The notes under the pieces: generated by a model
What the model was told of the DNA's origin: nothing
Databases searched by the model: none
What the model saw: only the letters and a program-made list of their open reading frames with translations
Program-made: the position numbers and the translations under genes
Shown: one piece after another, positions 1-35,493 of the stretch
How positions within the stretch are numbered: position 1 is the stretch's first letter
Layout of the letters: the number at the start of each line of letters is the position of its first letter
From: a virus
Length of the DNA stretch: 35,493 nt
Virus genome (UHGV): UHGV-0231292
Reading direction: 5' to 3' (one strand)

Positions 1-22
1 AAAACCACCCGAAGGTGGTTTC
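1..22 (-). terminator. Hairpin (ACCACC-CGAA-GGTGGT) followed by T-run on minus strand; probable terminator of the host tRNA transcript
   Basis: Inverted repeat with flanking A/T runs read directly in sequence; lies just 3' of the tRNA-derived fragment on the same strand. Confidence 0.4.
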
Positions 23-64
23 ACGACACTGCTTATTGCTTTGATTTTATTCTTATCTTTCCCA

Positions 65-120
65 TGGTACCCGGAGCGGGACTTGAACCCGCACAGCGCG
101 AACGCCGAGGGATTTTAAAA
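65..120 (-). other. 3' fragment (anticodon loop to CCA end) of a tRNA-Leu(UAA)-like gene; probable prophage att core
   Basis: Minus strand reads TTTAAAATCCCTCGGCGTTCGCGCTGTGCGGGTTCAAGTCCCGCTCCGGGTACCA with T-stem GCGGG/CCCGC and T-loop TTCAAGT; the 5' half has no acceptor-stem complement, so it is not an intact tRNA. Identity to E. coli leuZ is from memory. Confidence 0.6.
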
Positions 121-225
121 ACTATCAACCACCATTTATAAATCATAACCTTATGATTTTATTAACTTTGAAAATGGCTCTATACAACGCCATTTAAATC
201 TATTGTCACTTTTTATCGCCACTTT

Positions 226-1227
226 TTACCCTCTATTGTCAAAAGGGTTCAATTCAACAGCAGCCTCTAAATGACCTGGAGCAAAATGCGCATAACGCAT
301 AGTCATTTTTATATCGCTATGCCCCAGTATTTTTTGCAACACAAGAATATTTCCGCCCCGCATCATAAAATGACTGGCAAACGTGTGACGTAGCACATGA
401 GTTAATTGCCCATCAGGAAGCTCGATCTTCGCTCTCTTAATTGCAGCGTCAAAAGCCTCATAACATGGTGAAAATAGCGCTCCTCGTTTTTGAGGAAGCA
501 TAGCCTGCAATTGAGGTGAAATCGGTACAGTGCGGTTCTTCTTTCCTTTAGTTTTAACAAATGTGATTCGACCGGGCAGTACTTGAGATTGCTTTAATCC
601 TTCAGCTTCACTCCACCGAGCACCAGTCGCAAGCCCAATACGGACAACAACCCCCAAATCTTTATTCCGTGACTCATCACACGCAATCAGAAGGCGTTCA
701 ATCTCATCTACATACAGAAACGCCAGTTCCTTTTCTTCCTCACGAAACTTGCGAATACCAGTCAGGGGGTTTTCACCAGACCACTCCCCAAGGCGCTTCA
801 GTTCGGCAAAAACAGCATGTAGATATGACTGCTCGCGATTAACGGTTGCTTCACTAAGTTTTTTCTTCCCCTTGGGATTCCATTCTCCTGATAGCCTTCT
901 TTCCCGATAAGTAGCAAACATATTTTTGTCAAACTGAGAAGCAAATGGATCCCCCAGCCTGGAACAAATCGCCTCAAGTTTGACTTTGCGCTCTGCACCA
1001 GAGGACAAGGTTTTACCGTACATCTCAAACCAACGAGCAATCAACTCAGAAAGACGAGGACCAGAACCATCTTGAAACTCGTCTCCAACTCTACTATTCA
1101 TTAAACGGCGCTCATAAGAGAGCGCCTCACTTTTTGTCGCAAACTGTTTACGAATGCGTTTTCCCGATGCCCCGTAGGGATAACATTCGCAAAGCCATTT
1201 ACCTGATGGAATCTTACGAACCGACAT
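226..1227 (-). CDS. int: Tyrosine recombinase / phage integrase
   Basis: 333 aa; C-terminal catalytic region HVLRHTFASHFMMRGGNILVLQKILGHSDIKMTMRYAHF (R..H-x-x-R..Y); adjacent to att core. Confidence 0.9.
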   Translation of the reverse strand: MSVRKIPSGKWLCECYPYGASGKRIRKQFATKSEALSYERRLMNSRVGDEFQDGSGPRLSELIARWFEMYGKTLSSGAERKVKLEAICSRLGDPFASQFDKNMFATYRERRLSGEWNPKGKKKLSEATVNREQSYLHAVFAELKRLGEWSGENPLTGIRKFREEEKELAFLYVDEIERLLIACDESRNKDLGVVVRIGLATGARWSEAEGLKQSQVLPGRITFVKTKGKKNRTVPISPQLQAMLPQKRGALFSPCYEAFDAAIKRAKIELPDGQLTHVLRHTFASHFMMRGGNILVLQKILGHSDIKMTMRYAHFAPGHLEAAVELNPFDNRG

Positions 1228-1232
1228 TTTAG

Positions 1233-1580
1233 TTACTTATCACATAAATCAAATGCAGCCTTAGTGACATCCCCCAGACTCTTTTTTAACCCTGGGGCGG
1301 CATCATTATCTAGCCAAAATGGATTATTGTTATCTAACGGTAACGCACCAAATGTTTTACCTTTTATTCGAGCTAAACCTGTAAGCGCATATAACTTATT
1401 ATCGTCAAAATTCATCACATAAGGATTACCATCAAGACACTGTAATTGAACCTCATCAGTATTAAATGGCCATACCCCATTGAAACTCTCACGTTCAATA
1501 GTTTTAAAAGGCATTGCGACGGCGGAAAAAGAAAACATAGATAAAAAAGTAACTAATAGTTGAACCTTTTTTACTTTCAT
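1233..1580 (-). CDS. Small secreted/periplasmic protein of unknown function (cargo)
   Basis: 115 aa; N-terminal signal-peptide-like segment MKVKKVQLLVTFLSMFSFSAVA; AT-rich codon usage; same strand as int and repressor. Confidence 0.5.
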   Translation of the reverse strand: MKVKKVQLLVTFLSMFSFSAVAMPFKTIERESFNGVWPFNTDEVQLQCLDGNPYVMNFDDNKLYALTGLARIKGKTFGALPLDNNNPFWLDNDAAPGLKKSLGDVTKAAFDLCDK

Positions 1581-1609
1581 ATCATTACCTCAATTTAGCT
1601 CAAGTAAGA

Positions 1610-2260
1610 TTACAAATTAAAAAACACCCTAGAAATGGCACCGCCTACCAAAACCCCTACGCAGATAAAGAATATTATTTCTTTTGGATAAAGTCGGATT
1701 AATTCTGAAGCACGAAGTCGAACTTCTGGTAAGGCCGAACTCTCTGTGTGACTTGATGCCGATTGTTGCTCTAACCACGACAATGCAGACTGTAACTGAG
1801 AACGAGTAAGATCGTTTAAACGTCCTGTACCGAAATTGATATGGCAATACCGCAGAAGTTTTTGTCGAAGTCCACAGTCTTCACTGTTACGTAGTAATAA
1901 ACTTACAAGAGTCTTACAGGCATCATGATCTTTACATCGCTCAAGCATTGCATGCAGAAAACTCTCCGCTGTTTTATATTGATTTACTGTCATATCATCA
2001 ATACCAGCTACACCAATCTCCGCATGTACTTTTTGCCAAATAATAAACGCTTCAGTATTGCTAGCTTCTGCAATAGCAGCAACCAAGCTATTTAGCTCCT
2101 TACGCTGAGCCTTAAGCAAAGGGCGATCGTCATCATCATTATTCGAAGGGATTGCGATATTGACGGTATGAGAACCATCATATCGCTCTATCTGAATATT
2201 CTTTTCGTGAAAATCACGCCCAGCAACGCGATTGTTTGAACCGTTTGAGTTGACGGCCAT
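1610..2260 (-). CDS. Hypothetical protein with C-terminal membrane anchor (cargo); N-terminus shares a 16-residue motif with the repressor C-terminus
   Basis: 216 aa; C-terminal hydrophobic helix EIIFFICVGVLVGGAISRVFF; N-terminal NSNGSNNRVAGRDFHE resembles repressor tail NISGGNNRIAGRDYNE. Confidence 0.5.
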   Translation of the reverse strand: MAVNSNGSNNRVAGRDFHEKNIQIERYDGSHTVNIAIPSNNDDDDRPLLKAQRKELNSLVAAIAEASNTEAFIIWQKVHAEIGVAGIDDMTVNQYKTAESFLHAMLERCKDHDACKTLVSLLLRNSEDCGLRQKLLRYCHINFGTGRLNDLTRSQLQSALSWLEQQSASSHTESSALPEVRLRASELIRLYPKEIIFFICVGVLVGGAISRVFFNL

Positions 2261-2275
2261 GTCACCTCCCTACTA

Positions 2276-2680
2276 TCACCTACCCTTAGTTTCGTTATAG
2301 TCACGACCAGCGATACGGTTATTACCACCAGAAATATTTAACTCACGTCCTGATGGCTGAGTTTCCTTTTCACTGATCGCACCTTTTAAAGCCCCGATCA
2401 CCGCGTTTTTCACATCTAACGAAGCTGCTCGAAAGCGAGTAATCAACTCCTGCTCATCATCGTTATAAGTTTCAGGTGAGTGAATTCCCAACACAACATA
2501 CTGAACATCAAGGCCAAAACGAGACAGCGCTGCCAAATACGCAGCATCAGGAAAGCTATCTCCTTTCTCATATCTAAGCTGAGTTAGCTTTTTGACTCCA
2601 CCAATGTCGCTCATGGCAACTTGACTAAGTCCCAATCTTTCCCTTTCCTCACGCAACCGCTGACCAATATCATTTTTCAT
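2276..2680 (-). CDS. XRE-family HTH immunity repressor (P2 C / 186 cI position)
   Basis: 134 aa; N-terminal HTH QRLREERERLGLSQVAMSDIGGVKKLTQLRYEKG; first gene of leftward operon, divergent from early operon. Confidence 0.75.
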   Translation of the reverse strand: MKNDIGQRLREERERLGLSQVAMSDIGGVKKLTQLRYEKGDSFPDAAYLAALSRFGLDVQYVVLGIHSPETYNDDEQELITRFRAASLDVKNAVIGALKGAISEKETQPSGRELNISGGNNRIAGRDYNETKGR

Positions 2681-2755
2681 ACAAAAACCTTGACAGGTAT
2701 CTTTTTTGATACCAAAATGATTTCACGAGCTATTAGATGATCACAATATACCACT
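2681..2755. promoter_or_regulatory. Lysis-lysogeny switch region with divergent promoters and candidate operator
   Basis: TTGACA, 17-nt spacer, CAAAAT on plus strand; the spacer holds the perfect palindrome GGTATC-TTTTTT-GATACC. Confidence 0.4.
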
Positions 2756-2962
2756 ATGAAACAAGTTCTTCACGATACCAGATCACGCATTCCGCGTAAC
2801 ACCGCCACAGGTCCAAGACTGGCACTTCGGCTGTCTCTCGAGGAGCGAGCCGTCATTGATGAAATGGCAGCTAAAGAACAACGCTCATCCTCTAACATGG
2901 CGCGCATGATCTTCCTTCGCGGCCTAGAGCTAACCCAGAAAGAACAAAACAAATCTTCCTGA
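2756..2962 (+). CDS. Ribbon-helix-helix-like small regulator (Cox/Apl position)
   Basis: 68 aa; RLALRLSLEERAVIDEMAAKEQRSSSNMARMIFLRG resembles an Arc/CopG strand-helix-helix fold; first rightward gene. Confidence 0.45.
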   Translation: MKQVLHDTRSRIPRNTATGPRLALRLSLEERAVIDEMAAKEQRSSSNMARMIFLRGLELTQKEQNKSS

Positions 2963-2978
2963 TCAGGAGGCTAGTGGG

Positions 2979-3182
2979 ATGTCAGGTATAACCATCAATA
3001 TCAATGTGAATGCCCCCTATGTATCCCTGCAGAAATATGCAGAGATAACAGGTATCCCTCTTAATACATGCAAAAAGATGTTGGCTGACGGTCGAATTAT
3101 TATCCGCCCCAAACGCGCCAAAATGGAAAAGCCTGAAGTAAACCTTGTGGCGATGTTAAAAGACGCTTTGGCTAACAGCTAA
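2979..3182 (+). CDS. Small HTH DNA-binding protein (excisionase/AlpA-like)
   Basis: 67 aa; YVSLQKYAEITGIPLNTCKKMLADGRI HTH-like segment; RBS GGAGG upstream. Confidence 0.45.
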   Translation: MSGITININVNAPYVSLQKYAEITGIPLNTCKKMLADGRIIIRPKRAKMEKPEVNLVAMLKDALANS

Positions 3183-3203
3183 AACAATGAACAGAGCATC
3201 ATC

Positions 3204-3554
3204 ATGAAAAAAAACACTAATAATCCATACTCCAAATTTCGTAATGGCGTAGAACGCCATGTACACCACGTCGCTACCAGTGCATCACGTAGTAACAGCC
3301 GCTATAACCTGAACGAGACGCACGCAACACCAGATGGGCACGCTGTAAAACAAATCGGCGAACACACCTGGCTGATTGAGAAAGCTGGAATCGTGGTTCA
3401 CAGATGCCCACACAATCCGTTTACCGGAAACCGCATTTTTGCATTAAGCAGCGGCGATAATCAGTTCGGGCAGGATTTCACATTGTACGAAGCACTACGC
3501 ACAGTCGATCGTCTGCTTCGCGGGCAAAGTTTTATTAAACAGGCTGCTTTATAA
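3204..3554 (+). CDS. Hypothetical early-operon protein
   Basis: 116 aa ORF, co-directional and tightly packed with early genes. Confidence 0.4.
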   Translation: MKKNTNNPYSKFRNGVERHVHHVATSASRSNSRYNLNETHATPDGHAVKQIGEHTWLIEKAGIVVHRCPHNPFTGNRIFALSSGDNQFGQDFTLYEALRTVDRLLRGQSFIKQAAL

Positions 3555-3564
3555 CAGGTGCTTT

Positions 3565-3843
3565 ATGACTAAAGACCATGCACAAGGTGTATTTATCCGC
3601 TTTATTGATTTTCGCGGTGAACTGTTATTACGCGCATCAGCTATTGACGGAGTAGTTCCATCTGAAAAAAACGCAGCTACCTACGTTTATCTGAACGGTA
3701 CACGCCTGACTGTAGAGCTTCCGTACCAGATCATTCGCGAAATAATTAGCGAAGCCGAAAAATCTCGTCAGGTTAATGGCGATGAACCCTATATCGAGAT
3801 TATCTGCATGGATTCAGAAGCTGAAATTCAGAAAGCAGATTAA
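3565..3843 (+). CDS. Hypothetical early-operon protein
   Basis: 92 aa ORF, tight spacing. Confidence 0.4.
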   Translation: MTKDHAQGVFIRFIDFRGELLLRASAIDGVVPSEKNAATYVYLNGTRLTVELPYQIIREIISEAEKSRQVNGDEPYIEIICMDSEAEIQKAD

Positions 3844-3854
3844 AGGGTGTTGCG

Positions 3855-4097
3855 ATGGATAAAGAATATAAAACTCTCATCAACAAAGCACTTGAGCGTT
3901 TTTATTTTCGTTTAAGCGCATCCGGCGCTCATTCAGAACGTGCAGCCCGTGACTCATTGACCAGGGCTATCCGGAGTCTGTATGACGTAGCTTTTTACGC
4001 TGACGATCTGGATGCACTTAATGAACTTTCTGAGCTTATCTGCGCCGCAGAATGCGGGGAGCATATTGAGCCGTACAAACTGGGAAATATCGCATGA
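3855..4097 (+). CDS. Hypothetical early-operon protein
   Basis: 80 aa ORF. Confidence 0.4.
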   Translation: MDKEYKTLINKALERFYFRLSASGAHSERAARDSLTRAIRSLYDVAFYADDLDALNELSELICAAECGEHIEPYKLGNIA

Positions 4098-4207
4098 GTA
4101 TATTTATATCCTGGATTGTTCTTATTATTTCGGTGGTTTGTGCAATTGGTATTATGCGAATTATTAATTCAGTAAAAAAGATTGAACGCTTTTTCACTGG
4201 CGAATAA
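4094..4207 (+). CDS. Small hydrophobic membrane peptide (37 aa)
   Basis: ATGA start/stop overlap with upstream gene; MSIFISWIVLIISVVCAIGIMRIINSVKKIERFFTGE is a single TM helix plus basic tail; below the ORF-track length cutoff. Confidence 0.3.
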   Translation: MSIFISWIVLIISVVCAIGIMRIINSVKKIERFFTGE

Positions 4208-4293
4208 CCGCATAAATAAAACCCCAGCTTAAATAAAAAAATGTGAACACAATCTGCATTCGCAGAGGTATTCACACACACCAAGGAGGCGTA

Positions 4294-4497
4294 ATGGCAA
4301 TTAAGCATTTTCCTGTCGTTCGTTTCACCTCCAGAGGACGTGAATACGAAGTCGACGAACGTCTGATTACCACAATCGACAAACACCGCTCAGAAAAGGA
4401 TGCACACCACATCTATCTCACTGACGGCACTTACTTTTGCGCCACTAATGTGGCGCGGGTGAATCTTATCCGACAGGTACAGGATCCACGCAAATGA
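4294..4497 (+). CDS. Hypothetical early-operon protein
   Basis: Start moved to the internal ATG (MAIKHF...) preceded by AAGGAGG; 67 aa. Confidence 0.4.
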   Translation: MAIKHFPVVRFTSRGREYEVDERLITTIDKHRSEKDAHHIYLTDGTYFCATNVARVNLIRQVQDPRK

Positions 4498-4712
4498 GTA
4501 GGAGAAGAATCACTCGCAGACATCACCGAACACACCTGAGTTCCTCAGCAACGCTAAAGGCACTTATTCAAAGCGAGATCGGTGATTTCTTCGCGGGAGT
4601 TGGCTCACCAGGCGAACCAGAAACACCAGAAGCGATGCAGCGTGAGCTCATGATACGCATAGATAACACTTTTGATTTCTTCTACAGCATGCACGGAATT
4701 AAACAGAAATGA
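4494..4712 (+). CDS. Hypothetical early-operon protein
   Basis: 72 aa ORF overlapping the previous stop. Confidence 0.4.
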   Translation: MSRRRITRRHHRTHLSSSATLKALIQSEIGDFFAGVGSPGEPETPEAMQRELMIRIDNTFDFFYSMHGIKQK

Positions 4713-4820
4713 ACCTCAAGCCAGCAATAACTACTCGTAGAACGTCAATTCCTGTAACCGACCGCTTCTGAGTTTTTTGGCAGGAAGCCTTCGCACATCT
4801 GTAGTAAAGAGAATTGCAGC

Positions 4821-5210
4821 ATGATTGACGCTCATGACTTCACAAGATGGGTGCGCACACAGGACCCCCGTCTGGCTCCCGTTCTTCAGGGATTATTTGA
4901 TCTCTACATCCGTGGTCGTGACAACAGAGCACGCACCACAAAACCGGAGAATGCAGACACCCTTTATTTCACAGTAGACGACTGCTACCGCGTGGACTTC
5001 ACACCACACGGGCTGGCGTTGCACTGCCTGACACCACACGGCGAATCACTGCTGGCGTATTACGACTCCCCGGCCTCCATATTTGCGGCAATGCTGGCGC
5101 ATCGCACTGCTGGCGGGTGTGCCTCGCTGAGTGAATACTCCGCTGAATTTAACCGCCTTTCCGCCCTCTTCTCACAGGAGTGGCAGCGCGTGACGGGATA
5201 CCAGCCATGA
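4821..5210 (+). CDS. Hypothetical early protein immediately upstream of A
   Basis: 129 aa ORF; its stop overlaps the A start (ATGA). Confidence 0.45.
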   Translation: MIDAHDFTRWVRTQDPRLAPVLQGLFDLYIRGRDNRARTTKPENADTLYFTVDDCYRVDFTPHGLALHCLTPHGESLLAYYDSPASIFAAMLAHRTAGGCASLSEYSAEFNRLSALFSQEWQRVTGYQP

Positions 5211-8047
5211 GTGCGTTTGCATGGAGCTGGAATGAACCACGGCCAGCCATTGATCCGGCCAGATTTACGGAGCGCAGGCAGGAAACTGAAACCGACCTGC
5301 AACGCGCCATCCGTTACTACCTTGAGGCAAACAAAAGGGCACAGGAAGAACAGGAAGCGAAGGAAGAAGCCTTTTTCGCACAATCCACCGTGGGTAAAAA
5401 ACTCATGGCATCCCTTGAGGAAGCCGGACAGCGTGAAAAGCTGGCACAAAGCATCATCAGCAAGCGTCAGGCAACAGAACAAGACCCGGTGGCCCGTGCT
5501 TTTGCCACACTGAAGGTGCTTCCCGTTTATCTGCGTGAACCTCTGAGCCGCCACCTCTCTTTTCTGCGCAAGAAGCAGGAAGCCGATCGTCAGAAAGGCA
5601 AAAAGAGCTGGCAGGCTGAACGCTACGCGCGCGGAACCCTGCGCAAAATATTCGAACGTCTGGACCGCACCGACAGCCGCTGGCTGACACCGGGCTATCG
5701 CTCCCTTGCCGGACGCGAACGCCTGGACGATTTGCTTTACCTGCCGCAGCTCAACAAACACCAGATACAGACGCTGGCCACCATGACGGCGGCGATGTTC
5801 AGTGGCACTTTTGAAAAACTCTGCGATGGCTTTGGCGCGACCGATGGCGAGCTGACCATGGATGTAACGCTGAAGGCGTATCAGATGCTGGCCCGCATGG
5901 CGTTACACCTGCACGCTATGCCTCCACATTATGACGCTCTGACAACAGACAAAGACCGGAGGAATGAACCGGACACGGAGCTGCTGCCGGGCGCAATCCT
6001 TCGCCTGACCTGTGCGGAATGGTGGAAACGCAAACTGTGGCTGTTACGTTGCGAGTGGAGAGAAGAACAACTCCGCGCCGCCTGTCTGGTTTCCAGAAAA
6101 ACATCACCCTATCTGAGCCAGGACGCGTTAAGCGAGTTTCGCGCACAGCGCGAGAAAACACGCGATTTCCTGAAAAGTTTCATGCTGGAAAACGAAGACG
6201 GGTTCACGATTGATCTCGAGACAGTGTATTACGCGGGAGTAAGTAACCCGATTCACCGTAAGGCAGAAATGATGGCCACCATGAAGGGGCTGGAACTTCT
6301 GGCCGAAGCCCGTGGCGACAGAGCGGTGTTTCTGACTGTCACCTGCCCGTCAAAATACCACGCCACAACAGAGAACGGTCATCCGAATCCCAAATGGAAC
6401 GGGGCCACCATGCGCGACTCCAGCGATTACCTGGTTAACACGTTTTTTGCGGCGGTCCGCAAGAAACTGAACCGCGACGGCCTGCGCTGGTATGGCATCC
6501 GCACGGTGGAGCCTCACCATGACGGCACCGTGCACTGGCATATGATGGTCTTTGCTCATCCGGAAGAAATCGACACCATTGTGTCCCACACCCGCGATAT
6601 TGCCATTCAGGAAGACCGCCACGAGCTGGGCAATGATATTACTCCGCGCTTTAAGGTGGAGTATGTCGACGGCTCAAAAGGCACGCCAACCAGCTACATC
6701 GCCACCTACATCGGAAAGAACCTGGACAGCCGCGCCGTGGATGGCATCGACCCGAAAACGGGCAAGCCACGCGTTGACCACGAAACCGGAAAATCAATGG
6801 CCGAGAGCGTGGAACGCGCCATCGGCTGGGCACGCCTTCACCGGGTCCGCCAGTTCCAGTTCTTTGGCATCCCCTCCCGTCAGGTATGGCGTGAACTCCG
6901 CCGCCTTGCCAGCCAGATGGCACGCAACCCGGAAGGCCCACAACGGCTGAAGGATGATGCAATGGATGCGGTACTCGCTGCCGCTGATGCCGGGTGTTTT
7001 GCCACCTACATTGAGAAACAGGGCGGCGTACTTGTTCCACGCAAAGACTACCTGATTCGCACCGCCTACGACCTCGCAGATGAGCTGAACGATTACGGCG
7101 AACAGAGCGTACAGATTTACGGGATCTGGTCACCACTCATCGGGGAATCCTCCCGTGTGTGCACGCACCCGGATAACTGGAAGCTAGTAAGACGTAAACC
7201 GGAAGCGGAAGACAGCACCCGCGAAAATGGTTTTGACCTTCAGGGCGGCCCTGCCGCCCCTTGGACTCGTGGCAATAACTGTCCCCGTGTACAGGAAACG
7301 GACAACAACGGGACAGAACAGCCGGAAGAAAGGCCAGCACCGTGGCCGCAGCTTCCTGACGGCGTTGACGTGAATGAATGGATGCGCTCACTGAAACGGC
7401 ACGAACGCCGGGCGCTGATGCGTTCGCTGCGTGACAAACAGGCAAAAAACAGCAGTGATGAAATGCAGAACTGGACACAGAGCCGCAAACAGCCACGGCC
7501 TTTGCCTGATAACCACGAGTTACTCGCTAAAGAATGGCGGGAGTCTGCTGAATCTCTCGGCCTGCATATCGGTGAACAGCAGATGCAGCACCTGTTACGG
7601 GGCGGCAGTCTGTACGTTGACGGCAGCATCATTGCACCGCAGGGATTTGAAATTGTACGCAAACCAGATACCCGCCCGGACAGCCGAATCACGCAACTCT
7701 GGCAGCGCCTGAGCCGTAATCACGGCGTAAGCAGCACGGAGATCCGCCATAACCCGGTCGCCAGCTATCTGGAACAGCTGGGGGCATCAGACCCCGAAGC
7801 CGCCGCACACCTGGCATCCACACTTCAGCAGGACCAGAACACCATGAAAACCCCCGTTACCGTGCTTTCTGACATGCTGCGCGCCATCCGTGACGCAGTG
7901 CACGCACAGAGAATCAGTGAAACCACTGAACGCGCCCACCGCAAAGCAGACCTGCTGCGGGGTAGCCTGACCAGTGGAAACAAAAAACAGACAGAAACGG
8001 GACTCACAAATCCCGTAAATGAGCAAAAAACGTGCCGCGATATATGA
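5207..8047 (+). CDS. A: Rolling-circle replication initiator (P2 gpA-like HUH endonuclease)
   Basis: HUH motif VHWHMMVF and paired tyrosines SYIATYIGKN (Y-x3-Y) as in phiX174/P2 A-type initiators; start set to the ATG at 5207 rather than the upstream GTG. Confidence 0.85.
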   Translation: MSAFAWSWNEPRPAIDPARFTERRQETETDLQRAIRYYLEANKRAQEEQEAKEEAFFAQSTVGKKLMASLEEAGQREKLAQSIISKRQATEQDPVARAFATLKVLPVYLREPLSRHLSFLRKKQEADRQKGKKSWQAERYARGTLRKIFERLDRTDSRWLTPGYRSLAGRERLDDLLYLPQLNKHQIQTLATMTAAMFSGTFEKLCDGFGATDGELTMDVTLKAYQMLARMALHLHAMPPHYDALTTDKDRRNEPDTELLPGAILRLTCAEWWKRKLWLLRCEWREEQLRAACLVSRKTSPYLSQDALSEFRAQREKTRDFLKSFMLENEDGFTIDLETVYYAGVSNPIHRKAEMMATMKGLELLAEARGDRAVFLTVTCPSKYHATTENGHPNPKWNGATMRDSSDYLVNTFFAAVRKKLNRDGLRWYGIRTVEPHHDGTVHWHMMVFAHPEEIDTIVSHTRDIAIQEDRHELGNDITPRFKVEYVDGSKGTPTSYIATYIGKNLDSRAVDGIDPKTGKPRVDHETGKSMAESVERAIGWARLHRVRQFQFFGIPSRQVWRELRRLASQMARNPEGPQRLKDDAMDAVLAAADAGCFATYIEKQGGVLVPRKDYLIRTAYDLADELNDYGEQSVQIYGIWSPLIGESSRVCTHPDNWKLVRRKPEAEDSTRENGFDLQGGPAAPWTRGNNCPRVQETDNNGTEQPEERPAPWPQLPDGVDVNEWMRSLKRHERRALMRSLRDKQAKNSSDEMQNWTQSRKQPRPLPDNHELLAKEWRESAESLGLHIGEQQMQHLLRGGSLYVDGSIIAPQGFEIVRKPDTRPDSRITQLWQRLSRNHGVSSTEIRHNPVASYLEQLGASDPEAAAHLASTLQQDQNTMKTPVTVLSDMLRAIRDAVHAQRISETTERAHRKADLLRGSLTSGNKKQTETGLTNPVNEQKTCRDI

Positions 8048-8072
8048 AGCGCGCACAAAACAGGCAAAAGCG

Positions 8073-8086
8073 GGATTTAAAAATCC
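8073..8086. promoter_or_regulatory. Palindrome GGATTT-AA-AAATCC upstream of the parM-like gene (candidate operator/centromere)
   Basis: Inverted repeat read directly in the 76-bp A to parM-like spacer. Confidence 0.3.
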
Positions 8087-8123
8087 TGTAACCGATTAAT
8101 TAATCAACACAAGGAAAAGCGAC

Positions 8124-9083
8124 ATGAAAATTTGTATCGACGACGGCTCCACCAACATCAAGCTGGCATGGACTGAGAACGGCGAACGCCGCAACGCCAT
8201 CAGCCCGAACAGCTTCAAGTCGGAATGGTCTGCGCCGTTCGGTGGCACGCAGCCCGCGAACTACATGCTTGATGGCGTGCGCTATGGTTTTGATCCGGTC
8301 AGCGATCGCTTTGTCCAGACGACCGACACGCAATACCAGTACAGCGATGTGAATATAATTGCCATTCATCACGCGCTGGTCAAATCAGGCATCACACCAC
8401 AGGAAGTGGATGTGGTTGTCACCCTGCCACTGAGCGAGTATTTCGATACAAACGCACAGCCGGACATGGCCAACATCAACCGCAAAAAAGCGAACGTCAT
8501 GCGCCCGGTGGAGTACCAGAACGGCGAAGCATTCACTATCCGTAACGTACGGGTTATGCCTGAATCCATTCCGGCTGGCTTTAAGGCACTGGCTGACATG
8601 AGTCCGTTTGAATCCCTGCTGATTGTGGATTTGGGCGGAACCACTCTGGATGTGGCAAAGGTTCAGGGGCAACTGGCAGGTATCAGCCAGGTGTTTTGCG
8701 ATCCACACGTGGGCGTTTCTCTGATGGCCGATGCCGTACTGTCGGTGATGGCCACTAACGGTATGCGCACCAGTCACCACATCGCCAATACCATTATCGA
8801 ACATCGCCATGATGAAGCCTGGCTGCGCCAGCACATCCACAATGACGCGCATTACGCCAGCCTGATGGCGGTTATTCGTGAAAAGGAAGAAACACTGAAA
8901 CAACGCGTGATCCGCGCGCTGGCGGGTTTTTCGGGTTACGGGCGGGTGATGGTTGTCGGTGGAGGGGCGGAGATTGTGGCACCCGCTATCCGCGAAGCCT
9001 GCGGAGTTAATGCGACTTTCATCGCGGACGGGGTGCCACAGTTTGCTCTGGTTAATGGGCTGTACGCAATGGACAAGGAGTAA
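8124..9083 (+). CDS. parM: Actin-like segregation ATPase (ParM/StbA family)
   Basis: 319 aa; hallmark motifs IDDGSTNIKL, YSDVN, VMPESIPAG, DLGGTTLD, VVGGGAE, LVNGLY match ParM/StbA as recalled. Confidence 0.75.
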   Translation: MKICIDDGSTNIKLAWTENGERRNAISPNSFKSEWSAPFGGTQPANYMLDGVRYGFDPVSDRFVQTTDTQYQYSDVNIIAIHHALVKSGITPQEVDVVVTLPLSEYFDTNAQPDMANINRKKANVMRPVEYQNGEAFTIRNVRVMPESIPAGFKALADMSPFESLLIVDLGGTTLDVAKVQGQLAGISQVFCDPHVGVSLMADAVLSVMATNGMRTSHHIANTIIEHRHDEAWLRQHIHNDAHYASLMAVIREKEETLKQRVIRALAGFSGYGRVMVVGGGAEIVAPAIREACGVNATFIADGVPQFALVNGLYAMDKE

Positions 9084-9087
9084 ACCA

Positions 9088-9399
9088 ATGACGACTCCAA
9101 CCAGACGGATAAGTTTCTATCTGAAGCCCACCGCCGTCAAGAACGAAGGAGAAGCATGCGCCTGGCTGGACAGCCTTACACCAGAAGCCCGCAAAAGCGG
9201 CCAACGCGTGGCTTTTCTGGCCGGGCTGGCACTTCTGAAAATGAATCCGGCAGAGGCTTATCGACTGGCTGCATGGGCTGGTGATGAAGCGTTATCAGTG
9301 ACACAAACCAGGACAGAACGCCCCGCATCACAGCCAGTATCAACCGCACAGATAACCAGTCAGATGGCCGGAAATATCCGGGCGTTATTTCCTGAATAA
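9088..9399 (+). CDS. parR: ParR/StbB-like DNA-binding adaptor
   Basis: 104 aa from the in-frame ATG directly after the parM-like stop; RRISFYLKP...LDSLTPEARKSGQRVAFLAGLALLKMNP...LFPE parallels plasmid R1 ParR as recalled. Confidence 0.55.
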   Translation: MTTPTRRISFYLKPTAVKNEGEACAWLDSLTPEARKSGQRVAFLAGLALLKMNPAEAYRLAAWAGDEALSVTQTRTERPASQPVSTAQITSQMAGNIRALFPE

Positions 9400-9462
9400 C
9401 ACAACATCAGGGCGAGTTCGCCCTGCTCTCCACCTCAGAACATAAACAAGGAGAACGACTTA

Positions 9463-10053
9463 ATGAGCGAAATCAACTATCAGGCATTACGTGAACGTTA
9501 TTCACCTGTGCCAGTACCGAAATGCCCTATTTGCGGCGAGGAAATGTCAATTCAGCGAATATCTGGAGCACAGGTTGTTTATGCCTGCTCCGGTTATGGT
9601 GATGATGGAGATTTCAAAATTGGCCGAACTCTTGCCGACGAACATTATGAAAAATCACGCGTAACAGTGTTGGATGTCGGGGATCCTGAAGTATTGGCGC
9701 TACTTGATTGGCTGGAAACCAAAGACAACCGAATCGCTGAACTGGAAAAAATCGCCACTGACTATGCACTTAAATTCCAGAAAGCACAGGACGCATTAAA
9801 GTATGCCGCTTTGCTGCATAGCAGGACGGCGCAACAAACAAATAATTTTGCAGTATCGCTTCCGGACATAAGCGAATATTTCATTAATGACGTATTTCAG
9901 CCCTTGCGATACGAGCGGGATGTTGAAAGAGCCATCATAAAGGCTGGCGGAAAAGCATTGTGGCAGGAGAAACACGAGGACAGAACGCATCAGTCCTGCG
10001 ATGTAAATCGTGGATGGTTTAGCCCACTGACGACAGATAAAAATAACACCTGA
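9463..10053 (+). CDS. Hypothetical protein with N-terminal Cys-rich (zinc-ribbon-like) segment and central helical region
   Basis: 196 aa; CPICGEE...YACSGYGDDGD then coiled-coil-like LALLDWLETKDNRIAELEKIATDYALKFQKAQDAL; strong RBS AAGGAGAA. Confidence 0.5.
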   Translation: MSEINYQALRERYSPVPVPKCPICGEEMSIQRISGAQVVYACSGYGDDGDFKIGRTLADEHYEKSRVTVLDVGDPEVLALLDWLETKDNRIAELEKIATDYALKFQKAQDALKYAALLHSRTAQQTNNFAVSLPDISEYFINDVFQPLRYERDVERAIIKAGGKALWQEKHEDRTHQSCDVNRGWFSPLTTDKNNT

Positions 10054-10092
10054 TCCCCCTCAAACCAGGGCGATAATCGCGCATCGCCCTGC

Positions 10093-10119
10093 TGCACAAT
10101 AGTGCACAAGTTTGCACAA
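10093..10119. repeat. Three direct TGCACAA repeats at exact 10-bp phasing (candidate protein-binding array near cos)
   Basis: cTGCACAAtagTGCACAAgttTGCACAAt read directly; a fourth TGCACAA lies at about 10185. Confidence 0.5.
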
Positions 10120-10162
10120 TTTTTTTGAACGACTTTTTACCCTTCCGGCCCGCATGGCGGCT

Positions 10163-10181
10163 GGATCCGTCAAGGATCCGT
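10163..10181. repeat. Tandem GGATCCGT direct repeat (11-bp period)
   Basis: GGATCCGTcaaGGATCCGT read directly. Confidence 0.4.
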
Positions 10182-10492
10182 GCGTGCACAAAAAAACGCG
10201 CTTTTTCTGCGCGCAGGTGACGGGGGAACAGCCCGCGTTTCAGGGGGTAAATAGCACTCCCTGAACGATGTCGCAGAGATACAACAGAATGGCTGTATTT
10301 CTCACGCTGAGCGTGAAAAAGACGTGAGGGCTTTTGATTTGATGGGGTGGCAGATAAGGCCGTCAAAATCGCACTGAGGCGGCGAAAACATGCAGTCAGC
10401 GCAGTGGGATTGCGTAAGAGTCTGACCGTCGATGATGGCAATAAGCAGGAAAGCGTCGTGAAATTATCTGATTGATACAGGAGCTGGAGAGT

Positions 10493-10517
10493 CGGGGCAT
10501 AAATTTTTTATGCCCCG
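10493..10517 (-). terminator. Stem-loop just downstream of Q on the minus strand (possible operon terminator)
   Basis: CGGGGCAT-loop(AAATTTTTT)-ATGCCCCG inverted repeat; no clear U-run, so weak. Confidence 0.3.
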
Positions 10518-10543
10518 GCGAAGCAGCAGACAAGCGAAGCGCG

Positions 10544-11590
10544 TCAGGATGTGGGCTGGGTGTCTAACAGTGCGTAAGGGTTAAAGCGGATCACCTCTTC
10601 GCCAAGCCAGTCATTGATGTGCTTCATGGCCTCCATGACAGGCATCAGCTCGTTAATTGCGTAAACCCGCGCGGCCTTCTCCACATCACCAAACGCACTT
10701 TTTTCGCCCGGCATCGCCCCCATCAGTTGCGGCGGAACGCGGTGCGCAGCCAGCACATCATCACGGGATGCCGCCTTAACATTCATGAACTCATCTTTTG
10801 CGGTGATCTGCTGGAACGGCAAAATTTGCACCCCCTCTTTGCCCCCGTTGGGCGCATGAATGAGCACGTTTTTAAATGCACCACCACCACGCGCACCCTG
10901 TAACGTTTCTTTCAGGGAGTCCATGCTTTCGCGGTTTACCTGCGCTGCACCGATGTAGATGATGCACCCGGCGTGGGATCCGTTGTCGTAGTACAGTTTT
11001 CTGAACATGTCCGCCGAATGAGAAAGGCTGGCCGAGAGTAATGCGCCAAGATATTCCGGCATGCCGTAGATTTCCTGGTTAATATCCGGATTCATCAGGT
11101 GGCACACTTTGCCAGGGCGAAACTGGAACGCGTCCTTGCCATCCTGCACATACCACCATGATTCAAGATCGCTTCCGCGTCGCATGTATTTCGCCAGGGC
11201 GTGCCGTAATTTAAGCGGTTCGCCGAGCATATTGCTACGAAGCTCAAGGAATGCGTTACCGAACACAAACCAGTCCAGCGCCAGCGCCGAGAAATCCTGC
11301 CGGGAAAACAGCGGGTGCGGGATGTAGCAACCGAGTAATACATTGCGCTTAAAGTAAAGCGCAGACTGATGCCAGGACGTTTGCCGGGCAGCTCTTGCCA
11401 GACCGTACCAGTCCACCGGGGTTTCATACCACCGCCCGTTATCAGCACAGTACATATTATCCAGCAGGTCATGCCCGGTCAGGCGATAAGGACCATCAAA
11501 TGTGAATGCACTGAGCGATGATTCTTTCCTGAGCGCATCAGCGAGATCAATGCGTGAACTCATGCGCACTTTTTTATTTTTTCTGCTCAT
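10544..11590 (-). CDS. Q: Portal protein (P2 gpQ-like)
   Basis: 348 aa; size, position and N-terminal pattern (basic N-terminus then FTFDGP...W) match P2 Q; cotranscribed with P. Confidence 0.9.
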   Translation of the reverse strand: MSRKNKKVRMSSRIDLADALRKESSLSAFTFDGPYRLTGHDLLDNMYCADNGRWYETPVDWYGLARAARQTSWHQSALYFKRNVLLGCYIPHPLFSRQDFSALALDWFVFGNAFLELRSNMLGEPLKLRHALAKYMRRGSDLESWWYVQDGKDAFQFRPGKVCHLMNPDINQEIYGMPEYLGALLSASLSHSADMFRKLYYDNGSHAGCIIYIGAAQVNRESMDSLKETLQGARGGGAFKNVLIHAPNGGKEGVQILPFQQITAKDEFMNVKAASRDDVLAAHRVPPQLMGAMPGEKSAFGDVEKAARVYAINELMPVMEAMKHINDWLGEEVIRFNPYALLDTQPTS

Positions 11591-13341
11591 CAGAACTCCA
11601 TAACCGTGAAACGCTCGTTTTCTCCTTCGCCGCCAATCGGTTCGTTAATGACAGCAAGCATGGTTGCCCACGCAAGGTCGCCGTGGCTGATCCCCCTCGC
11701 TCGGTCCGTTTCGTAAGTGATAAAGCCGCCCGGTGTTTTCACCTTACGCACGGCGTTAAAGGCCGCGACCAGCTCGCGTTCGGCGCGATCGTATTCCCAC
11801 CGCCCGGCACGCATTATTTGCAGCATTTTCAGTACCAGCGACCGTTTTGATGACAGCGTGAAGGTGTACGGAATAGCAGCAGGGAAAAACCGTTTCACTA
11901 TCTGATAAACAGCCTCCCCGTTCCCGCCCGTCACATCAATGCCGATGTGTTCCACGTTATAGCGACACGTGAACTCTTCAATGACTCTGGCCTGTTCTTC
12001 AAACTCCAGCCCCTGAACGCGTCGCGTCTCCACCGTTCGAAAACGGCCACCAGGAACAGCCGGAGGAACCACCACGGACACAGCACCGCTGTCGCCGTTG
12101 CCACTGCTGCCGTTTGCGTCATACCCAATCCATACCGGACGATTCCCCATCGGGCGGGGAGCAAAAGGTTTCCAGTCTTTCCAGTCGTCGTATCCGTCAA
12201 CACCGCAGCCAATCAGGATATTCAGGTTAAATGCCGATTCCCCTTCGCGGACAAACTCACACATATAGAGATTGAGGAACTCGTCTTCGGTGTTTTCATC
12301 ACGAATTTCGTCGATATCGGTGTGTTTCCAGCCGTGATTAACCACATCTTCCAGCGTGACAATTTGCCGCCAAGTCCGGTCAGGGCAGATAAGCCCGTTA
12401 TGCAGCGTTTTCCAGTCCACAGAAAAACGCTGGCGTTTATGCGAAGCCTTTTTCTCGTTCCAGCGGTCGCCGTTCCAGTAGGCGTACGCCTCGTGCGTTT
12501 CGGTGGATGGCGTGGAGAAGTAGGTGCGCCGCAGTCCGCTGAGGGTTGCCATAGCGCCAGCCACCTTGCGCAGTTCAGCAAAGCGACTGACCCAGAAAAA
12601 TTCATCAAAATAAAAATTGCCCGTATAGGACTGTGCCGACGCAGCAGAAGTGCCGAGAAAATGCAGCTCTGCGCCGTTGGAGAGGATGATTTTATCGCCC
12701 CCTTTCAGCTCCACATCAACTTCAGCCGCGACCTTCTGAATAATGCTTTTAAACTGGAACGCCTGACGACGCGACGCAGACAAAAAAATCTGGTTACGCT
12801 GGTAAGGTTGCGCCACATCGTCACGCAGCGCCATCAGCAGAGCTTCCTGTGCAAAATACCAGGTCGCCCCAATCTGTCGGGATTTCAGGATCATCCTGTT
12901 ACGTATCCCGGCTTCCCTGCAAAGTGTCAGGGAGTCAAACCAGCCCCGCTGATGCCACTCCAGCCTGCTGATGATTTTTTCCCGCAGTGCGGCAATCTGT
13001 TCCGGCGTGAAATGATTTTTAAGTTTTTTCGCCCGGCCTTTCTTTCCTGCGGCCATCACATCCGGCTGGCCATCATGCAGCTTTTTAAGCTGCCGGGTCA
13101 GCAGGTCTATTTCCTTAAAGTCACCGCCTGTTTTATTCTGTTTTTCAGTAAGCTGGATGAGGCGCGCATCGATGGACTGCGTGACACGCTGCACGGGGGG
13201 CGTTTCATCCCACTGGTCGCGTTTTTTCCACGCATAAATCGTGTTCGGGTTTATTCCCATCAGACGTGATATTTCTGCGGGCGGATAACCCTGCCAGTAA
13301 AGTTGCCGCGCACGCTGGCGCACAAAAGCGTCCTGAATCAT
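11590..13341 (-). CDS. P: Terminase large subunit / ATPase (P2 gpP-like)
   Basis: 583 aa; N-terminus MIQDAFVRQRARQLYWQGYPPAEISRLMGINPNTIYAWKKRDQWDE characteristic of P2 P. Confidence 0.9.
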   Translation of the reverse strand: MIQDAFVRQRARQLYWQGYPPAEISRLMGINPNTIYAWKKRDQWDETPPVQRVTQSIDARLIQLTEKQNKTGGDFKEIDLLTRQLKKLHDGQPDVMAAGKKGRAKKLKNHFTPEQIAALREKIISRLEWHQRGWFDSLTLCREAGIRNRMILKSRQIGATWYFAQEALLMALRDDVAQPYQRNQIFLSASRRQAFQFKSIIQKVAAEVDVELKGGDKIILSNGAELHFLGTSAASAQSYTGNFYFDEFFWVSRFAELRKVAGAMATLSGLRRTYFSTPSTETHEAYAYWNGDRWNEKKASHKRQRFSVDWKTLHNGLICPDRTWRQIVTLEDVVNHGWKHTDIDEIRDENTEDEFLNLYMCEFVREGESAFNLNILIGCGVDGYDDWKDWKPFAPRPMGNRPVWIGYDANGSSGNGDSGAVSVVVPPAVPGGRFRTVETRRVQGLEFEEQARVIEEFTCRYNVEHIGIDVTGGNGEAVYQIVKRFFPAAIPYTFTLSSKRSLVLKMLQIMRAGRWEYDRAERELVAAFNAVRKVKTPGGFITYETDRARGISHGDLAWATMLAVINEPIGGEGENERFTVMEF

Positions 13342-13495
13342 TGCTCCCCCTGAGTAATTACAGGAAGATTACCCGCGCGCGAAACCGTTCTCCTTAACCC
13401 CCTGTTCTGGCCGTTTTCTTACAACAAAAGCCCTTTGTATCAGCCTGTTACGCTTTGCCATCATGACTGAAGAACCAGTCAGAGGGGCAAAAACT
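13342..13495. promoter_or_regulatory. Divergent late promoter region between P and O
   Basis: Position equivalent to P2 P_P/P_O; contains TGT...ACA half-sites but no canonical TGT-N12-ACA Ogr site was found. Confidence 0.35.
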
Positions 13496-14332
13496 ATGGC
13501 TAATGAAAAAAAGACATCCCGCAAAAAGTTTCGCGTGGCTGTCTCCGGATCAACTGTTGATGGCCGCGAAATCAGTCCGGTACATCTGCGTGAAGCCGCC
13601 GAGAACTTCAACCCGGATGTTTACGCTGCCCGCGTGAACGTTGAGCACTATCTCTCGCCATGCCCGTCAAGCGAATTTTCCGCAATGGGCGATGTCACCG
13701 CGCTGAGTACGGAAGATATTACGGAAGGCCCGCTGGCCGGACGTACTGCGCTGTATGCAGAAATCGAACCGACCGAGCGCATGAAGCAGCTTGTCGCTGA
13801 CGGCAAGAAAATCTATTCCAGTATCGAACTGCACCCGCAGTTCTCCGTTAACGGGCGCGCCTATCTGGTCGGGCTGGCGATGACCGACACCCCGGCAAGC
13901 CTGGGCACTGAGCGCCTGAAATTCACGGCACAGCAACGTCAGGCGGTGATGACGTTCAACAGTGTCCAGGGTGAAGCACCGCTTATCTCCGAAGCCATCG
14001 AGTCTGAAATCATCGAAATGGCAGAACAACGCCAGGAAGAAGGCACCCAGTGGTTTAACCGCGTAATGGGGATTATTGGCCGTGGCCGCAAAGCGGATGA
14101 CGCCAGTTTCTCCCGCATTCAGGAAGCGGTGGAAGGCGTCGCAACGTCACAGGCCGACATTATCGACCGTTTTAATGCACTGGAAACCCGCCATCAGCAG
14201 GACAGCCAGAAAATCACTTCACTGACCACAGAGCTGGCAGCACTGAAGGAAAAACTGCGCACGCAGGACGGAGATCCGCAGAACCGGTTCACCGCAACGG
14301 GCGCAGCCTCCGACCAGCTGGCTGACTTCTGA
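13496..14332 (+). CDS. O: Capsid scaffolding protein (P2 gpO-like)
   Basis: Start set to the ATG at 13496 after RBS AGAGGGG; KKFRVAVSGSTVDGREISPVHLREAAENFNPDVY and YLVGLAMTDTPASLGTERL match gpO. Confidence 0.85.
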   Translation: MANEKKTSRKKFRVAVSGSTVDGREISPVHLREAAENFNPDVYAARVNVEHYLSPCPSSEFSAMGDVTALSTEDITEGPLAGRTALYAEIEPTERMKQLVADGKKIYSSIELHPQFSVNGRAYLVGLAMTDTPASLGTERLKFTAQQRQAVMTFNSVQGEAPLISEAIESEIIEMAEQRQEEGTQWFNRVMGIIGRGRKADDASFSRIQEAVEGVATSQADIIDRFNALETRHQQDSQKITSLTTELAALKEKLRTQDGDPQNRFTATGAASDQLADF

Positions 14333-14355
14333 TAAGACAAAGGAGCAAATTTTTT

Positions 14356-15408
14356 ATGAATCTGGTGATGTCAGATATTACCCGCAACAAGCTGGGTTGC
14401 TATATGGCGCAGCAGGCGTCGCTTAACAATATCCCGGTTTCCGCACTGGTATCGCGATTTACCGTGGAACCCTCGGTACAGCAGCGTTTTGAAAACGCCT
14501 CAAAGGAAAGCACCGAATTTACAAAAAGAATTAACGTGATCGGCGTGACCGACCAGAAAGGCGAAAAAATCCTCCTGGATACCACCGGGCCGATTGCGCG
14601 CACGAATACCAGTTATGACGGCACAAAACGCCGTAACCCGAATAACGTGGTTGATCTGAAAAACCGCAAATACCAGTGCGAACAGGTGAACTACGACACG
14701 TTTATTTCATATCCGCAGCTTGATGCCTGGGCGGCACACCCTGATTTTCAGTCCCGCATCAGCGCACAGATTGCCCGACAGGTGGCACTTGACCGCATCA
14801 TGATCGGTTTCAACGGCACGTCTCACGCGGATGAGTCTAACTTCAGCACCAACAAGTTGCTTCAGGACGTTAACGTGGGCTGGCTGGAGCACATCAGAAC
14901 CGACGCCAGCGAACGCGTTATGAATAACGTGACGCTGACCTCCCGTAACATGGACAACACCGTGGCGCACGCGGGTAAGTATGCGAACGCTGATGCACTG
15001 GTACAGGACGCGCGCTCATCCCTGCTGGATGAATGGCACAAGGAAGCAGACGACCTCGTGGTGATTATGGGGCGCAACCTGTTTAACTCGCTGCGTCTGC
15101 CCGTGCTGAACAGCATCAGCGGCCAGAATCCCAATGCGGAATTACTCGCCGGACAGCTCATTCTGTCATCGCGCACCATTGGCGGGCTGGGCGTGTTCCT
15201 TGCGCCGTTCTTCCCGGATTCAACGATGCTGATCACCTCGTTCAACAACCTGTCGATTTACTGGCAGAAAGGTTCAATGCGTCGTCTGATGAAAGACGAA
15301 CCGGAATACAACCGCATCGCCACCTACCAGTCCATCAATGACGCTTATGTCGTTGAAGACTATGGCAAGTGCGCGATGGTCACTGGCCTGAAGTTCGCCG
15401 ACAGCTAA
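14356..15408 (+). CDS. N: Major capsid protein (P2 gpN-like)
   Basis: 350 aa; FTVEPSVQQRF, GEKILLDTTGPIA, DRIMIGFNG, VEDYGKCAMV match gpN. Confidence 0.9.
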   Translation: MNLVMSDITRNKLGCYMAQQASLNNIPVSALVSRFTVEPSVQQRFENASKESTEFTKRINVIGVTDQKGEKILLDTTGPIARTNTSYDGTKRRNPNNVVDLKNRKYQCEQVNYDTFISYPQLDAWAAHPDFQSRISAQIARQVALDRIMIGFNGTSHADESNFSTNKLLQDVNVGWLEHIRTDASERVMNNVTLTSRNMDNTVAHAGKYANADALVQDARSSLLDEWHKEADDLVVIMGRNLFNSLRLPVLNSISGQNPNAELLAGQLILSSRTIGGLGVFLAPFFPDSTMLITSFNNLSIYWQKGSMRRLMKDEPEYNRIATYQSINDAYVVEDYGKCAMVTGLKFADS

Positions 15409-15453
15409 TCAACTCACGGCGGGCATCATGCCCGCCTGTAACGGAGAGAAAAA

Positions 15454-16254
15454 ATGATTACTCCTGCACAACAACACTGGCAGAACGTGATGGCACAGCG
15501 CGCAGGCCGGGCGAATGAAGGCGTGGACCACGCCGCGCGTACCGCGCATGAAGAGGTGCTGTATCGTCTGCGTCTGGCACAGGCCCGGCTTAAGGGCGTA
15601 CAGGCCAGAAGCGCGAAAGCCGCCATCAAAAAAGAGTTGTTGCCGGATTTTTCCGGCTGGATTGAGGGAACGCTGGAGGCTGACGGCGGGCAGCAGGATG
15701 AAGTGATTGCCACGCTGATGGTGTGGGCGATTGACTGCGGCGATCTTCCGCTTGCGTTGCGTATTGGTGCGTATGTGGTCCGTCATAACCTCATCATGCC
15801 GGATAACTTTGGCCGTACTGCTGCCACGGTACTGACCGAAGAAATCTGCAACCCGGTACTGACGCAGGCCGGGACGGATGCTGACGCGGATTTGTCCGCC
15901 TTTATCGAACCACTGGACACCCTCCGGGAGATTGTCACAGACCAGGACATGCCGGACGAAGTGCGCGCCAAATTATGCAAGGCGTGCGCCTTTGCCCGTC
16001 GTGGTCTGACCGATGCAGACAACATGGCCTTATCACTGAAGCTGCTGCGCGAAGCGATGCACCTGAACCCGAACGCAGGTGTGAAACGCGAGATTGCAAC
16101 CCTTTCCCGCGCCCTGAAAAAAGCCGATTCCGCAGCCGAACCAGAAGACGCCAGCGCACAGCAGGCGCAGGACGAAAACAGCAAAAGTAAAAAGACAACG
16201 CGGAAGCCTGCAACACGAAAAACCACCGCGACGCAGAAGGCGAAGCGCGGTTAA
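15454..16254 (+). CDS. M: Terminase small subunit / endonuclease (P2 gpM-like)
   Basis: 266 aa; MPDEVRAKL and basic C-terminal tail typical of gpM. Confidence 0.85.
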   Translation: MITPAQQHWQNVMAQRAGRANEGVDHAARTAHEEVLYRLRLAQARLKGVQARSAKAAIKKELLPDFSGWIEGTLEADGGQQDEVIATLMVWAIDCGDLPLALRIGAYVVRHNLIMPDNFGRTAATVLTEEICNPVLTQAGTDADADLSAFIEPLDTLREIVTDQDMPDEVRAKLCKACAFARRGLTDADNMALSLKLLREAMHLNPNAGVKREIATLSRALKKADSAAEPEDASAQQAQDENSKSKKTTRKPATRKTTATQKAKRG

Positions 16255-16356
16255 CGACTGACCCCGTCAGCGGGCGGCGTGCGCGGTGTTCCGGTTTGAC
16301 TCCGTGACCGTTTACACCGCGCACCCACCGCCCGATTTTTTTCAGGAGTGAACCCC

Positions 16357-16851
16357 ATGAGTATGGTTGCCAGAACTGAACCCAGACCCGCAGAGGACGA
16401 CATCACCGATACCGATGATGGAGATACCCGCATTTCAGCGGGTGCATTCTGGCCGGATATTGTGTTGCGCGAGCTGCGTCTGGCGGTACGACTGCCGGGG
16501 CGCGTGACCACCTCCCGCCTGCTGCATACCGCCACCGGGGCCGTGGCACACGTTACCCGCGAGCTGGAAGCGTGGCAGCAGGAACAGCAGGCGGCTGGCC
16601 ATCAGACGCTGGCCGATGTTCCGGCACCCGTAATTAACGGAGAAAGCGTCAATCTCTGGCACTGGCGCAATGCCGTTTATACCGCCACACGCGCCCTGAT
16701 TCTGGAGCGTTACCGCGATGCGGACACAACGGATAAGGGCGACCGCCGGGCGGACGCACTGGATATACAGACATCGGATTTGTGGCGCGATGTGAGCTGG
16801 GCCATCTCTGACATTCTGCGCCGCCCGCGAATCTTTGCGGAGCTGTGCTGA
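16357..16851 (+). CDS. L: Capsid completion protein (P2 gpL-like)
   Basis: Start set to the ATG at 16357 after AGGAG; position and size match gpL. Confidence 0.8.
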   Translation: MSMVARTEPRPAEDDITDTDDGDTRISAGAFWPDIVLRELRLAVRLPGRVTTSRLLHTATGAVAHVTRELEAWQQEQQAAGHQTLADVPAPVINGESVNLWHWRNAVYTATRALILERYRDADTTDKGDRRADALDIQTSDLWRDVSWAISDILRRPRIFAELC

Positions 16852-17051
16852 TGAAAGTGAAGGCACTGGAAGGCGACACCGTGGATTCGCTCTGTTTCCG
16901 GTACTACGGCACGACGCAGGGCGTCACCGAAAAGGTGCTGGATGCCAACCCCGGACTCTGTCAGCAGGTATTTCTGGACGCCGGGCAGGAAGTGGAGATG
17001 CCGGAGCCGGAGAAGAAGAAACGAGAAATGATTCAGTTGTGGGGGGAGTAG
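16851..17051 (+). CDS. X: Tail protein X (LysM-like, P2 gpX)
   Basis: 66 aa; MKVKALEGDTVDSLCFRYYGTTQGVTEKVLDANPGL matches gpX; start overlaps L stop (TGATG). Confidence 0.75.
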   Translation: MKVKALEGDTVDSLCFRYYGTTQGVTEKVLDANPGLCQQVFLDAGQEVEMPEPEKKKREMIQLWGE

Positions 17052-17053
17052 CA

Positions 17054-17377
17054 GTGAGCACCATTCAAACAGGGATCACAGAGCAGGTTATTGCGTGGCT
17101 CTTTGACCACCTGCCAACGGTGTATGCAGTAGGCGCGGCAGTCAGCATTTCCGCGCTGATGAGTCTTTATGACGGACGAACACTGGTTCAGACCGTAACG
17201 GGATCGCTGGCGTGCGGCGTTCTTGCCATGGCCGTGGCCGGGTCGTTGCGCTTCTTCGGGTTTCCTGAAGATGCCGTGACGTTTATCGGCGCATCAATCG
17301 GTTTTATGGGCGCAGAGAAAGCACGCGACAAGGTTATTGCGGCCTTTAATCGCAGGGTGAAGGAGAAGGACGAATGA
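17054..17377 (+). CDS. Y: Holin-like membrane protein (gpY position)
   Basis: GTG start; 107 aa with two to three hydrophobic segments and a charged C-terminus (RRVKEKDE); immediately precedes the endolysin. Confidence 0.5.
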   Translation: MSTIQTGITEQVIAWLFDHLPTVYAVGAAVSISALMSLYDGRTLVQTVTGSLACGVLAMAVAGSLRFFGFPEDAVTFIGASIGFMGAEKARDKVIAAFNRRVKEKDE

Positions 17378-17766
17378 GCAACACATTTAAATTCAGCAGC
17401 CGGAGCGAAAAGAATTTGCAGGGCGTAAATCCTGATCTGGTGAAAGTGACCCGACGGGCACTGGAAATTTCGGAAGTGGATTTTGGTATCACCGAAGGGT
17501 TGCGCAGCCGTTACCGCCAGAAGCAACTGGTGGCCACAGGTAAGAGCCAGACCATGAACAGCCGCCACCTTACGGGGCATGCCGTGGATGTTGTGGCTTA
17601 TGTCGGCAGCCAGGTGTCATGGGAATGGCCGCTGTACGAAAAAATCGCAGCAGCATTCAGACAGGCCAGCCGGGAGCTGAATATTCCGGTGGAATGGGGC
17701 GGCGACTGGAAGACCCTGAAAGACGGACCGCATTTTCAGTTGCCACACGGAGCCTATCCGGCATGA
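17374..17766 (+). CDS. Endolysin, peptidase M15 (zinc D-Ala-D-Ala / L-Ala-D-Glu peptidase) type
   Basis: 130 aa; SRHLTGHAVDV ... GPHFQL zinc-binding H-x6-D...H pattern; replaces the P2 K lysozyme. Confidence 0.7.
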   Translation: MSNTFKFSSRSEKNLQGVNPDLVKVTRRALEISEVDFGITEGLRSRYRQKQLVATGKSQTMNSRHLTGHAVDVVAYVGSQVSWEWPLYEKIAAAFRQASRELNIPVEWGGDWKTLKDGPHFQLPHGAYPA

Positions 17767-18170
17767 AGCTCTGGCCCACGCTTGGCGTCGCTTTCCTTCT
17801 GATTGCCGCATGGGGAACATCCATGCGTCTGTCGTGGTCGCTGGGCAGGGAGAACGCCAGAAACGAAGCGCAGGCCAGCGCCCTGAAAAGTACCGTCGAC
17901 ACCCTGAATATCATCAGCGCTGGGGTACAGGATATGCAGCAGGTGCTGGCGCAACTCCGCGTGGAAAATCAGCAACGCAATCAGGACGGAGAGGCAAGAC
18001 GTGAACAGCTACGCAACGATATTGCAAAAGATGAATGCGCCCACGCTTTGCCTGACGCTCGTTTTACTGACAGGCTGCGCAGGCACGCAGAACGCGCCAC
18101 GGCCAGCGCCGTCAGTCCGGCTTATACCGCAGACGCTGACCATACCGGTAACGCCTCCCCCCTTCCCTGA
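17763..18170 (+). CDS. lysB: i-spanin (Rz/LysB-like)
   Basis: Start at the ATG overlapping the endolysin stop; N-terminal TM LWPTLGVAFLLIAAWG then coiled-coil region. Confidence 0.6.
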   Translation: MKLWPTLGVAFLLIAAWGTSMRLSWSLGRENARNEAQASALKSTVDTLNIISAGVQDMQQVLAQLRVENQQRNQDGEARREQLRNDIAKDECAHALPDARFTDRLRRHAERATASAVSPAYTADADHTGNASPLP

Positions 18171-18321
18171 CTCTCCCACATGGGGAAATCTCGGTATATG
18201 GGGCGACCGCCTTCTGGATGCACTGGAAACCTGTAACGCGGATAAACGGGCCATTGAATTGCTGGAACAGCGCAGGCTGCAACGACTGAACAACGAGGAT
18301 AACAACCATGCTGAAAACTGA
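18031..18321 (+). CDS. lysC: o-spanin lipoprotein (Rz1/LysC-like), overlapping lysB
   Basis: Internal ATG gives MNAPTLCLTLVLLTGCAG with lipobox LTGC; proline-rich; overlaps lysB in another frame. Confidence 0.5.
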   Translation: MNAPTLCLTLVLLTGCAGTQNAPRPAPSVRLIPQTLTIPVTPPPFPDSPTWGNLGIWGDRLLDALETCNADKRAIELLEQRRLQRLNNEDNNHAEN

Positions 18322-18775
18322 TTCCCTGCGTGAAGCCATGACCCGTTCATGCCGATGGTGTCAGGCTAACCCGGAAAAATTCACCATTTTCGTGGAGAGC
18401 GGCAACATTGAAACGACCGGAGAAACGCCCTCGTTTGTTTACCGCTATCAGATGGTGATGTTTGTCATGGATTACGCCGGGGAGCTGGACGACCTCACGC
18501 TGCCGCTGCTGGCGTGGTTATCCGAAAATCAGCCACAGTTGTTGCTCAACCCTGAGCGTAATCAGGACATCAAATTCTCCGCCGTTATCAATGACGATGA
18601 CAGCGCCGATCTCCTGTTTACACTCCCCCTGCGGGAACGCGTTCGCATCACGCGCAGCAGTCAGGGCACACCGCAGGCAGAGCACCTGCCGGAGCCAAAA
18701 CCCCGCCTGCCATCTTCCGAAGGCGACTGGTCGCATGTATTCCAGGATGTGACGTGGGGTGAAAGCGATGGATAA
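18308..18775 (+). CDS. R: Tail completion protein (P2 gpR-like)
   Basis: 155 aa; MLKTDSLREAM... and LAWLSENQP match gpR. Confidence 0.8.
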   Translation: MLKTDSLREAMTRSCRWCQANPEKFTIFVESGNIETTGETPSFVYRYQMVMFVMDYAGELDDLTLPLLAWLSENQPQLLLNPERNQDIKFSAVINDDDSADLLFTLPLRERVRITRSSQGTPQAEHLPEPKPRLPSSEGDWSHVFQDVTWGESDG

Positions 18776-19403
18776 GGCATTCACCCGCGTGGATGAAACC
18801 TTTGAGGCTATCCGCGACAGCCTGAATCAGCAGGCCATCAATAACATCGCCAGAAAGCTGGCACACGATTTACGTCGCGCCCAGCAGGCACGCATCCGGT
18901 CACAGAAAGCGCCGGACGGGACCGCATGGACACCACGCAGACGCCGTGTAACCCGGATACAGGAGCGCATTCGCTTTATCTGGAATAACGAAGCACGCAC
19001 ACTGAAAAACTGGCATCACGACACGGGGAAATACGGGCGAACCATTACCGGGTGGGATGAGGATAAAAACAATATCCGCACGTTTTACCGGGATGACATC
19101 GACCGCTTTCTGGAAATACGCACCCGGCGCATCAACCAGGACAGCACAAAGCGCGTCCCCATGTTCGTAAAACTGCGCACCGCCCGCTACCTGAAAGCCC
19201 GTGCGGATACTTCCGGTGTGACGGTGGGTTACAGCGGCGTGGCTGCACGTATTGCACGCGTTCATCAGTTCGGTGAGCGCGATCAGGTTGCGCCGGGCAT
19301 TTTCACCGATTACCCGGTACGTGAGCTGTTGGGCATCAGTCAGGCAGATGAACGCCTGATTTATAACACGGTGCTGGGCCGGATTGCGGAGGCTGTACGG
19401 TGA
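18768..19403 (+). CDS. S: Tail completion protein (P2 gpS-like)
   Basis: Start at the ATG overlapping R stop; position between R and V; longer than P2 S (about 211 aa). Confidence 0.75.
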   Translation: MDKAFTRVDETFEAIRDSLNQQAINNIARKLAHDLRRAQQARIRSQKAPDGTAWTPRRRRVTRIQERIRFIWNNEARTLKNWHHDTGKYGRTITGWDEDKNNIRTFYRDDIDRFLEIRTRRINQDSTKRVPMFVKLRTARYLKARADTSGVTVGYSGVAARIARVHQFGERDQVAPGIFTDYPVRELLGISQADERLIYNTVLGRIAEAVR

Positions 19404-19981
19404 GTGCAGAACTCATGCGACTGCTGAGCAACATCATCCGCACCGGGATCATCTCTGAAGTTGATGAGAAGTCCTGGCGCGTTCGCGTTCGCAGTGGCGA
19501 ACTGGAAACAGGCTGGCTGCGCTGGAACACCACGCGCGCGGGAGCCTTCAATGTATGGTTGCCACCATCACCTGGCGAACAGGTGGTAATTGCCTGCATC
19601 GGCGGCAATCCGGAAACCGCCATGATAATCGGCAGCCTGTGGAGTGATGCCATTCCGGCCCCCGGCAAAAGCCTGAAAGAAATCGTGGTCAGCGCGCCGG
19701 ATGGCGCGGTGTTCCGCTACGACGCAGACGCAGGCGCACTGAGCGCCAGCGGCATGAAAACAGCCACCCTGCAGGCATCCGTCAGTGTGACACTGGACAC
19801 GCCTGTCGTGGAATGCACAAACCTTCTGAAAACAGCCGAGATTGACGTCACAAAAGGGGGAAAGATGAGCGGCAATATCACGCACAGCGGCGGCGATTTC
19901 ACCTCAAACGGCATCACAGTGCATACGCATAAACACGGTGGCGTTAAAGGTGGCAGCGATTCGACAGGAGGCCCGCAGTGA
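19400..19981 (+). CDS. V: Baseplate spike / central hub protein (P2 gpV-like)
   Basis: 193 aa; IRTGII, TGWLRWNTTRAG, GEQVVIACIGGNPETAMIIGSLWS, HTHKHGGVKGGSDSTGGP match gpV. Confidence 0.85.
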   Translation: MSAELMRLLSNIIRTGIISEVDEKSWRVRVRSGELETGWLRWNTTRAGAFNVWLPPSPGEQVVIACIGGNPETAMIIGSLWSDAIPAPGKSLKEIVVSAPDGAVFRYDADAGALSASGMKTATLQASVSVTLDTPVVECTNLLKTAEIDVTKGGKMSGNITHSGGDFTSNGITVHTHKHGGVKGGSDSTGGPQ

Positions 19982-20328
19982 CAACCCGCTACACAGGAAT
20001 GAACCCGGACGGAACGGGAAACCTGAACGATATGGAGCACCTGAAACAGTCAGTCAGGGACATCCTGATCACCCCGCTGGCAAGCCGGGTTATGCGACGG
20101 GAATATGGCAGCCTTGTGCCTGATTTGATTGACGAACCCATGAATAACACCACGCGTCTGCAATGCATGAGTGCTGCCGTGATTGCACTGACACGATGGG
20201 AACCCCGCATTGCCCTGGACGCTATCGACGTTGTCTGGAAGGCAGGAGGCCGCGCCGGGGTGACGCTGTCGGGCACTGTCATGCAGACCATGCAGAATGT
20301 TGAATTAACCATCACGCTGAGGGAGTAA
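19978..20328 (+). CDS. W: Baseplate wedge protein (P2 gpW-like, lysozyme-fold)
   Basis: 116 aa; LKQSVRDILITPLASRVMRREYGS match gpW. Confidence 0.85.
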   Translation: MTTRYTGMNPDGTGNLNDMEHLKQSVRDILITPLASRVMRREYGSLVPDLIDEPMNNTTRLQCMSAAVIALTRWEPRIALDAIDVVWKAGGRAGVTLSGTVMQTMQNVELTITLRE

Positions 20329-20331
20329 ATC

Positions 20332-21228
20332 ATGCCTGCCGTTGACCTTTCACAGTTACCGGAACCCGCCATCATCGCGGAGCCTGACTTTGAGGCAATT
20401 CTGGCTGACACAAAGGCCATGATGATTGCGTCCTATCCCGCCGAACAGCGTGAAGCCGTTTCCGCCGCGCTGGAGCTGGAATCGGAACCCCTTAACGTTA
20501 TCGCTCAAACCATGTCGTTTCGTGAAATGCTTTTACGCCAGCGGGTTAACGAGGGCGCACGCGCCTGTATGTTAAGCCACGGTTCAGGGACAAACCTGGA
20601 CAACCTCGCGGGTAATATGAACACAAAGCGCCTGATTATCACTCCGGCAACGGATACCACCGACGCGGTGATGGAGAGCGACACCTCGCTGAGACTGCGG
20701 GCGCAGCGGGCGTATGACGGCCTGAGTGTTGCTGGCCCGTCAGGTGCATACGAGTATTTTGCCCGCAGCGCCAGCGGTCTGGTGCGTGATGCGCGGGCTA
20801 TCAGCCCGTCTCCGGCAAATGTGACGGTTTCCATCCTGTCCACTGAGGGCGACGGCACAGCAACGGAGGCGTTGCTTAATACCGTTCGCGCCGTTCTGAA
20901 TGCAGAGGATACCCGCCCGGTGGCCGACCGACTGACCGTACAGAGCGCCAGCATCGTGACATGGCGGCTGAATGCAAAACTGTACTTTTACCCCGGTCCG
21001 GAATCCGAACCTATTCTGGCCGCGGCGGAATCGTCATTCAGGAAGTGGCTGGCTGAACAGGGGCTTATCGGTCAGGACGTGGCGTTGTCCGCCATTGCTG
21101 CCGCACTTCATGTGCACGGCGTGCAACGCGTGGAGATAATCGAACCCACACAGAATATGGCCATCAGCGACATACAGGCGGCGCGCTGTGAGTCATTCAC
21201 CATCAGCGAAGGTGGGCGCAATGAGTAA
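20332..21228 (+). CDS. J: Baseplate assembly protein (P2 gpJ-like)
   Basis: 298 aa; position and sequence pattern match gpJ. Confidence 0.85.
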   Translation: MPAVDLSQLPEPAIIAEPDFEAILADTKAMMIASYPAEQREAVSAALELESEPLNVIAQTMSFREMLLRQRVNEGARACMLSHGSGTNLDNLAGNMNTKRLIITPATDTTDAVMESDTSLRLRAQRAYDGLSVAGPSGAYEYFARSASGLVRDARAISPSPANVTVSILSTEGDGTATEALLNTVRAVLNAEDTRPVADRLTVQSASIVTWRLNAKLYFYPGPESEPILAAAESSFRKWLAEQGLIGQDVALSAIAAALHVHGVQRVEIIEPTQNMAISDIQAARCESFTISEGGRNE

Positions 21229-21748
21229 TTCACTGTTACCGCCATCAGCCAGCAGTTTCATGCGTTGTGCCGAAGCCGTCGGAACACGCATTACAGACAT
21301 CCCGGTAGACCTCAACACGCTGTGGTCACCGGACACCTGCCCGGTGCATCTGCTGCCTTATCTCGCCTGGGCATTTTCCGTTGACCGCTGGGATCGCAAC
21401 TGGCCGGAAGAGACAAAGCGACAGGTTATTCGTGATGCATGGCTGATACACCGACACAAAGGGACCATCAGCGCACTGCGCCGGGCCATTGAGCCGCTGG
21501 GATACCTCATTCGTGTGTCTGAGTGGTGGGAGTTCGACGGCGAACCCGGAACATTCAAGGTTGATGTTGGCACACTGGACAGTGGTGTGACCGAGGAAAT
21601 GTATCTGGAAATGGAACGGCTGATTGCCGACGCCAAACCCGCAAGTCGCCACCTTATCGGCCTGAACATTATCCAGGACATTCCCGGCTATCTGTATACA
21701 GGCGGTGTGGTCTGTGATGGTGATGTTATTACTGTTTATCCCGGATAA
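21221..21748 (+). CDS. I: Baseplate protein (P2 gpI-like)
   Basis: Start at internal ATG (MSNSLLPP...); LLPYLAWAFSVDRWDRNWPEETKRQVIRDAW and LIADAKPASRHLIGLNI match gpI. Confidence 0.85.
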   Translation: MSNSLLPPSASSFMRCAEAVGTRITDIPVDLNTLWSPDTCPVHLLPYLAWAFSVDRWDRNWPEETKRQVIRDAWLIHRHKGTISALRRAIEPLGYLIRVSEWWEFDGEPGTFKVDVGTLDSGVTEEMYLEMERLIADAKPASRHLIGLNIIQDIPGYLYTGGVVCDGDVITVYPG

Positions 21749-21758
21749 GTGAGAAATA

Positions 21759-24518
21759 ATGAGCACGAAATTTAAAACCGTTATCACTACTGCCGGAGCC
21801 GCAAAGCTGGCAGCCGCCACTGTCCCCGGCGGGAAAAAAGTAACCCTGTCTGCAATGGCCGTGGGTGACGGTAATGGCAAATTGCCAGTGCCGGATGCCG
21901 GTCAGACGAAACTGGTGCATGAGGTCTGGCGTCACGCTCTGAATAAAGTCAGCGTGGATAATAAGAATAAAAACTATATCGTGGCTGAACTGGTTGTACC
22001 GCCCGAAGTGGGCGGCTTCTGGATGCGTGAGCTTGGTCTGTATGACGATGCCGGAACACTGATTGCGGTATCCAATATGGCAGAAAGCTATAAGCCAGAA
22101 CTGGCTGAAGGCTCCGGACGTGCGCAGACCTGCCGCATGGTCATTATTGTCAGTAACGTGGCGTCCGTTGAGCTGAGTATTGATGCCAGCACAGTGATGG
22201 CGACGCAGGATTACGTCGATAACAAAATCGCAGAACATGAGCAGTCCCGCCGCCATCCTGACGCCACGCTGACAGAAAAAGGTTTTACTCAGTTAAGCAG
22301 TGCAACAAACAGCACCAGTGAAAGGCTGGCAGCAACGCCAAAGGCAGTAAAAGCAGCCTATGACAATGCTGAAAAACGTATGCAGAAAGACCAGAACGGT
22401 GGCGATATTCCAGATAAGGACGCTTTTCTGGGCAATGTTGGCGTTACCAGCCTGACGTTTATGAAAAACAATGGCGAAATGCCGCTTGATGCTGATCTGA
22501 ATACATTTGGTCCCGTTAAGGCTTATCTGGGGATCTGGTCTAAAGCTACCTCAACTAACGCAACACTGGAGAAAAATTTCCCGGAAGATAATGCTGTCGG
22601 TGTGCTTGAGGTTTTTGCTGCCGGCAATTTTGCAGGTACGCAACGCTTCACCACGAGAGACGGCAATGTATACATACGCAGACTCGCCAATAAGTGGAAT
22701 GGCTCTGATGGTCCGTGGGGCATATGGCGTCACACTCAATCAGCTACCCGCCCTTTGAGTACGACTATAGACCTGAATACGCTTGGAGCCGCCGAGCATC
22801 TTGGTTTATGGCGTAACAGTAGCTCGGCTATAGCTTCATATGAACGCAATTATCCAGAGGAAGGCGGCTTTGCTCAGGGGACGCTTGAGATCCTCGAAGG
22901 CGGGAATTATGGAAGAACGCAACGTTATACCACTCGCCGTGGAAATATGTACGTCCGCTGCCTTGCGGCAAGCTGGGATGCATCAAATCCGCAGTGGGAA
23001 CCGTGGTTAAGAGTCGGTCATCAGTCAGAGAGTCGTTATTACGACGGGGATTTGAATGATGTGACTTCACCAGGTATTTACAGCGTTACAGGTAAAGCGA
23101 CCAACGGTCCAATACTGGACGGAAACGGCGTGACAGTCCTCGGTATTCTGGAAGTGTTGAGGCGCTTTGATGGTGTTAACGTATGGCAGCGTTATACAAC
23201 TGCCGGAACAGGTACAACCCTTAAAGGTCGCACGTTTGAACGCGTTTTTACCGGCAGCTCATGGAGCGAATGGCGGGAAGTTTACACATCTTATTCACTT
23301 CCCCTGAATCTGGGCATCGGTGGCGCAGTGGCAAAACTATCCAGTCTGGACTGGCAGACCTACGATTTTGTGCCGGGCAGTCTGATAACCGTTCGGCTGG
23401 ATAATATGACCAATATTCCCGACGGTATGGACTGGGGCGTCATTGATGGCAACCTGATAAACATCGCAGTTGGTCCGAGTGATGATTCCGGTACGGGGCG
23501 CTCAATGCATGTATGGCGCAGCACTGTAAGTAAAGCGAACTACCGATTTTTTATGGTGCGTATTTCAGGAAATCCGGGAAGCCGCACGATCACAGCAAGA
23601 CGAGTACCAATCATTGACGAAGCCCAGACATGGGGCGCGAAACAGACATTCAGTGCTGGCCTTTCTGGTGAACTGTCCGGCAATGCGGCGACAGCAACAA
23701 AGCTGAAAACAGCCCGTAAAATTAATAACGTTTCGTTTGATGGAACATCAGATATTAACCTGACGCCGAAAAATATTGGTGCATTTGCCTCAGGAAAAAC
23801 AGGAGACACCGTTGCGAATGATAAAGCCGTTGGGTGGAACTGGAGTAGCGGAGCCTATAACGCAACTACTGGTGGGGCATCAACGTTAATTCTTCATTTT
23901 AATATCGGTGAAGGAAGTTGTCCCGCCGCCCAGTTCCGCGTTAATTATAAGAACGGCGGTATTTTTTATCGTTCTGCTCGTGACGGTTACGGATTCGAGG
24001 CTGACTGGTCTGAGTTTTATACCACAACGCGAAAACCTACAGCGGGAGATGTCGGTGCACTGCCGTTATCTGGTGGTCAATTGAATGGTGCTCTGGGTAT
24101 AGGAACATCCAGTGCTCTTGGCGGTAATTCGATTGTTTTGGGTGATAATGACACGGGCTTTAAACAAAATGGTGATGGTAATCTGGATGTTTATGCTAAT
24201 AGCGTCCATATTATGCGCTTTGTCTCGGGAAGTATTCAAAGTAATAAAACCATAAATATTACGGGGCGTGTTAATCCCTCGGATTACGGTAACTTTGATT
24301 CCCGCTATGTCCGGGATATCCGGCTTGGTGGTGCTGCCACATACAAACCTGCGAACAATGGCATGACATGGACACATCAGGCACCGTCCGGGTGTGTATA
24401 TTCCGGCATTATTGTTCAGGATACCGGCTCAAACTCTGCCGATAACATTGGTGGTGTATATTACAGGCCGGTTCAGAAATACATTAACGGGACATGGTAT
24501 AACGTGGCGCAGGTATAA
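21759..24518 (+). CDS. H: Tail fibre protein (P2 gpH-like) with a triplicated central domain and divergent C-terminus
   Basis: 919 aa; conserved N-terminus MSTKFKTVITTAGAAKLAAATVPGGKKV...; three tandem ~90-aa repeats between residues ~244 and 510. Confidence 0.85.
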   Translation: MSTKFKTVITTAGAAKLAAATVPGGKKVTLSAMAVGDGNGKLPVPDAGQTKLVHEVWRHALNKVSVDNKNKNYIVAELVVPPEVGGFWMRELGLYDDAGTLIAVSNMAESYKPELAEGSGRAQTCRMVIIVSNVASVELSIDASTVMATQDYVDNKIAEHEQSRRHPDATLTEKGFTQLSSATNSTSERLAATPKAVKAAYDNAEKRMQKDQNGGDIPDKDAFLGNVGVTSLTFMKNNGEMPLDADLNTFGPVKAYLGIWSKATSTNATLEKNFPEDNAVGVLEVFAAGNFAGTQRFTTRDGNVYIRRLANKWNGSDGPWGIWRHTQSATRPLSTTIDLNTLGAAEHLGLWRNSSSAIASYERNYPEEGGFAQGTLEILEGGNYGRTQRYTTRRGNMYVRCLAASWDASNPQWEPWLRVGHQSESRYYDGDLNDVTSPGIYSVTGKATNGPILDGNGVTVLGILEVLRRFDGVNVWQRYTTAGTGTTLKGRTFERVFTGSSWSEWREVYTSYSLPLNLGIGGAVAKLSSLDWQTYDFVPGSLITVRLDNMTNIPDGMDWGVIDGNLINIAVGPSDDSGTGRSMHVWRSTVSKANYRFFMVRISGNPGSRTITARRVPIIDEAQTWGAKQTFSAGLSGELSGNAATATKLKTARKINNVSFDGTSDINLTPKNIGAFASGKTGDTVANDKAVGWNWSSGAYNATTGGASTLILHFNIGEGSCPAAQFRVNYKNGGIFYRSARDGYGFEADWSEFYTTTRKPTAGDVGALPLSGGQLNGALGIGTSSALGGNSIVLGDNDTGFKQNGDGNLDVYANSVHIMRFVSGSIQSNKTINITGRVNPSDYGNFDSRYVRDIRLGGAATYKPANNGMTWTHQAPSGCVYSGIIVQDTGSNSADNIGGVYYRPVQKYINGTWYNVAQV

Positions 24519-24521
24519 TTT

Positions 24522-25049
24522 ATGCAGCATTTAAAAAATATTACGGCGGGTAATCCAAAAACGGTTGAACAATATCAATTGACAAAAGACTTTGATGTTG
24601 TCTGGTTTTTTTCAGAAGATGGTAAGAACTGGTACGAAGAACAAAAGTATTTTGCTGATGACACGCTAAAAATAGCGTACGACAAAGATAATATCATCCG
24701 CTATGTGGAAAAGGATGTGACAGCTATCAGACCGGATGGATTAAGTGTTGTTGAAGTGGCGGATATTACTGCTAACCGACGGGCGGACATTTCAGGGAAC
24801 TGGATGTTTAAGGACGGTACAGTGATTAAACGCATTTATACGGCAGAGGAATTGCTGCAGCAGGCAGAAAACCGGAAAGCCAGACTTCTTGCAGATGCTG
24901 AATCCGTGATTTTGCCACTGGAGCGCGCTGTCAGGCTGAACATGGCAACAGATGAGGAGCGTAGCCGACTGGAAGCATGGGAACGCTACAGTGTTCTGGT
25001 CAGCCGTGTGGATACGGCAAATCCCGAATGGCCACAAAAGCCTGAGTAA
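24522..25049 (+). CDS. G: Tail fibre assembly chaperone (P2 gpG-like)
   Basis: 175 aa; immediately downstream of H; AT-richer codon usage typical of the exchangeable fibre module. Confidence 0.75.
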
Positions 25050-25263
25050 AAATTAAGCTCCGATATCGGGCCTTCTCTCATTCTGGTTGTTCGGGAAACG
25101 TTACTGGCAGGCCGGAGGTGTCTGTGGATTCGACTTTCTACGCGTAGAGCATCCACTCGGTTAATTTTTGTTTATTCTCGTCGGAAATGATGTCCAGCCG
25201 TAGCTGTGAGTCCCATAGGCGATATACAGGCCGAAGAAACAACCAGGCAGATCAAGGAAAAAG

Positions 25264-25295
25264 AAAACCGCTAATCTGACCATTAGCGGTTTTTG
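25264..25295. terminator. Bidirectional terminator between convergent G (+) and U (-)
   Basis: AAACCGCTAAT-CTGACC-ATTAGCGGTTTTT: 9-bp stem flanked by A-run and T-run. Confidence 0.6.
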
Positions 25296-25302
25296 TGTTA
25301 AA

Positions 25303-25797
25303 TCAGAACAGCCCTTTAACTGAACTGGCCGCGCTGTTAAGAGATGATGTCACCTTATCTTTGAAGCCGGACAGCATATCGCTGAATGATGAGGATTGCA
25401 GGCGCTCCCGCAAATCCTCATCACAGCGTTCAAGGGTCAGTGAAAATTCTATCTTTTTCGCCTTACCGTAGCGATCAAACTCGGAACGGGTCGTATTCGT
25501 TCCGGTCAGGACATACATGCCGTAAATCTGCCCGACGCCATCAATAAGAGGCCAGGGGCGTCCTGTATACGCCTGCGTGGTCAGCAGCGACAGCGACACT
25601 TCGCCACCTGTAATTTCAGGATAAAGCACACCAGAAAGAACGATGCGATCATCACCTGCACCGATATACTGCCAGCTTGCTGAACGGTTAACGCGTTCAT
25701 TTTTCACATGCCGCCAGCTTTTGTTTTGCTGTAACTGCTGATGCGGCAGCGTGCGCAGCTCAAAAACAAACATGCCGTAGATCATCATCATGGCCAT
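25303..25797 (-). CDS. U: Tail protein (P2 gpU-like)
   Basis: 164 aa; SWRHV, GGDD..ISG, ITGG, WPLIDG, IYGMYVLT match gpU. Confidence 0.8.
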   Translation of the reverse strand: MAMMMIYGMFVFELRTLPHQQLQQNKSWRHVKNERVNRSASWQYIGAGDDRIVLSGVLYPEITGGEVSLSLLTTQAYTGRPWPLIDGVGQIYGMYVLTGTNTTRSEFDRYGKAKKIEFSLTLERCDEDLRERLQSSSFSDMLSGFKDKVTSSLNSAASSVKGLF

Positions 25798-25803
25798 GAC
25801 TCC

Positions 25804-28647
25804 TCAATCTTTATCGTAAAAACTGCCACGCCCGGCACGGGCGCGCCGTTCCATTTCTGCCCTGACCATTTCACCGACCAGTTTCGCCAGTTCGCGGGGA
25901 TTCTGCGTAACAACGTTATGCAGATGAACATGAATTTCACCGCCAAATCCGGAGGCAACAGGCTCCCGGTTACGGGAAGTTGCAGGAACTGATGCCACTG
26001 GCGATCGTATGGCCTCCGCCACCGGGCGGGAGCTGGCCGCAACAACAGGGACCAGCGCCGGAGGCAGCGGAGCCGGAACCACGGGTGTGATATTAATTGA
26101 GGGGGCAGGCTTACTGACCTGCGCAATCTTCCGCTCCTGCCACTCCCCACGAACAGCAAGTGCGCGGGGCAGGTTCTTAAAGACAATATCGCCGGGGCCA
26201 ATGCGTTTTTTCGTCTCATCAACCAGCTTACCTGTGTTATCAGCAATTTTGCTGAGTCTGCGTAGCGTCCCGGTATTGCTGTCTGTGAGCGGTTTATTGT
26301 CTTTGGGTTTATCACCTCCGGTGCCATTGCCATTTTCCACAGGCTTCGGCGGATTGATTTTCGCCAGGTCCCCCTGAAGCAAGGCAACCTTGTCCTGAAG
26401 AATGGCCGCACGCTGTGCGTCTTCGATTCTCTTTCTCGCCCTTTCCGCTTCATCCGGAAGAACACCGAGTTTTTCAAGTATCCACGCCAGCGTATCCAGC
26501 AACATTTTTGCAGGCGTCAGAACAAGCTGTAACGCGCCACCAAGAACGTTACCGAATATCTCGCCAGCACTGGTACATTTATCCAGTGTTTCCTTGCTGG
26601 ACTCCATTGGTGACAGCAGCGATTTAAACCAGTTAAACACCTGGCCGATCCCGCTCCCGATTGCGTCAAAAACAGGGCCAAACCGTTCAAAGGTTTCGCG
26701 CAACGGGGTCAGCCTTTCCATAATCCCGCTGAACACCCCAGCATAAAACGCCTTGATGGGCTCCCAGTATTTCCAGATGAGAACCGCCGCAGCCACAAAC
26801 GCAGCAGCAATCAATCCGACCGGACTGAACAGCGCCCCGATAGCGCCTCCCAGTAAAGAAACGGAACCCGTCACCATTCCCCATAGCGCTGGCAGGACCC
26901 TGACAGCATTCATTGATCCGGTCAGAAGAGAAAAACCAAGACGCAGTTTTGCCAGCGGGCCAGCAAGCACACCAATAGCCAGCGACAACGAGCCAACCGT
27001 TGCAGTCATTGCCAGCAACGCACCGCCTGCTATCAGTAGCTGGCGCGTCAGTACCGGATGGGCCTGCGCCAGCGCAGTCACCTTTGATACCACCCGCGTG
27101 AGCCACTGCGTGACAGAACGCAGTGGACCGTCAATCAGATCTGCAATGCGGATGCGCAACCCTTCCCATGCACTGCCGAGTGATTTCAGATCGCCGTCAA
27201 GGTTGTTGGCCATAACCTTTGCCGTGCGTTCAGCCTCACCGCGCGCGCCTTCAAGTTCTTTTCTCAGTTTGGGTAAGGAGCCGTCACCTGCCGCATCAAC
27301 GAGGGCCATAAATGATGTGAAAGCCTCTTCTCCGGCAATGTCCTTAAAGAACGATACCCGGTCAACTTCCCCGTATTTGCGGGTGGCTTTATAAAGGTCG
27401 GCCAGCACATCTTCCATCGGGCGCATTTTGCCCCCGGCATCCGAGACAGACGCGCCCAGCTCTTTCAGCGCTTCTGCTGCCGCCTTTGGCGGTGATGCCA
27501 GACGAGCCAGGCTGGCACGCATTGCCGTCCCGGCATCACTCCCTCTGATACCCATATTCGCCAGCACGCCCGCCATCGCTGCGGCCTGCTCCAGCGATAT
27601 TCCCAGCTTACCCGCCACCGGACCTGCATATTTCATGGTTTCGCCCAGCGCGCGAAGGTCAGTGTTGGTACGGGTAAACGCTGCTGTAAGCGTGTCACCG
27701 ACCCGGTCCATCTGGTCAGCGGAGAGGCCGAACTGCGTCAGGATGTTTGAGCCAATATCTGCCGTCTCGCCGAGATCCATACCGCCAGCCGTTGCCATGC
27801 TCAGCACTCCGGGAAGCGCAGCCTGAATGGCCTGCGGTGTGAAGCCTGCCATTGCAAGAAATGCCTGCCCACTGGCGGCATCGCCTGCGGTGAACTGCGT
27901 TTCAGAGCCAAGTTTTAACGCCTGCTCACGCAGCGCCTTAAACTGCGGGCTGTTCTGGTCGATTCGCGTCAGCGCCTGAACGCGGGACATCTCTTTGCCG
28001 AACCCGATCGCGGGCTGCAAAAAACGCCCGGCAGCATAGCCGCCCGCCGCTGCCGCACCAATTGCCAGCGCACCACCTGTTTTCAGTTTTCCCGCGGTTT
28101 CCTGCGCGCGCGAATACCACTCACGCGCCCGCGTTACACGCGCAAGCGCCTGCCGTTCGCGTTCAAGCTGGTTGTTGTACTGTTCGGTGCGTCTGATGGC
28201 CTGCTGGATGGTGTTATCGCTGCCTGTCAGGGAAATGCCGTGGCGTTTCAGCTCTCCGCCAAGCTCCCGCATTTTCTGAATTTCCCGTGTGCGCGATTCA
28301 TTCAGGCGTTCAAGCCGGGTGCTTAACTGCTGCATCAGCTTTTGTTGTTTTTCGCTGAGCACTGTACCCGTGCGTTGTAACTGATTAAGGGCGTTAAGCT
28401 GGCGTCGTGCTTTCACGATACCCGCATCCGCTTTACTGACAGCGTCGCGGGCGCGCTCAAATGAACGAGCCTGACGCTCGAGATTTTTAATCGCCCCCTG
28501 CGTTCGCTGGATGGAGTCACCAAACTGCCCCATCAGGCGGCGGGCGTTTTCGGCAGGCCGGGTCAGCCTGTCAACGGCGCTGAAAGCGACCCGGATATCA
28601 AGAGTCTTCATTGTCTGCATTCCCGCTGCGAAGTGCCGCCCGCTCAC
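25804..28647 (-). CDS. T: Tail tape measure protein (P2 gpT-like)
   Basis: 947 aa; long coiled-coil N-terminal part, Gly/Ala-rich central TM-like stretches, position after E/E'. Confidence 0.85.
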   Translation of the reverse strand: MSGRHFAAGMQTMKTLDIRVAFSAVDRLTRPAENARRLMGQFGDSIQRTQGAIKNLERQARSFERARDAVSKADAGIVKARRQLNALNQLQRTGTVLSEKQQKLMQQLSTRLERLNESRTREIQKMRELGGELKRHGISLTGSDNTIQQAIRRTEQYNNQLERERQALARVTRAREWYSRAQETAGKLKTGGALAIGAAAAGGYAAGRFLQPAIGFGKEMSRVQALTRIDQNSPQFKALREQALKLGSETQFTAGDAASGQAFLAMAGFTPQAIQAALPGVLSMATAGGMDLGETADIGSNILTQFGLSADQMDRVGDTLTAAFTRTNTDLRALGETMKYAGPVAGKLGISLEQAAAMAGVLANMGIRGSDAGTAMRASLARLASPPKAAAEALKELGASVSDAGGKMRPMEDVLADLYKATRKYGEVDRVSFFKDIAGEEAFTSFMALVDAAGDGSLPKLRKELEGARGEAERTAKVMANNLDGDLKSLGSAWEGLRIRIADLIDGPLRSVTQWLTRVVSKVTALAQAHPVLTRQLLIAGGALLAMTATVGSLSLAIGVLAGPLAKLRLGFSLLTGSMNAVRVLPALWGMVTGSVSLLGGAIGALFSPVGLIAAAFVAAAVLIWKYWEPIKAFYAGVFSGIMERLTPLRETFERFGPVFDAIGSGIGQVFNWFKSLLSPMESSKETLDKCTSAGEIFGNVLGGALQLVLTPAKMLLDTLAWILEKLGVLPDEAERARKRIEDAQRAAILQDKVALLQGDLAKINPPKPVENGNGTGGDKPKDNKPLTDSNTGTLRRLSKIADNTGKLVDETKKRIGPGDIVFKNLPRALAVRGEWQERKIAQVSKPAPSINITPVVPAPLPPALVPVVAASSRPVAEAIRSPVASVPATSRNREPVASGFGGEIHVHLHNVVTQNPRELAKLVGEMVRAEMERRARAGRGSFYDKD

Positions 28648-28816
28648 GCCAGCTAACCACTTCGCCGGGCGTCATCATGAAGATTTCGGCGGGCGACCAG
28701 TTAAAAATAACGGCAATATCTGCCACAAAGTCTTCTATGTGCTCAAAGCACACAACCGTGATCAGGCTTCCGTCGCCTGTTCGTTCTTCCCGCCAGAGTC
28801 CGCACCGCTCAAAAAA
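28598..28816 (-). CDS. E': E' extension made by programmed -1 frameshift (E+E' fusion; tail assembly chaperone pair)
   Basis: Slippery heptamer T_TTT_TTG on the minus strand at plus coords 28810-28816 inside E; the -1 frame stays open to 28598. Confidence 0.6.
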   Translation of the reverse strand, partial: FFERCGLWREERTGDGSLITVVCFEHIEDFVADIAVIFNWSPAEIFMMTPGEVVSWRERAALRSGNADNEDS

Positions 28817-29127
28817 TTTACGGCAACCACACATAACTGAATAAAGTCACGGGATGCCATTTTTTTGATCGTCACTTCATCCAGTCGCGGTGATGTCACG
28901 CGTGACAGCAGCGTAAACATGGATTCCGCTTTCAGATTCAGCACATCAGACAGCGACAAATCTCGCAGAGATCCAGCCTGCTCAATAGCCCCGGTGATCT
29001 CCACATACGTGATTTTTTCGCCGCCTCGCTCAATTGGTTGGGTAAGTTTTACACCACGCTCACTGGTTTCTTTCACAGTGTCAGCAACTACCGTGTTTTC
29101 GGTATCGATGTTTTTCGTCTCTTTCAT
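28762..29127 (-). CDS. E: Tail assembly chaperone (P2 gpE-like)
   Basis: 121 aa; ends ...VVAVNFLSGADS spanning the slippery site; located between tail tube and tape measure. Confidence 0.75.
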   Translation of the reverse strand: MKETKNIDTENTVVADTVKETSERGVKLTQPIERGGEKITYVEITGAIEQAGSLRDLSLSDVLNLKAESMFTLLSRVTSPRLDEVTIKKMASRDFIQLCVVAVNFLSGADSGGKNEQATEA

Positions 29128-29181
29128 CAGGAAACTCCTTTCAGTCAGAGGCGACGCACTGCGCCGCCTGCATATTACTTA

Positions 29182-29694
29182 TCAGCCAAGCCCGAGCGCG
29201 GAACGGATGCGATCGGGCACAATGTCCTTGCCGTCCTTCCGGTAAATGAAGTTCAGCAGGTCAATCTCCCACAACGGGCGATCGTTAACACTCAGCTTGT
29301 AGTAGGTGTTTTTAATGGCGTAAGTGTGTGATGTAGCTTCGCCCTGTTTGGCTTCCCCCATATCAATTTCCGTCACACGTCCGCGCATTTCGACTTCATA
29401 CAGGTCGCTTTCTGCATCGGTGTAATATTCACCCGCAAAACGCAGCAGCGTGCCGTCAATCGTGCCGCCATACTTAAGGAACAGCTCACGAACTGCGCCC
29501 CCCATGACAAAGCTCGCATCAAGCGCGGAGTCGTCCAGACCGAGATCAATACTTACCGCACCCATCATGCCACCACCCCGGTAGCTGTCGGTTTTGCGCG
29601 TCAGCTTAGGCAGAGTGACGGACGTCACCTTACCCACTTCGTTTTCACCATCCACAAACAGCGTAAAAAAGCGAAGATGTTTTGGTACAGCCAT
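29182..29694 (-). CDS. FII: Tail tube protein (P2 gpFII-like)
   Basis: 170 aa; GKVTSVTLPKLTRKTDSYRGGGMMGAVSIDLGLDDSAL, RFAGEY, VEMRGR match FII. Confidence 0.85.
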   Translation of the reverse strand: MAVPKHLRFFTLFVDGENEVGKVTSVTLPKLTRKTDSYRGGGMMGAVSIDLGLDDSALDASFVMGGAVRELFLKYGGTIDGTLLRFAGEYYTDAESDLYEVEMRGRVTEIDMGEAKQGEATSHTYAIKNTYYKLSVNDRPLWEIDLLNFIYRKDGKDIVPDRIRSALGLG

Positions 29695-30878
29695 CAGGCA
29701 CCTCCCAGCACCGCAAATGCGGGTTCAAAGTATTCATCAGTAAACGTCTGGTAAAGCTCCATGTCTTCCAGTGGCGGAACGGGCGTATATTTGTAGCGAA
29801 TACGCACACGCCCCTGACGTAAATCCGTGGTGCTGTTATCCACCACGTCATACCAGCACTCCGCGCCAATCAGTTTCCCGGCAGTAACCAGCGAATCCAG
29901 TTTTGCCCTGATGGCACTGATAACATCCTTCACGTTCGCAGGCGTCAGTGGACTGTCGATGGTTTCAAACTGCGCTTCCGCAATTGAATCAGCCAGCACC
30001 TGTGCGGTTCGGGTATACACCTCAAAGATGTAGGCGTTCGTTTCCGGTGTGCGGTTGCCCCAGAAGCGGAACCCGTTGCGACGAATAATGGTCGTGATTT
30101 CTTTGTTGTTGAGGCTGTTGGCATCACTGTCTTCGGCCTGCAACGACCAGAAAACATGCCTGGACATCCCCAGCACATTTTTAACAGGAACGTTGGACAG
30201 CGATTTGTGCCAGCCCTGCTCATGGTCAATGTACGCACGAAGGCCGCACGCATAGGCAGGCGCGGGGAACGTTTCGTTTTTGCCACTTTTCGGGTTGTAG
30301 GCGATGAAGTCCGGCCATAAGAGCATCACCTCACGTTCGTTGAATTTCTGGCGGTAGGTAATTGCCTCAGCCATCGTGTTACAGTCATGACATGAGGCAT
30401 ACACAAACGCGCGCAGTTTACCCGCAATCACGCACAGGGATTTTGTCACCGCCTCCGTGTCCAGCTCCGGCGCGGCCAGAATACGCGGACGGTATCCGAT
30501 GCTTTCATCCTGCTCTGCAACAAGCAGCGCATACATCCCCGTATAGCTGCCGTCAGATTCAGAACCACCGATAACCAGTTGATCCTGCGTCTTACCGCCT
30601 TCTTCTTTGTGTTCAGCCACGCGAACGACGATCACTTTTGTGCTCACCTGGTCTGCAATAGCCTTAAGCGCACGATAAAGCGTCCCCGTAGTCCCGCATT
30701 TTCCCAGCACGTCATTGACGCGGGTCAGCAGTGTGGGCTTGTTCAGCGGGAACAGCTCCGCGTCCGCATCATCCGCCGTTGCCACGATACCGATAACACT
30801 GGAATCAACATCATTAATCGCTGTTACCAGGTCGGTACTTTCCGTAACACGGGCACCATGAAAACGAGTTTCACTCAT
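29694..30878 (-). CDS. FI: Contractile tail sheath protein (P2 gpFI-like)
   Basis: 394 aa; TADDADAELFPLNKP, QGWHKSLSNV, IRRNGFRFWGNRT, YKYTPVPPLE match FI. Confidence 0.9.
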   Translation of the reverse strand: MSETRFHGARVTESTDLVTAINDVDSSVIGIVATADDADAELFPLNKPTLLTRVNDVLGKCGTTGTLYRALKAIADQVSTKVIVVRVAEHKEEGGKTQDQLVIGGSESDGSYTGMYALLVAEQDESIGYRPRILAAPELDTEAVTKSLCVIAGKLRAFVYASCHDCNTMAEAITYRQKFNEREVMLLWPDFIAYNPKSGKNETFPAPAYACGLRAYIDHEQGWHKSLSNVPVKNVLGMSRHVFWSLQAEDSDANSLNNKEITTIIRRNGFRFWGNRTPETNAYIFEVYTRTAQVLADSIAEAQFETIDSPLTPANVKDVISAIRAKLDSLVTAGKLIGAECWYDVVDNSTTDLRQGRVRIRYKYTPVPPLEDMELYQTFTDEYFEPAFAVLGGA

Positions 30879-31035
30879 AGCTTCAGCCCCTTGTATCCGT
30901 TAAATGATTCGGCAACAATCATCACCCACCACGCGCGTAATCTCACCCCTGCGCCGTTCTCCCGCCACGGCGACAACAAAAAGCAGTAACCCCCTATGCA
31001 CGCACATGCGACCATGCCGCACAGGGAGGGAACAG
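30879..31035. promoter_or_regulatory. Divergent intergenic region between FI (-) and D (+); presumed late promoter(s)
   Basis: 157 bp between divergent starts with RBS on both sides; contains CCTTGTATC similar to CCTTTGTATC in the P/O region; no canonical TGT-N12-ACA seen. Confidence 0.35.
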
Positions 31036-32136
31036 ATGACCGATACCACCATGCAATTGCTCAGTCAGAGCACAGACCCCGTGAAAATGCCGGATTTTGA
31101 TATTCTCGCGGAGGGGGAAACACTGTCCAGCGTGGCAGAGCGCCTGATGAGCCTGTCACTGACCGACAACCGGGGATTTGAAGCGGACCTGCTCACCATC
31201 ACGCTGGATGATGCGGATGGTCAGTTGCAGCTACCGCCACGGGGCGCGCGCCTGACGGTTCTCATTGGCTGGAAAGGAGAACCGCTGACAGAAAAAGGCA
31301 CTTACATTGTTGATGAAATCGCTCACGAAGGACCGCCGGACAGGCTGACTGTTTCAGCCAGAAGCGCAGATTTTCGGGATGAATTTAACGTTAAACGTGA
31401 GGTGTCCTGGCATGATGTGACCGTTGAGCGCGTGGTATCCGCCATCGCTCATCGGTACGGTCTGAAACCACAAATCAGCGAAATGCTGATGGATATTGAA
31501 ATCGACCACGCCGACCAGACCGAAGAAAGCGACATGTCCTTCCTTACGCGCATGGCGGAAATGCTGGGCGCAATCACTACGGTAAAAAGCAGTAATCTGT
31601 TATTCATCATGCCAGGCGGTGGCGTGAACGCACAGGGCCAGCCGTTGCCATCGTTCGCCATCACGCGCAGCAGTGGCGATCGCCATCAGTTCCGCATTGC
31701 TGACCGCGAAGCGTATACGGGGGTACGTGCTTACTGGCTTGATCTTAATTACGGGAAAAAGAAAAAAGTCAGCGTGAAACGCCGCAAACCGAAAAAGGAG
31801 AAAAGCAGCAGCCGTGAAGGTGACTATATGGAAGGTGCGGAAGGCAACGTGTTTGTGTTACGCAAGACTTATCAGAACGAGCAGGCAGCAAGACGTGCAG
31901 CGGCGGCAAAGTGGCAGCAGCTACAACGCGGAGCCGCATCATTCTCCATCACGCTGGCGCGTGGACGCGCAGAACTCTATCCCGAAATGCATGGCACGGT
32001 GACAGGCTTCAAAAGTGACATCGATAATCAGGACTGGATTATTGCAAAAGCCGAGCACACCATTGATAACAGCGGCTTTACCACACAGCTTGAGCTTGAA
32101 GCAAAAATCCCGGAATGGATAGCAGAAACAGAATGA
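31036..32136 (+). CDS. D: Late control / tail protein D (P2 gpD-like)
   Basis: Start at the ATG after GGGAGGG; LTDNRGFEADLLTITLDDADGQLQLPPRGA, SARSADFR, WHD, basic KKKKVSVKRRKPKKEK stretch, GFTTQLELE match gpD. Confidence 0.85.
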   Translation: MTDTTMQLLSQSTDPVKMPDFDILAEGETLSSVAERLMSLSLTDNRGFEADLLTITLDDADGQLQLPPRGARLTVLIGWKGEPLTEKGTYIVDEIAHEGPPDRLTVSARSADFRDEFNVKREVSWHDVTVERVVSAIAHRYGLKPQISEMLMDIEIDHADQTEESDMSFLTRMAEMLGAITTVKSSNLLFIMPGGGVNAQGQPLPSFAITRSSGDRHQFRIADREAYTGVRAYWLDLNYGKKKKVSVKRRKPKKEKSSSREGDYMEGAEGNVFVLRKTYQNEQAARRAAAAKWQQLQRGAASFSITLARGRAELYPEMHGTVTGFKSDIDNQDWIIAKAEHTIDNSGFTTQLELEAKIPEWIAETE

Positions 32137-32535
32137 GCAAATTAGATGTATTGACTCAAACCAGAACTGACACACTCACAGCACAGTGCCAGACCCAATC
32201 TGGCAGCCCGCTTTGTGCCTAGAGCAGGTGTTGCTTATGTAACAGTTAATCCACGGATAGTGGTCATGAATGCTGGTTGAAGTTGTATTGCCATGAGTGG
32301 TCAATTAGGGACTCACTTATTATCGCGTGCTCACCATTGATGGGTAAGATCATGCATTTCGGCTACTGTACTTCGCGAATCCTCCGCACACAGGCAACAC
32401 CTGATTTAAGAACAGAGGGAGATGATGACGCAAGGAAGATTTATTATCGTGCATGTGGCAGATGATCTTTTAGCTGCCGGAGTGATAAATTACACCTATT
32501 TTCGATAAGTGTTTTTGTTATAGAACATTAATTTC

Positions 32536-33675
32536 GTGGGAAACAATAAAGTGAAATTAGGAAGAAATGATAAGTGCTGGTGTAATTCAGGACTTAAGTA
32601 TAAAAAGTGCCATCTTGGTCGAGATCGTGAAACTCCGGTATCCAAAGCCGAGGCACTGAAATTTTCAAAGTCTCTCTCGCAGAGAAAGGCATGTTATGCG
32701 CCAGCATCCATGCACGAAGATTGTGATAAACGCATCGTTCAGGCGCATACGATATCTAAGAGCAGTAGCCTTAAGGCGATCGCCGACTCCAGCAATCACG
32801 TCATGGGGGTGATAATGAACTTAGCAAGCCTGATGAGAAACAACGGAAAATGGCTTCCCGAGAAGATCGGTATCAATCAGGCATCCACTTTTACAGGATT
32901 TTGTGCAGTTCATGACAGAATCTTATTTTCATGCCTAGAGAACGAAAAATTTACAGGCACGGACGAGCAGTGCTTTGCCTTAATGTTTCGTTCATTGTCT
33001 AAAGAAATTTATGCCAAAGAAGGGGGAGTGCTATCTTCTGATTTTGCTAAAAATGCCGATAAAGGAAAGCTACAAGTTGAACAGTATTATATTCAGAAAT
33101 TAATCGACCAGCACCAAAGTGGCTTAAATGCAGCAATAATTGAATTAAATAATCTTAAAACTAGCCTCGACCGCATCCTACTTAGCAGGCAATTTTCAGA
33201 AATTGAAAGTGTTATCTTCACTTTTGCAGAGCCTTTACCAATTGTAGTTTCGTCAATTCTTTCACCGGAGAGGGATTTCGATGGGACCAAAATTCAGGAT
33301 TTGAGCGATCTTACAGTGTCGGCGGAACAAGTATGTTTCAATGCTTTTTCCTGCGGAGGTAAGGGATATGTAGTGTTCAGTTGGCTGAGAACTTCAACAA
33401 TTATCAGACGTTTTATACGGACACTAATTAAGATCCCAGCTAACAGGATGTTCAATACCCTTCTGTATTTTTTCTTCACAAAGGCCGAAAATACATATTC
33501 ATCCCCTGAGTGGTGGGACAGGCTCAGTGATAAACAGCGAGAGAATATCGGCAACATGATTATGTCAGGGGTTGAATTTTTTGGCAGACCTACATCACAG
33601 GTTGATCATTCCGTTGATTATAACGCCGCTGCACTTGAAGAGATAACATGCAGCAACAACGAAATTTGCAGCTGA
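32536..33675 (+). CDS. SEC-C metal-binding-motif protein of unknown function in an AT-rich island
   Basis: 379 aa; N-terminal CWCNSGLKYKKCH matches the SecA/YecA SEC-C zinc motif (C-x-C-x8-C-H); non-ATG start (GTG at 32536 or 32551); AT-rich versus flanking phage genes. Confidence 0.55.
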   Translation: MGNNKVKLGRNDKCWCNSGLKYKKCHLGRDRETPVSKAEALKFSKSLSQRKACYAPASMHEDCDKRIVQAHTISKSSSLKAIADSSNHVMGVIMNLASLMRNNGKWLPEKIGINQASTFTGFCAVHDRILFSCLENEKFTGTDEQCFALMFRSLSKEIYAKEGGVLSSDFAKNADKGKLQVEQYYIQKLIDQHQSGLNAAIIELNNLKTSLDRILLSRQFSEIESVIFTFAEPLPIVVSSILSPERDFDGTKIQDLSDLTVSAEQVCFNAFSCGGKGYVVFSWLRTSTIIRRFIRTLIKIPANRMFNTLLYFFFTKAENTYSSPEWWDRLSDKQRENIGNMIMSGVEFFGRPTSQVDHSVDYNAAALEEITCSNNEICS

Positions 33676-33964
33676 ATGTTTACATGCTGTTAGAAAAAGC
33701 GGGCTGAACAATCATTTCGGGATTGTAACAGATAAGATGGCACTGCCCGCTTGCTTCCCGATATGCACCTCAGCCAATAAACTTATGTAAGCAACCGATT
33801 TCCATTTATGCGGAGGTTATCAAAGTTGTTGGAGTTGCGAACTTCCGCTCTTCGCACAAAGCGTACCGCTAGGTTTGATTGTATTCTGGCTGCGCAAACT
33901 GTCAGTTGGAGTCTGAGCTATTACAACTTAGAATAGCGGCAGCACCACGTTAAGGGAGGTCGCT

Positions 33965-34225
33965 ATGTTCCGTTGTCCGCTTTGTGGCGCATCTGCCCGA
34001 ATCCGCACCAGTCGTCCGGAAAACGATTCAAACACTGTGCGGCAAAAGTATTACCAGTGTAACAACCTGGAATGCGGCGTATGCTTCTCAACACTGGAAG
34101 CTTTCCATAAATTCACATCAAAACACGCCTCCGGCGTTCACTCTTCGGAAGGTATCCCGTGGCATGAGCTGCCAGCTTCACACAGGGGAAACAATCAGAT
34201 GAGTTTGCCTTTACCTCAGAATTAA
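33965..34225 (+). CDS. ogr: Late gene transcription activator, zinc-finger (P2 Ogr / Delta-like)
   Basis: 86 aa; MFRCPLCGASARIRTSR...YYQCNNLECGVCF Cys4 finger (C-x2-C-x22-C-x4-C); RBS AAGGGAGG. Confidence 0.85.
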   Translation: MFRCPLCGASARIRTSRPENDSNTVRQKYYQCNNLECGVCFSTLEAFHKFTSKHASGVHSSEGIPWHELPASHRGNNQMSLPLPQN

Positions 34226-34415
34226 CAGGCAGAATTGCCGGAGTAACAAAAAAACGATAGATTACCCGCGGGTGCCTTTCGGCTGATGGTCGGAGGAATA
34301 CCCGAAGGCCGGATGTGGAAAGGCCCCGGAAAACATTTCTGTTTAACCGAGGCCCTAACATATCTACCTTAAGCAAGTGATAGGTTAGCGCCTCTCCAAC
34401 AAAGGAGCAAGCGCT

Positions 34416-34556
34416 ATGTCGCAAAAATCGCTTACAGCCATCACGTTCTGCGTGACGGTAATCCTCATCATCTGGATGCTACACGGTTCGCTGTGTGAAA
34501 TACGGATGAGCTTCTGGGGAGCGGAGTTTGCGGCGTTCTTACAGTGTAAGCAGTAA
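34416..34556 (+). CDS. hok: Hok/Gef-family type I toxin (46 aa)
   Basis: MSQKSLTAITFCVTVILIIWMLHGSLCEIRMSFWGAEFAAFLQCKQ: TM helix plus SLCEIR...AAF signature; RBS AAAGGAG; below ORF-track cutoff. Confidence 0.65.
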   Translation: MSQKSLTAITFCVTVILIIWMLHGSLCEIRMSFWGAEFAAFLQCKQ

Positions 34557-34644
34557 GGAAACCGCGACGGGGGAGCAATCCCCCGTCAATCGGTTGCTAA
34601 GGTTGGCTGAAGTGGCACCCTATCTCACAGACATGAACAACAAA

Positions 34645-34676
34645 CCCGCAGCGTAAGAACTGCGGGTTTTCTTTTT
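34645..34676 (+). terminator. Rho-independent terminator of the hok-like transcript
   Basis: CCCGCAG-CGTAAGAA-CTGCGGG followed by TTTTCTTTTT. Confidence 0.6.
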
Positions 34677-34744
34677 GGAACAATCACTAGCTAGTGTACC
34701 GTTAACGGCACATAATGCTCGCACAACAAACCTGTTAAAAGAGA

Positions 34745-35026
34745 TTACTCAGCATTCTCCTGCTTCCATTGCCGGATCATTTCATCGGTAACATCACCCT
34801 CATAACATACCACGTCATACCCTCCATTACGGCTATATGCACTGCGTCCACCACATCTACTACCATTCCTTGCATGATTATAAGGACACGCACAATTGCC
34901 TGGATAAGATTCAATGGATTCTTTAATTATTTCTTTTTTGATCTGAGCATCAGACTTTCCTGTTGCTGCATATCCACTAAAAGATACTAAACAAAGGCAG
35001 ATTGCCATTAATAAACCACATCGCAT
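34745..35026 (-). CDS. Small secreted Cys-rich protein of unknown function
   Basis: Start set to the internal Met giving signal peptide MRCGLLMAICLCLVSFSGYAA; mature part has 4 Cys (NCACPYNHARNGSRCGG...VVCYEG); AT-rich. Confidence 0.4.
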   Translation of the reverse strand: MRCGLLMAICLCLVSFSGYAATGKSDAQIKKEIIKESIESYPGNCACPYNHARNGSRCGGRSAYSRNGGYDVVCYEGDVTDEMIRQWKQENAE

Positions 35027-35307
35027 ACCGATACACTCTATTACTAACCAATCATAGCCCACATCATAAAATCGAGATGAGGAGTACAATACCTTTAACA
35101 AGAAGGTGTCATAACGATAATATGTCGTGCAATTCATCAAAAAAAAGATCTATATCAAAGAGATAGAACTCTTATCAGTGCTTCAGACATCGGCATTCGA
35201 GGCAGCAGAAAAACAGTAAATCTGACGAATTTGCCTTTTCCCAAGATGTTGTCAGATTAAAAAGATAGATTAGCGCAGGTACCTGTTGGTGGATTGCAGG
35301 AGGAAAA

Positions 35308-35412
35308 ATGAAGTCGAGTGAAAAAATCCCAGAAAAATTTTTGTTTAACAGAGGTCCTGGTTCACTATGCGAAATACGGAGGAGCTGCAGAAGAATTCTG
35401 CTTAGAGTTTAA
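35308..35412 (+). pseudogene. Degenerate hok-like paralogue lacking the transmembrane helix
   Basis: 34-codon ORF with RBS GCAGGAGG; ...RGPGSLCEIRRSC... and nucleotide similarity to the hok core at 34416-34556 (GGTTCnCTnTGnGAAATACGGAnGAGCT). Confidence 0.35.
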
Positions 35413-35493
35413 ACAGCACGTGCACTACCATTGTTTCTGCATATCGCCACACCATCGCCACTCTACCGCCATTGCACAAAATACAAATACGAA

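Follow-up and report, generated by a model that had tools for sequence, protein, structure and literature searches.

A leuZ attachment site carrying the tRNA trailer and operon terminator at the left end of a probable P2-like prophage of Escherichia coli

P2-like phages of the 186 type tend to integrate in tRNA genes, and their integrases bind arm sites with the consensus tgccGCCActt (PMC3448106). The long common cores of these phages restore the tRNA and reach past it by variable lengths, with 50 and 110 nt reported for two prophages (PMC3448106). In E. coli, leuZ is listed among the prophage sites shared in STEC O121:H19 (PMC8767318). The trailer of this gene, 3'ETS-leuZ, is freed by RNase E and acts as a sponge for the small RNAs RyhB and RybB (PMC6191717, PMC13501541), and its 3' end carries the terminator (PMC6191717). 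Within a limited literature set, papers were found on leuZ as a prophage site and on 3'ETS-leuZ as a sponge, and no paper connecting the two.

The sequence analysed here is the viral genome UHGV-0231292, 35,493 nucleotides in length (hereafter, the window). It is very probably one att-to-att unit of a P2-like (Peduoviridae, Xuanwuvirus-like) prophage residing in leuZ, the last gene of the glyW-cysT-leuZ operon. A preliminary description of the window had recognized a 3' fragment of tRNA-Leu(UAA) at 65-120 as the left prophage junction and, having found no second copy of it, had suggested either that the right boundary lies further on or that one att site has been lost.

Comparison with E. coli K-12 showed that window 65-119, on the minus strand, is identical to nucleotides 33-87 of the tRNA-Leu(UAA) gene leuZ at all 55 positions. 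Because ARAGORN places the leuZ anticodon at nucleotides 35-37, the seven-nucleotide loop corresponds to nucleotides 33-39 (TTTAAAA); the fragment therefore opens with the anticodon loop, from its first nucleotide on, and ends with the CCA. The earlier assignment holds apart from its last base, considering that the first mismatch to K-12 is found at window 120, and the core is indeed related to a host tRNA. Identity to K-12 covers all of window 1-119 (119/119), and window 1-64 matches, without a mismatch, 64 nt of the small RNA 3'ETS-leuZ (b4759), for which the K-12 annotation gives a length of 67 nt. The left end thus comprises the following features:

65 to 119, minus strand: 3' fragment of the leuZ tRNA (anticodon loop, variable arm, T arm, 3' strand of the acceptor stem, CCA), not called as a tRNA.
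113 to 119, no strand assigned: anticodon-loop heptamer, the inner edge of the attL/attR identity, whose boundary is at the start of the loop; putative region of Int strand exchange.
1 to 64, minus strand: 3'ETS-leuZ, the trailer of leuZ (64/64 to the annotated K-12 ncRNA; function according to PMC6191717 and PMC13501541).
1 to 21, minus strand: Rho-independent terminator stem-loop of leuZ (GAAACCACC-TTCG-GGTGGTTTT), identical to K-12; the identical right copy in E. coli SCU-124 was called terminator-like.

Neither ARAGORN nor Rfam returned a tRNA anywhere in the window, region 65-150 included, which is the expected outcome for a fragment that lacks the 5' half. A 28-mer of the fragment occurs once in the window with three mismatches permitted, against 0.00 occurrences expected from shuffled sequences. 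Chance similarity and a degenerate phage-encoded tRNA were also considered, and were ruled out because the identity to the host is 100% and extends through the trailer, which is not part of the tRNA. It should be noted that in Rfam the fragment and the trailer gave no match at the gathering thresholds, and sub-threshold noise only at E values up to 1, so that the identity of the small RNA has no independent support beyond the K-12 annotation. A sensitive self-comparison of window 1-125 revealed no second copy of the core elsewhere in the window (best other match 12 nt, E = 0.2), in agreement with the preliminary search of 32137-35493.

The best-matching chromosome, that of E. coli SCU-124 (NZ_CP051706.1), differs from the window at only 2 of 35,493 positions, namely 31 and 28693. 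In this strain the prophage is bounded by a direct repeat of 121 bp (1000-1120 and 36493-36613 of the SCU-124 locus L002, whose coordinates minus 1001 give the window position), and the two copies differ by one SNP (120/121); in the O26:H11 strain 11368 the repeat is exact (121/121 bp). The period of the SCU-124 repeat is 35,493 bp, which is the length of the window. The window starts two bases into the left copy and ends two bases into the right one; being exactly one repeat period long, it lacks the second copy by construction. The repeat also shows that the 56-bp core proposed earlier, although correctly derived from a host tRNA, was too short, because the trailer and terminator in window 1-64 are part of it. 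For the same reason, the proposed order of phage DNA, core and host terminator is correct as an order, but the trailer and terminator assigned to the host belong to the repeat too.

The intact tRNA-Leu(UAA) gene of SCU-124 is located at 36559-36645 of the same locus (window-equivalent 35558-35644), as indicated by both ARAGORN and RefSeq. It starts 65 bases after the end of the window, and is followed by the genes for tRNA-Cys (cysT) and tRNA-Gly (glyW), the prophage being placed between yecA and leuZ-cysT-glyW. The full tRNA and the second core, for which a search of the flanking sequence had been recommended, were therefore found in a chromosome with two mismatches to the window. In SCU-124 and in O26:H11 11368 alike, an intact leuZ-cysT-glyW, with a leuZ identical to that of K-12, lies at the other end of the prophage. 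This confirms that the junction at the left end (phage DNA with int, 3' part of the tRNA, leuZ terminator) is the one distal to the intact tRNA, as had been deduced. The empty site is seen in K-12 MG1655, where yecA, 3'ETS-leuZ and leuZ are contiguous and present in a single copy. Among 5,426 complete E. coli genomes, the int-side junction was present in 525 and the other junction in 615. These results support the presence of a second copy and an intact leuZ just past window 35493, as judged from genomes that are nearly, not exactly, identical to the window. One of the two earlier alternatives placed the right boundary beyond the window; this is true of the second copy, which starts at window-equivalent 35492, but the phage-specific DNA ends inside, at 35491.

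The rest of the window has the gene order of P2 (int, repressor, replication endonuclease, portal, terminase, scaffold, P2-family capsid, lysis, tail genes, D, ogr), according to the RefSeq annotation of the near-identical locus and to the layout of the open reading frames. In pairwise comparisons with integrases of other phages, identity was 52-56% to those of F108, ENT90 and PSP3, as against some 39% to W-phi / P2-type integrases; by these values, it is probably a 186-type integrase. The features of the two arms are listed below:

226 to 1227, minus strand: tyrosine integrase of 333 aa, reading toward the core (Pfam Int_N, 5e-32; Phage_integrase, 2e-22).
120 to 225, no strand assigned: P' arm, from the core to the int stop codon, with direct repeats and an inverted repeat.
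185 to 195 (CAACGCCATTT), 201 to 213 (TATTGTCACTTTT) and 214 to 226 (TATCGCCACTTTT), same orientation as in the P arm: direct repeats of the P' arm, matching the 186-type consensus.
140 to 148 and 151 to 159: 9-bp inverted repeat in the P' arm.
35443 to 35472, plus strand: direct repeats of the P arm, three units phased by 11 bp (ATCGCCAC at 35443, ATCGCCAC at 35454, ACCGCCAT at 35465).
33924 to 35491, no strand assigned: right arm of the phage, phage-specific DNA to 35491, contiguous with window 1 in the attP-form contig described below.
33965 to 34225, plus strand: ogr (annotation; Ogr_Delta Pfam match).
34416 to 34556, plus strand: hok/gef, a toxin of the Hok/Gef family (annotation), in phage DNA between ogr and the att core.
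34745 to 35026, minus strand: small open reading frame with no annotated function, in phage DNA between ogr and the att core.
35492 to 35493, no strand assigned: first two bases (AA) of the second repeat copy, from the SCU-124 repeat coordinates; the remainder lies past the window.

On both sides of the core, the arm repeats match the published consensus. The unit ATCGCCAC occurs nine times in the window, versus 1.39 occurrences expected, and three of the nine are in the att arms.

Several other genes of the element deserve mention. Two cargo-like genes lie between the repressor and int, at 1233-2260 on the minus strand, and from their position would be co-transcribed with them in a lysogen; one encodes a DUF2511 protein, the other a membrane protein of 216 aa without a Pfam match. 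In the early region, at 8124-9083 and 9088-9399 on the plus strand, the annotation gives a ParM-like segregation ATPase and a partition/stability protein; partition functions of the plasmid type are unexpected in an integrating phage. The segment 32147-33923, between D and ogr, contains an open reading frame (32536-33675, plus strand) for a 379-aa 'YecA family protein' with a SEC-C motif, and the host neighbour of the prophage is also yecA; the whole segment is absent from the attP-form contig, which indicates a variable cargo insert. The version of the prophage in O26:H11 11368 has genes that the window lacks (23307-25184 and 31408-31980 of its locus, L001): the lysis genes are followed by one for a DUF6645 protein, and the tail fibre genes by one for a serine O-acetyltransferase, which marks these places as variable cargo hotspots.

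A contig of 34,888 bp that is 95-98% identical to the window (IMGVR_UViG_2548876853_000002) joins window 35490 directly to window 1, so that a P arm, the complete 119-bp core and a P' arm follow each other in the configuration of an attP site. Because the two arms are joined across the whole core, 33924-35491 is phage DNA, and the phage carries the full trailer and terminator. In principle, the contig could instead reflect a tandem lysogen or an assembler path through a collapsed repeat. An exact-pattern scan of the viral contigs for the attP of the window phage itself (its P arm, core and P' arm) gave no hit, and a looser scan with the core/P' junction gave 15 loci, one of them in attP form.

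The attP-form contig bears on the question of whether the 66 bp of identity beyond the tRNA are carried by the phage, or are due to gene conversion between the two copies after integration. Conversion would account for the copies within a genome being identical or one SNP apart. However, the contig has all 119 bp between two phage arms, and two unrelated lambdoid phages bear their own, diverged (88%) copies, so that the block travels with phages; we consider gene conversion very improbable.

Even less credit can be given to the idea that the second att site has been lost and the prophage locked in. Its one argument is the lack of a second copy inside the window, which, however, stops two bases into the place where that copy starts in near-identical genomes, and both copies are intact there. 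In addition, the core is found at two places in all 25 best-matching genomes listed, the integrase is full length, both arms carry their repeats, and a relative in attP form exists.

Finally, the window could be an excised, circular or virion genome opened at the att core, in which case 1-119 would be the phage-borne attP copy and the end of the sequence would join its start. A length of one repeat period with both ends at a repeat boundary would agree with this, as would the whole block in attP form in the contig described above and the equivalent 121-bp attP in the virion-derived genome of mEp390. The same boundaries, however, would be those of a prophage trimmed at the start of attL on one side and just short of attR on the other, and no record in the phage collection exceeds 98.2% identity to the window, while chromosomes match it with two differences or fewer. 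We therefore regard an excised genome as unlikely. The window has evidently been cut as one att-to-att unit, or as a circular genome opened at the core, and the sequence alone cannot tell which; the site and the mechanism are the same in both cases.

Integration of a prophage at leuZ can be pictured as follows. The attP of the phage would carry a 121-bp block identical to the host, made up of leuZ nucleotides 33-87, the whole trailer (3'ETS-leuZ) and the terminator. Int would bind the direct repeats of the two arms and recombine attP with leuZ, the anticodon loop being the most likely place. The complete tRNA, trailer and terminator would be rebuilt at the far end, just past window 35493, and the displaced original 3' half of the host gene would stay beside int as window 1-119, which would then be the host-derived copy. 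Strand exchange is placed in or next to the anticodon loop because identity stops there, and stops within 2 nt of it in the unrelated phages mEp390 and Fostie. In lysogens of a Citrobacter/Buttiauxella-like host (L011, L018 and L019, compared at the int-side copy with empty Citrobacter and Buttiauxella sites), that copy combines a host-type trailer with an E. coli-type T stem. This pattern may mean that the crossover lies elsewhere than in the anticodon loop, or that the leuZ of the host has the E. coli-type T stem.

On the minus strand, the lysogenic operon (repressor, membrane protein, DUF2511 protein, int) would read through the tRNA fragment and end at the displaced leuZ terminator; a terminator scan revealed no other terminator-like site between int and that stem-loop. 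The T-tail of the leuZ terminator runs on beyond window position 1. In a simple terminator scan the left copy was called neither in the window nor in the longer SCU-124 sequence, and the identical right copy was called. The failure in the window is explained by the window start, which cuts the T-tail, and that in SCU-124 by the scan rule, which requires five T after the stem.

The displaced trailer is separated from the glyW-cysT-leuZ operon by the whole prophage, and consequently does not have the context of the native RNase E precursor; the second 3'ETS-leuZ copy, past the window end, retains the native operon context. Because the displaced copy is at the 3' end of the repressor-int operon with no predicted terminator between, it could be transcribed in lysogens. 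If processed to an extra sponge, it could shift the thresholds of RyhB (iron) and RybB (envelope stress), a conjecture to which we assign a low probability. Window 31 (1032 of the SCU-124 locus) falls in the part of the displaced 3'ETS that is complementary to RyhB; the base is A in the left copy of SCU-124, and G in its right copy, in K-12 and in the window. Judging from the sequences compared here, phages that target leuZ would carry a complete 3'ETS-leuZ in their attP, so that each lysogen, i.e. about 10% of complete E. coli genomes, would have two copies.

Both the phage type and the insertion site are thus already known, the left end of the window being a tRNA att site of the textbook kind, and its recognition as such is correct but ordinary. 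The apparent one-sidedness of the att site is a clean negative: it stems from the way the window was cut, and not from a decayed or trapped prophage. What is duplicated is a whole functional 3' module, composed of half a tRNA, a regulatory sponge RNA and an operon terminator. The occurrence of the same module in two unrelated phage lineages fits selection on phages to leave the expression of the host tRNA operon undisturbed. One mildly interesting point is that leuZ lysogens are natural two-copy strains for the 3'ETS-leuZ sponge.

Other sequences at this site deserve comment. At three loci from viral collections (L008 9283-10720, L009 and L014), a mEp390-like excisionase (DUF4224) and integrase (64% identical) abut a core copy that is followed by a P2-like int. 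These loci appear to represent tandem lysogeny at leuZ, with two unrelated prophages sharing one att repeat. In addition, four 'vB_EcoM' records of 20-27 kb, such as vB_EcoM-705R4 (ON470624.1; L007 798-916 onward), begin with yecA and the same 119-bp block, followed by the tail gene D on the opposite strand and not by int. They look like rearranged or truncated leuZ-site prophages that were deposited as complete phage genomes.

Compared with the small RNA of K-12 (b4759; Lalaouna et al. 2015, as cited in PMC6191717), the window copy of 3'ETS-leuZ has both the RyhB-pairing stretch and the terminator; unlike it, the window copy comes after a phage int and a truncated tRNA, and not after the glyW-cysT-leuZ transcript.

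The lambdoid phages mEp390, with an annotated 121-bp attP, and Fostie share with the window phage a block made up of the leuZ 3' part, trailer and terminator, and an identity boundary at the anticodon loop, 2 nt off. In contrast, their integrase, only 21% identical to that of the window, is encoded on the opposite side of the core, beside the restored tRNA. The block itself has 88% identity and was probably copied from another enterobacterial host. In the blocks of mEp390 (L004 2499-2619) and Fostie (L005 2501-2617), a C-G pair of the T stem is replaced by U-A, a compensatory change, and the terminator loop has GAAA in place of UUCG. The T-stem variant is that of the native leuZ in Buttiauxella and a Citrobacter (L023-L025), which suggests acquisition in another genus.

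Among named phages, the closest is Escherichia phage 520873 (Peduoviridae, Xuanwuvirus; NC_049344.1), which is 98.2% identical over window 1-1300 and is itself a prophage cut with the same yecA flank, the same site and the same left junction. It differs in that its integrase is annotated in two pieces and in that the record includes host flank.

With the 186-type P2-like phages as a group (186 in tRNA-Ile, PhiESP and PhiKPN in tRNA-Met, HP1 in tRNA-Leu; Nilsson and Haggard-Ljungquist 2011, PMC3448106), the window element shares the P2 gene order, an int that lies beside attP and reads toward it, direct repeats of the tgccGCCActt type in both arms, and a long core that restores the tRNA and continues beyond its 3' end to a varying degree (50-110 nt reported). 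It differs from them in its target, E. coli leuZ, in an integrase only 52-56% identical to those of the nearest named phages, and in a 121-bp block that holds a complete trailer-derived small RNA and the operon terminator.

Follow-up and report, generated by a model that had tools for sequence, protein, structure and literature searches.

A palindrome in the early-promoter spacer as the putative primary repressor operator of a P2-like prophage immunity switch

Introduction

Two types of lysis-lysogeny switch have been studied in the P2-like phages, those of P2 and 186, and others have been anticipated (PMC3448106). The operators of P2 C and of the seven known P2-type immunity classes are 8-bp direct repeats that lie 22 bp apart and flank the -10 element, and the P2 C dimer is said to resemble repressors that bind palindromes (PMC2995052). 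In phage 186, the convergent lysogenic promoter has the CI sites of pR within its leader. Dodd and Egan reportedly described these sites as inverted repeats.

Two-fold symmetric operators are found, for example, in phage P22, where 18-bp sites (2R1J/3JXB) are contacted at their outer bases and the A/T-rich centre is left uncontacted. More than one regulator may act at such sites, as in the lambdoid switches, in which Cro and CI share operators; ribbon-helix-helix (RHH) proteins, for their part, bind short repeats. A further mode of control is represented by SinR of Bacillus subtilis, in which a helical hook serves in oligomerisation and is also the target of the antagonist SinI.

Here we describe the immunity switch of a P2-like prophage contained in a viral genome of 35,493 nucleotides (UHGV-0231292), which was analysed over its whole length and is referred to below as the window. 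An initial annotation of this sequence had drawn attention to a palindrome within the spacer of a candidate early promoter. We compared this palindrome and its surroundings with those of related loci, and asked to which of the neighbouring regulatory proteins it belongs.

Results

Distribution of the switch region

The switch region of the window is 98.6% identical to that of Escherichia phage 520873 (Peduoviridae, Xuanwuvirus). Of 5,426 complete E. coli genomes, 525 (about 10%) carry this region, many O157:H7 strains among them, and 483 of these copies are at least 99% identical. Homologues of the repressor were gathered from one-genome-per-species contigs, IMG/VR, the E. coli genomes and a protein collection; the loci that they define are designated below by L numbers where they need to be told apart.

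A P2-like prophage of O157 Sakai, Sp13, is mitomycin-inducible and encodes a repressor without a peptidase motif (PMC2669165). Because Sp13 is the sole P2-like prophage in O157 Sakai, we infer that it is the same element as the window prophage. Literature searches on Sp13, CP-933T, Xuanwuvirus and P2-like immunity did not find a study of the operator described here, nor binding, footprint, reporter or transcription-start results for it.

Anatomy of the switch and its gene neighbours

Positions 2681–2755 correspond exactly to the 75-bp intergenic gap between the leftward repressor gene (2276–2680, minus strand), whose start codon reads CAT on the plus strand at 2678–2680, and the first rightward gene, whose ATG is at 2756. 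To the left, the gene encoding the 134-aa repressor is followed by genes for a 216-aa Flk_N protein, a DUF2511 protein and the integrase. The Flk_N-domain protein (1610–2260, minus strand) is a tail-anchored membrane protein, its domain having been recognised by Pfam on homologues. Its gene lies downstream of the repressor gene on the same strand, and the two appear to be co-transcribed; the N-terminus of the Flk_N protein repeats a motif found in the tail of the repressor.

To the right, the order is an Arc-like RHH gene, a Cox-like gene, DUF4761 and other small ORFs, and the replication protein gene. The first early gene (2756–2962, plus strand) encodes a 68-aa protein matching phrog_3431 ‘Arc-like repressor’ (E 9.8e-29). 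It lacks a Shine-Dalgarno sequence, and it is annotated identically in phage 520873. The second (2979–3182, plus strand) encodes a 67-aa protein matching phrog_575 ‘Cox-like excisionase and repressor’ (E 1.2e-27), in which BLASTP detected no resemblance to P2 Cox or 186 Apl. Searching the PDB with the sequences of these two early proteins yielded no useful match.

The gap contains a perfect inverted repeat, GGTATC/GATACC, with arms at 2696–2701 and 2708–2713 separated by TTTTTT (0 mismatches). The resulting 18-bp palindrome GGTATC-TTTTTT-GATACC (2696–2713), which we term O1, is enclosed by the plus-strand hexamers TTGACA (2690–2695) and CAAAAT (2713–2718), the -35 and -10 elements of the predicted early promoter, Pe. 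The spacer between them is 17 nt long, and the C at 2713 is common to the palindrome and the -10. The initial annotation had placed the palindrome exactly between these two hexamers, and the coordinates bear this out. Pe is the sole sigma-70-like match in 2200–3300 (10 of 12 matches), and the pattern TTGAC[AT]-N16-18-nAnnnT occurs once on the two strands of the whole 35.5 kb. The Shine-Dalgarno sequence of the repressor gene, AAGG (2688–2691, minus strand), can be read directly 7 nt before its ATG and overlaps the Pe -35 at its first two positions, within a GTCAAGG arrangement that is likewise found in the related locus L094.

The repressor

The repressor matches phrog_8 (E 2.5e-14). Its Pfam matches to HTH_31 and HTH_3 fall below the gathering thresholds (23.2 bits vs 27 for HTH_31). 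A profile of ten homologues searched against the PDB finds the DNA-binding domain of P22 c2 as the best match (E 4.9e-9). The repressor of 434 comes next (E 1e-4), and P2 C (2xcj/2l49; E 3e-3) scores well below P22 c2. In an AF2 model based on 25 sequences, a five-helix XRE domain in residues 1–65 (pLDDT ~90) is followed by helices 74–85 and 88–104, which form a helical hairpin (74–104; pLDDT ~72), and a disordered tail. This tail carries the conserved motif NRIAGRDYNETK, NR[IV]AGRD[YF]xE, at residues 121–131. The top Foldseek matches of the model are SinR and the P22 c2-operator complex (TMt 0.83–0.85, rmsd 1.6–2.2 A), with P2 C at rank 40 (TMt 0.66). An XRE or lambda-repressor-like HTH gene, the expected neighbour of a classical palindromic operator, is therefore present directly beside O1.

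No Peptidase_S24 domain was found by Pfam in the 134-aa repressor, the HTH being followed in the model by the two helices and the disordered tail alone. A LexA box was sought near the switch to explain mitomycin induction, and none was found; the sole CTGT-N8-ACAG in the window lies inside the replication gene and is at chance frequency. True homologues of the repressor, as identified by tblastn, include BcepMu gp17 (52% over residues 19–91), KS10 gp13 (40% over 125 aa) and the repressors of B3 and Ps59 (35%).

Conservation and covariation of the palindrome

Taken alone, the palindrome is within chance expectation and is not significant. When the 75-bp gap is shuffled by mononucleotides, 20% of the shuffles contain a perfect 6+6 inverted repeat (spacer 0–10), and the whole window holds 72 such repeats with spacers of 4–8, or 0.15 per 75 bp. 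From these frequencies it could be argued that the repeat is a functionless product of an A/T-rich promoter spacer. What is not random is the placement of the palindrome in a promoter pattern that is unique in the window, and a stronger argument comes from its conservation with compensatory change.

In all loci in which the repressor is the first leftward gene, a TTGAC-type -35 and a CAnAAT-type -10, 17 nt apart, enclose an inverted repeat that fills the spacer. In the alignment of relatives, TTGA of the -35 is invariant and its C5 nearly so. The -10, located at a constant distance of 17 nt from the -35, reads CAnAAT in 14 of 15 relatives, the exception being CATTAT in the Salmonella locus. 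Covariation was assessed in 15 distinct sequences that share the register of the window and represent 9 genera. Across the six arm pairs, 95.6% of cells are complementary, compared with 17–57% when the 3′ partner is slid by 1–3 columns. Compensatory two-sided changes are found at three of the six arm pairs: position 4 changes from A:T to G:C (GGTGTG...CACACC, E. coli L003), position 5 from T:A to C:G (GGTACG...CGTACC, E. coli L102 and Erwinia L106), and position 6 is occupied by four different pair types. Some natural copies carry one-sided changes at outer-arm positions 1 or 2 (TGTATC in L002; GATATC in L033 and L101), so perfect symmetry is not strictly required.

Where the repressor is more distant, the spacer holds a palindrome of unrelated sequence, namely ATTTGC-N8-GCAAAT in Arsenophonus, ATGGGTA-N6-TACCCAT in Pseudomonas, GAGATC-N4-GATCTC in L094 and ATGACTACAAATGTAGTCAT in L097. 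Within the element itself, the perfect 18-mer is intact in 44 of 46 near-identical IMG/VR copies. Given this conservation of position, the compensatory changes and the covariation with the recognition helix described below, all across at least 9 genera, the palindrome is almost certainly not a chance feature.

Assignment of the palindrome to the repressor

The sequence of the half-site tracks the recognition helix of the repressor, not the host. The recognition helix VKKL(T/A)QL is found with GGTAT in Escherichia, Klebsiella, Serratia, Salmonella, Yersinia, Pectobacterium and Gilliamella, (I/V)RKQTQL with GGTAC in Escherichia, Erwinia and Hafnia, and VKKWTQI with GGTGT in Escherichia. The Klebsiella repressor is only 65% identical to that of the window, and its 18-mer is identical. 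At repressor residue 32, which is the second residue of helix 3 predicted in the AF2 model, L corresponds to GGTAT, Q to GGTAC and W to GGTGT. Because the half-site tracks the recognition helix in this way, residue 32 is the best candidate reader of base pairs 4–5.

A second line of evidence is provided by loci in which the modules of the switch have been exchanged. In L094 and L095, the RHH protein is 94% and 91% identical to that of the window, respectively, and the Cox-like protein 93% and 100%. The repressors of these two loci are 43–47% identical to the window's, and their palindromes differ from O1 (GAGATC-TATT-GATCTC in L094; TAGGAAGTTTTGTTCCCTA in L095). A sliding identity profile delimits a cassette of low identity at ~2300–2720, comprising the HTH domain, a second site termed O2 (see below), O1 and Pe, with both flanks 88–100% identical. 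The reciprocal arrangement is seen in relatives from Gilliamella, Pectobacterium and Pseudomonas, where the first early gene is of the Ner type and neither an RHH nor a Cox gene is present. The palindrome is still present in these relatives, and the Gilliamella and Pectobacterium Ner-type loci, whose repressors are similar to that of the window, retain GGTAT...ATACC. These natural module swaps make a strong case, at the level of comparative sequence, for assigning the palindrome to the 134-aa repressor. The homologue P0087 from Salmonella was considered as an independent case of ATTTGC specificity and proved uninformative, because its gene comes second in a tandem pair of repressor genes and lacks a promoter of its own.

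The Arc-like RHH and Cox-like proteins are unlikely ligands of the palindrome, because it changes with the repressor while both of these proteins stay 91–100% identical. An arrangement in which either of them uses the palindrome as its operator, instead of or together with the repressor, is conceivable as a Cro-like sharing of the same site, and all three proteins had been proposed for testing by the initial annotation. Such an arrangement is nevertheless very unlikely given the unrelated spacer palindromes of L094 and L095 and the persistence of the palindrome where both proteins are missing. Moreover, the block that travels with the RHH/Cox-like operon, whatever the type of repressor, is not the palindrome but GATCACAATATAnCAnTATG (2739–2758).

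The palindrome is thus very probably O1, the primary operator of the 134-aa XRE-type repressor. According to the initial annotation, the XRE-type repressor would bind a palindromic operator within the promoter spacer and so exclude RNA polymerase. This proposal gains support from phylogenetic footprinting, from the covariation of the arms, from the covariation of helix and half-site, and from the module swaps.

A second site and rejected further sites

Each locus was searched with the arm motif of its own O1. In each locus scanned, the best further match overlaps the start codon of the repressor gene, at a distance of 30–34 bp on the left side of O1. In the window this site, O2, reads AATATC-ATTTTT-CATACA (2666–2683), and the distance is 30 bp. 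The arm matches number 13 of 14 in Pseudomonas L013 and 11 of 12 in Arsenophonus L012 (background <1e-3 in both), 8 of 12 in L094 (0.025) and 7 of 12 in L003 (0.10). In the window they number 8 of 12 (0.02), a similarity to which codon constraints contribute, the site lying in coding sequence. The match is accordingly strong in L012 and L013, moderate in the window and L094, and weak in L003. In a cross-control, the -30 to -34 position gives the best score for an arm motif in the locus from which that motif comes, and not in the others. The half-site classes can also be recognised at O2, where GATAC is found in two of the three GGTAC-class loci and in none of the GGTAT class. In L102, for example, codon 4 of the repressor gene is TGT (Cys) instead of GAT (Asp), which creates GATAC at O2 where O1 has GGTAC. 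O2 is probably a second, weaker operator, and the distance between O1 and O2, about three helical turns, suits cooperative binding.

Two further candidate sites were rejected. A distal operator at 3051–3068 (GGTATCCCTCTTAATACA, 2 mismatches), the sole near-match at a distance, is identical in L095 despite the different repressor and O1 of that locus, and is synonymously altered in L094 (GGCATT); it is therefore conserved only as coding sequence of the Cox-like gene. An extra half-site, GATACCA at 2774–2780, is shared by L094 despite the different repressor of that locus. It is replaced by GACACC in L002, L063 and L095, of which L002 and L063 have the same type of repressor as the window.

The repressor promoter and the conserved block

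On the left side of Pe, the gap does not leave enough room for a separate leftward promoter. The block GATCACAATATAnCAnTATG is invariant across all RHH-type relatives, whatever their repressor, and is absent from the Ner-type relatives. On the minus strand it contains TGnTATATT, an extended -10 (2753->2745), which in the window reads TGGTATATT (2745–2753, minus strand). The pattern TGNTATAWT has a single occurrence in the window, both strands considered, and the sole base that varies freely within the block is the unconstrained n of TGn. The corresponding -35 is weak (GTGAAG, 3 of 6 matches). From its sequence and conservation, TGnTATATT is likely to be the repressor promoter, Pc, facing Pe, with expected start sites at ~2738 (leftward) for Pc and ~2725 (rightward) for Pe, about 13 bp apart. 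The GATCACAATATAnCAnTATG block could also, or instead, be an operator for the RHH or Cox-like protein. An alternative leftward -10, TCTAAT (2737->2732) with the -35 TTCATA, was rejected, having a C at the essential position 2 and lacking conservation.

If Pc is indeed located at 2753->2745, the palindrome would be transcribed on the minus strand and could fold, within the repressor mRNA leader, into a stem-loop (GGUAUC-A6-GAUACC) that sets the stability or translation of the message. The hairpin is part of the MFE structure, the compensatory arm changes would fit a stem equally well, and some of the imperfect variants would be G:U wobbles (L011 and L103 on the plus strand; L033, L101 and L067 on the minus strand). 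However, the fold is no better than that of shuffled sequences (z = -1.55, 13 of 200 shuffles being as good), there is no Rfam match at the site, and no terminator-like site occurs in 2200–3300. A stem needs complementarity only, whereas the GGTAT arms persist in seven genera with diverged flanks and change with the recognition helix. The arms also recur 30–34 bp away as the same sequence and not as a matching stem, and in every relative, including the Ner-type loci, the palindrome keeps the same position with respect to the -35 and -10 of the opposite-strand promoter. The RNA stem is therefore a highly improbable explanation for the palindrome, and we return below to its role as the putative operator O1.

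Discussion

Mechanism of the switch

The site displays the features of a classical operator: two-fold symmetry, overlap with the core of a predicted promoter, and covariation with a recognition helix. Its anatomy, its conservation, the covariation of its arms and its assignment to the repressor through module swaps are shown by the analyses described above, while physical binding, cooperativity, the start sites of Pe and Pc, and autoregulation are inferred. A repressor dimer would place one recognition helix (residues ~31–39) in each GGTAT(C) arm, and the A/T-rich centre of O1 would probably remain uncontacted. Because the 18-bp O1 takes up the entire Pe spacer, repressor bound there would keep RNA polymerase off Pe. 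With Pe blocked, the Arc-like, Cox-like and replication genes would be silent, which would maintain lysogeny and superinfection immunity. A second dimer would probably be taken up cooperatively at O2, perhaps via the helical hairpin 74–104. The repressor gene itself is probably transcribed from the leftward Pc, which faces Pe, and repression of Pe would then relieve interference on Pc. As O1 and O2 lie inside the predicted Pc leader, high occupancy could limit repressor synthesis. The proposed mechanism is conventional, being the steric occlusion of an early promoter by a dimeric HTH repressor; the placement of the operator is that of textbooks and nothing about it is conceptually new.

Comparison with P2 and 186

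The window's switch is a further type beyond those of P2 and 186, in which a putative operator in the style of P22 c2 and 434 is set within a P2/186-style frame of predicted convergent promoters. The phage shares with P2 its affiliation with the Peduoviridae, a leftward repressor gene whose start abuts the -35 of Pe and an operator element within the spacer of that promoter. The convergent Pc of P2, which lies to the right, has its likely counterpart in the Pc candidate of the window (P2 annotation; PMC1904263). Gene order and strand fit the convergent Pe/Pc arrangement of the P2 type, with a Pc candidate that is predicted only, and is unique in the window and conserved. Unlike in P2, the site in the window is an inverted repeat lying within the spacer, the second site is located upstream of the -35, and Cox is replaced by the RHH protein and a distant Cox-like protein. 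The initial annotation had read the palindrome, as opposed to the direct repeats of P2 C, as a sign of a different mode of repressor binding. The contrast in operator geometry stands, but it is not one of protein fold: P2 C is also an XRE-like HTH protein (33% identity over 46 aa; TMt 0.66). The two repressors do differ in length, P2 C having 99 aa and the window's 134 aa with extra C-terminal elements, and only residues 1–46 can be aligned.

The location of O1 and O2 in the predicted Pc leader resembles that of the 186 CI sites at pR. The Pc candidate has a further parallel in pL of 186, whose -10 lies 5 bp before the ATG of apl, the first lytic gene, and whose -35 is inside apl. The HTH region of 186 CI, however, has no similarity to that of the window's repressor, and BLASTP aligns a short C-terminal stretch only (16 of 39 residues, E 8e-4). 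No homologue of cII was identified at the window's switch. There is also no equivalent of the 186 sites FL and FR, located ~300 bp away, the candidate at 3051–3068 having failed the covariation test, and the promoter starts of 186 are 62 bp apart compared with the ~13 bp predicted here.

Comparison with lambdoid phages, SinR and transposable phages

P22 c2 and 434 share with the window's switch the five-helix XRE DNA-binding domain, an operator that overlaps the core of the lytic promoter, and probably a neighbouring site for a second dimer. Unlike lambda CI, P22 C2 and 434 CI, the window's repressor has no S24 peptidase/RecA-cleavage domain, and has in its place a C-terminal two-helix hairpin and a conserved disordered tail. 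The lambdoid switches also have a tripartite OR, compared with the two putative sites of the window, and employ Cro where the window has RHH and Cox-like antagonists. In addition, the predicted Pc converges on the lytic promoter, whereas PRM diverges from it.

The top Foldseek match, SinR, aligns over 104 columns, with an XRE HTH followed by a two-helix C-terminal element. The likeness is in architecture only, given an overall rmsd of 7.3 A and an identity of 20%, and no SinI-like partner was identified. The BcepMu/B3-type transposable phages have homologous repressors, and the Pseudomonas prophage relatives L013 and L091, with the same repressor/Ner layout, have both a palindrome in the early-promoter spacer and an O2. 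The BcepMu/B3-type phages differ in possessing a Ner-type early gene and a transposase, and not a P2-type replication and morphogenesis module. Literature searches did not find an operator study for the BcepMu/B3-type repressors.

Implications

A more far-reaching interpretation, which we consider doubtful as a whole, is that the locus represents a third and so far uncharacterised class of lysis-lysogeny switch in the Peduoviridae. Its cassette (~2300–2720) would be exchanged as a unit, also with Mu-like transposable phages. The anti-repressor role of P2 Cox would be split between the Arc-like RHH and Cox-like proteins, which would act at a separate block over Pc, and induction would proceed via the C-terminal tail motif that is repeated in the Flk_N protein. 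Should induction through the tail motif prove true, it could explain how Sp13 is mitomycin-inducible with a repressor that lacks a peptidase.

The most useful by-products of this analysis are the code relating residue 32 to the half-site, the probable second operator and the conserved tail motif. The operator assignment defines mutations with which the silencing and induction of the prophage can be probed, and the small repressor/operator pairs would constitute a ready-made set that is naturally orthogonal. For the P2-like prophages that carry this switch, immunity groups would be predictable from sequence, as GGTAT, GGTAC and GGTGT classes, through residue 32 of the repressor.

Conserved sequence at the start of the early operon

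The 20-nt block GATCACAATATAnCAnTATG (2739–2758), which runs into the start of the first early gene (2756–2962, plus strand), is unchanged in all relatives of the RHH type, i.e. those with the Arc-like ribbon-helix-helix protein, irrespective of the repressor they carry. Its conservation exceeds that of the adjoining coding sequence. The minus strand of GATCACAATATAnCAnTATG holds a unique extended -10 motif, TGnTATATT, and a GATC (Dam) site is located within the block. The block may represent Pc, the candidate leftward promoter of the repressor gene, an operator for the RHH or Cox-like protein, or both.

Repeated elements are also found in this region. Five 7-mers containing TCAC occur between 2723 and 2788 (TTCACGA at 2723, ATCACAA at 2741, ACCACTA at 2751, TTCACGA at 2770, and ATCACGC at 2783), spaced roughly one or two helical turns apart and conserved only in part outside the central block. 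The array recalls the direct-repeat arrays of the Cox/Apl type.

Within 2725–2758, no recognizable Shine-Dalgarno sequence precedes the Arc-like gene, and CAATAT is found on the plus strand 7 nt upstream of its ATG. The following gene, encoding the Cox-like protein, has the Shine-Dalgarno sequence CAGGAGG at 2964–2970. The Arc-like gene may thus be translated independently of a Shine-Dalgarno sequence, or from a nearly leaderless mRNA.

A motif shared by the repressor and a membrane protein

The C-terminal tail of the 134-aa XRE-type repressor (2276–2330, residues about 117–134) carries the motif SG-G-[NHQ]R[IV]AGRD[YF][NH]E[TN]K. This tail is predicted to be disordered and is kept in repressors of unrelated DNA specificity, from E. 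coli to Pseudomonas. The adjacent gene encodes a 216-aa tail-anchored membrane protein with a Flk_N domain, whose N-terminus (2200–2260) carries a copy of the same motif (MAVNSNGSNNRVAGRDFHEK...), as does that of the product of the corresponding gene in nearly all relatives. Because one short linear motif is present both in the tail of the repressor and in a membrane protein that is probably co-transcribed with it, the two may interact with the same partner, for example a degron reader or an anti-repressor.

Some relatives harbor a tandem pair of repressor-family genes in which the HTH domains differ and the tail motif is the same. In one E. coli copy, O1, the palindrome in the spacer of the early promoter Pe (2696–2713), is cut off after GGTATCTTT at a junction with the 3′ end of another repressor gene. 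The loci with tandem repressor genes or a truncated O1 (L108, Salmonella; L012, Arsenophonus; and L062, an E. coli copy from IMG/VR) may belong to double-immunity or decaying prophages.

Other features of the prophage

Directly after the replication gene lies a 319-aa ORF (8124–9083) matching phrog_691, “partition protein” (E 7e-90). No tRNA or tmRNA genes were detected in the window (1–35493), including the integrase neighborhood, and the flanking host gene in Escherichia phage 520873 is yecA; the attachment site therefore apparently lies outside any tRNA gene.

Mosaic boundaries of the immunity cassette

Compared with the heteroimmune relatives L094 and L095, identity falls from 88–100% to about 50% and then recovers. 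The low-identity stretch (about 2300–2720) has sharp boundaries and extends from the tail motif to the Pe -10. Judging from this abrupt drop and recovery, the immunity specificity cassette seems to be exchanged by recombination in the conserved DNA encoding the tail motif on one side and in the Pe start region on the other.

Follow-up and report, generated by a model that had tools for sequence, protein, structure and literature searches.

The window analyzed here, the whole 35,493-nucleotide stretch of virus genome UHGV-0231292, is a P88-like (Xuanwuvirus) prophage of the P2 family that carries the partition genes parM and parR directly downstream of its replication gene A. The best overall explanation, to which we give an even chance of being right as a whole, is that these genes and the DNA preceding them constitute a functional ParMRC-like module of the P88-like backbone that distributes transient phage circles. 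The cassette itself is already known, since both genes have been annotated in RefSeq as well as in phage P88. The initial annotation had regarded a type II system as unexpected in an integrating prophage, a view we do not share, since the system is annotated and in print and has an experimentally tested precedent in srpMRC of SXT/R391. It was noted by Rousset 2022, who suggested an episomal state for the phage; Pfeifer 2021 flagged P88 on the same grounds, made the same suggestion and ascribed to P88 "plasmid-like replication genes", the genes being unnamed. A search of the available literature returned no experiments on the cassette, whose role, for an element that roughly one in four complete E. 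coli genomes contains, has so far been a guess in two papers. The features needed below are as follows, in window coordinates:

226-1227, tyrosine integrase (PF00589)
5180-8047, plus strand, gene A (Pfam Phage_GPA, 9e-130; stop codon TGA at 8045-8047)
7977-8033, plus strand, block 1 of the candidate centromere, in the last codons of A: A-rich arm, palindrome GGGACT-CACA-AATCCC (7999-8014), A-tract
8054-8123, plus strand, block 2, candidate centromere/operator: A-rich arm, palindrome GGGATT-TAAA-AATCCT (8072-8087)
8124-9083, plus strand, parM (319 aa), actin-like segregation ATPase of the R1 class
9088-9399, plus strand, parR (103 aa), adaptor protein (Pfam PF10784, Plasmid_stab_B)
9408-9425, plus strand, hairpin CAGGGCGA-GT-TCGCCCTG 3' of parR (-13 kcal/mol, z -3.2), likely 3' boundary of the cassette
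9463-10053, Ead/Ea22 gene, 3' of parR
10544-11590, minus strand, portal gene
11590-13341, minus strand, terminase gene

The gene order first proposed for this locus was verified: parM lies directly 3' of gene A and parR follows after a gap of 4 bp, with an AAGGAG motif 8 nt upstream of its ATG. The proposed tyrosine integrase could likewise be confirmed by its PF00589 match, whereas the proposed tRNA-derived att site could not, as ARAGORN detected no tRNA gene in the window. In one strain the stretch running from the 3' end of A through parM and parR to ead is 100% identical to the window, the rest of the prophage differing by about 1.8 kb; this prophage is flanked by yecA and a tRNA-Leu/Cys/Gly cluster. 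By position, that cluster would map past the end of the window. The P2 cos sequence had no match in the window, so that cos was not located, and an Rfam scan of the window returned no RNA family.

Profile searches place the ATPase in the ParM/StbA family, as a close relative of R1 ParM and not as a sugar kinase or an Hsp70-like protein. Pfam matches to StbA_N (3.7e-82) and to the ParM C-terminal domain (1.3e-68) both lie far above the curated cut-offs, the R1 ParM structures (PDB 1MWK) are matched over residues 2-316 (1.2e-92), and the nucleotide-binding motifs DDGSTNIK, DLGGTTLD and GGGAE are retained; matches to NCBIfam stayed below threshold. Over its full length, ParM shares about 46-52% of its residues with the ParM of plasmids R1 and R100 (about 52% with that of R1), and 52% is the upper limit of its identity to any plasmid ParM. 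Among P88-like phage records it is 95.6-100% identical, or 98-100% when the copy of phage 503458, in which the parM reading frame is fragmented, is left aside.

The second ORF encodes a protein of the ParR/StbB family, as indicated by its matches to PF10784 (3.1e-23; cut-off 25 bits) and to PHROG 2515, "partition protein" (1.7e-57), and by a family profile of 17 variants whose top match in the PDB was the ParR of pB171 (2JD3, residues 8-73, E 0.01). Searched as a single sequence, it retrieved no solved structure at E values up to 10 and no NCBIfam model, it is approximately 28% identical to R1 ParR, and tblastn found no detectable relative of it on real plasmids. Its N-terminus is predicted to be the ribbon-helix-helix-type DNA-binding part. 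Across the 17 variants the RRISFYLKP strand region is invariant, the linker varies freely and the C-terminal NIRALFPE is nearly invariant although the variants are 52-97% identical overall. This C-terminal motif resembles the NIKNLFPDDE of the plasmid ParR whose partner is the closest plasmid relative of the phage ParM. An AlphaFold2 model of the monomer, built on the 17-sequence alignment, was poor (pLDDT 55), as expected of an obligate dimer, and predicts a helix at residues 86-100. The identification of a type II ParM/ParR pair made in the initial annotation is fully supported by these results.

The cassette was found in 1308 of the 5426 complete E. coli genomes, with up to 3 copies in some of them; carriers include UTI89, E2348/69, O157:H7 and ST131 strains. 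A scan of genome contigs with ParM yielded three near-identical loci, in E. albertii, in Salmonella and in a probably contaminated "Vagococcus" assembly, and gave no locus diversity, which was drawn from ParR homologues. In the seven loci fetched via ParR variants, the order A-parM-parR-cargo-portal was kept in all seven, as far as each reaches, the variable cargo downstream of parR comprising Ead/Ea22, an HTH-M78 peptidase or methyltransferases. The cassette is linked to one type of A (1278 versus 1355 genomes). It occupies the region where P2 carries tin/old, as had been proposed, but it always abuts A and does not behave as swappable cargo. Of the sampled genomes, 39 have a match spanning parM and parR, and both ORFs are annotated intact in every one of them. 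Purifying selection is tighter on parM (dN/dS 0.03-0.11) than on gene A (0.11-0.30); for parM, the comparison with Hafnia gives a dS of 0.63 and a dN of 0.026.

Upstream of parM, positions 7977-8123 make a candidate centromere composed of two conserved blocks that share the palindrome GGGATT-N4-AATCCC, one of them within the 3' end of A, where a search for repeats had been suggested. The 38-nt unit of block 1 recurs as a direct repeat at 8054-8091 with 79% identity. Block 2 contains in addition the ribosome-binding site of parM and a conserved stretch, GATTAATTAATCAAC, and the previously reported palindrome GGATTT-AA-AAATCC (8073-8086) and TTAATTAA (8096-8103) were both recovered within this block. 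Compared with the Hafnia locus, block 1 is 79% identical and the adjoining A coding DNA 49%, and the 38-nt unit of block 2 is 87% identical. The A stop codon of Hafnia sits at the center of the block 1 palindrome, which argues that this unit is kept regardless of coding. The palindromes are spaced by exactly 73 bp in all 11 parMR loci (the window and 10 fetched loci), none of which holds a further copy, and a composite 20-mer has just two sites in the 35 kb, two matches being reached in none of 100 shuffles. The helical phasing of A-tracts is the strongest among all 149-bp intervals of the 35 kb (reached by 23 of 1000 shuffles), and R1 parC, taken as a positive control, shows a similar phasing. 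An array of ten iterons as in R1 is absent, only two clear units being present, and the interval from parR to the portal gene contains nothing beyond short matches in two copies, as chance would typically give. Neither the palindromes nor the strand region of ParR vary among the available variants, so that no covariation between ParR and its putative sites could be seen.

Between A and parM, scans detected no terminator-like site on the plus strand and no sigma-70 promoter at threshold on that strand, suggesting that the cassette would be made with the early operon; this co-transcription with A is read from simple consensus scans. A possible weak internal promoter (TTAAAA, 16 bp, ATTAAT; 8 of 12 positions) could be picked out by eye. 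On the plus strand the hairpin downstream of parR is not followed by a U-run and is therefore not a canonical terminator; it falls within the segment absent from a variant prophage that lacks parMR.

From these elements a working scheme can be proposed, in which the cassette would act as a complete type II module within the conserved replication-side backbone of P88-like phages. ParR dimers would most likely bind a region of about 150 bp spanning the end of A and the A-parM spacer, that is, the two palindrome blocks 73 bp apart and their A-tract-phased DNA, and the C-terminal tail of ParR would capture ParM filaments, which would then push phage DNA circles apart. Expression of the two proteins would coincide with that of the early replication operon and be confined to the period following infection or induction, during which the phage genome exists as a free circle. 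The role may be to spread transient circles so that both daughter cells hold a copy until integration or, alternatively, to favor efficient replication and packaging, and would not be the upkeep of a permanent plasmid prophage. This transient-circle reading draws on the precedents of srpMRC in SXT/R391 and of AlpAC in prophage CGP3. We note that a spindle working by pushing requires two or more copies, which leaves a benefit at the single-copy stage uncertain. A more specific version, which we put forward tentatively and hold to be the less probable outcome, is that ParMRC is integral to the P88-like replication module, with its centromere in the end of the replication gene, and would space rolling-circle monomers or deliver them to daughter cells.

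Whether the upstream units are a centromere at all bears directly on this scheme. They might instead be minus-strand terminators or sites for another protein, the true ParR site being elsewhere or very small, and we consider this unlikely. A terminator scan of the minus strand picks out unit 1, which there folds into a hairpin of 8 bp (-10.2 kcal/mol, z -2.7) with a U-rich run after it, two units are few compared with the ten iterons of R1, and unit 1 remains in the variant without parMR, prophage L014; in that prophage, however, block 2 was deleted along with parMR, so that unit 2 was lost with the genes. Moreover, unit 2 of the window folds poorly on the minus strand (z +0.5), the changes in the stems are uncompensated (GGGACT, AATCCT), and the half-sites and their 73-bp spacing are kept where the spacer is 30% identical. 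No minus-strand gene upstream requires termination, and the portal operon is served by a strong terminator-like site of its own at 10214-10196. The existence of prophage L014 also indicates that the cassette is dispensable for prophage persistence and, together with the fragmented parM frame of phage 503458, is what would be expected if the cassette were a relic of a phage-plasmid ancestor, now functionless and in decay. We hold this last reading to be hardly credible in view of the selection on parM, tighter than on A and sustained over dS values of up to 0.63, of the intact ORFs in all sampled genomes and of the conservation of the functional ends of ParR.

Two further alternatives assign the cassette an activity in the lysogen. 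The possibility raised in earlier reports, that the prophage is a facultative plasmid which either integrates or persists at low copy number under the care of ParMRC (Rousset 2022, Pfeifer 2021), is favored by the membership of the partition system in the class of plasmid R1 and by the existence of a circular replicon of 34,461 bp, in a complete assembly, that comprises the whole phage including its integrase, so that an episomal state may occasionally occur. Among 72,556 plasmids of PLSDB there was one phage-sized circle with the cassette; the assembly with the 34.5-kb circle is not part of the E. coli genome collection surveyed, and its phage type is integrated at 99.9% identity in many strains, so that the circle could be an excised replicating form. 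A 26.8-kb Shigella "plasmid" considered as an episome was rejected, being a linear, IS1-disrupted prophage fragment. Of the 1456 cassette sites in complete E. coli genomes, 1454 are chromosomal and 2 are on plasmids, and the full integrase and att machinery is retained. Neither the early region as annotated in RefSeq nor the selected ORFs scanned against Pfam yielded a plasmid-type replication initiator; the sole replication gene identified is A, which encodes a rolling-circle initiator and, in P2-type phages, forms part of the early operon that is under repression. The P2-like phage KS14, which is maintained as a plasmid (PMC3091744), and the phage-plasmid D6, whose StbA is 47.5% identical to the phage ParM, speak for the facultative plasmid, but the former possesses a RepB replicon as well as ParA. 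The stable episomal state first suggested for this prophage is thus disfavored by the chromosomal sites and by the lack of any plasmid-type replicon in these searches, and we regard a facultative plasmid as distinctly unlikely. Incompatibility mediated by the centromere is an established property of ParMRC plasmids, and the cassette, expressed from the prophage, might act on other elements as a competition device, through incompatibility with incoming related phages or ParMRC plasmids or through an unrecognized defense function. The region of P2 with tin/old in which it lies is a defense hotspot (Rousset 2022), and several copies can coexist in one genome. Against such a device, a PADLOC search of the cassette gave no match at E values up to 1, the ParM protein is nearly invariant in almost all records with a very low dN/dS, the opposite of an arms race, and the cassette is fixed beside A without the swapping of hotspot cargo. 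As no plasmid relative of ParR was detectable and ParM does not exceed 52% identity to its plasmid counterparts, cross-reaction with plasmid centromeres is unlikely, and we judge competition to be very improbable.

If the tentative replication-module version were true, it would be the first actin-based genome-positioning system shown for a small temperate enterobacterial phage, and would account for the strong selection on a cassette found in one in four P2-family prophages of E. coli despite their integration. Should the role on free circles hold, partition systems would help some integrating phages to secure lysogeny or efficient replication, adding to the examples from ICEs and from CGP3. 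Experiments could start directly from the natural deletion variant and the candidate centromere, and for annotation the lesson is that ParM and ParR genes alone are no marker of a phage-plasmid.

Among known systems, the phage-plasmids P1, N15, D6 and Burkholderia KS14 are likewise temperate tailed phages with plasmid partition genes, including a StbA-type ParM in D6 and, in KS14, P2-like structural genes (PMC3091744), but they have plasmid replicons and replicate as plasmids in lysogens, whereas the phage described here has an integrase and no identified plasmid replicon. The cassette shares with parMRC (stbAB) of R1/R100 the placing of the centromere region, a candidate one in the phage, before parM and parR, a ParR of the same Pfam family and an A-rich upstream region helically phased as R1 parC. 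It differs in residing on an integrating rolling-circle phage instead of a theta-replicating plasmid, in having two palindrome-bearing units where R1 has a 5+5 array of 11-bp iterons, in the overlap of one unit with the end of A and in the lack of a clear promoter within the repeats.

The AlpC/AlpA/alpS system of CGP3 (Donovan et al. 2015, PMC4446434) also combines an actin-like protein and a DNA-binding adaptor in an integrated prophage. Its adaptor binds 5' of its own operon, and AlpC and AlpA are expressed early after induction and support the replication of circular phage DNA (PMC4446434); AlpC of Corynebacterium, however, belongs to a different actin-like family in a different host phylum, and CGP3 itself is cryptic and large, in contrast to the P88-like phages, which are active myoviruses. 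The srpMRC system of SXT/R391 (Carraro et al. 2015, PMC4489591) is also a type II system on a normally chromosomal element with a tyrosine integrase, and strictly conserved in its family as the present cassette is. SrpM is distant from R1 ParM, to which the phage ParM is closely related, and srpMR forms an operon with int under SetCD control whereas the phage cassette lies 3' of a replication gene; srpMRC has been experimentally tested and the phage cassette is known from its sequence. Expressed only with excision, srpMRC stabilizes the transient excised form of these ICEs (PMC4489591), and a transient circle, demonstrated as the target there, is the target that we propose here.

The type II ParM/ParR identification proposed in the initial annotation was borne out by profile searches. 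Both ParM domains of Pfam were matched by the window ATPase (1e-82 and 1e-69), which aligns end to end with the structures of plasmid R1 ParM (1.2e-92) and keeps the phosphate- and adenosine-binding motifs of the latter, while the second ORF matched Pfam Plasmid_stab_B (3e-23) and a PHROG family annotated 'partition protein'. Neither a non-segregation ATPase nor a second ORF devoid of ParR similarity was thus encountered. Among solved structures searched with a profile of 17 ParR variants, the best match was pB171 ParR (2JD3), at a weak E of 0.01, and the AlphaFold monomer model of ParR was poor, as expected since the protein folds as a dimer. We conclude that the cassette is real and correctly identified. 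The relevant genes are:

226-1227, tyrosine integrase
5180-8047, plus strand, replication gene A (Pfam Phage_GPA, 9e-130; last base 8047)
8124-9083, plus strand, parM (319 aa; good ribosome-binding site before the start)
9088-9399, plus strand, parR (103 aa; good ribosome-binding site before the start)
9463-10053, Ead/Ea22-family gene, 3' of parR

The coordinates first assigned to the cassette were exact, parM and parR following gene A with a 4-bp gap between them, and the palindrome at 8073-8086, TTAATTAA at 8096-8103 and the announced tyrosine integrase were all present. The tRNA-derived att site was not confirmed, a tRNA gene search of the window returning none. In one strain, the prophage is flanked by yecA on one side and by a tRNA-Leu/Cys/Gly cluster on the other; its stretch from the end of A through parM, parR and ead is 100% identical to the window, and outside this stretch it departs from the window by ~1.8 kb.

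The gene A product (955 aa) has a Phage_GPA domain reaching to about residue 518, followed by a further ~440 residues. The 3' half of the gene is specific to the parMR-carrying lineage; with 6700-8047 as query, matches in other E. coli A genes were confined to the first ~590 bases. Between the Ead/Ea22 gene and the portal gene lie ~490 bp without a long ORF, beyond which the portal and terminase genes occupy the strand opposite to gene A, parM and parR. This stretch contains a strong minus-strand terminator-like hairpin with a T-run (10196-10214) and a perfect 11-bp inverted repeat, CGGGGCATAAA/TTTATGCCCCG (10493-10517). By analogy with P2 it should harbor cos; a P2 cos sequence had no match in the window. 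Between the integrase and an HTH repressor-like gene, two minus-strand genes (1233-2260), for a DUF2511 protein and a 216-aa 'membrane protein', look like lysogenic-conversion cargo. Host yecA flanks the integrase end of the prophage region, and the opposite end (32536-33675) encodes a 'YecA family' protein of 379 aa with a SEC-C motif. In strain 2013C-4187 (L015, 12428-14445), a 'YecA family' gene is followed by an ogr/Delta-like gene, a Hok/Gef gene and the tRNA-Leu/Cys/Gly cluster, and this region may be the remnant of a second element.

The cassette had been termed unexpected, but it is ordinary in kind and already labeled in RefSeq ('plasmid segregation protein ParM', 'plasmid partitioning/stability family protein'). 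Rousset et al. 2022 remarked on it and suggested an episomal state, as did Pfeifer et al. 2021 (PMC7969092), whose phage-plasmid screen picked up P88; in the phiSM paper the gene appears among possible fitness factors, and the P88 paper has no discussion of the cassette. Our literature search found no experiments on it. The new pieces are a candidate centromere, selection figures and a count of chromosomal versus plasmid locations, and the directly testable point is the biological role of the cassette.

In the seven loci retrieved by way of ParR variants, one of them from Hafnia, the order is uniformly A, parM, 4 bp, parR, variable genes and portal as far as each locus extends, with ogr preceding the portal gene in some. 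In P88-like loci, the variable cargo 3' of parR comprises Ead/Ea22, an HTH-M78 peptidase pair, methyltransferases and unknown ORFs. The 3' half of the P88-type A gene was found in 1355 genomes (at least 80% coverage) versus 1278 for the cassette. Because of this fixed order and linkage, the cassette behaves as backbone tied to one A type and not as swappable hotspot cargo; rather than being one of the exchangeable cargoes of the tin/old position in which it was initially placed, it adjoins A in every locus and the cargo varies 3' of parR. The Ead/Ea22-like gene of the window, which fills the truly variable slot, shares, over part of its length, 82-86% DNA identity with genes on many ~100-150-kb E. 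coli plasmids. A P88-like prophage of a dog-derived E. coli strain (L014, NZ_CP115358.1, 3486-3640) has cleanly lost the equivalent of window ~8053-9446, namely the second centromere block, parM, parR and the following hairpin, which leaves gene A nearly abutting a frameshifted ead gene. This prophage offers a naturally occurring deletion for comparative work.

Of the ParM homologues encoded by more than 5000 plasmids, not one lies in the range of 60-95% identity to the phage ParM, the closest reaching 52%; tblastn with phage ParR retrieved no relative on any genuine plasmid, and just one other phage, the phage-plasmid D6, had a related ParM (47.5% identity). These comparisons argue that the cassette is an old phage-associated lineage, not a recent plasmid acquisition. 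ParM is 95.6-100% identical among P88-like phages (98-100% without the fragmented copy of phage 503458), and parM is more constrained than gene A (dN/dS 0.03-0.11 and 0.11-0.30, respectively), with a dS of 0.63 and a dN of 0.026 between the window and the Hafnia prophage; we give very little credence to decay without present function. The variant alignment shows ParR to be more variable, with patterned conservation: the first 65 residues, with an invariant RRISFYLKP among them, and the C-terminal eight, NIRALFPE, are conserved, whereas the linker (residues 68-92) is hypervariable. Since both ends are kept and the linker is free to vary, this is what one would expect of an adaptor that binds DNA at one end and ParM at the other. 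A plasmid ParR ends in a tail similar to NIRALFPE, and its partner ParM ranks among the closest plasmid relatives. At least two ParR allele classes exist (at least 80% and ~52-57% identity), and the parM genes beside them are nearly identical. DNA similarity to several phages breaks off at about codon 18 of parR (near 9142), which suggests recombination inside the gene.

The 3' end of gene A had been suggested as a place to look for iterons, and one copy of a 38-nt direct repeat is indeed found there (unit 1, 7981-8018), the other lying at 8054-8091 (unit 2, 79% identity). In both, a shared A-rich arm precedes a palindrome, GGGAYT-N4-AATCCY, and the 35 kb contain no further site of the composite 20-mer (two matches in 0 of 100 shuffles). 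Between the window and Hafnia, the two enclosing blocks (7977-8033 and 8054-8123) are 79% identical and unit 2 87%; identity is 49% in the A coding DNA just 5' of the blocks and 30% in the intervening 20 bp. In Hafnia, the center of the first palindrome holds the A stop codon, and unit 1 is therefore kept whether translated or not. In the window and in each of 10 fetched parMR loci (11 examined in total), the palindromes are spaced by exactly 73 bp, about seven helical turns, with no further copies in these loci nor any in two plasmid parMRC loci. A-tract phasing (10-11.5 bp) is stronger here than in any other 149-bp segment of the 35 kb, a value reached by 23 of 1000 shuffles; R1 parC, our positive control, is likewise phased (0 of 1000 shuffles), but carries a 5+5 iteron array instead of two units. 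We infer that the two units are a candidate ParR-binding centromere. That they are not the ParR site is improbable, and the poor minus-strand folding of unit 2 in the window speaks against the rival reading of unit 1 as a minus-strand terminator.

The window belongs to the P88-like phages (Xuanwuvirus, P2 family), its cassette region being 99.6% identical to Xuanwuvirus P884B11 and ~97% to P88, PhiR44_2 and Citrobacter phage phiSM. Of 5426 complete E. coli genomes, 1308 carry the cassette together with the region 5' of it, among them UTI89, one O127:H6 strain, O157:H7 and ST131. The suggested episomal state finds little echo in its residence, 1454 of the 1456 cassette places being chromosomal and 2 on plasmids. 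Only seven PLSDB records carry it: five large replicons (228 kb to 1.4 Mb; some are perhaps misassigned parts of a chromosome) with an integrated copy, a 34,461-bp circle comprising the entire phage with its integrase, and an IS1-ridden linear fragment. This circle, a P88-like phage listed as a circular 'plasmid' in a complete cat-derived E. coli assembly (L002, NZ_CP148288.1, whole record), is of a type integrated in many other strains at 99.9% identity. A 226-kb contig labeled Vagococcus sp. (L006, NZ_JBQPOM010000071.1) carries the enterobacterial prophage cassette at 98% protein identity; its assembly is probably contaminated or mislabeled.

In P2-type phages, the early replication operon is repressed in lysogens. 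Since a scan of the plus strand between A and parM detected no terminator-like or promoter-like site, the cassette would be co-read with this operon and hence repressed in lysogens, which together with its chromosomal residence points to action on the free circular phage genome after infection or induction; we give this role about an even chance. Facultative plasmid lysogeny appears unlikely. It has a counterpart in the P2-like Burkholderia phage KS14, a stable plasmid prophage with RepB and ParA (PMC3091744), but is disfavored because a replicon such as KS14 RepB is needed and none was identified among the annotated early genes and the ORFs scanned with Pfam. A role in competition seems slightly less likely still; PADLOC defence models matched neither ParM nor ParR. 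A role on the transient circle would fit two tested precedents: srpMRC of SXT/R391 ICEs, whose expression is restricted to excision and which stabilizes the transiently excised element (PMC4489591), and the early-induced AlpA/AlpC of prophage CGP3, where losing either protein roughly halves circular phage DNA (PMC4446434).

Follow-up and report, generated by a model that had tools for sequence, protein, structure and literature searches.

The window analysed here, a stretch of 35,493 nucleotides, is a P88-like prophage of Escherichia coli (Xuanwuvirus, Peduoviridae, P2-like). Over the region of interest it shares 100% identity with E. coli SCU-124 (NZ_CP051706) and 99.5% with phage P88_4B11. 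Its gene order is a gpA-like gene, a parM-like gene, parP, a gene encoding a 196-aa protein and a conserved non-coding stretch, followed by the portal and terminase genes on the minus strand (Table 1). Two stem-loops, designated H1 and H2, lie on either side of the 196-aa gene. In E. coli genomes the left-flank homology spans parP, and when GTDB genomes were scanned with ParP only three close relatives were returned. To the right of H2, the border formed by the TGCACAA repeats and the T7 run is invariant in all relatives, and the terminator-like GTGCA-N6-TGCAC with AAT7 within it folds at only -6.1 kcal/mol, which is not significant. The stretch to the right of H2 is probably the packaging site, given that the ends of the linear P88_4B11 genome map to 10137/10138.

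Table 1. Genes and sequence features surrounding the 196-aa gene, with positions in the window.
Feature	Position	Strand	Basis and remarks
gpA-like replication gene	5180-8047		ORF
parM-like partition ATPase gene	8124..9083	+	ORF; 'plasmid segregation protein ParM' in P88 and relatives; backbone left of the hotspot
parP (Plasmid_stab_B)	9088..9399	+	PF10784, E = 7.8e-23; 312-nt CDS in P88
parP stop codon	9397-9399		Left anchor of the variable region
H1, left-border stem-loop of the cargo slot	9408..9425		Sequence and fold; 8 nt past the parP stop
Leader, 37 nt, with Shine-Dalgarno AAGGAG at 9448-9453	9426..9462	+	Sequence
Ead/Ea22-like gene, 196 aa, the cargo here	9463..10053	+	PF13935; RefSeq 'ead/Ea22-like family protein'
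H2, right-border stem-loop joined to the cos-side flank	10066..10091		Sequence and fold; 12 nt past the Ea22-like stop
Conserved right border: three TGCACAA repeats (10-bp period), then T7	10093..10126	+	Repeat positions
Weak terminator-like GTGCA-N6-TGCAC and AAT7	10102-10126	+	Terminator consensus scan
Putative cos cleavage region	10137..10138		Aligns with both ends of the linear P88_4B11 record; about 46 nt right of H2
Portal (gpQ-like) gene	10544..11590	-	ORF; annotated as portal in all relatives; backbone right of the hotspot

Both H1 and H2 are solid as hairpins. H1 is CAGGGCG-AGTT-CGCCCTG, with a 7-bp stem (six G-C pairs) and a 4-nt loop, and folds at -13.0 kcal/mol (z -4.3); H2 is CAGGGCGAT-AATCGCGC-ATCGCCCTG, with a 9-bp stem and an 8-nt loop, and folds at -15.6 kcal/mol (z -3.7). 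In both cases none of 200 shuffles was equally stable. The original prediction had located H1 at 9408-9425 with exactly this sequence, which agrees with what is found; its hairpin at H2 is also real, but the coordinates 10067-10092 that it assigned lie one base too far to the right (10066-10091). The 7-bp core that it described as common to the two stems is borne out, and the identity is in fact longer, given that CAGGGCGA (8 nt) and TCGCCCTGCT (10 nt) occur in the same order in H1 and H2. H2 also holds an internal partial duplication, ATCGC-GC-ATCGC. An Rfam search of 9000-10700 at permissive E-values gave no credible match at either hairpin.

With respect to transcription termination, both hairpins are GC-rich stem-loops that follow soon after a stop codon. 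A run of U on the 3' side of the stem is absent from the plus strand for both H1 and H2, where the tails read CTCTCCACCT and CTGCACAATA, respectively, and the terminator consensus scan flags neither. In the same scan H1 is terminator-like on the minus strand only, where it has the U-rich tail ATGTTGTGTT; the minus-strand tail of H2 is GTTTGAGGGG. Given that neither hairpin has a U-tract on the plus strand, a strict terminator label is unsupported for that orientation.

The protein encoded between the hairpins belongs to PF13935, with 110.7 bits against a gathering cut-off of 27 (E = 1.1e-31, residues 2-140). It matched no PADLOC model and no PDB sequence, and it has no recognised defence domain. 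Its C-terminal third has no match to solved structures and, among phage records, is seen only in P88_4B11. Comparison with relatives shows the gene to be mosaic (breakpoints near 9834 and 9721); lambdoid and P22-like phages have only short or N-terminal segments in common with this gene region. H1 and the first two thirds of the gene occur without H2, and elsewhere the Ea22-like gene occupies third place in an operon, its start overlapping the previous stop, and has no hairpin upstream. A promoter-like site on the plus strand was looked for in 8000-11000 and none was found; since the gene has only its 37-nt leader, without a promoter, it would be transcribed through H1 from upstream. Part of the leader, ACATAAACAAGGRG, is common to the unrelated first gene of P88-type cargos. 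Pairing of an anti-Shine-Dalgarno CUCUC (9427-9431) with the ribosome-binding site, as seen in the MFE fold, was considered for the leader and dropped because the P88-type leader does not conserve it. Lambda ea22 is of the same PF13935 family (PMC7093339, PMC10834534) and early-operon transcription would be expected here likewise, but the present gene lies in a P2-like phage and not in the exo-xis region of a lambdoid phage.

The extent of the variable region is determined by where homology with other prophages ends. On the left, homology with hundreds of E. coli prophages stops at 9425-9428, which is the 3' end of H1, and on the right it resumes at 10092-10094, just past H2. From parP to the conserved flank GCACAATAGTGCACAA, the gene content of relatives is quite different. 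Loci anchored at the end of parP fall into more than 30 cargo length classes, and at least six different first genes are present among those examined. The whole arrangement of H1, gene and H2 is found in 134 of the 5426 E. coli genomes, at about one copy per genome.

According to the original prediction, similar structures on both sides of a gene can mark the boundary of a mobile cassette, to be checked by the presence or absence of the gene together with the hairpins in related prophages and by a search for the hairpin motif elsewhere in the host genome; hairpins that occur independently of the gene were named there as evidence against it. Independent occurrence is what was found. Each hairpin exists without the other and without the gene, with H1 only in 22 loci of a metagenome sample, both hairpins in 6 and H2 without an exact H1 in 4. 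There are no dispersed copies in host genomes, where the motif occurs about once per genome and always in this prophage type. No H1/H2 hybrid joined to GCACAA, as expected of an empty site, was present in an exact-pattern scan of IMG/VR (0 matches), and a synthetic empty-site query against E. coli genomes gave two-piece matches only, among the matches listed. A near-empty variant does occur (L114, L124); it goes back to a deletion between two identical copies of the 11-mer CATCAGGGCGC, and the left arm of H1 is one of these copies. What stands of the cassette proposal is that both hairpins edge an exchangeable region. The hairpins are retained with the phage backbone as the genes enclosed by them are exchanged, and they do not form the ends of a mobile cassette.

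The behavior of H1 across relatives is that of a backbone element. Its stem follows the parP stop in 82 IMG/VR loci (exact-pattern scan), with cargos of 127 to 3695 bp behind it; over a dozen lengths and six or more gene contents are represented among these, on either strand. The genes found after H1 include the Ea22-like gene, an unrelated ClpX-zinc-finger gene (in P88 itself), a DUF4760 gene on the minus strand and others, among them those of a 3.7-kb cargo. The exact stem was also found in 28 loci of a separate metagenome sample anchored on the ParP protein, and a match to H1 is present in about 431 of the 5426 complete E. coli genomes (median 1, maximum 3 places per genome). The core is intact in approximately 55% of loci anchored at the end of parP, which is our own indirect estimate from the 120 IMG/VR matches listed, based on an intact core in 10 of 62 newly scanned loci and in nearly all loci found earlier.

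Variation within H1 is concentrated in the loop, for which seven variants were seen (AGTT, CATC, TATT, TATC, AACT, GGTT and TGTT). It is the sequence of the stem, and not just its pairing, that is nearly invariant over more than 100 loci. Where the stem does change, pairing is kept: one locus (L294) has CAGGGCA/TGCCCTG, a compensatory change from G-C to A-U, three others have a G-U wobble (L160, L299 and L311), and one lineage has the variant CCAGGGCGG-AAA-CCGCCCTGG, with a compensated outer pair and no U-rich tail on either strand. RNAalifold recovers the H1 stem with one further compensatory outer pair and a loop of at least seven variants. The loop and the downstream leader reassort among cargo classes. 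Behind the minus-strand DUF4760 cargo, H1 lies 19 nt past the stop of that gene in one locus (L066) and about 40 nt past it in another (L031), and is then followed by AUGUUGUGUUAUU; in the latter locus the loop is inverted, AACT versus AGTT. In a ParP lineage of about 50% identity, the position of H1 is occupied either by a canonical terminator (AACACCC-TTCAC-GGGTG-T7, or AAAAGCATGGC-TTTC-GCCATGCTTTT) or by no hairpin and a tightly following plus-strand gene.

H2 behaves as one allele of the right border. It directly adjoins CTGCACAATAGTGCACAA in every locus examined and is matched in 175 of the 5426 E. coli genomes (median 1, maximum 2 places per genome). It lies behind four Ea22-like C-terminal contexts that differ in the surroundings of the stop codon, and in L294 two genes unrelated to Ea22 precede it, one of them with an HTH domain of the HVO_A0114/MarR type; in this locus the homology around H2 starts only at the stop codon. 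Four loci have H2 without H1 (L009, L020, L303 and L353). In other cargos, canonical terminators stand exactly at the position of H2, and these right-junction terminators read GAAGCGCC-GATAA-GGCGC-T7, AACGCCCT-CYTCC-AGGGCGTT-TATTT and AAAGCGCC-TCAG-GGGCGC-T5. When the phage collection was searched for a source of H2 beyond P88-like phages, the 3' part of the gene together with H2 matched P88_4B11 only.

Position and conserved pairing point to a role of the hairpins at the RNA level and of the terminator type. The suggestion in the original prediction that they may simply be two terminators fits their position and the canonical terminators found at the same junctions in variants, but not the lack of a U-tract on the coding strand. 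The reading that we favor, with a probability of roughly 0.65, is that H1 and H2 are independent, structure-conserved intergenic stem-loops that edge a cos-adjacent cargo hotspot of P88-like phages, the cargo being exchanged via the conserved flanks. H1 would be part of the backbone, following parM-parP and separating them from any cargo. For a minus-strand cargo, its placement and tail are those of an intrinsic terminator, and it may stop antisense transcription into parP; for a plus-strand cargo it would be read through and most likely serve as an intercistronic RNA-stability or 3'-end structure. H2 would be one allele of the right border, situated just before the packaging-site flank, where it may cap rightward cargo transcripts, with true termination nearby probably relying on the weak hairpin and T7 of the conserved flank. 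The cargo between the hairpins would be swapped by recombination using the conserved flanks, which places the hairpins outside any self-mobile unit.

A hotspot of this kind is known in P2-like phages of E. coli, next to cos and between gpA and gpQ, where P2 has its tin/old locus (Rousset et al. 2022, PMC9122126). It is also treated in a 2026 preprint (10.64898/2026.02.27.708500), in which the recombination processes are described as still in need of elucidation. The slot described here matches it in position, between the gpA-like and portal genes and next to the putative cos, and in variability, with variable gene content between conserved flanks in close relatives. As in the P2-like hotspot, the site lies between replication and portal genes, with conserved flanks and a content that varies among near-identical phages. 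In contrast with it, a parM-parP pair is found here between gpA and the slot, and the left border is, therefore, the parP stop and not gpA; the cargo is an Ea22-like gene of early type without a recognised defence domain. In a term search of PMC9122126 and 10.64898/2026.02.27.708500, neither text was found to mention hairpins or terminators at the borders of the slot.

In the P88-like branch, conserved, backbone-linked stem-loops frame the slot. Its borders can be given at the level of sequence: the left one consists of the parP stop and H1, the right one of the TGCACAA repeats preceded by H2 or a terminator. In this form they are usable for automatic extraction of cargos and for the design of exchange or insulation experiments at a locus where P2-like prophages keep a store of interchangeable accessory and defence genes. 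Hairpins resembling terminators are to be expected where modules join, and the finding is biologically modest. It is an ordinary one, in which the shared stem is a small curiosity.

Whether the stem shared by H1 and H2 is more than chance was evaluated at several levels. Against an expectation of 5.6, the window contains the heptamer 14 times, a number reached in none of 100 shuffles, and 4 of the 14 are hairpin arms; it is not enriched elsewhere in the regulatory regions of the window. When distinct perfect hairpins (stem of 7 bp or longer) were compared, a 7-nt 5' arm was common to a fraction of 0.0005 of the pairs from diverse viral contigs and 0.0018 of those from P88-like loci, which by our own correction for the approximately 25 hairpins in the window becomes roughly 0.01-0.04 for adjacent pairs. 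The gapped alignment of H1 and H2 scores 29.5 against 26 for the best unrelated window. The original prediction had counted on the two hairpins being related on alignment, and on this point the outcome is marginal, given that the gapped local score of the junctions is equalled in 22 of 590 background windows. The similarity between left and right junctions is likewise marginal in three H1-bearing classes (p about 0.01-0.04) and is absent in the other 13 representatives. The P88-type right-end terminator was also likened to the 3' end of parP (CAGGGCGTT(T)ATTTC), a candidate set aside for an equally marginal similarity.

When cargo classes are compared, the heptamer is concentrated near the ends of the slot and seldom found within the cargos. 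Its sites are H1, H2, the P88-type right-end terminator and the CATCAGGGCGC 11-mer about 75 nt from the right junction; it is present in about 2 of 12 independent right-end modules and absent in about 10 of the 12. A scan of viral contigs for CAGGGCG-N5-10-CGCCCTG gave at least 120 matches in unrelated contigs, and it is uninformative because a 14-base pattern is, by our own estimate, expected by chance. Overall, the shared core is mildly non-random and not compelling, and the shared stem is most likely a coincidence of GC-rich stems or an old duplication or microhomology scar. The near-invariant H1 core and the recurrence of the heptamer at cargo ends exceed what a purely structural role predicts. 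Another CAGGGCG hairpin lies inside gpA, at 7241-7259, in coding sequence.

The second of these origins can be considered as an explanation of its own, in which H2 is a diverged copy of H1 left as the scar of a duplication or of a microhomology junction when the right border was formed, with no function beyond that of a stable stem-loop. The order AATAACAC ... CAGGGCGA ... TCGCCCTGCT is common to both sites, the per-pair chance of sharing an arm is only 0.0005-0.002, microhomology at the same motif did yield a deletion, and the partial duplication inside H2 fits slippage. Nonetheless, the alignment score is just marginally over background, AATAACAC is coding sequence at either site and is not conserved where H2 occurs in other contexts, and no intermediate forms were found. 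We consider this origin rather unlikely.

More active roles in exchange were also considered for the heptamer. The CAGGGCG hairpins and the same heptamer in the P88-type right-end terminator could act as joints for module swapping, via palindromic microhomology or via single-strand hairpins formed in rolling-circle replication or after cos cleavage. This would give a concrete mechanism for the rapid exchange at cos-adjacent P2-like hotspots, and we judge it very unlikely. A stricter form, in which the hairpins are recombination sites of a cassette and a recombinase or a single-strand mechanism (rolling-circle replication) acts between the CAGGGCG palindromes as it does at attC or at IS200/IS605 ends, is highly improbable. 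The hairpins coincide with the homology breakpoints, the 8 + 10 nt that they share form direct repeats around the cargo, and the heptamers CAGGGCG/CGCCCTG are concentrated at the ends of cargos and seldom lie within them, all of which would suit such sites. The deletion between CATCAGGGCGC copies that gave the near-empty variant, the reassortment of loop and leader between classes, with the inverted loop of L031, and the unresolved mechanism of exchange stated for the hotspot in 10.64898/2026.02.27.708500 could be read in the same way. Against this, H1 and H2 show independent distributions across the metagenome sample (22/6/4 loci), and H2 is found in about 25% of loci with H1 versus about 17% of those without, which in our own count from the metagenome table was taken as not higher. 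Furthermore, about 10 of the 12 right-end modules are without the heptamer, most cargo classes have no flanking direct repeats or only insignificant ones, and the hybrid empty site is missing from IMG/VR and from the E. coli matches listed. Genes for a transposase, an IntI-type integrase or TnpA/TnpB are absent from the locus, and the Ea22-like gene is found in operons without an upstream hairpin.

The last alternative, that the CAGGGCG-N-CGCCCTG palindrome is a double-stranded DNA operator of a dimeric protein (ParR-like ParP or another phage regulator) for which H1 and H2 are two sites, can draw on the near-invariance of the stem against a variable loop and on the place of H1 immediately after the partition genes, but it is scarcely credible: half-sites are 4 nt apart in H1 and 12 nt apart between the same heptamers in H2, which makes them incompatible with one dimer geometry, CAGGGCA/TGCCCTG in L294 and the G-U wobbles keep RNA pairing and not a DNA half-site, the heptamer shows no enrichment in other regulatory regions of the window, and known ParMR centromeres are repeat arrays upstream of parM.

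The reading of H1 and H2 as border stem-loops of a cargo slot can also be set against known stem-loop elements. With 7-9 bp GC-rich stems, 4-8 nt loops, a distance of 8-12 nt from the stop codon and -13 to -16 kcal/mol, they resemble intrinsic terminators and REP-like stem-loops, and they differ from intrinsic terminators in lacking the plus-strand U-tract, the U-rich tail of H1 being on the minus strand only. Dispersed palindromes of the REP/BIME type were rejected, with H1 and H2 at about one copy per genome and in this prophage type only. An integron attC cassette was also rejected: no GTTRRRY core is visible at H1 or H2, none of the ORFs that overlap 8000-12000 encodes an integron-type integrase, other domains are found in the cargo genes checked, and the Ea22-like gene occurs in an operon without an upstream hairpin. 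An element of the IS200/IS605 type was rejected as well, with H1 and H2 being independent of each other, an Ea22-like gene as the sole gene between them and about one copy per genome.

A close counterpart of the locus is found in phage P88_4B11 (Xuanwuvirus P884B11, LR595891 / NC_049391), in which the gene is annotated as hypothetical only and the hairpins are unannotated. It has the same arrangement of parP, H1, Ea22-like gene and H2, and is 99.5% identical over 8000-10137; for H2 and the 3' portion of the gene the figure is 98.6%. Within H2 itself, a single base of the loop differs between the two phages, GCGC in the window being GCAC in P88_4B11.

The cargo that lies between the two hairpins is variable both within a gene and as a whole. 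The Ea22-like gene (9463-10053) is mosaic when compared with its relatives (L033, L027, L013 and L127), with homology breakpoints near 9834 and 9721. One and the same N-terminal part, composed of a zinc ribbon and a coiled coil, is found with at least four distinct C-terminal ends. In the metagenome contig SKEL01015133.1 (locus L294, approximately 400-1250), a variant of H1, the hairpin that follows parP, and H2, the hairpin at the right border of the slot, enclose an unrelated cargo of two genes. One of these codes for a 125-aa HTH protein of the HVO_A0114/MarR type and the other for a 124-aa protein that has no Pfam match. These two genes may form a toxin-antitoxin-like or defence pair.

The left border of the slot is itself subject to change among the relatives. 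Two IMG/VR loci, L114 and L124, have a near-empty slot of 87 nt at this hotspot, which results from a deletion between two identical 11-mers (CATCAGGGCGC), one copy being the left arm of H1 and the other lying close to where the final P88-type cargo gene ends on its 3' side. A different change is observed when L066 is compared with L031. The DUF4760 cargo, on the - strand, is identical in kind in these two loci, but the loop of H1 is inverted, AGTT versus AACT; the same is seen for L290 versus L291. In L031, the stem of H1 is also lengthened to 11 bp, with an adjoining indel of 22 nt. It looks as if the hairpin in these DUF4760 loci has been flipped or re-acquired.

The right edge of the slot is sharp and is formed by a stretch (10093-10126) that shows no variation among all relatives. 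It contains three direct TGCACAA repeats with a period of exactly 10 bp, followed by T7. The ends of the deposited P88_4B11 genome match approximately 10137/10138, and the stretch is approximately 10-45 nt away from this position. Within cos, it may serve as a subsite to which terminase binds.

Additional structures found between the slot and the portal gene and in the replication gene
Feature	Position	Strand	Location or remark
Perfect palindrome GGGGCATAAATTTTTTATGCCCC	10494-10516		28 nt beyond the portal stop
Canonical terminator GCGCGCAGAAAAAGCGCGT + T7	10196-10214	-	Between the putative cos and the slot
Repeat GGATCCGT	Copies at 10163 and 10174		
Hairpin CAGGGCGGCCCTGCCGCCC	7241-7259		Within the replication gene CDS; begins with the same CAGGGCG heptamer as H1 and H2

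On the other side of the slot, a ParM-like ATPase gene and a Plasmid_stab_B (ParR-like) gene (8124-9399) constitute a plasmid-type partition pair, which in this integrated P2-like prophage is located with the replication gene on one side and the cargo slot on the other. A parP with 91-94% amino acid identity is also present in two contigs of GTDB genomes, L160 and L162, whose titles give Vagococcus sp. WN89Y and Fredinandcohnia humi as the organisms, which most likely reflects enterobacterial contamination or mis-binning of those assemblies. L160 additionally contains H1 and the start of an Ea22-like gene.

Follow-up and report, generated by a model that had tools for sequence, protein, structure and literature searches.

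An Ead/Ea22-like protein encoded by the sole cargo gene between A and Q of a P88-like prophage

Genes and signals of the locus

The DNA analysed here (the window, 35,493 nucleotides, UHGV virus genome UHGV-0231292) is a P2-family prophage of the P88-like type (Xuanwuvirus, Peduoviridae), and its closest named phages are P88 and the relatives of P88. The genes and signals found between the replication gene A and the portal gene Q are the following.

5180–8047, plus strand: gpA-type replication endonuclease gene A (Phage_GPA, E = 9e-130)
8124–9083, plus strand: gene of the ParM actin-like segregation ATPase
9088–9399, plus strand: ParR/StbB-like gene (Plasmid_stab_B)
9408–9425, plus strand: hairpin after the parR stop codon (CAGGGCGAGTTCGCCCTG), −13 kcal/mol, z = −2.9, no U-run
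9448–9453, plus strand: Shine-Dalgarno sequence AAGGAG, read from the sequence, 9 nt 5' of the ATG
9452–10092, plus strand: cargo segment with one gene, delimited by blastn against five P88-like phages
9463–10053, plus strand: Ead/Ea22-like coding sequence, 196 aa, the gene annotated as WP_001289969.1
10066–10091, plus strand: hairpin just 3' of the stop codon (CAGGGCGAT-AATCGCGC-ATCGCCCTG), −15.6 kcal/mol, z = −4.0, no U-run
10102–10126, plus strand: weak hairpin followed by T7, within three TGCACAA repeats, in the conserved right flank
10544–11590, minus strand: portal gene Q

The large terminase gene P also lies downstream of the cargo gene, on the minus strand. The open reading frame of 196 codons that the initial annotation had placed at 9463–10053, in the A-to-cos locus, is present exactly as claimed: it starts with ATG, is read on the plus strand and lies between A and Q. 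The parM gene and the ParR/StbB-like gene, which separate it from A, were not mentioned in that annotation. A prophage adjoining yecA and tyrP in E. coli O26:H11 str. 11368 is annotated with the identical gene in the identical gene order.

The orientation of the gene is that of A and parMR. Scans with the standard and a relaxed consensus, which cannot exclude a promoter, found no sigma-70-like site 5' of the gene on the plus strand. Its upstream leader and ribosome-binding site are common to P88 gp19, an unrelated plus-strand cargo, the P88 version of the site being AAGGGG. The hairpin that follows parR belongs to the flank common to P88, a similar hairpin being present in P88 and in PhiR44_2, and was not scored as a plus-strand terminator. 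Ten nucleotides of it recur beyond the gene as direct repeat D19 (TCGCCCTGCT, at 9418–9427 in the upstream hairpin and at 10084–10093 in the 3' arm of the downstream one). The first terminator-like site met downstream on the plus strand is that at 10102–10126, which is conserved in all five sister phages; its fold taken alone is not significant (−6.1 kcal/mol, z = −1.1), and we regard it as the candidate end of the plus-strand transcription unit. No RNA family of Rfam was found anywhere in the window. From this anatomy we infer that the A/parMR transcription unit extends through the gene as its last member. The parMR promoter is possibly active in the lysogen, and transcription could read through from it into the gene.

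A single-gene cargo at the gpA–gpQ hotspot

The limits of the cargo were obtained by blastn comparison of the slot with P88, PhiR44_2, Chuche, Shae_phiSM and Entero_P88. The A–parM–parR block is about 96% identical across the P88-like phages compared. In the phages with a plus-strand cargo the left flank is conserved up to 9451, and in those with a minus-strand cargo it ends at 9399–9402 in two of three cases, the exception being Entero_P88 with an end at 9233. On the right, the flank is shared again from 10092/10093 in four of the five phages and, in Chuche, from 10047; its restart is the triple TGCACAA repeat that precedes the T7 run. These flank ends identify the interval 9452–10092 as the cargo, and its exact boundaries are a modest new point of this work. 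The Ead/Ea22-like gene is the sole cargo and its base composition is foreign: the segment has 45.5% GC and 42% GC3, against 54–57% GC and 49–65% GC3 in the neighbouring genes.

The initial annotation had equated this position with that of the tin/old-type exclusion genes of P2 and had proposed a comparison of the locus among P2-like prophages. The position is indeed that of the gpA–gpQ hotspot, a variable region in which several defence systems have been validated and in which partition systems occur in roughly one P2-like phage in four (Rousset et al. 2022, PMC9122126); WP_001289969.1 itself appears at the hotspot in Table S5 of the same study. The comparison, run here with the five P88-like phages, showed that the content of the slot differs among them. 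In P88 the slot encodes a 112-aa protein and a coiled-coil protein whose C4 zinc finger is of the ClpX type; in PhiR44_2 it encodes a longer array, one member of which weakly resembles Mom. On the minus strand, the slot of Chuche holds a DUF3800 protein matching the PADLOC candidate PDC-M04A (E = 2.6e-35), and the slots of Shae_phiSM and Entero_P88 hold a DUF4760 protein, accompanied in Entero_P88 by a weak Csx27-like membrane protein.

Such neighbours, the validated systems of the hotspot and the foreign base composition raise the possibility that the gene serves the prophage in exclusion or defence and, as a functional equivalent of P2 tin/old, shields the lysogen from other phages. The similarity to Tin/Old extends to the map position between A and cos/Q and to the accessory character of genes that vary between relatives (PMC9122126), but no relationship in sequence or domains was found: the 196-aa protein has no ABC-ATPase, no TOPRIM and no match to the PADLOC models even at E ≤ 1, and Pfam detects in it no ATPase, nuclease or other enzymatic domain. 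Moreover, in the sister phages the candidate defence cargoes are read from the other strand and have individual junctions, whereas our gene points the same way as the early genes, the scans gave it no promoter of its own and, unlike tin and old, it is probably not independently transcribed. An Ead_Ea22 arrangement is not in the table of tested systems of the hotspot study (PMC9122126), and the characterised relatives act on the phage's own development (PMC7093339). We therefore consider a defence function of this kind distinctly unlikely.

Many E. coli chromosomes carry the ORF DNA (591 bp) with 100% identity; of 5426 complete E. coli genomes, 134 contain 80% of it or more. In the same set of genomes a parM–parR probe has matches in 1285, in 661 of them over most of the probe length, and the matches are almost always chromosomal. 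A 26.8-kb Shigella 'plasmid' with the gene was considered as an episomal phage and rejected; it is a linear prophage fragment.

These distributions bear on the idea that the protein is an accessory of the ParM/ParR partition system encoded next to it, an idea to which the position of the gene directly 3' of parR, in the same orientation and probably in the same transcript, lends some colour. An E. albertii P2-like prophage, however, carries a 90%-identical copy and no parMR, which rules out an obligatory link with partition; P88 and other sister phages have parMR and lack this gene, and lambdoid phages carry the modules of the protein with no partition genes in the vicinity. The independent distribution of the gene and parMR thus largely refutes this explanation, which we reject as having scarcely any probability. 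In E. albertii and E. marmotae the gene stands last in a plus-strand array, after the genes of a ClpX zinc-finger protein and of a protein of about 170 aa, and its start codon overlaps the preceding stop codon.

Family, selection and mosaic architecture of the protein

The initial annotation had suggested, as something it could not confirm, that the protein resembles the Ead/Ea22-like prophage proteins. The Pfam family Ead_Ea22 (PF13935) matches it with E = 1.1e-31 and a score of 110.7 bits, where the curated gathering score is 27, over residues 2–140, corresponding to model positions 1–134 of 139; nothing else in Pfam reaches the curated cut-off. PHROG 368, a group with the function recorded as unknown, matches with E = 8e-30, and RefSeq names the DNA-identical gene "ead/Ea22-like family protein" (WP_001289969.1). 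The homologue search returned 533 proteins at E ≤ 0.001, and the Ead_Ea22 domain is present in all of the best 120 of these 533; the protein of Xuanwuvirus P884B11 is 99% identical to ours. NCBIfam gave no meaningful match, the best hit in the PDB sequence search was a generic CxxC match (E = 4.1) with nothing relevant besides, a Foldseek search of the PDB with the full-length model returned nothing at E ≤ 0.001, and no homology of the 196-aa protein to a structural or replication protein was found. Membership in the Ead/Ea22 family is in our opinion near certain. The gene is already annotated in RefSeq and catalogued at the P2 hotspot, and its family is poorly understood.

Comparison with the 90%-identical E. 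albertii gene and with a more distant E. marmotae gene gave dN well below dS for codons 1–168 (0.029 versus 0.104 for codons 1–75) and nearly equal values for the tail, codons 169–196 (dN 0.20, dS 0.22). By this pattern of substitutions, and by its conservation in many E. coli chromosomes and in P884B11, the frame is coding and not a chance reading frame, with residues 1–168 under purifying selection.

The protein is a mosaic of five parts, all encoded on the plus strand.

9463–9495, codons 1–11: leader MSEINYQALRE, 9 of 10 residues identical to lambda Ea22
9496–9687, codons 12–75: swappable N module, CPIC (21–24), C42 and H61, zinc-ribbon-like
9688–9828, codons 76–122: long helix or coiled coil with the motifs LLDxLE and RIAELEK, AlphaFold2 helix at 75–122
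9829–9966, codons 123–168: swappable C-terminal mini-domain, FxVxLP..EYFIxxVFQPLRYERDxERAxxxAGG
9967–10050, codons 169–196: unconstrained tail, disordered (pLDDT < 50), dN about equal to dS

The structure prediction that had been proposed as a check yielded a small beta-rich N domain, a long helix, a compact C-terminal domain and a disordered tail, and the single helix of residues 75–122 bears out the helical middle noticed at first sight. The leader matches the family motif M-S-x-I-(N/D)-x-Q-A-L-R-E, is common to nearly all family members and is kept across alternative N modules; in the alignments M1, S2, I4, Y6 and L9 show little or no variation, and E11 shows none in an alignment of 20 sequences.

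The cysteine-rich N-terminus described initially is real, with three cysteines (C21, C24 and C42) and not four. AlphaFold2 predicts the N module as beta-hairpins and a helix, including strands at 29–34 and 37–41, with pLDDT of about 70. All 68 distinct homologues with this module retain C21, C24 and C42; H61 is retained in 67, and so is D48. The zinc-ribbon label is only partly supported: one CxxC knuckle (C21-x2-C24) and the third cysteine, C42, are there, but the second CxxC knuckle is absent, the Pfam zinc-ribbon matches to the module all fall below the cut-offs, and the best zinc ribbon found by Foldseek, that of topoisomerase I (4rul_A), aligns over 28 columns with an rmsd of 2.0 Å and a non-significant E of 1.7. 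Candidates for the fourth zinc ligand are D47, D48 and H61. The diverged homologue P0033 has an additional cysteine, C42-x4-C, and this fourth cysteine suggests that the module descends from a four-cysteine site in which the fourth cysteine was lost or replaced. A homologue search with the N module only gave 12 candidates, all close relatives, which puts ligand conservation over greater distances beyond its reach.

Residues L80, L81 and L94 of the helix are invariant, and the heptad count peaks in one register. The mini-domain that follows (approximately residues 125–165) keeps 15 positions invariant in otherwise unrelated proteins, and when it is modelled alone with AlphaFold2 its core has pLDDT of 86–95 (means of 10-residue blocks). 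Among 1.84 billion representative proteins, an exhaustive HMMER search recovered it in only 22, one of which, P0140 (874 aa), was judged to be a spurious match. It is always C-terminal and is joined to unrelated N-terminal parts, among them Ead/Ea22 scaffolds and a protein whose DUF551 match is borderline; a further place of occurrence is an open reading frame just 5' of the nin genes of P22-like Salmonella phages. No Pfam family corresponds to it, and Foldseek gave no significant match to its model in the PDB or BFVD. This C-terminal mini-domain of about 40 residues is an undescribed, widely reused building block, and its recognition is another modest new point.

The tail is missing from the homologues P0007, P0010 and P0121. 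Unlike lambdoid Ea22 proteins (PMC7093339), ours ends in ...TTDKNNT and lacks the C-terminal K/R-G-E tripeptide. Lambda Ea22 has that tripeptide, as do many homologues whose C-terminal domains differ from ours; the tripeptide is a trait of the lambdoid gene context and not of the Pfam definition.

The degree of constraint on these parts is relevant to the view that the gene is a largely neutral passenger, a mosaic carried along by recombination of early regions with little effect on fitness. A family that is non-essential in lambda (PMC10695390), a gene missing from most P88-like prophages (about 134 genomes with it, against 1285 with parM–parR matches) and a neutrally evolving tail would all be expected of such a passenger; the clear excess of dS over dN in codons 1–168, the conservation of the three cysteines, of H61 and of the 15 core positions of the mini-domain, and the persistence of intact copies in more than 100 genomes would not, and we give this explanation a very small probability.

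The modules are readily reassorted. Among the best 120 of the 533 homologues the N module is present in 85 and the C-terminal domain in 45, and only 10 have both; the mini-domain has at least three further N modules as partners in this set. For the alternative C-terminal parts, single-linkage clustering over-merged the sequences through shared coiled-coil segments, and it gives no reliable count of domains. The N module is found with other C-terminal domains in lambdoid early regions and on plasmids of about 100 kb; as a gene of phage D6 was matched in the phage protein search, these plasmids seem to be D6-type phage-plasmids. An exchange in situ is seen in the allele P0020 (locus L007), which occupies the same slot in other P88-like prophages: its DNA is approximately 97% identical to ours on both sides of an unrelated N module, with breakpoints exactly at codon 11/12 and at about codon 80, which indicates that the leader and the start of the coiled coil act as recombination joints. 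This N-module swap is a further modest new point.

Recombination of both end modules on a constant scaffold, the swap in situ included, has the appearance of an arms race and invites the explanation that the protein is an anti-defence factor, whose coiled-coil scaffold would display rapidly exchanged binding modules that inhibit immune proteins of the host or of competitors early in infection. Both the mini-domain and the N module are met again in the early accessory regions of lambdoid phages, P22-like phages and D6-like phage-plasmids, the protein is acidic and probably protein-binding, and a 2026 preprint reports that some phages have an EaD/Ea22 protein with the anti-OLD protein Oad2 as its fusion partner (10.64898/2026.07.10.737580). 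Inhibition of a defence system is, however, not known for any Ead/Ea22 protein itself, and BLASTP finds no similarity of the 196-aa protein to P22 EaE, a relative of Oad2, so that an anti-defence role appears to us unlikely. A relationship of the C-terminal domain to Oad2 or P22 EaE was considered separately and rejected, there being no BLASTP similarity.

Possible function and comparison with known systems

A characterised relative is lambda Ea22, also a non-essential early accessory gene product. It belongs to PF13935, has the leader SEINxQALRE and shares the general plan (see also PMC7093339), in which a coiled coil with LLDE and RIAxLE lies between an N region and a C-terminal domain that both vary. 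Both end domains, nevertheless, are unrelated to those of our protein, and the similarity is confined to the leader and the LLDE and RIAxLE motifs; the solved C-terminal domain of lambda Ea22 was not matched in the PDB sequence search or in the fold searches. The gene of our prophage lies in the P2-type gpA–gpQ slot, unlike ea22, which belongs to the pL-driven exo–xis region. P22 EaD, the namesake of the family and likewise the product of an early-left accessory gene, shows the leader and the coiled-coil motifs by eye, but the BLASTP alignment is not significant (E = 0.43, out of register) and EaD has no cysteine module.

Experimental knowledge of the family is confined to lambda and Phi24B. 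Deletion of ea22 in lambda or Phi24B shortens the latency, enlarges the burst and lowers host survival; it also lowers lysogeny in lambda, the effect in Phi24B depending on the multiplicity of infection (PMC7093339). The gene is early and non-essential (PMC10695390). Lambda Ea22 forms a tetramer at full length, and its C-terminal domain is dimeric; two-hybrid screens found no partner (PMC10834534).

The explanation that we tentatively prefer, at somewhat less than an even chance, is that the gene encodes an Ead/Ea22-like accessory protein, carried as the sole cos-proximal cargo and exerting an Ea22-like damping of lysis. Its mechanistic part, by which the product would be an acidic, oligomeric, protein-binding adaptor that damps lytic development, is a more doubtful proposition, a weak analogy with lambda and Phi24B Ea22, because the scaffold, and not the end domains, is what our protein has in common with the studied Ea22 proteins; as these domains are unrelated to those of lambda Ea22 and P22 EaD, the function may not transfer. 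The location at a P2-type defence hotspot, outside any lambdoid exo–xis region, and the missing K/R-G-E tripeptide also tell against it. In such a scheme the gene would be transcribed early, as the last one of the A/parMR unit, the protein would form a coiled-coil oligomer, and its end domains would bind a host or phage protein. Lytic development would then be damped, with a longer latency, a smaller burst, and more survivors and lysogens. The protein itself would be neither an enzyme nor an exclusion nuclease like Old. Its pI of 5.2 is acidic and argues against a DNA-binding role.

A broader conjecture, which we also think unlikely, is that Ead/Ea22 proteins in general are modular display scaffolds with interchangeable end domains used in conflicts with immune systems or rival phages; the hotspot copy would then use its Cys3 module and its YFIxxVFQPLRYERD mini-domain to inhibit or to trigger a specific defence or competitor protein.

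As a discovery the gene has little weight, being ordinary apart from its unknown function. Its value lies rather in providing a clean single-gene example for working out the function of Ead/Ea22 proteins, a family that is very common in prophages of E. coli and Salmonella, including Stx phages, and has no known mechanism. The natural swap of the N module between near-identical alleles is in this respect a ready-made experiment on which module sets the specificity.

The cargo of P88, the type phage of Xuanwuvirus, offers a last comparison. Its genes gp19 and gp20 share with our gene the slot, the strand, and the upstream leader and ribosome-binding site, and gp19 is likewise a coiled-coil protein with a zinc module (zf-C4_ClpX). 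The P88 proteins differ from ours in that there is no sequence similarity and in that the zinc module and an Ea22-type C-terminal domain reside on separate proteins. The second of these is apparent in gp20, the C-terminus of which matches the C-terminal domain of the Ead/Ea22 proteins P0047 and P0116 with 75% and 80% identity, respectively.

The partition cassette and its upstream repeat

On the side of gene A, the variable slot that holds the Ead/Ea22-like gene (9463-10053) is preceded by plasmid-type maintenance functions, which in this case lie within an integrated P2-family prophage:

7981-8018 and 8054-8091: 38-nt direct repeat, the two copies 79% identical
8124-9399: complete ParM/ParR (StbA/StbB-type) plasmid partition cassette

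The repeat adjoins parM on the upstream side, overlapping the 3' end of gene A, and both of its copies contain the palindrome ACGGGAyT...AAATCCyGT. This region could be the ParR-binding centromere (parC) together with the promoter region of the parMR cassette. Of 5426 complete E. coli genomes, 1285 gave a match to a probe made up of the parM 3' end and parR, and in 661 the match extended along most of the probe. The location of these matches was almost always chromosomal, with 1424 places on chromosomes versus 2 on plasmids. That a P2-like phage with a partition system might be maintained as a plasmid was proposed by Rousset et al. (PMC9122126).

The gpA-type replication protein encoded immediately upstream (5180-8047) is unusually long, comprising 955 aa when counted from a GTG start; in RefSeq the CDS is 2841 bp. 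Only residues 194-518 of this protein fall within the Phage_GPA domain, and the C-terminal extension of about 430 residues has no Pfam match.

Alternative occupants of the slot

In the related phages and loci compared with the window, the same slot carries other genes:

P88 gp19 (locus L002, 2064-2396), locus L014 3084-3419 and locus L015 3098-3430: ClpX-type zinc-finger protein, ~110 aa
Phage Chuche (locus L003, 2233-3039, minus strand): DUF3800 protein, 268 aa

The P88 gp19-type protein, in which an N-terminal helical region is joined to a C4 zinc finger of the ClpX type (PF06689, E=8e-18), is a repeated occupant of the slot, and an Ead/Ea22 gene is often found two genes downstream of it. 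Such a protein could act as a mimic of the ClpX N-domain or as a competitor to it. The DUF3800 protein of Chuche has a match (E=2.6e-35) to PDC-M04A, a family of candidate defence proteins in PADLOC; candidate defence genes therefore do occupy the slot in sister phages.

The cos-proximal flank and a second insertion point

Downstream of the slot, two further features were noted in the window:

10093-10126: three copies of TGCACAA and then T7, where the conserved cos-proximal flank begins
10547-10569: second small insertion point, directly after the portal stop codon

The TGCACAA repeats and T7 are present at the flank start in all the P88-like phages compared, and could serve as a protein-binding site in packaging or in regulation, as a terminator, or in both roles. 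At the second point a 174-aa ORF, without a Pfam or PADLOC match, is present in PhiR44_2, in Entero_P88 and at locus L009, and is missing from the window. Between PhiR44_2 and Entero_P88, the two copies of this ORF are identical and begin MVINYKQLREKREQ.

Follow-up and report, generated by a model that had tools for sequence, protein, structure and literature searches.

A putative cos site of the P2 family in a P88-like prophage, with phased repeats in two parts upstream of the predicted cut

Where is the DNA of a P88-like prophage cut for packaging, and what do the short phased repeats near the likely place of the cut do? The DNA analysed here is a stretch of 35,493 nucleotides from the virus genome UHGV-0231292 (the window), and the question centres on a 490-bp gap between a gene for a 196-aa Ead/Ea22-like cargo protein (9463–10053) and the portal gene Q (10544–11590, minus strand; Pfam PF04860), both of which lie where a sequence-only reading of the window had described them. 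That reading had placed cos in the gap, and four results bear it out: diverged relatives keep the repeats of the gap, the conserved backbone begins with them on its left side, the block that they open is shared with satellite-like elements, and its parts match P2, 186 and P4 in position. The best explanation, to which we give a probability of roughly 0.7, is that positions 10092 to about 10250 are the cos site of a P88-like prophage, with a two-part repeat signal that would be recognised by the terminase protein gpP together with gpM.

P2-family cos sites are described as having 19-nt 5' cohesive ends and a "55-bp conserved cos core" in the parts of the literature that we could consult (PMC9594776, PMC3931495, PMC5694545). 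These and the other accessible papers, Ziermann and Calendar 1990 excepted, cite just the 19-nt ends and the 55-bp core, and make no mention of a cos site in P88. The P88-type form set out below is an ordinary but clearly delimited feature, which carries the P2/P4 model of cos over to a diverged lineage and does not overturn the current understanding. The 55-bp conserved core is reportedly to be credited to Ziermann and Calendar in 1990.

The element and its phased repeats

Judged by its closest matches, the window is a P88-like prophage (Xuanwuvirus, P2 family). The nearest phage records are those of P88 and other Xuanwuvirus genomes, and the 1.2 kb from 9700 to 10900 matches the E. coli SCU-124 chromosome at 100% identity. 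Its head proteins are 33–47% identical to their P2 and 186 counterparts, thus indicating that the P88-like lineage is a deep branch of the P2 family. Both terminase genes are encoded alongside the gap, as in P2 and 186. Gene P (11590–13341, minus strand) encodes the large terminase gpP with matches to PF03237, PF17289 and PF06056 (Terminase_5/HTH), the last of these being an N-terminal helix-turn-helix domain, and gene M (15454–16254, plus strand; PF05944, E = 5.6e-37) encodes a small terminase that is 40% identical to P2 gpM. A ParM/StbA-like actin-type segregation ATPase is encoded to the left of the cargo gene (8124–9083, plus strand; PF06406 and PF21523), and in the records of P88 and Chuche the homologous gene is followed by one annotated as encoding a small partition protein; a plasmid-style partition module is thus found inside a P2-family prophage, and it is present in about half of the relatives.

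Three copies of TGCACAA lie in the gap at 10093–10099, 10103–10109 and 10113–10119, at exactly 10-bp spacing, and a fourth lies at 10185–10191, as had been noted by eye. The phased triple exceeds chance. Nowhere else in the 35.5-kb window does a 5-, 6- or 7-mer recur three times at 10-bp phase, and no 7-mer triple arose in any of 200 Markov-1 simulated sequences. It is the arrangement that is unusual and not the total count of TGCACAA in the window, which is ordinary (10 found, 9 expected). The TGCA cores of the repeats are palindromic. A tandem GGATCCGT repeat, which had been noticed at the same time, is also present (10163–10170 and 10174–10181, 11 bp apart), but the window holds 14 other 8-mer pairs spaced 8–20 bp, so this pair alone is not beyond chance.

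The conservation of these and the neighbouring elements was measured in a sample that is unbiased with respect to cos, being made of loci anchored on the portal protein Q and taken from genome contigs, with one genome per species. Nearly all of the Enterobacterales loci in this sample, with Q identities of about 54–99%, have three phased GCACAA motifs, the fourth repeat and a G-rich core. The conservation values given below are mean identities to the window in 34 diverged sequences of the sample. In distant marine relatives (Q identity 31–42%; Shewanella, Colwellia, Pseudoalteromonas and Porphyrobacter loci), a crude de novo scan with exact 5-mers found no phased triple downstream of Q.

Anatomy of the site and the predicted cohesive end

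Read from left to right, the gap begins with a hairpin just past the stop codon of the cargo gene (CAGGGCGAT...ATCGCCCTG; 10066–10091, plus strand). Variability reaches 0.50 at 10081–10090 in 122 close relatives and the identity of this zone in diverged relatives is 0.27, the value found upstream of the repeats as a whole; by this measure the hairpin is part of the variable cargo module and not of cos. The distal recognition element follows, with three TGCACAA copies at 10093–10119 (plus strand) that place GCAC at −122, −112 and −102 from the predicted cut. Absence of the repeats from close relatives, combined with a lack of binding by packaging proteins, had been named among the results that would count against a role in packaging; they are conserved at 0.89–0.98 in the 34 diverged sequences, with 0.89, 0.93 and 0.97 for repeats 1, 2 and 3, and 0.58–0.60 for the spacers between these distal copies. 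The third repeat runs into seven T residues and GA (10120–10128, plus strand; conservation 0.80, and variability of only 0.002 in close relatives), which is probably an intrinsic bend and may serve to bend the DNA at this point.

The next segment (10129–10184, plus strand) is a spacer that is conserved in length and variable in sequence. It holds the GGATCCGT pair and two GATC sites, its identity in diverged relatives is 0.39–0.51 (middle region 0.42; the two GGATCCGT copies 0.39 and 0.51), other lineages have GCGCGGTCTGAccccGGATCGG or CGCCAG..CTGGCG palindromes instead, and its sequence is missing from the satellite-like elements described below. Within the P88 group of E. coli, Salmonella and Citrobacter the GGATCCGT pair is well kept (variability 0.011–0.018). 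Outside that group it is replaced, often by the CGCCAG..CTGGCG palindrome that is central in many relatives or by GCGCGGTCTG...GGATCGG, and the satellite-like elements are without it. On this comparison the pair is a feature of one lineage that is dispensable in relatives and satellites, and it probably belongs to the spacer, where any role that it has would be lineage-specific. Many lineages have GATC (Dam) sites in the cos spacer, as the window does at 10164–10167 and 10175–10178; the context is GGATCC in the window, GCGCGGATCCAG in 186-like phages and GGATCGG in phages of the Enterobacter type, and P4 has none.

To the right of the spacer lies the proximal recognition element, in which the fourth TGCACAA is followed by an A run (TGCACAAAAAAAC; 10185–10197, plus strand), with GCAC at −30. 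The element and the repeat in it are conserved at 0.98, and the counterpart in P2, 186 and P4 is CTGCATTAAAACCG at −28. A GC hairpin, ACGCGC-TTTTTCT-GCGCGC (about 10196–10215, plus strand), then ends in GCGCGCA directly before the predicted nick; GCGCGCA is conserved at 0.82 and the hairpin loop at 0.42 in the 34 diverged sequences, and P2 and 186 have a GC hairpin at the equivalent place. The predicted cohesive end, a cosN-like G-rich 19-mer placed by homology (GGTGACGGGGGAACAGCCC; 10216–10234, plus strand), is conserved at 0.86. It is followed by a post-core segment (GCGTTTCAGGGGGTAA; 10235–10250, plus strand) with conserved CGC and GGGG, which forms the right edge of the conserved cos block: conservation is 0.58 here versus 0.26 further right, and blastn blocks stop at 10237–10252. 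From 10251 to 10492 there is lineage-specific non-coding filler, common to neither the diverged lineages nor the satellite-like elements. The gap closes with a perfect hairpin with an 11-bp stem and T runs on both sides (10493–10517, minus strand), the terminator of the P-Q operon and counterpart of P2 tQ; the P2 and 186 records have tQ and tW annotated at the equivalent place. An Rfam search gave no family at gathering score, with a sub-threshold gyrA match on the Q terminator alone, and a sigma-70 promoter scan of 9900–10700 found none.

Two 19-mers had been offered as weak candidates for the cohesive end. The first, GGTGACGGGGGAACAGCCC, is the right one by context, although it occupies 10216–10234 and not 10218–10236 as had been given, and on that context it is very probably the cohesive end. 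The caution with which it was put forward was fair. It is identical to the P2 end GGCGAGGCGGGGAAAGCAC at 13 of 19 positions, keeping GGnGA...GGGG..A.AGC.C, but the window has 10 sites that score 13/19 or better, so this match is not significant by itself and it is the context, and not the 19-mer, that carries the assignment. Raw similarity to the 19-mers of P2, 186 and SEN4 likewise does not discriminate between sites in the window. Only 10216–10234 comes after a TGCA motif with an A run, a hairpin and GCGCGCA, lies inside the block shared with satellite-like elements and is invariant independently of its flanks, GGTGACGGGGGAACAGCCC being unchanged in relatives whose flanking sequences differ. 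Position 10216 is homologous in position to the starts of the P2, 186 and SEN4 records, and the flanks of the core are conserved, with TGCACAAAAAAAC-hairpin-GCGCGCA|GG in the window against TGCATTAAAACCG-hairpin-GCGGGCG|GG in the P2 type. The core also has the P2-like position and orientation, between the variable cargo on its left and the Q stop at 10544. Homology predicts the left nick at 10215|10216; the right nick is uncertain by 1–2 nt, because a second class of core aligns with one extra column. A search for phage records, IMG/VR contigs or metagenome contigs that begin or end at the core found none.

The second candidate, GGCGGCGAAAACATGCAGT, lies at 10378–10396, and we consider it very improbable that it, or the register 10373–10391, is the cohesive end and that the repeats are unrelated to the cut. 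Such a placement would put cos about 170 bp from the Q stop, as in P2, and ACTGAGGCGGCGAAAACAT at 10373 (10373–10391), which overlaps the candidate, also matches the P2 end at 13/19. However, the segment belongs to the lineage-specific filler, outside the block shared with satellites, and is missing both from diverged lineages and from satellite-like elements, which keep only 10092–10237/10252. Its variability in close relatives is ordinary (0.028–0.037), and neither a TGCA-plus-A-run element nor GCGCGCA lies ahead of it.

Two deposited genomes stand out at the predicted 19-mer. Chuche (PP925824) is without 7 nt (GGGAACA) and P88_4B11 (LR595891) without 5 nt (CCCGC), both being private deletions exactly in or at the 19-mer, aligned to 10216–10239, in records that appear to be derived from particles. 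Neither deletion variant was found in IMG/VR, where the intact core occurs more than 120 times. The deletions may be assembly artefacts at physical DNA ends.

Shared geometry and a block common to satellite-like elements

Alignment to the cos regions of P2 and 186, which had been suggested as a check, gave the same order of elements upstream of the cut. The records of P2 and 186 open with the annotated cohesive ends, and we compared their right ends, together with the right end of the satellite P4, with the window. In all three, three phased TGCAT repeats (gTTGCATTcaagGGTGCATGagaTTGCATT in P2) are followed by a spacer, by TGCATTAAAACC, by a GC hairpin and by the cut, the fourth P2-type repeat with its A-rich tail being TGCATTAAAACCG. 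GCAT occurs in P2 at −122, −110, −100 and −28, and GCAC occurs in the window at −122, −112, −102 and −30 from 10216. As in P2 and 186, the site lies between a hotspot of accessory genes and the portal gene, and as in P2, 186 and P4 a G-rich 19-mer beginning with GGnGA comes after the GC hairpin in a block that is copied by satellites. The window differs in the repeat unit, which is TGCACAA and not TGCAT(G/T), and in the distance from cos to the Q stop, which is 309 bp compared with about 170–190 bp in P2 and 186; its ends are predicted, whereas those of P2, 186 and P4 are annotated or stand at the start of the record. At the right end of P2 (L004, 1425–1485), about 27 bp separate the first distal TGCAT from the annotated mRNA start sites of old-tin on the minus strand, so the old promoter must abut or overlap the distal cos repeats.

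A closer parallel is provided by the Salmonella phage SEN4 (Senquatrovirus), whose sticky end was reported by its authors as GGCGAGGCGGGGGAACGAG (PMC5261728). Its record starts at the position homologous to 10216, its upstream repeats read TGCACAA, CGCATAA, TGCATTG and TGCACAA with TTTGCACAAAAAAG at the proximal site, and its gpM is 49% identical to that of the window. SEN4 differs in having a core with a P2-like left half, and belongs to the GCACAA-repeat group with the second class of core. Kosakonia, Brenneria, Pectobacterium, Klebsiella and Morganella have this second class, GGCGAGGCGGGGGAGCAAG, with the GCACAA repeats retained, which indicates that repeats and core vary independently.

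Scans of IMG/VR yielded 35 non-redundant contexts of the P88 type and 80 of the P2/186/P4 type. GCAC peaks at −122, −112, −102 and −30 in the former, and GCAT peaks at −110, −100 and −28 in the latter. The distance from repeat 2 to repeat 3 is 10 bp in 35/35 P88-type and 63/78 P2-type sequences; between repeats 3 and 4 it is 72 bp in 32/35 and 53/78, respectively, and 72 of the 78 P2-type sequences have 71–73 bp there. The 72-bp distance is kept while the sequence between varies, thus indicating that the geometry itself is under selection. With distal repeats at −122, −112 and −102 and a proximal one at −30, the window has the layout of the family, in which three phased distal repeats lie about 100–122 bp upstream of the cut; this layout was derived in the present analysis from P2, 186, P4 and the 80 relatives.

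The limits of the site can be read from what different genomes share with the window. A search of E. coli with a 1.2-kb query covering cos and the 3' end of Q gave matches in 1744 of 5426 complete genomes, some of them through Q alone. In most of the E. coli matches listed, homology begins at 10092/10093, that is, at the first repeat, and to its left these relatives carry variable cargo, in the hotspot that was described by Rousset et al. (PMC9122126). Diverged lineages have only 10092–10237/10247 and the Q gene in common with the window. Five metagenome contigs of two types (L332, L359 and L367; L340 and L398) carry the P88-type cos block, with the core at 3836–3854 on the minus strand in L332 and at 702–720 in L340, and share with the window essentially only 10092–10252 (81% identity) or 10092–10237 (75%), the remaining similarity being weak and confined to capsid and integrase genes. 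They encode integrases, an 897-aa primase (phrog_1139), a repressor-like gene and a homologue of the P2-family major capsid protein with an N-terminal extension of 130–170 aa; no portal or terminase gene was found near their cos block, and one of them adjoins rpoD. The gene content of these elements suggests satellites of P88-like phages with a capsid gene of their own. P2 and P4 have cos as their only shared region, and the relation of the window to these elements mirrors that, with a cos block common to phage and putative satellites as in the P2 family. The shared block independently points to a functional unit of about 10092–10250.

Candidate readers of the repeats and a possible role in packaging specificity

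A mechanism can be proposed in which the terminase (gpP and gpM) recognises a signal made of two parts, on that side of the cut which will form the right end of the virion DNA. The distal part would consist of the three same-face TGCACAA copies and the T7 run (10093–10128) and the proximal part of the fourth copy and its A run (10185–10197), separated by a spacer of fixed length and free sequence, and about 70 bp of DNA would probably be wrapped or looped. With both parts held, the nuclease would be placed on GCGCGCA|GGTGACGGGGGAACAGCCC and would nick the two strands at staggered positions, the top one at 10215|10216 and the bottom one about 19 nt further right. The same-face triple, the T and A runs and the fixed 72 bp to a fourth site next to the cut would fit an oligomeric terminase that holds both parts. 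Which DNA a given terminase packages would depend on the sequence of the repeat (TGCACAA here, TGCAT in P2, 186 and P4), and satellites would copy the whole block so as to be packaged. Candidate readers of the repeats are gpM and, likewise, the N-terminal helix-turn-helix of gpP, between which the data cannot separate; no solved structures for gpM or gpP were found. The divergence of gpM from its P2 counterpart is no greater than that of the other head proteins (33–47% identity for all), and there is thus no specific signal of co-variation of gpM or gpP with the repeat type.

Lambda cos consists of cosQ, cosN and cosB, with R sites for gpNu1 and the IHF site I1, and IHF acts between the gpNu1 sites in cosB. 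The site in the window resembles it in that several copies of a short recognition motif, spaced apart by DNA prone to bending, flank the place of nicking, which suggests a cosB-like way of working. There is no sequence relationship, and the site is not a member of the lambda family; a cosB of the lambda type was rejected, since the cut separates the repeats from the gpP and gpM genes, whereas those of lambda cosB are on the terminase-gene side, and since no IHF consensus was seen on reading 10093–10215. P2-type phages package monomeric circles (PMC2231350), so one compact site must serve both initiation and termination, which is a further difference from lambda.

The regular phasing had been taken to suggest cooperative binding by the small terminase subunit, by a cosB-like system or by IHF. 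The repeats do behave as a selected, geometry-constrained part of cos, but IHF is disfavoured as their reader relative to the terminase. It is unlikely, though the least improbable of the alternatives, that cos and its core are as placed above while a DNA-bending protein of the host (IHF, Fis or similar) reads the repeats, or these act through intrinsic curvature of the T7 and A7 runs alone. Conserved T and A runs do adjoin repeats 3 and 4, and IHF between the gpNu1 sites of lambda cosB is a textbook precedent; yet no good match to the IHF consensus WATCAANNNNTTR is seen by eye in 10093–10215, and a host protein shared by all these phages predicts neither that phages of the same host differ in their repeats (TGCAT in P2 and 186, TGCACAA in P88-like phages) nor that satellites match the repeat type of their helper. 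It is these differences between lineages of the same host, and the match between helper and satellite, that favour a phage-encoded reader, the terminase, over IHF.

Somewhat less probable still is a main role of the repeats in insulating transcription, with repeats 2 and 3 and the T7 run forming a rightward terminator and the hairpin at 10196–10214 with its minus-strand T run a leftward one, which together would stop transcripts from entering the site of the cut. A consensus scan does give terminator-like hits at 10102–10117 on the plus strand with AATTTTTTTG and at 10214–10196 on the minus strand with TTTTTTTGTGC, and the palindromic TGCA cores count in the same direction. Against this, P2-type repeats have no T run after them, the hairpin is lost in many relatives (loop or stem conservation 0.42), the cargo gene already has a hairpin of its own (10066–10091), and neither the first repeat nor the exact distance of 72 bp would be accounted for. 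In ParMRC systems, parC is built from an array of direct repeats of roughly 11 bp, and the ParM-like gene (PF06406/PF21523; 8124–9083) lies about 1 kb upstream of the repeats in the window, which could make these a parC-like centromere. This is the least credible of the readings, and was rejected on linkage: a ParM homologue lies within 4 kb of only 47 of 106 phased-triple loci and of 2 of 21 in the diverse Q-anchored sample. In addition, the cargo gene and its hairpin intervene between ParM and the repeats, and the P2, 186 and P4 regions examined have no partition gene annotated beside the equivalent repeats.

Recognition by the terminase remains the preferred reading, and its extension to other phages can be put forward tentatively: the "3 + 1" phased TGCA-type repeats, with their fixed 72 bp and their position outside the 55-bp core, might be a docking code for P2-like terminases throughout the family, although we hold this to be somewhat less likely than its opposite. 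If it is true, the repeat type (TGCAT or TGCACAA) and, independently, the core would define groups of packaging specificity, which would decide which satellites pirate which helpers and would include apparently undescribed P88-dependent satellites with a gpN-like capsid gene of their own. This gives a simple and testable hypothesis for packaging specificity between helpers and satellites in the P2 family. The compact block of about 160 bp (10092–10250) suggests itself for P88-type cosmids or transducing particles.

The site also provides a usable cos boundary for a very common type of E. coli prophage, with the first repeat marking the end of the variable defence and cargo hotspot. Several deposited records annotate spurious small ORFs here: ORFs corresponding to 10347–10475 and to about 10140–10283, both on the plus strand and situated within or across the cos region, are annotated as hypothetical in P88, P88_4B11 and Chuche. 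The variable sites of the 42-aa ORF at 10347–10475 fall on the three codon positions 18, 16 and 17 times, and this lack of bias indicates that the small ORFs of the cos region are probably not genes. In EC958 and many other E. coli relatives about 614 bp, including a hypothetical gene, are inserted at the 3' end of Q (10547–10569), between the Q stop and the remaining spacer between cos and Q.

Follow-up and report, generated by a model that had tools for sequence, protein, structure and literature searches.

Background

Descriptions of fibre segments shared among P2 H, T-even gp37 and Mu S date back to the 1990s. The tail fibre gene H described here belongs to this setting, and the three repeats in its middle are an ordinary part of a mosaic tail fibre gene.

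The closest described systems are the fibres of the R-type pyocins, which carry globular domains known as knobs. In the pyocin knob fold, five or six strands linked by loops make up an antiparallel beta-sheet; in the homotrimer the sheets lie buried around the threefold axis and the loops point outwards (Buth et al. 2018, PMC6116203). Binding of cell-surface saccharides by pyocin knobs has been proposed, and Knob2, the most diverse region of the R-type pyocins, may outweigh the C-terminal domain in determining the killing spectrum (Buth et al. 2018, PMC6116203). The same authors include phi11 gp45, T4 gp34 and AS12 gp42 among the knob-like proteins, and in K1F endosialidase a knob-like prism binds sialic acid (PMC6116203).

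Knobs are also found in the tailocin fibres of Pseudomonas syringae, which according to the authors have little amino-acid similarity to the R2 pyocin fibre. Whole-knob deletions shorten these fibres, and low identity is concentrated in their more distal knobs (PMC12208367). The 'Pyocin knob' has been classified as a mobile pseudo-domain present in six fibre classes (RBPseg, PMC12143355). There are therefore published accounts of the domain itself, of its occurrence in tandem, of its movement between fibre classes and of the gain and loss of whole knobs. Here we investigate the repeats of a temperate phage tail fibre in the light of these systems.

Results and Discussion

The tail fibre gene and its neighbours

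The window, which is the whole stretch of DNA that was analysed, comprises 35,493 nucleotides of the virus genome UHGV-0231292. Its tail fibre gene H and the features discussed below are listed in Table 1. The nearest nucleotide matches of H are the tail fibre gene of Peduovirus P24C9 and those of phages 10W and 11W, which are 98.4% identical over the full length. H follows the baseplate genes J and I and precedes a tail-fibre assembly gene, the product of which is 72% identical to P2 gpG. The genes flanking H are in the same order as in P88-like phages. An inversion of the cluster from tail sheath to gpU relative to P2 was considered and rejected, as this arrangement is normal for P88-like (Xuanwuvirus) phages.

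Table 1. Features of the tail fibre region, with positions in the window
Feature	Coordinates	Strand	Residues of H	Remarks
Tail fibre gene H	21759..24518	+		919 aa; single 919-codon ORF
N-terminal baseplate-attachment (tail-collar) domain and one 'phage tail fibre repeat'	21759..22388	+	1-210	Pfam PF12571, PF03406
Module common to T-even gp37	22434..23822	+	226-688	K1, K2, K3 and the following domain
Knob K1	22488..22733	+	244-325	hmmsearch domain; family-wide HMM 3e-23; 45% identity to K2
Knob K2	22764..23015	+	336-419	hmmsearch domain; family-wide HMM 9e-23
Knob K3	23043..23285	+	429-509	hmmsearch domain; family-wide HMM 2e-19; most diverged copy
Conserved domain after the knobs	23301..23633	+	515-625	54-71% identical in T6 gp37, P0045 and P0046
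C-terminal part of H	23772..24515	+	672-919	phmmer against PDB sequences; Pfam gp37_C
Tail-fibre assembly chaperone gpG/Tfa	24522..25049	+		175 aa; directly downstream of H; Pfam Caudo_TAP E 1.8e-34

At its N-terminus H matches Pfam Phage_tail_fib (PF12571) over residues 1-151 (E 1.6e-57), followed by Phage_fiber_2, the 'phage tail fibre repeat', over residues 170-210. Towards the other end, gp37_C matches residues 679-754. When the whole protein was compared with PDB sequences by phmmer, its C-terminus was found to resemble the Mu tail fibre S/S' (8ju3_A, E 5.5e-70, residues 672-768 and 846-917), with further matches to 5yvq_A and to the 'short tail fiber' 9cuy_c (residues 850-916). The tail-collar domain, gp37_C and the assembly protein encoded downstream show that the label 'tail fibre H', given in the initial annotation, is correct. 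Judged from these alignments and those of the middle region, H is a three-part mosaic, with a P2-type N-terminus, a middle like that of T-even gp37 and a C-terminus like Mu S/S'.

Three tandem repeats in the middle of H

The initial annotation described three tandem domain repeats of about 90 residues between positions 22488 and 23289, which correspond to residues 244-510 of H. This is confirmed, and the repeat motifs quoted there are present in H as written. The repeats have a period of 92-93 residues, each consisting of a domain of about 82 residues and separated from the next by a linker of 9-10 residues. BLASTP of the whole protein against itself returned the identity match only; comparison segment by segment revealed the repeats. 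K1 and K2 are 45% identical over 80 residues (BLASTP). Their Smith-Waterman score of 190 compares with 26.6 +/- 4.9 for 2000 shuffled sequences (z = 33), none of which reached the observed value, and the profiles of their orthologues align with an hhalign E value of 2.7e-24. No repeat-like segment was detected elsewhere in H, where the best local scores of 32-34 are at background level.

The repeats are pyocin knob domains

Residues 244-509 of H are very probably three consecutive pyocin knob domains, mainly structural in function and forming an old triplet that moves as a fixed block. The first line of evidence comes from profile searches. A profile made from twelve single repeats (alignment A2) was compared with PDB sequences and found the fibres of the R1 pyocin (6cl5_A, E 2.3e-7) and the R2 pyocin (6cl6_A, E 5.2e-6), together with 6ct8_A (E 5.7e-5). 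The main match, at chain positions of about 139-211, is consistent with Knob2 (445-528; the constructs start at 323), and a weak second match is consistent with Knob1. Homology to the R1 and R2 knobs is thus found with the repeat profile. A profile of K3 only falls short of this; it found nothing significant among PDB sequences and did not reach the pyocin fibres, its top match being the phi812 receptor-binding protein (E 0.12).

The second line of evidence is the predicted fold. An AlphaFold2 (AF2) monomer model of residues 226-520, of moderate confidence (pLDDT 71), shows the same strand order three times, and the AF2 models predict five or six strands per repeat. In a Foldseek search with this model the top PDB matches were 6cl5_A and 6cl6_A (E ~1e-6), followed by the receptor-binding proteins of the Staphylococcus phages phi812, phi11 and P68. 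The third repeat was also modelled alone. The AF2 monomer model of residues 418-515 has a pLDDT of 82 and a pTM of 0.74, and its top structural matches are again the pyocin fibres, 6cl6_A (TM 0.68, rmsd 3.6 A) and 6cl5_A (TM 0.60), with phi812, NF5, phi11, T4 gp34 and the AS12 gp42 tailspike lower in the list. Both the triplet and K3 alone are therefore predicted to have the knob fold.

The location also agrees. Pyocin knobs are found in receptor-binding fibres or spikes, often in tandem, and in H there are tandem copies in a protein that has a tail-collar domain, a gp37_C domain and an adjacent Tfa gene. The known pyocin knob domain went unrecognised in the initial annotation. None of the Pfam and NCBIfam models matches the repeats, even at E <= 10 or E <= 1, and the phmmer comparison of whole H with PDB sequences matched its N-proximal and C-terminal parts (Mu S, short tail fibre) and left the repeats unmatched. 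We base the family assignment on profile and fold searches of our own, together with NCBI protein names, in which fragments identical or nearly identical to H are called 'pyocin knob domain-containing protein'.

A module shared with T-even gp37

The similarity of H to T-even fibres extends well beyond the knobs. Residues 226-688 of H align with residues 105-562 of T6 gp37 at 55% identity over 465 residues (BLASTP, E 9e-175). The homology is collinear and lies in the N-proximal third to half of gp37. All three knobs occur in T6 gp37 in the order seen in H, at 123-205, 215-299 and 308-390, and the domain that follows them is also shared. The two fibres differ at both ends. The N-terminus of T-even gp37 binds gp36, whereas that of H is of the baseplate-binding P2 type, and the C-terminal tip and the chaperone/adhesin system of the T-even phages are unlike those of H.

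By tblastn, the knob block of 295 residues is about 61% identical in the distal long-tail-fibre subunit of T6, RB14, RB32, T4_ev240 and many other T-even phages. Of the 229 phage records that match the knob block, 178 do so at 60-80% identity, and the matches listed in that band are T-even phages. The block is present in phages of E. coli, Shigella and Yersinia. On the strength of these alignments, residues 226-688 are a module that temperate P2/P88-like phages and virulent T-even phages exchange.

The domain that follows the knobs accompanies K3 in T6 gp37, P0045 and P0046, and no Pfam model matches it. Is there a fourth, cryptic knob in residues 511-640? This was rejected by sequence, the hhalign E values against the knob profiles being 0.04-0.31 over short aligned stretches.

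Structural nodes or receptor-binding domains?

What might the knobs do in this fibre? As judged from the pyocin structures, at each level the three chains would each contribute one knob around the fibre axis, the sheets being packed inside and the loops exposed to the solvent. With such a trimer geometry the triplet would form three globular beads in mid-fibre. The most likely job of the knobs would be to nucleate and register the folding of the trimer, and they would provide a defined length of fibre that separates the P2-type attachment domain (residues 1-225) from the Mu S/gp37-like C-terminus (residues 672-919). This C-terminal part would be the receptor-binding part of the fibre, and the downstream Tfa chaperone presumably assists its folding. 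The initial annotation had placed the repeats in the fibre shaft. They are better described as globular knob domains than as shaft repeats in the strict sense.

The knobs do not vary to the same extent among homologues. K2 is the most conserved and K3 the most variable. In P0043 the identity to the knobs of H is 93% for K1, 100% for K2 and 74% for K3, and in P24A7b H and T6 gp37 the identity in K3 is 46-48%. In the alignment of K3 orthologues most invariant columns coincide with the DLN motif or a predicted strand, and few or none fall within the segments 444-461, 482-491 and 498-503. Conserved strands with variable loops fit the pyocin knob picture.

This variability could be taken to mean that the knobs, and K3 above all, are the primary receptor-binding determinants of host range and not mainly structural nodes. 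The diversity of Knob2 in the pyocins and its proposed part in the killing spectrum (Buth et al., PMC6116203), the binding of sialic acid by the knob-like prism of K1F endosialidase (PMC6116203) and the concentration of low identity in the more distal knobs of P. syringae tailocins (PMC12208367) would all agree with such a role. We nevertheless regard it as doubtful. The same K1-K2-K3 block stands before unrelated C-termini in P0043, P0044, T6 gp37 and P0046, it spans phages of E. coli, Shigella and Yersinia, and H retains a C-terminal domain of the Mu S/gp37 type together with a dedicated Tfa chaperone. One block before varied C-termini, and in phages of several hosts, suggests a scaffold module ahead of an exchangeable tip.

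We therefore favour the reading that the knobs are most likely, chiefly, structural nodes of the fibre that form trimers. An accessory role of K3 in glycan binding is plausible alongside this, as K3 is the most variable knob and its variation lies mainly in loops; it could provide an accessory site for surface polysaccharide like that proposed for pyocin Knob2. Both the structural and the accessory-binding role are drawn from the pyocin and K1F endosialidase literature. A more specific proposal is that K3 acts as a functional second binding site for a glycan (LPS core or O-antigen) and orients the fibre together with the C-terminal tip, which we consider unlikely. If it were true, the exchange of the K1-K2-K3 cassette between P2/P88-like and T-even phages would carry part of the host-range information. 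Such a reading would in any case be a mere extension to E. coli phages of the proposal made for the R-type pyocins.

Copy number and age of the triplet

The knob family is large, with 1788 clusters (at 50% identity) matching at E <= 1e-3. In the best 150 of these 1788 clusters there are between one and eight knob copies per protein, most often three, and successive copies are back-to-back in 90%. Each of the close relatives of H that were examined has three knobs (P0042, P0043, P24A7b H, P0047, T6 gp37, P0045 and P0046). In relatives that are 50-65% identical to K1 and K2 the number differs, with two knobs in P0048 and six in P0041. The block is present in 395 of 5426 complete E. coli genomes, in 275 of them at a coverage of at least 80%.

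Seen within its lineage, the triplet is an ancient duplication that now moves as a fixed block inside the larger module of residues 226-688. The knobs of H are 69% (K1), 71% (K2) and 48% (K3) identical to their counterparts in T6 gp37, compared with at most 45% between neighbouring copies. At the DNA level the copies of H match each other only over 16-24 nucleotides, imperfectly, at the QRYTT and DLNT motifs. The duplications are taken to be old because the counterparts in T6 gp37 are closer than the neighbours and there are no long DNA repeats. A recent duplication, and long DNA repeats as substrates for recombination, were accordingly rejected.

The initial annotation had suggested that the copy number of the domain can change and thereby alter the length and reach of the fibre. 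For the family this holds, as seen from its range of copy numbers, from P0048 and P0041, and from the whole-knob deletions known in tailocin fibres (PMC12208367); for the lineage of H, in which all close relatives have three, it does not. It is correspondingly very improbable that the repeats of H are an actively expanding and contracting tandem array, in which recombination between copies tunes the length of the fibre. The observations on the family at large would allow this reading, but the short and imperfect DNA matches, the divergence between the copies (K1 and K2 at 45%, K3 and K1 at about 27%), the closer relationship of each knob to its T6 gp37 counterpart, the exact number of three in all close relatives and the block being present as such in those 275 E. 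coli genomes all argue against it.

The third copy

K3 had been described as the most diverged copy, and this is so. At about 27% identity to K1 its pairwise scores are marginal, with 27 of 2000 shuffled sequences reaching the observed score against K1 and 119 of 2000 against K2. When profiles are compared by hhalign, K3 aligns with K1 at E 9.4e-5 and with K2 at E 2.7e-4, and the order of the motifs is shared. All three copies match identical positions in the profiles phrog_6614 and phrog_3971. The family-wide HMM used for Table 1 was built again on 483 domains from 150 representative, unrelated proteins, so that the value for K3 is a score against domains of other proteins. Despite its marginal pairwise scores, K3 is thus confirmed as a true repeat by four independent lines, the hhalign alignments, the PHROG positions, the family-wide HMM and the structure model of K3. 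That K1 and K2 are the sole true repeats, with the likeness of the third segment due to chance or composition, would suit the shuffling results and the K3-only profile, which has no significant PDB sequence match, but has a negligible probability given the hhalign values and common motif order, the HMM score of 2e-19, the shared PHROG positions and the pyocin knobs as top structural matches of the K3 model.

Significance

The value of these results lies mainly in correct annotation, that is, in a fibre gene recognised as a three-part mosaic with exact domain boundaries. These boundaries could be used as cut points for chimeric fibres or retargeted tailocins, and in its variability K3 offers a testable hint of a second binding site. 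The missing model for these knob repeats is a small gap in both the Pfam and the NCBIfam libraries.

Comparison with known fibres

Canonical P2 gpH (NC_001895, 669 aa) has the same position in the gene order, with gpG next. Its residues 1-204 are 85% identical to the N-terminus of H, and its last 150 or so residues are related (39%), aligning with residues 770-919 of H. The middle of P2 gpH is unrelated to that of H, and only residues 1-204 and 770-919 of H align with it; canonical P2 gpH has no knob domain, the best domain E value being 0.65-0.74. H is therefore not an orthologue of P2 gpH over its whole length. Among P2-like fibres the knobs are all-or-nothing, since the block is exchanged in one piece, as a module.

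The tailocin fibres of P. syringae are like H in having several internal knobs, with whole knobs as the units of gain and loss and the distal knobs the most variable. They differ in being built of three repeats of a shaft and two knobs (PMC12208367).

The fibres of the R1 and R2 pyocins are the closest in organisation. Their Knob1 and Knob2 (6CL5, 6CL6; PMC6116203) are the same domain as the repeats of H by profile and predicted fold, and are likewise in tandem with short linkers. They sit midway along a trimeric fibre of a P2-like contractile tail, flanked by a baseplate-binding N-terminus on one side and a C-terminal binding domain on the other, and in both systems the most variable knob is the distal one. 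However, there are two knobs in the pyocin fibres and three in H, and the identity is only about 15-20%. Beyond the knobs, the pyocin fibres continue with an iron-containing shaft and a lectin-like foot, whereas H continues with the domain of residues 515-625 and a C-terminus of the Mu S/gp37 type.

Origin of the prophage and its fibre gene

Taken as a whole, the prophage (window 10500-32200) is an Escherichia coli P88-like (Xuanwuvirus) prophage. Is the tail fibre gene H of the same origin as its neighbours? The structural genes flanking it share 95–98% identity with PhiR44_2, P88, 520873 and Xuanwuvirus P884B11, and Peduovirus is absent from their best ten matches, its 12 records all ranking lower. 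H itself, however, matches its counterpart in the Peduovirus phage P24C9 from end to end, with 98.4% identity. This disparity suggests that the fibre cassette has recently moved between the two genera.

Features of the window
Feature	Coordinates	Strand	Remarks
Integrase	226-1227		
216-aa ORF	1610-2260	-	No Pfam match
Replication gene A homologue	5180-8047		Adjoins ParM/StbA-type gene
ParM/StbA-type actin-like segregation protein	8124-9083	+	Complete; Pfam StbA_N (E 3.7e-82), ParM_N (E 1.3e-68)
H, tail fibre	21759-24518	+	
Conserved domain of H, residues 515-625	23301-23633		~110 aa
Gap between gpG and next gene	25050-25303		
Tail sheath, tube, tape-measure and gpU-like genes	25303-30878	-	Tape-measure 947 aa
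gpD-like gene	30904-32136	+	
379-aa ORF	32536-33675	+	N-terminal SEC-C motif, sole match

The domain following the knobs

Immediately C-terminal to K3, the third of the tandem pyocin knob domains of H, is a conserved domain that accompanies the knobs in gp37 of T6, the distal subunit of the long tail fibre, and in the homologous proteins P0045 and P0046, with identities of 54–71%. No Pfam family matches it, and no resemblance to the knobs could be detected. A distant relative, P0041 (1300 aa), has six knobs in two separate triplets, at residues 199-493 and 705-993, and behind each triplet comes a non-knob domain, the two being alike. It therefore seems likely that in P0041 the three knobs and the following domain were duplicated together as a whole unit, rather than as single knobs.

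Other genes of the window

Both the 379-aa and the 216-aa ORFs, possible accessory or moron genes, are in low-GC stretches of the window (GC 0.39–0.44). The ParM/StbA-type gene is unusual cargo in an integrating P2-like phage.

Comparison with related phages

In P88 (KP063541.1), P884B11 and Citrobacter phage Shae_phiSM, a DNA invertase and extra fibre and assembly genes are present between the fibre and tail genes, and the match of the window to these phages breaks into two pieces at this point. Unlike P88, the window has a gap of just 254 nt between gpG, the tail-fibre assembly chaperone gene, and its downstream neighbour, and so the invertible fibre switch is missing. The strand layout also differs from that of P2 and P24C9: in the window, the sheath, tube, tape-measure and gpU-like genes run in the opposite direction to those for the baseplate and fibre. 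Among the P88-like phages, this opposite-strand arrangement of tail genes is the normal layout.

Follow-up and report, generated by a model that had tools for sequence, protein, structure and literature searches.

In the stretch of viral DNA studied here (UHGV virus genome UHGV-0231292, 35,493 nucleotides; hereafter the window), the tail genes FI through U are inverted with respect to the flanking genes H, G and D. The inversion is best explained as a fixed, inherited architecture of the P88-like branch of enterobacterial P2-like phages, whose members are Xuanwuvirus, Novemvirus, Reipivirus, Reginaelenavirus, Senquatrovirus and the Serratia phage KSP20. We assign this explanation a probability of about 0.85, a joint figure for the lineage architecture, its origin in a single inversion and the inferred model of expression.

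The inverted layout is already known, being evident from deposited annotations, and is ordinary for the branch. A search of the literature found no paper with an explicit account of the inversion; the P88 paper (PMC5285337) does not use the terms orientation, invertase or synteny, and the SEN4 paper does not use inversion, inverted, orientation, rearrangement or gene order.

Organization of the tail block

Open reading frames and Pfam matches place H and G on the plus strand, U, T, E'/E, FII and FI on the minus strand, and D and ogr again on the plus strand. The rightward O…G late transcription unit closes with the tail fibre gene H (21759-24518, +; Pfam Phage_tail_fib and Phage_fiber_2) and, as its last gene, the tail fibre assembly gene G (24522-25049, +; Pfam Caudo_TAP, RefSeq annotation). 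The first gene of the leftward unit is FI, encoding the tail sheath (29694-30878, −; Pfam sheath domains), with 98% amino acid identity to its P88 counterpart and 45% to P2 FI. It is followed by FII, the tail tube gene (29182-29694, −; Pfam Phage_tube), and by E, the tail chaperone gene (28762-29127, −), which was identified by tblastn to P2 and P88 and is called a 'tail protein' in RefSeq; gpE is 98% identical to that of P88 and 32% identical to P2 E. The E' extension (28598-28753, −; Pfam Phage_P2_GpE) is read through a −1 frameshift from E, for which the slippery sequence TTTTTTG lies at 28810-28816 on the minus strand, in the E/E' overlap; frame arithmetic on the ORF coordinates confirms that the E' frame is −1 relative to E. 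The unit ends with the tape measure gene T (25804-28611, −; Pfam PhageMin_Tail; 97% identity to P88) and the tail protein gene U (25303-25797, −; RefSeq start 25791; Pfam Phage_P2_GpU, E = 1.5e-38), whose product is 100% identical to that of P88. With homologues of FI, FII, E/E', T, U and D and the E/E' frameshift site, the window carries a complete set of the features by which a Peduoviridae contractile-tail late module is recognized.

Divergent from FI is D, the baseplate hub gene (31036-32136, +; Pfam Phage_GPD), which starts with the Shine-Dalgarno sequence GGGAGGG and an ATG and encodes a protein 98% identical to P88 D. The ogr/Delta-like gene for the zinc-finger late activator (33965-34225, +; Pfam Ogr_Delta PF04606, E = 5e-14; RefSeq) does not follow D directly but lies beyond a 1.78-kb insertion that contains a YecA/SEC-C gene. 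A 62-residue open reading frame at 32277-32465, considered as ogr, has no Pfam match and was rejected. For the YecA-like cargo gene itself, PADLOC and Pfam returned only a match to the short SEC-C motif, and an Rfam scan of the whole window gave no family above threshold.

The original prediction had described the two ends of the block correctly: the 253-bp gap between G and U (25050-25302), the terminator within it, the absence of any Z/fun-type gene there and the 157-bp spacer between FI and D were all confirmed. The terminator (25264-25295) is a bidirectional intrinsic terminator in which perfectly paired 12-bp arms enclose a 6-nt loop and are bordered by a run of A and a run of T; its hairpin has a ΔG of about −15.8 kcal/mol (z = −3.7) on one strand and −15.7 kcal/mol (z = −2.8) on the other. 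This is a real terminator, at which the G and U transcripts converge.

The G–U gap also holds a vestige of a fibre-assembly gene, a C-terminal fragment at 25138-25224 on the minus strand that RefSeq annotates as a pseudogene. This fragment is what remains after deletion of an invertible fibre cassette and a DNA invertase. P88 retains this alternative fibre cassette with its invertase, about 2 kb between G and U. Window positions 24464-25218 align with P88 24802-25556, and the alignment resumes from window 25258 at P88 27555, so that P88 25557-27554 is absent from the window. In the P88-like branch the G–U junction occupies the position of the Z/fun accessory slot of P2, and in the window it holds only the deletion scar.

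Distribution of the inverted layout

The window is a P88-like prophage of the Peduoviridae, in the genus Xuanwuvirus or at its border. Along 74% of its length it aligns collinearly with P88 at 94.8% identity and without any change of strand; the resulting similarity of about 70.0% falls right at the ICTV threshold of about 70% for Xuanwuvirus, for a window that is not a delimited prophage genome. P88 (NC_026014 / KP063541) and PhiR44_2 (PV340564) have the gene order and strands of the window from Q to D, amino acid identities of 97-100% for Q…W and U…D, and a 157-bp FI/D spacer that is identical but for 2 bases, with dyads alike. PhiR44_2 also has the P2-type H/G and the scarred G–U junction seen in the window. 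Differences from P88 lie elsewhere: the window has the 1.78-kb insertion between D and ogr, its integrase has an amino acid identity of 39% with P88 Int and of 56% with 186 Int, and H is mosaic, with 98% nucleotide identity to Peduovirus (P2-type) records by megablast.

The same arrangement, G→ ←U-T-E'-E-FII-FI D→, in which a spacer of about 155 bp parts the divergent FI and D of the P88-like branch, is present in P88, PhiR44_2, phiT5282H, 3LV2017, Kp4848-1, SEN4/5 and Serratia KSP20, as read from annotated reference records or, for Kp4848-1, by tblastn. It therefore spans five ICTV genera and one unclassified phage, KSP20. P2-like reference genomes in this orientation, which had been named as evidence that would count against the original reading, thus exist (P88, PhiR44_2, SEN4, 3LV2017, phiT5282H, Kp4848-1 and KSP20). 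The more distant of them, SEN4/5 (Senquatrovirus), Klebsiella 3LV2017 (Reginaelenavirus), Kp4848-1 (Reipivirus), Enterobacter phiT5282H (Novemvirus) and KSP20, have only 28-78% amino acid identity to the window and differ in the fibre and accessory genes that they carry between G and U; they share the inverted FI–U block and divergent D. Virions are formed by members of the branch: P88 makes plaques (PMC5285337), and the literature reports particles from SEN4/5 and from the KSP20-like prophage PP4.

Among phage records with an FI (sheath) protein at least 56% identical to that of the window, FI and D are adjacent and divergent in 45 of 47; the remaining two (ST16-OXA48phi5.4) gave only a weak, distant match to D. 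Where FI is 50.5% identical or less, FI and D are co-directional in the records that could be paired. About one complete E. coli genome in five also carries the FI/D junction (1116 of 5426, at ≥80% coverage), and both junctions are 100% identical in a prophage of E. coli SCU-124.

In P2 (NC_001895) and 186 (NC_001317), FI…U and D form one operon co-directional with V…G, and U overlaps D. The G→FI…U→D arrangement of phiCTX is the same; HP1 is co-directional too, but its gene order differs. The window has in common with P2 and 186 the genes FI, FII, E/E' with the TTTTTTG −1 frameshift, T, U and D and an Ogr/B-type zinc-finger activator, and it has a candidate dyad activator site of their kind. 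It departs from canonical P2/186 synteny in that FI…U is on the minus strand, with H, G and D on the plus strand, and D forms a unit of its own. The inversion with respect to P2 that was originally noticed is thus borne out by the open reading frames, by Pfam and by the P2 and 186 annotations.

When the mosaic fibre genes I, H and G are set aside, the proteins of every module of the window are 25-54% identical to those of P2, and those of the FI–U block are 32-46% identical. Such similar divergence across modules points to an old lineage rather than a fresh event. At the DNA level only 5.7% of the window aligns to P2 and 3.8% to 186; the I/H 5' region aligns with both phages and G with P2 only, and nothing in the FI–U block aligns to P2. 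Because so little DNA aligns, the nucleotide dot-plot that had been proposed would be uninformative and cannot show the inversion against P2; mapping at the protein level is needed.

Origin of the inversion

The layout is most probably the product of a single old inversion that took place in the ancestor of the branch. One breakpoint would have fallen upstream of the pF promoter and the other in the tight U/D junction. Within the FI–U block nothing else differs: the genes have retained their order, and TTTTTTG, the site of the E/E' −1 frameshift, is conserved. The polarity of the change, with the inverted state derived and the P2 state ancestral, rests on a few outgroups, and HP1 and Smp131 show that tail-gene order is not rigid in the Peduoviridae. 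A search of the junctions for inverted repeats or recombinase sites had been suggested, and nothing beyond chance was found. Within and between the junctions the only inverted repeat is the terminator hairpin. The longest inter-junction inverted match is 8 nt, a length reached or exceeded in 170 of 500 shuffles (34%), and the junctions bear no trace of a recombination event or recombinase-site signature.

Three explanations had been offered for the flip, and a distinct lineage architecture is the one that stands; an inversion specific to this genome and an artefact of assembly or engineering both fail, given the layout of the reference phages and E. coli genomes. That exactly FI..U is flipped relative to P2, with breakpoints in intergenic spacers, is what a recent inversion or an artefact particular to the window might look like. 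Such an event is nonetheless exceedingly improbable: complete genomes obtained independently contain both junctions at 100% identity, the FI/D junction recurs in the 1116 E. coli genomes counted above, isolated phages of five ICTV genera and KSP20 share the layout, and the proteins of the block have the low identity to P2 given earlier. It is just as hard to credit that a Cin/Min/Gin-type invertase, or some other recombinase, turns FI–U over as a programmed invertible segment. No invertase is encoded in the window, and SEN4, 3LV2017 and phiT5282H are flipped with no invertase adjacent. The P88 DNA invertase does directly adjoin U at the left junction, and the window bears the scar of that invertase cassette, but in P88 the enzyme adjoins a reverse-oriented pair of fibre and fibre-assembly genes, presumably its target in place of the tail block. 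Moreover, the inter-junction repeats are at chance level, and a single orientation is seen in 45 of 47 branch records, those in which both genes were found.

Less far-fetched, though still improbable, is module replacement, in which a foreign FI–U cassette was acquired and inserted in reverse by chance. The Peduoviridae are mosaic, and the window's H/G and integrase have histories that differ from those of P88. Against this, FI–U diverges from P2, 186, SEN4 and Kp4848-1 about as much as the flanking head, baseplate and D genes do. Identities to SEN4 are 56% for FI, 56% for P, 53% for N and 63% for D, and those to P2 are 45% for FI, 47% for Q and 49% for D. FI and D also rank their relatives in nearly the same order, and the FI search revealed no closer donor lineage with a P2-oriented cassette. 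Inheritance of the inverted block within the P88-like branch is the explanation that we retain.

The FI/D spacer and late transcription

The original prediction held that D, uncoupled from the sheath operon, must have a promoter of its own. The argument is logically sound, and a conserved Ogr-type dyad in the FI/D spacer fits it. The spacer (30879-31035) would act in both directions as a divergent control region, a bidirectional late promoter, as its length and conserved blocks suggest. The dyad, GTTCT-N12-ACAAC at 30956-30977, is a candidate Ogr/Delta-type activator site whose centre is 88.5 bp away from the start codon of FI and 69.5 bp away from that of D. The exact sequence occurs only twice in the window; the second copy (13404-13425), in the divergent P/O spacer, serves as a comparator.

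Seven phages of six lineages have an FI/D spacer of 151-157 bp with conserved blocks, and each contains one T[GC]T-N12-ACA, which lies 81.5-88.5 bp from the start codon of FI and 68.5-76.5 bp from that of D. The position of this single dyad is shared by SEN4/5, 3LV2017, Kp4848-1, phiT5282H and KSP20, among which the half-site varies (GTTGT, GGTCT or GTTCT). When whole genomes are searched for GTT[GC]T-N12-ACAA, for which about 0.3-0.5 matches per genome are expected by chance, two of the three matches in SEN4 fall in the P/O and FI/D spacers and the sole site of KSP20 lies there. The pattern was first derived from the two spacers of the window, and the only independent tests of it come from SEN4, KSP20 and the phages of Klebsiella and Enterobacter.

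The published consensus for Ogr/Delta sites is TGT-N12-ACA (PMC3931495). In both divergent spacers the window's dyad reads TCT-N12-ACA, one mismatch from this consensus, and the annotated activator sites of P2 and 186 start with GTTGT, which resembles its half-site. A strict search of the window for TGT-N12-ACA gave 3 matches, below chance and none at late promoters, which it misses because the candidate sites there deviate by one base. The cognate Ogr/Delta zinc-finger activator is encoded in the window.

Putative promoter elements can be read on either side of the dyad. The predicted −10 of pFI is GATGAT (30918-30923, −), where relatives have GATGAT, GAATAT or GATTAT, and would set the transcription start near 30911, with the centre of the dyad about 55 bp away. 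The predicted −10 of pD, GACCAT (31010-31015, +), is weak; its start near 31022 would also lie about 55 bp from the centre, with a leader of only about 14 nt. The −55 spacing thus relies on predicted, not mapped, −10 elements. A GCGCGC(A/G)TG block is kept in most of the aligned rows, followed by ACCA in three of six and by ATCA or ATCC in two; in SEN4 this ACCA-like element is absent. A sigma-70 scan of 24400-33000 found 3 sites where 6.4 were expected, none of them in the FI/D spacer.

These features suggest that one shared activator site may drive the divergent FI and D late promoters. On balance we lean toward the view that phages of the P88-like branch have, in the FI/D spacer, a second compact bidirectional late promoter at which one Ogr-type dyad activates both pFI and pD, and that it was created in one step when the ancestral inversion moved pF and its symmetric site beside D. 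The spacer would then work like pP/pO of P2, with a single dyad about 55 bp from two divergent weak promoters. In P2 and 186 a single site serves the divergent pairs pP/pO and p12/pV, and it is by sequence that the window is likened to them. Ogr would activate leftward transcription of FI→U and rightward transcription of D at the same time, and the FI→U and O…G units would both end at the terminator between G and U.

Alternatively, D might lie outside late (Ogr) control and depend on a separate promoter, constitutive or of another kind, with the dyad serving only pFI. The weakness of the predicted pD −10, the short leader and the unequal distances from the dyad to the two start codons would agree with this. 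We nevertheless consider it unlikely: the plus strand of the spacer has no sigma-70-like site, the distance from dyad to D is conserved in six lineages, the GCGCGC(A/G)TG block is conserved in most rows, and D, as a stoichiometric tail and baseplate component, is needed alongside the other tail proteins. Divergent pairs served from one site also have a precedent, as noted, in P2 and 186. If the FI/D spacer is indeed a shared late promoter, four late units would run from two bidirectional regions, P/O and FI/D, which would replace pP/pO, pV and pF of P2; the gap between S and V is only 11 bp, so that the window has no separate promoter of the pV type.

P2 should thus be used with caution as a template, for it does not represent all P2-like prophages: a large and very common branch, reaching about 20% of complete E. 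coli genomes as well as phages of Klebsiella, Enterobacter, Salmonella and Serratia, has an inverted sheath operon. Since the layout is so common, such a flip should not be flagged as a misassembly or a mark of engineering. If the shared Ogr site is real, the branch would offer a case in which an inversion re-used a symmetric activator site to make a new divergent pair of operons.

The inverted tail block and the relatives of the window

In the window, H (21759-24518) and G (24522-25049) lie on the plus strand, U (25303-25797), T (25804-28611), E′ (28598-28753), E (28762-29127), FII (29182-29694) and FI (29694-30878) on the minus strand, and D (31036-32136) again on the plus strand, as assigned from the ORF list and Pfam. 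Spacers of 253 bp (25050-25302) and 157 bp (30879-31035) separate G from U and FI from D. In the annotations of P2 and 186, FI-FII-E-E′-T-U-D form a single operon, co-directional with V through G, which confirms the gene order given for P2 in the original prediction; exactly FI through U is inverted relative to it. The E/E′ overlap retains a P2-type slippery heptamer, TTTTTTG (28810-28816, minus strand), with E′ in the −1 frame. Every content feature of a P2 tail module is present, but not the canonical P2/186 synteny, which is absent from the entire P88-like branch of the Peduoviridae, the window included.

D and ogr are both on the plus strand, as had been proposed, but ogr (33965-34225, Ogr_Delta) does not directly follow D. 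Between them lies a 1.78-kb insertion (32147-33924) of low GC content (0.42-0.44) that P88 lacks. Its gene at 32536-33675 (plus strand) encodes a 379-residue member of the YecA family whose N-terminus bears a SEC-C motif. This gene is carried by no other Peduoviridae record; two Listeria phage records gave the only matches, both weak (29% identity), and the PADLOC match was limited to the short SEC-C motif.

A megablast search of 21700-33700 against phage records gave 97% identity over 87% of the query for PhiR44_2, and 94-95% across the U to D part for P88 and other Xuanwuvirus records; the annotations of these phages place all nine tail genes on the same strands as in the window. Alignment with P88 is collinear, with zero strand switches, over 74% of the window at 94.8% identity. 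The share alignable to P2 at the nucleotide level is 5.7%, confined to part of I/H and to G. The window belongs to this described branch and falls at or close to the genus Xuanwuvirus: it is about 70% similar to P88, a value that coincides with the genus cut-off. E. coli SCU-124 has both junctions in its chromosome at 100% identity; its prophage, apparently complete according to RefSeq, adjoins the leuZ-cysT-glyW tRNA genes.

The integrase (226-1227, minus strand) is 56% identical to that of 186 and only 39% to that of P88; compared with P88, this phage has thus swapped its lysogeny module. The tail-fibre region (21320-25049) is mosaic, with H and G 98% identical in nucleotide sequence to true P2-type (Peduovirus) phages; outside the fibre genes the structural region is P88-type, with only 25-54% protein identity to P2. 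ParM-like and partition-family genes (8124-9399) follow replication gene A, as in P88, and are unusual cargo for an integrating P2-like phage.

The spacer between G and U

The hairpin predicted at 25264-25295, between G and U, is confirmed: a perfect 12-bp stem is preceded by an A-run and followed by a T-run, with folding energies of about −15.8 kcal/mol on one strand and −15.7 kcal/mol on the other. In the alignment with P88, positions 24464-25218 of the window correspond to P88 24802-25556, comprising G and the last ~47 codons of a second, reverse-oriented fibre-assembly gene; from 25258 onward the window aligns to P88 from 27555 onward, comprising the end of an invertase gene, the terminator and U. 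The window thus lacks some 2 kb of P88 sequence, namely an alternative fibre cassette and a Cin/Min-type DNA invertase. What remains between G and U is a deletion scar, in which RefSeq annotates a pseudogene (25138-25224), the C-terminal remnant of a reverse-oriented tail-fibre-assembly gene. The exact junction occurs in only 14 complete E. coli genomes, with partial matches in 2077. Accessory content in this slot varies within the branch, and its position is equivalent to that of the Z/fun site of P2.

Origin and age of the inversion

Natural inversion, a distinct lineage architecture and an assembly or engineering artefact had all been offered as explanations. At ≥80% coverage, 1116 of 5426 complete E. 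coli genomes contain the FI/D junction (30200-31800), a distribution that rules out misassembly or engineering. Reference P2-like genomes carry the same orientation of FI through U, so that an inversion specific to this genome also falls away, and lineage architecture stands. Among the 47 phage records with a sheath protein ≥56% identical to that of the window, 45 have neighbouring FI and D genes on opposite strands, the other two (ST16-OXA48phi5.4) having only a weak, distant match to D. These records span Xuanwuvirus, Novemvirus (phiT5282H), Reginaelenavirus (3LV2017), Reipivirus (Kp4848-1) and Senquatrovirus (SEN4/5), together with Serratia phage KSP20, in whose deposited fragment the gpD-like and gpFI-like genes diverge. 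Checkable records with FI identity ≤50.5% are co-directional (P2, 186, Firavirus vB_YenM_42.18, ENT90, SopEPhi, 500465-1 and Kp48xx-2).

Inverted repeats shared between the two junctions do not go beyond chance (the longest, 8 nt, was equalled or exceeded in 170 of 500 shuffles, 34%), the window has no invertase gene, and the branch shows FI through U in a single orientation across the 45 records with both genes; FI through U is thus not a switchable segment. A recent event or a foreign cassette is at odds with the divergence between window and P2, which is about equal across modules (25-54% amino acid identity, mosaic fibre genes excluded), and with FI–U divergence that follows the flanking genes in comparisons with SEN4 and Kp4848-1. 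An old inversion in place, passed down through the branch, would account for this pattern of divergence. In the distant Pseudomonas phage phiCTX the arrangement is that of P2 (G, FI to U, D), which suggests that the flip is derived from an ancestral P2 state. HP1 is co-directional but has a further, different tail-gene order, and rearranged tail operons are reported for Smp131 (PMC3931495); tail-gene order is thus not rigid in the Peduoviridae. Phages with this layout are viable: plaques are known for P88 (PMC5285337), SEN4/5 were recovered as active phages (PMC5261728), and a KSP20-like prophage yields particles (PMC9826266).

Proposed late control of the divergent units

With no co-directional gene upstream, D needs its own promoter. 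Ogr-dependent late promoters of P2 have the published consensus TGT-N12-ACA (PMC3931495), for which a strict search of the window gave no match at late promoters. A dyad, GTTCT-N12-ACAAC, occurs once in each divergent spacer, at 13404-13425 in P/O (13342-13495) and at 30956-30977 in FI/D, with no other exact copy in the window; the annotated activator sites of P2 and 186 both start GTTGT. Relatives whose spacers barely align offer independent tests. In SEN4, two of three genome-wide matches to GTT[GC]T-N12-ACAA fall inside the P/O and FI/D spacers, and KSP20 has a single match, a perfect palindrome lying between D and FI. By chance, ~0.3-0.5 matches per genome would be expected. Klebsiella and Enterobacter phages have GGTCT-N12-ACAAC at the equivalent place.

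In seven phages the FI/D spacer measures 151-157 bp and contains exactly one dyad, at a distance of 81.5-88.5 bp from the ATG of FI and 68.5-76.5 bp from that of D. A −10-like hexamer (GATGAT, GAATAT or GATTAT) has a conserved position on the FI side; the D side has a GCGCGC(A/G)TG block and, after it, an ACCA-like element that is exact in three of six rows and absent in SEN4. Taken as −10 elements, these put the dyad centre ~55 bp upstream of predicted starts near 30911 (minus strand) and 31022 (plus strand), the same geometry as in P2 pP/pO and 186 p12/pV, whose annotations assign one site to both divergent promoters. The window encodes its own Ogr/Delta protein. A CGCGCG/GCGCGC box (window 13373-13381 and 30932-30937) also occurs ~30-37 bp from the dyad centre, between dyad and predicted −10. 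All six lineages have it in the FI/D spacer, the window and P88 on the FI side and the others on the D side, and it is present in each P/O spacer that was examined (window/P88, SEN4 and Kp4848-1).

These features point to a shared Ogr-type site serving divergent pFI and pD, a model to which we assign a probability of about 0.55-0.65. The S–V gap is 11 bp (19403-19415), with no dyad upstream of V and no third dyad in the window; baseplate and fibre genes are thus seemingly transcribed within the O operon, unlike in P2 and 186, which have a separate promoter at this point (pV in P2, p32 in 186). Given the short gap and the two dyads, four late units (P-Q, O to G, FI to U, and D onward) are probably driven from two bidirectional control regions.

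Our literature search found no paper explicitly describing the FI–U inversion. The layout is plain in public annotations of several isolated phages and RefSeq E. coli genomes, and the inversion is in that sense already known. The sole part that might be new is the putative sharing of one Ogr site by pFI and pD, a variant of a known regulatory design. An ancestral inversion with its left breakpoint upstream of pF would have moved the symmetric activator site of that promoter beside D, and D would thereby have retained late control.
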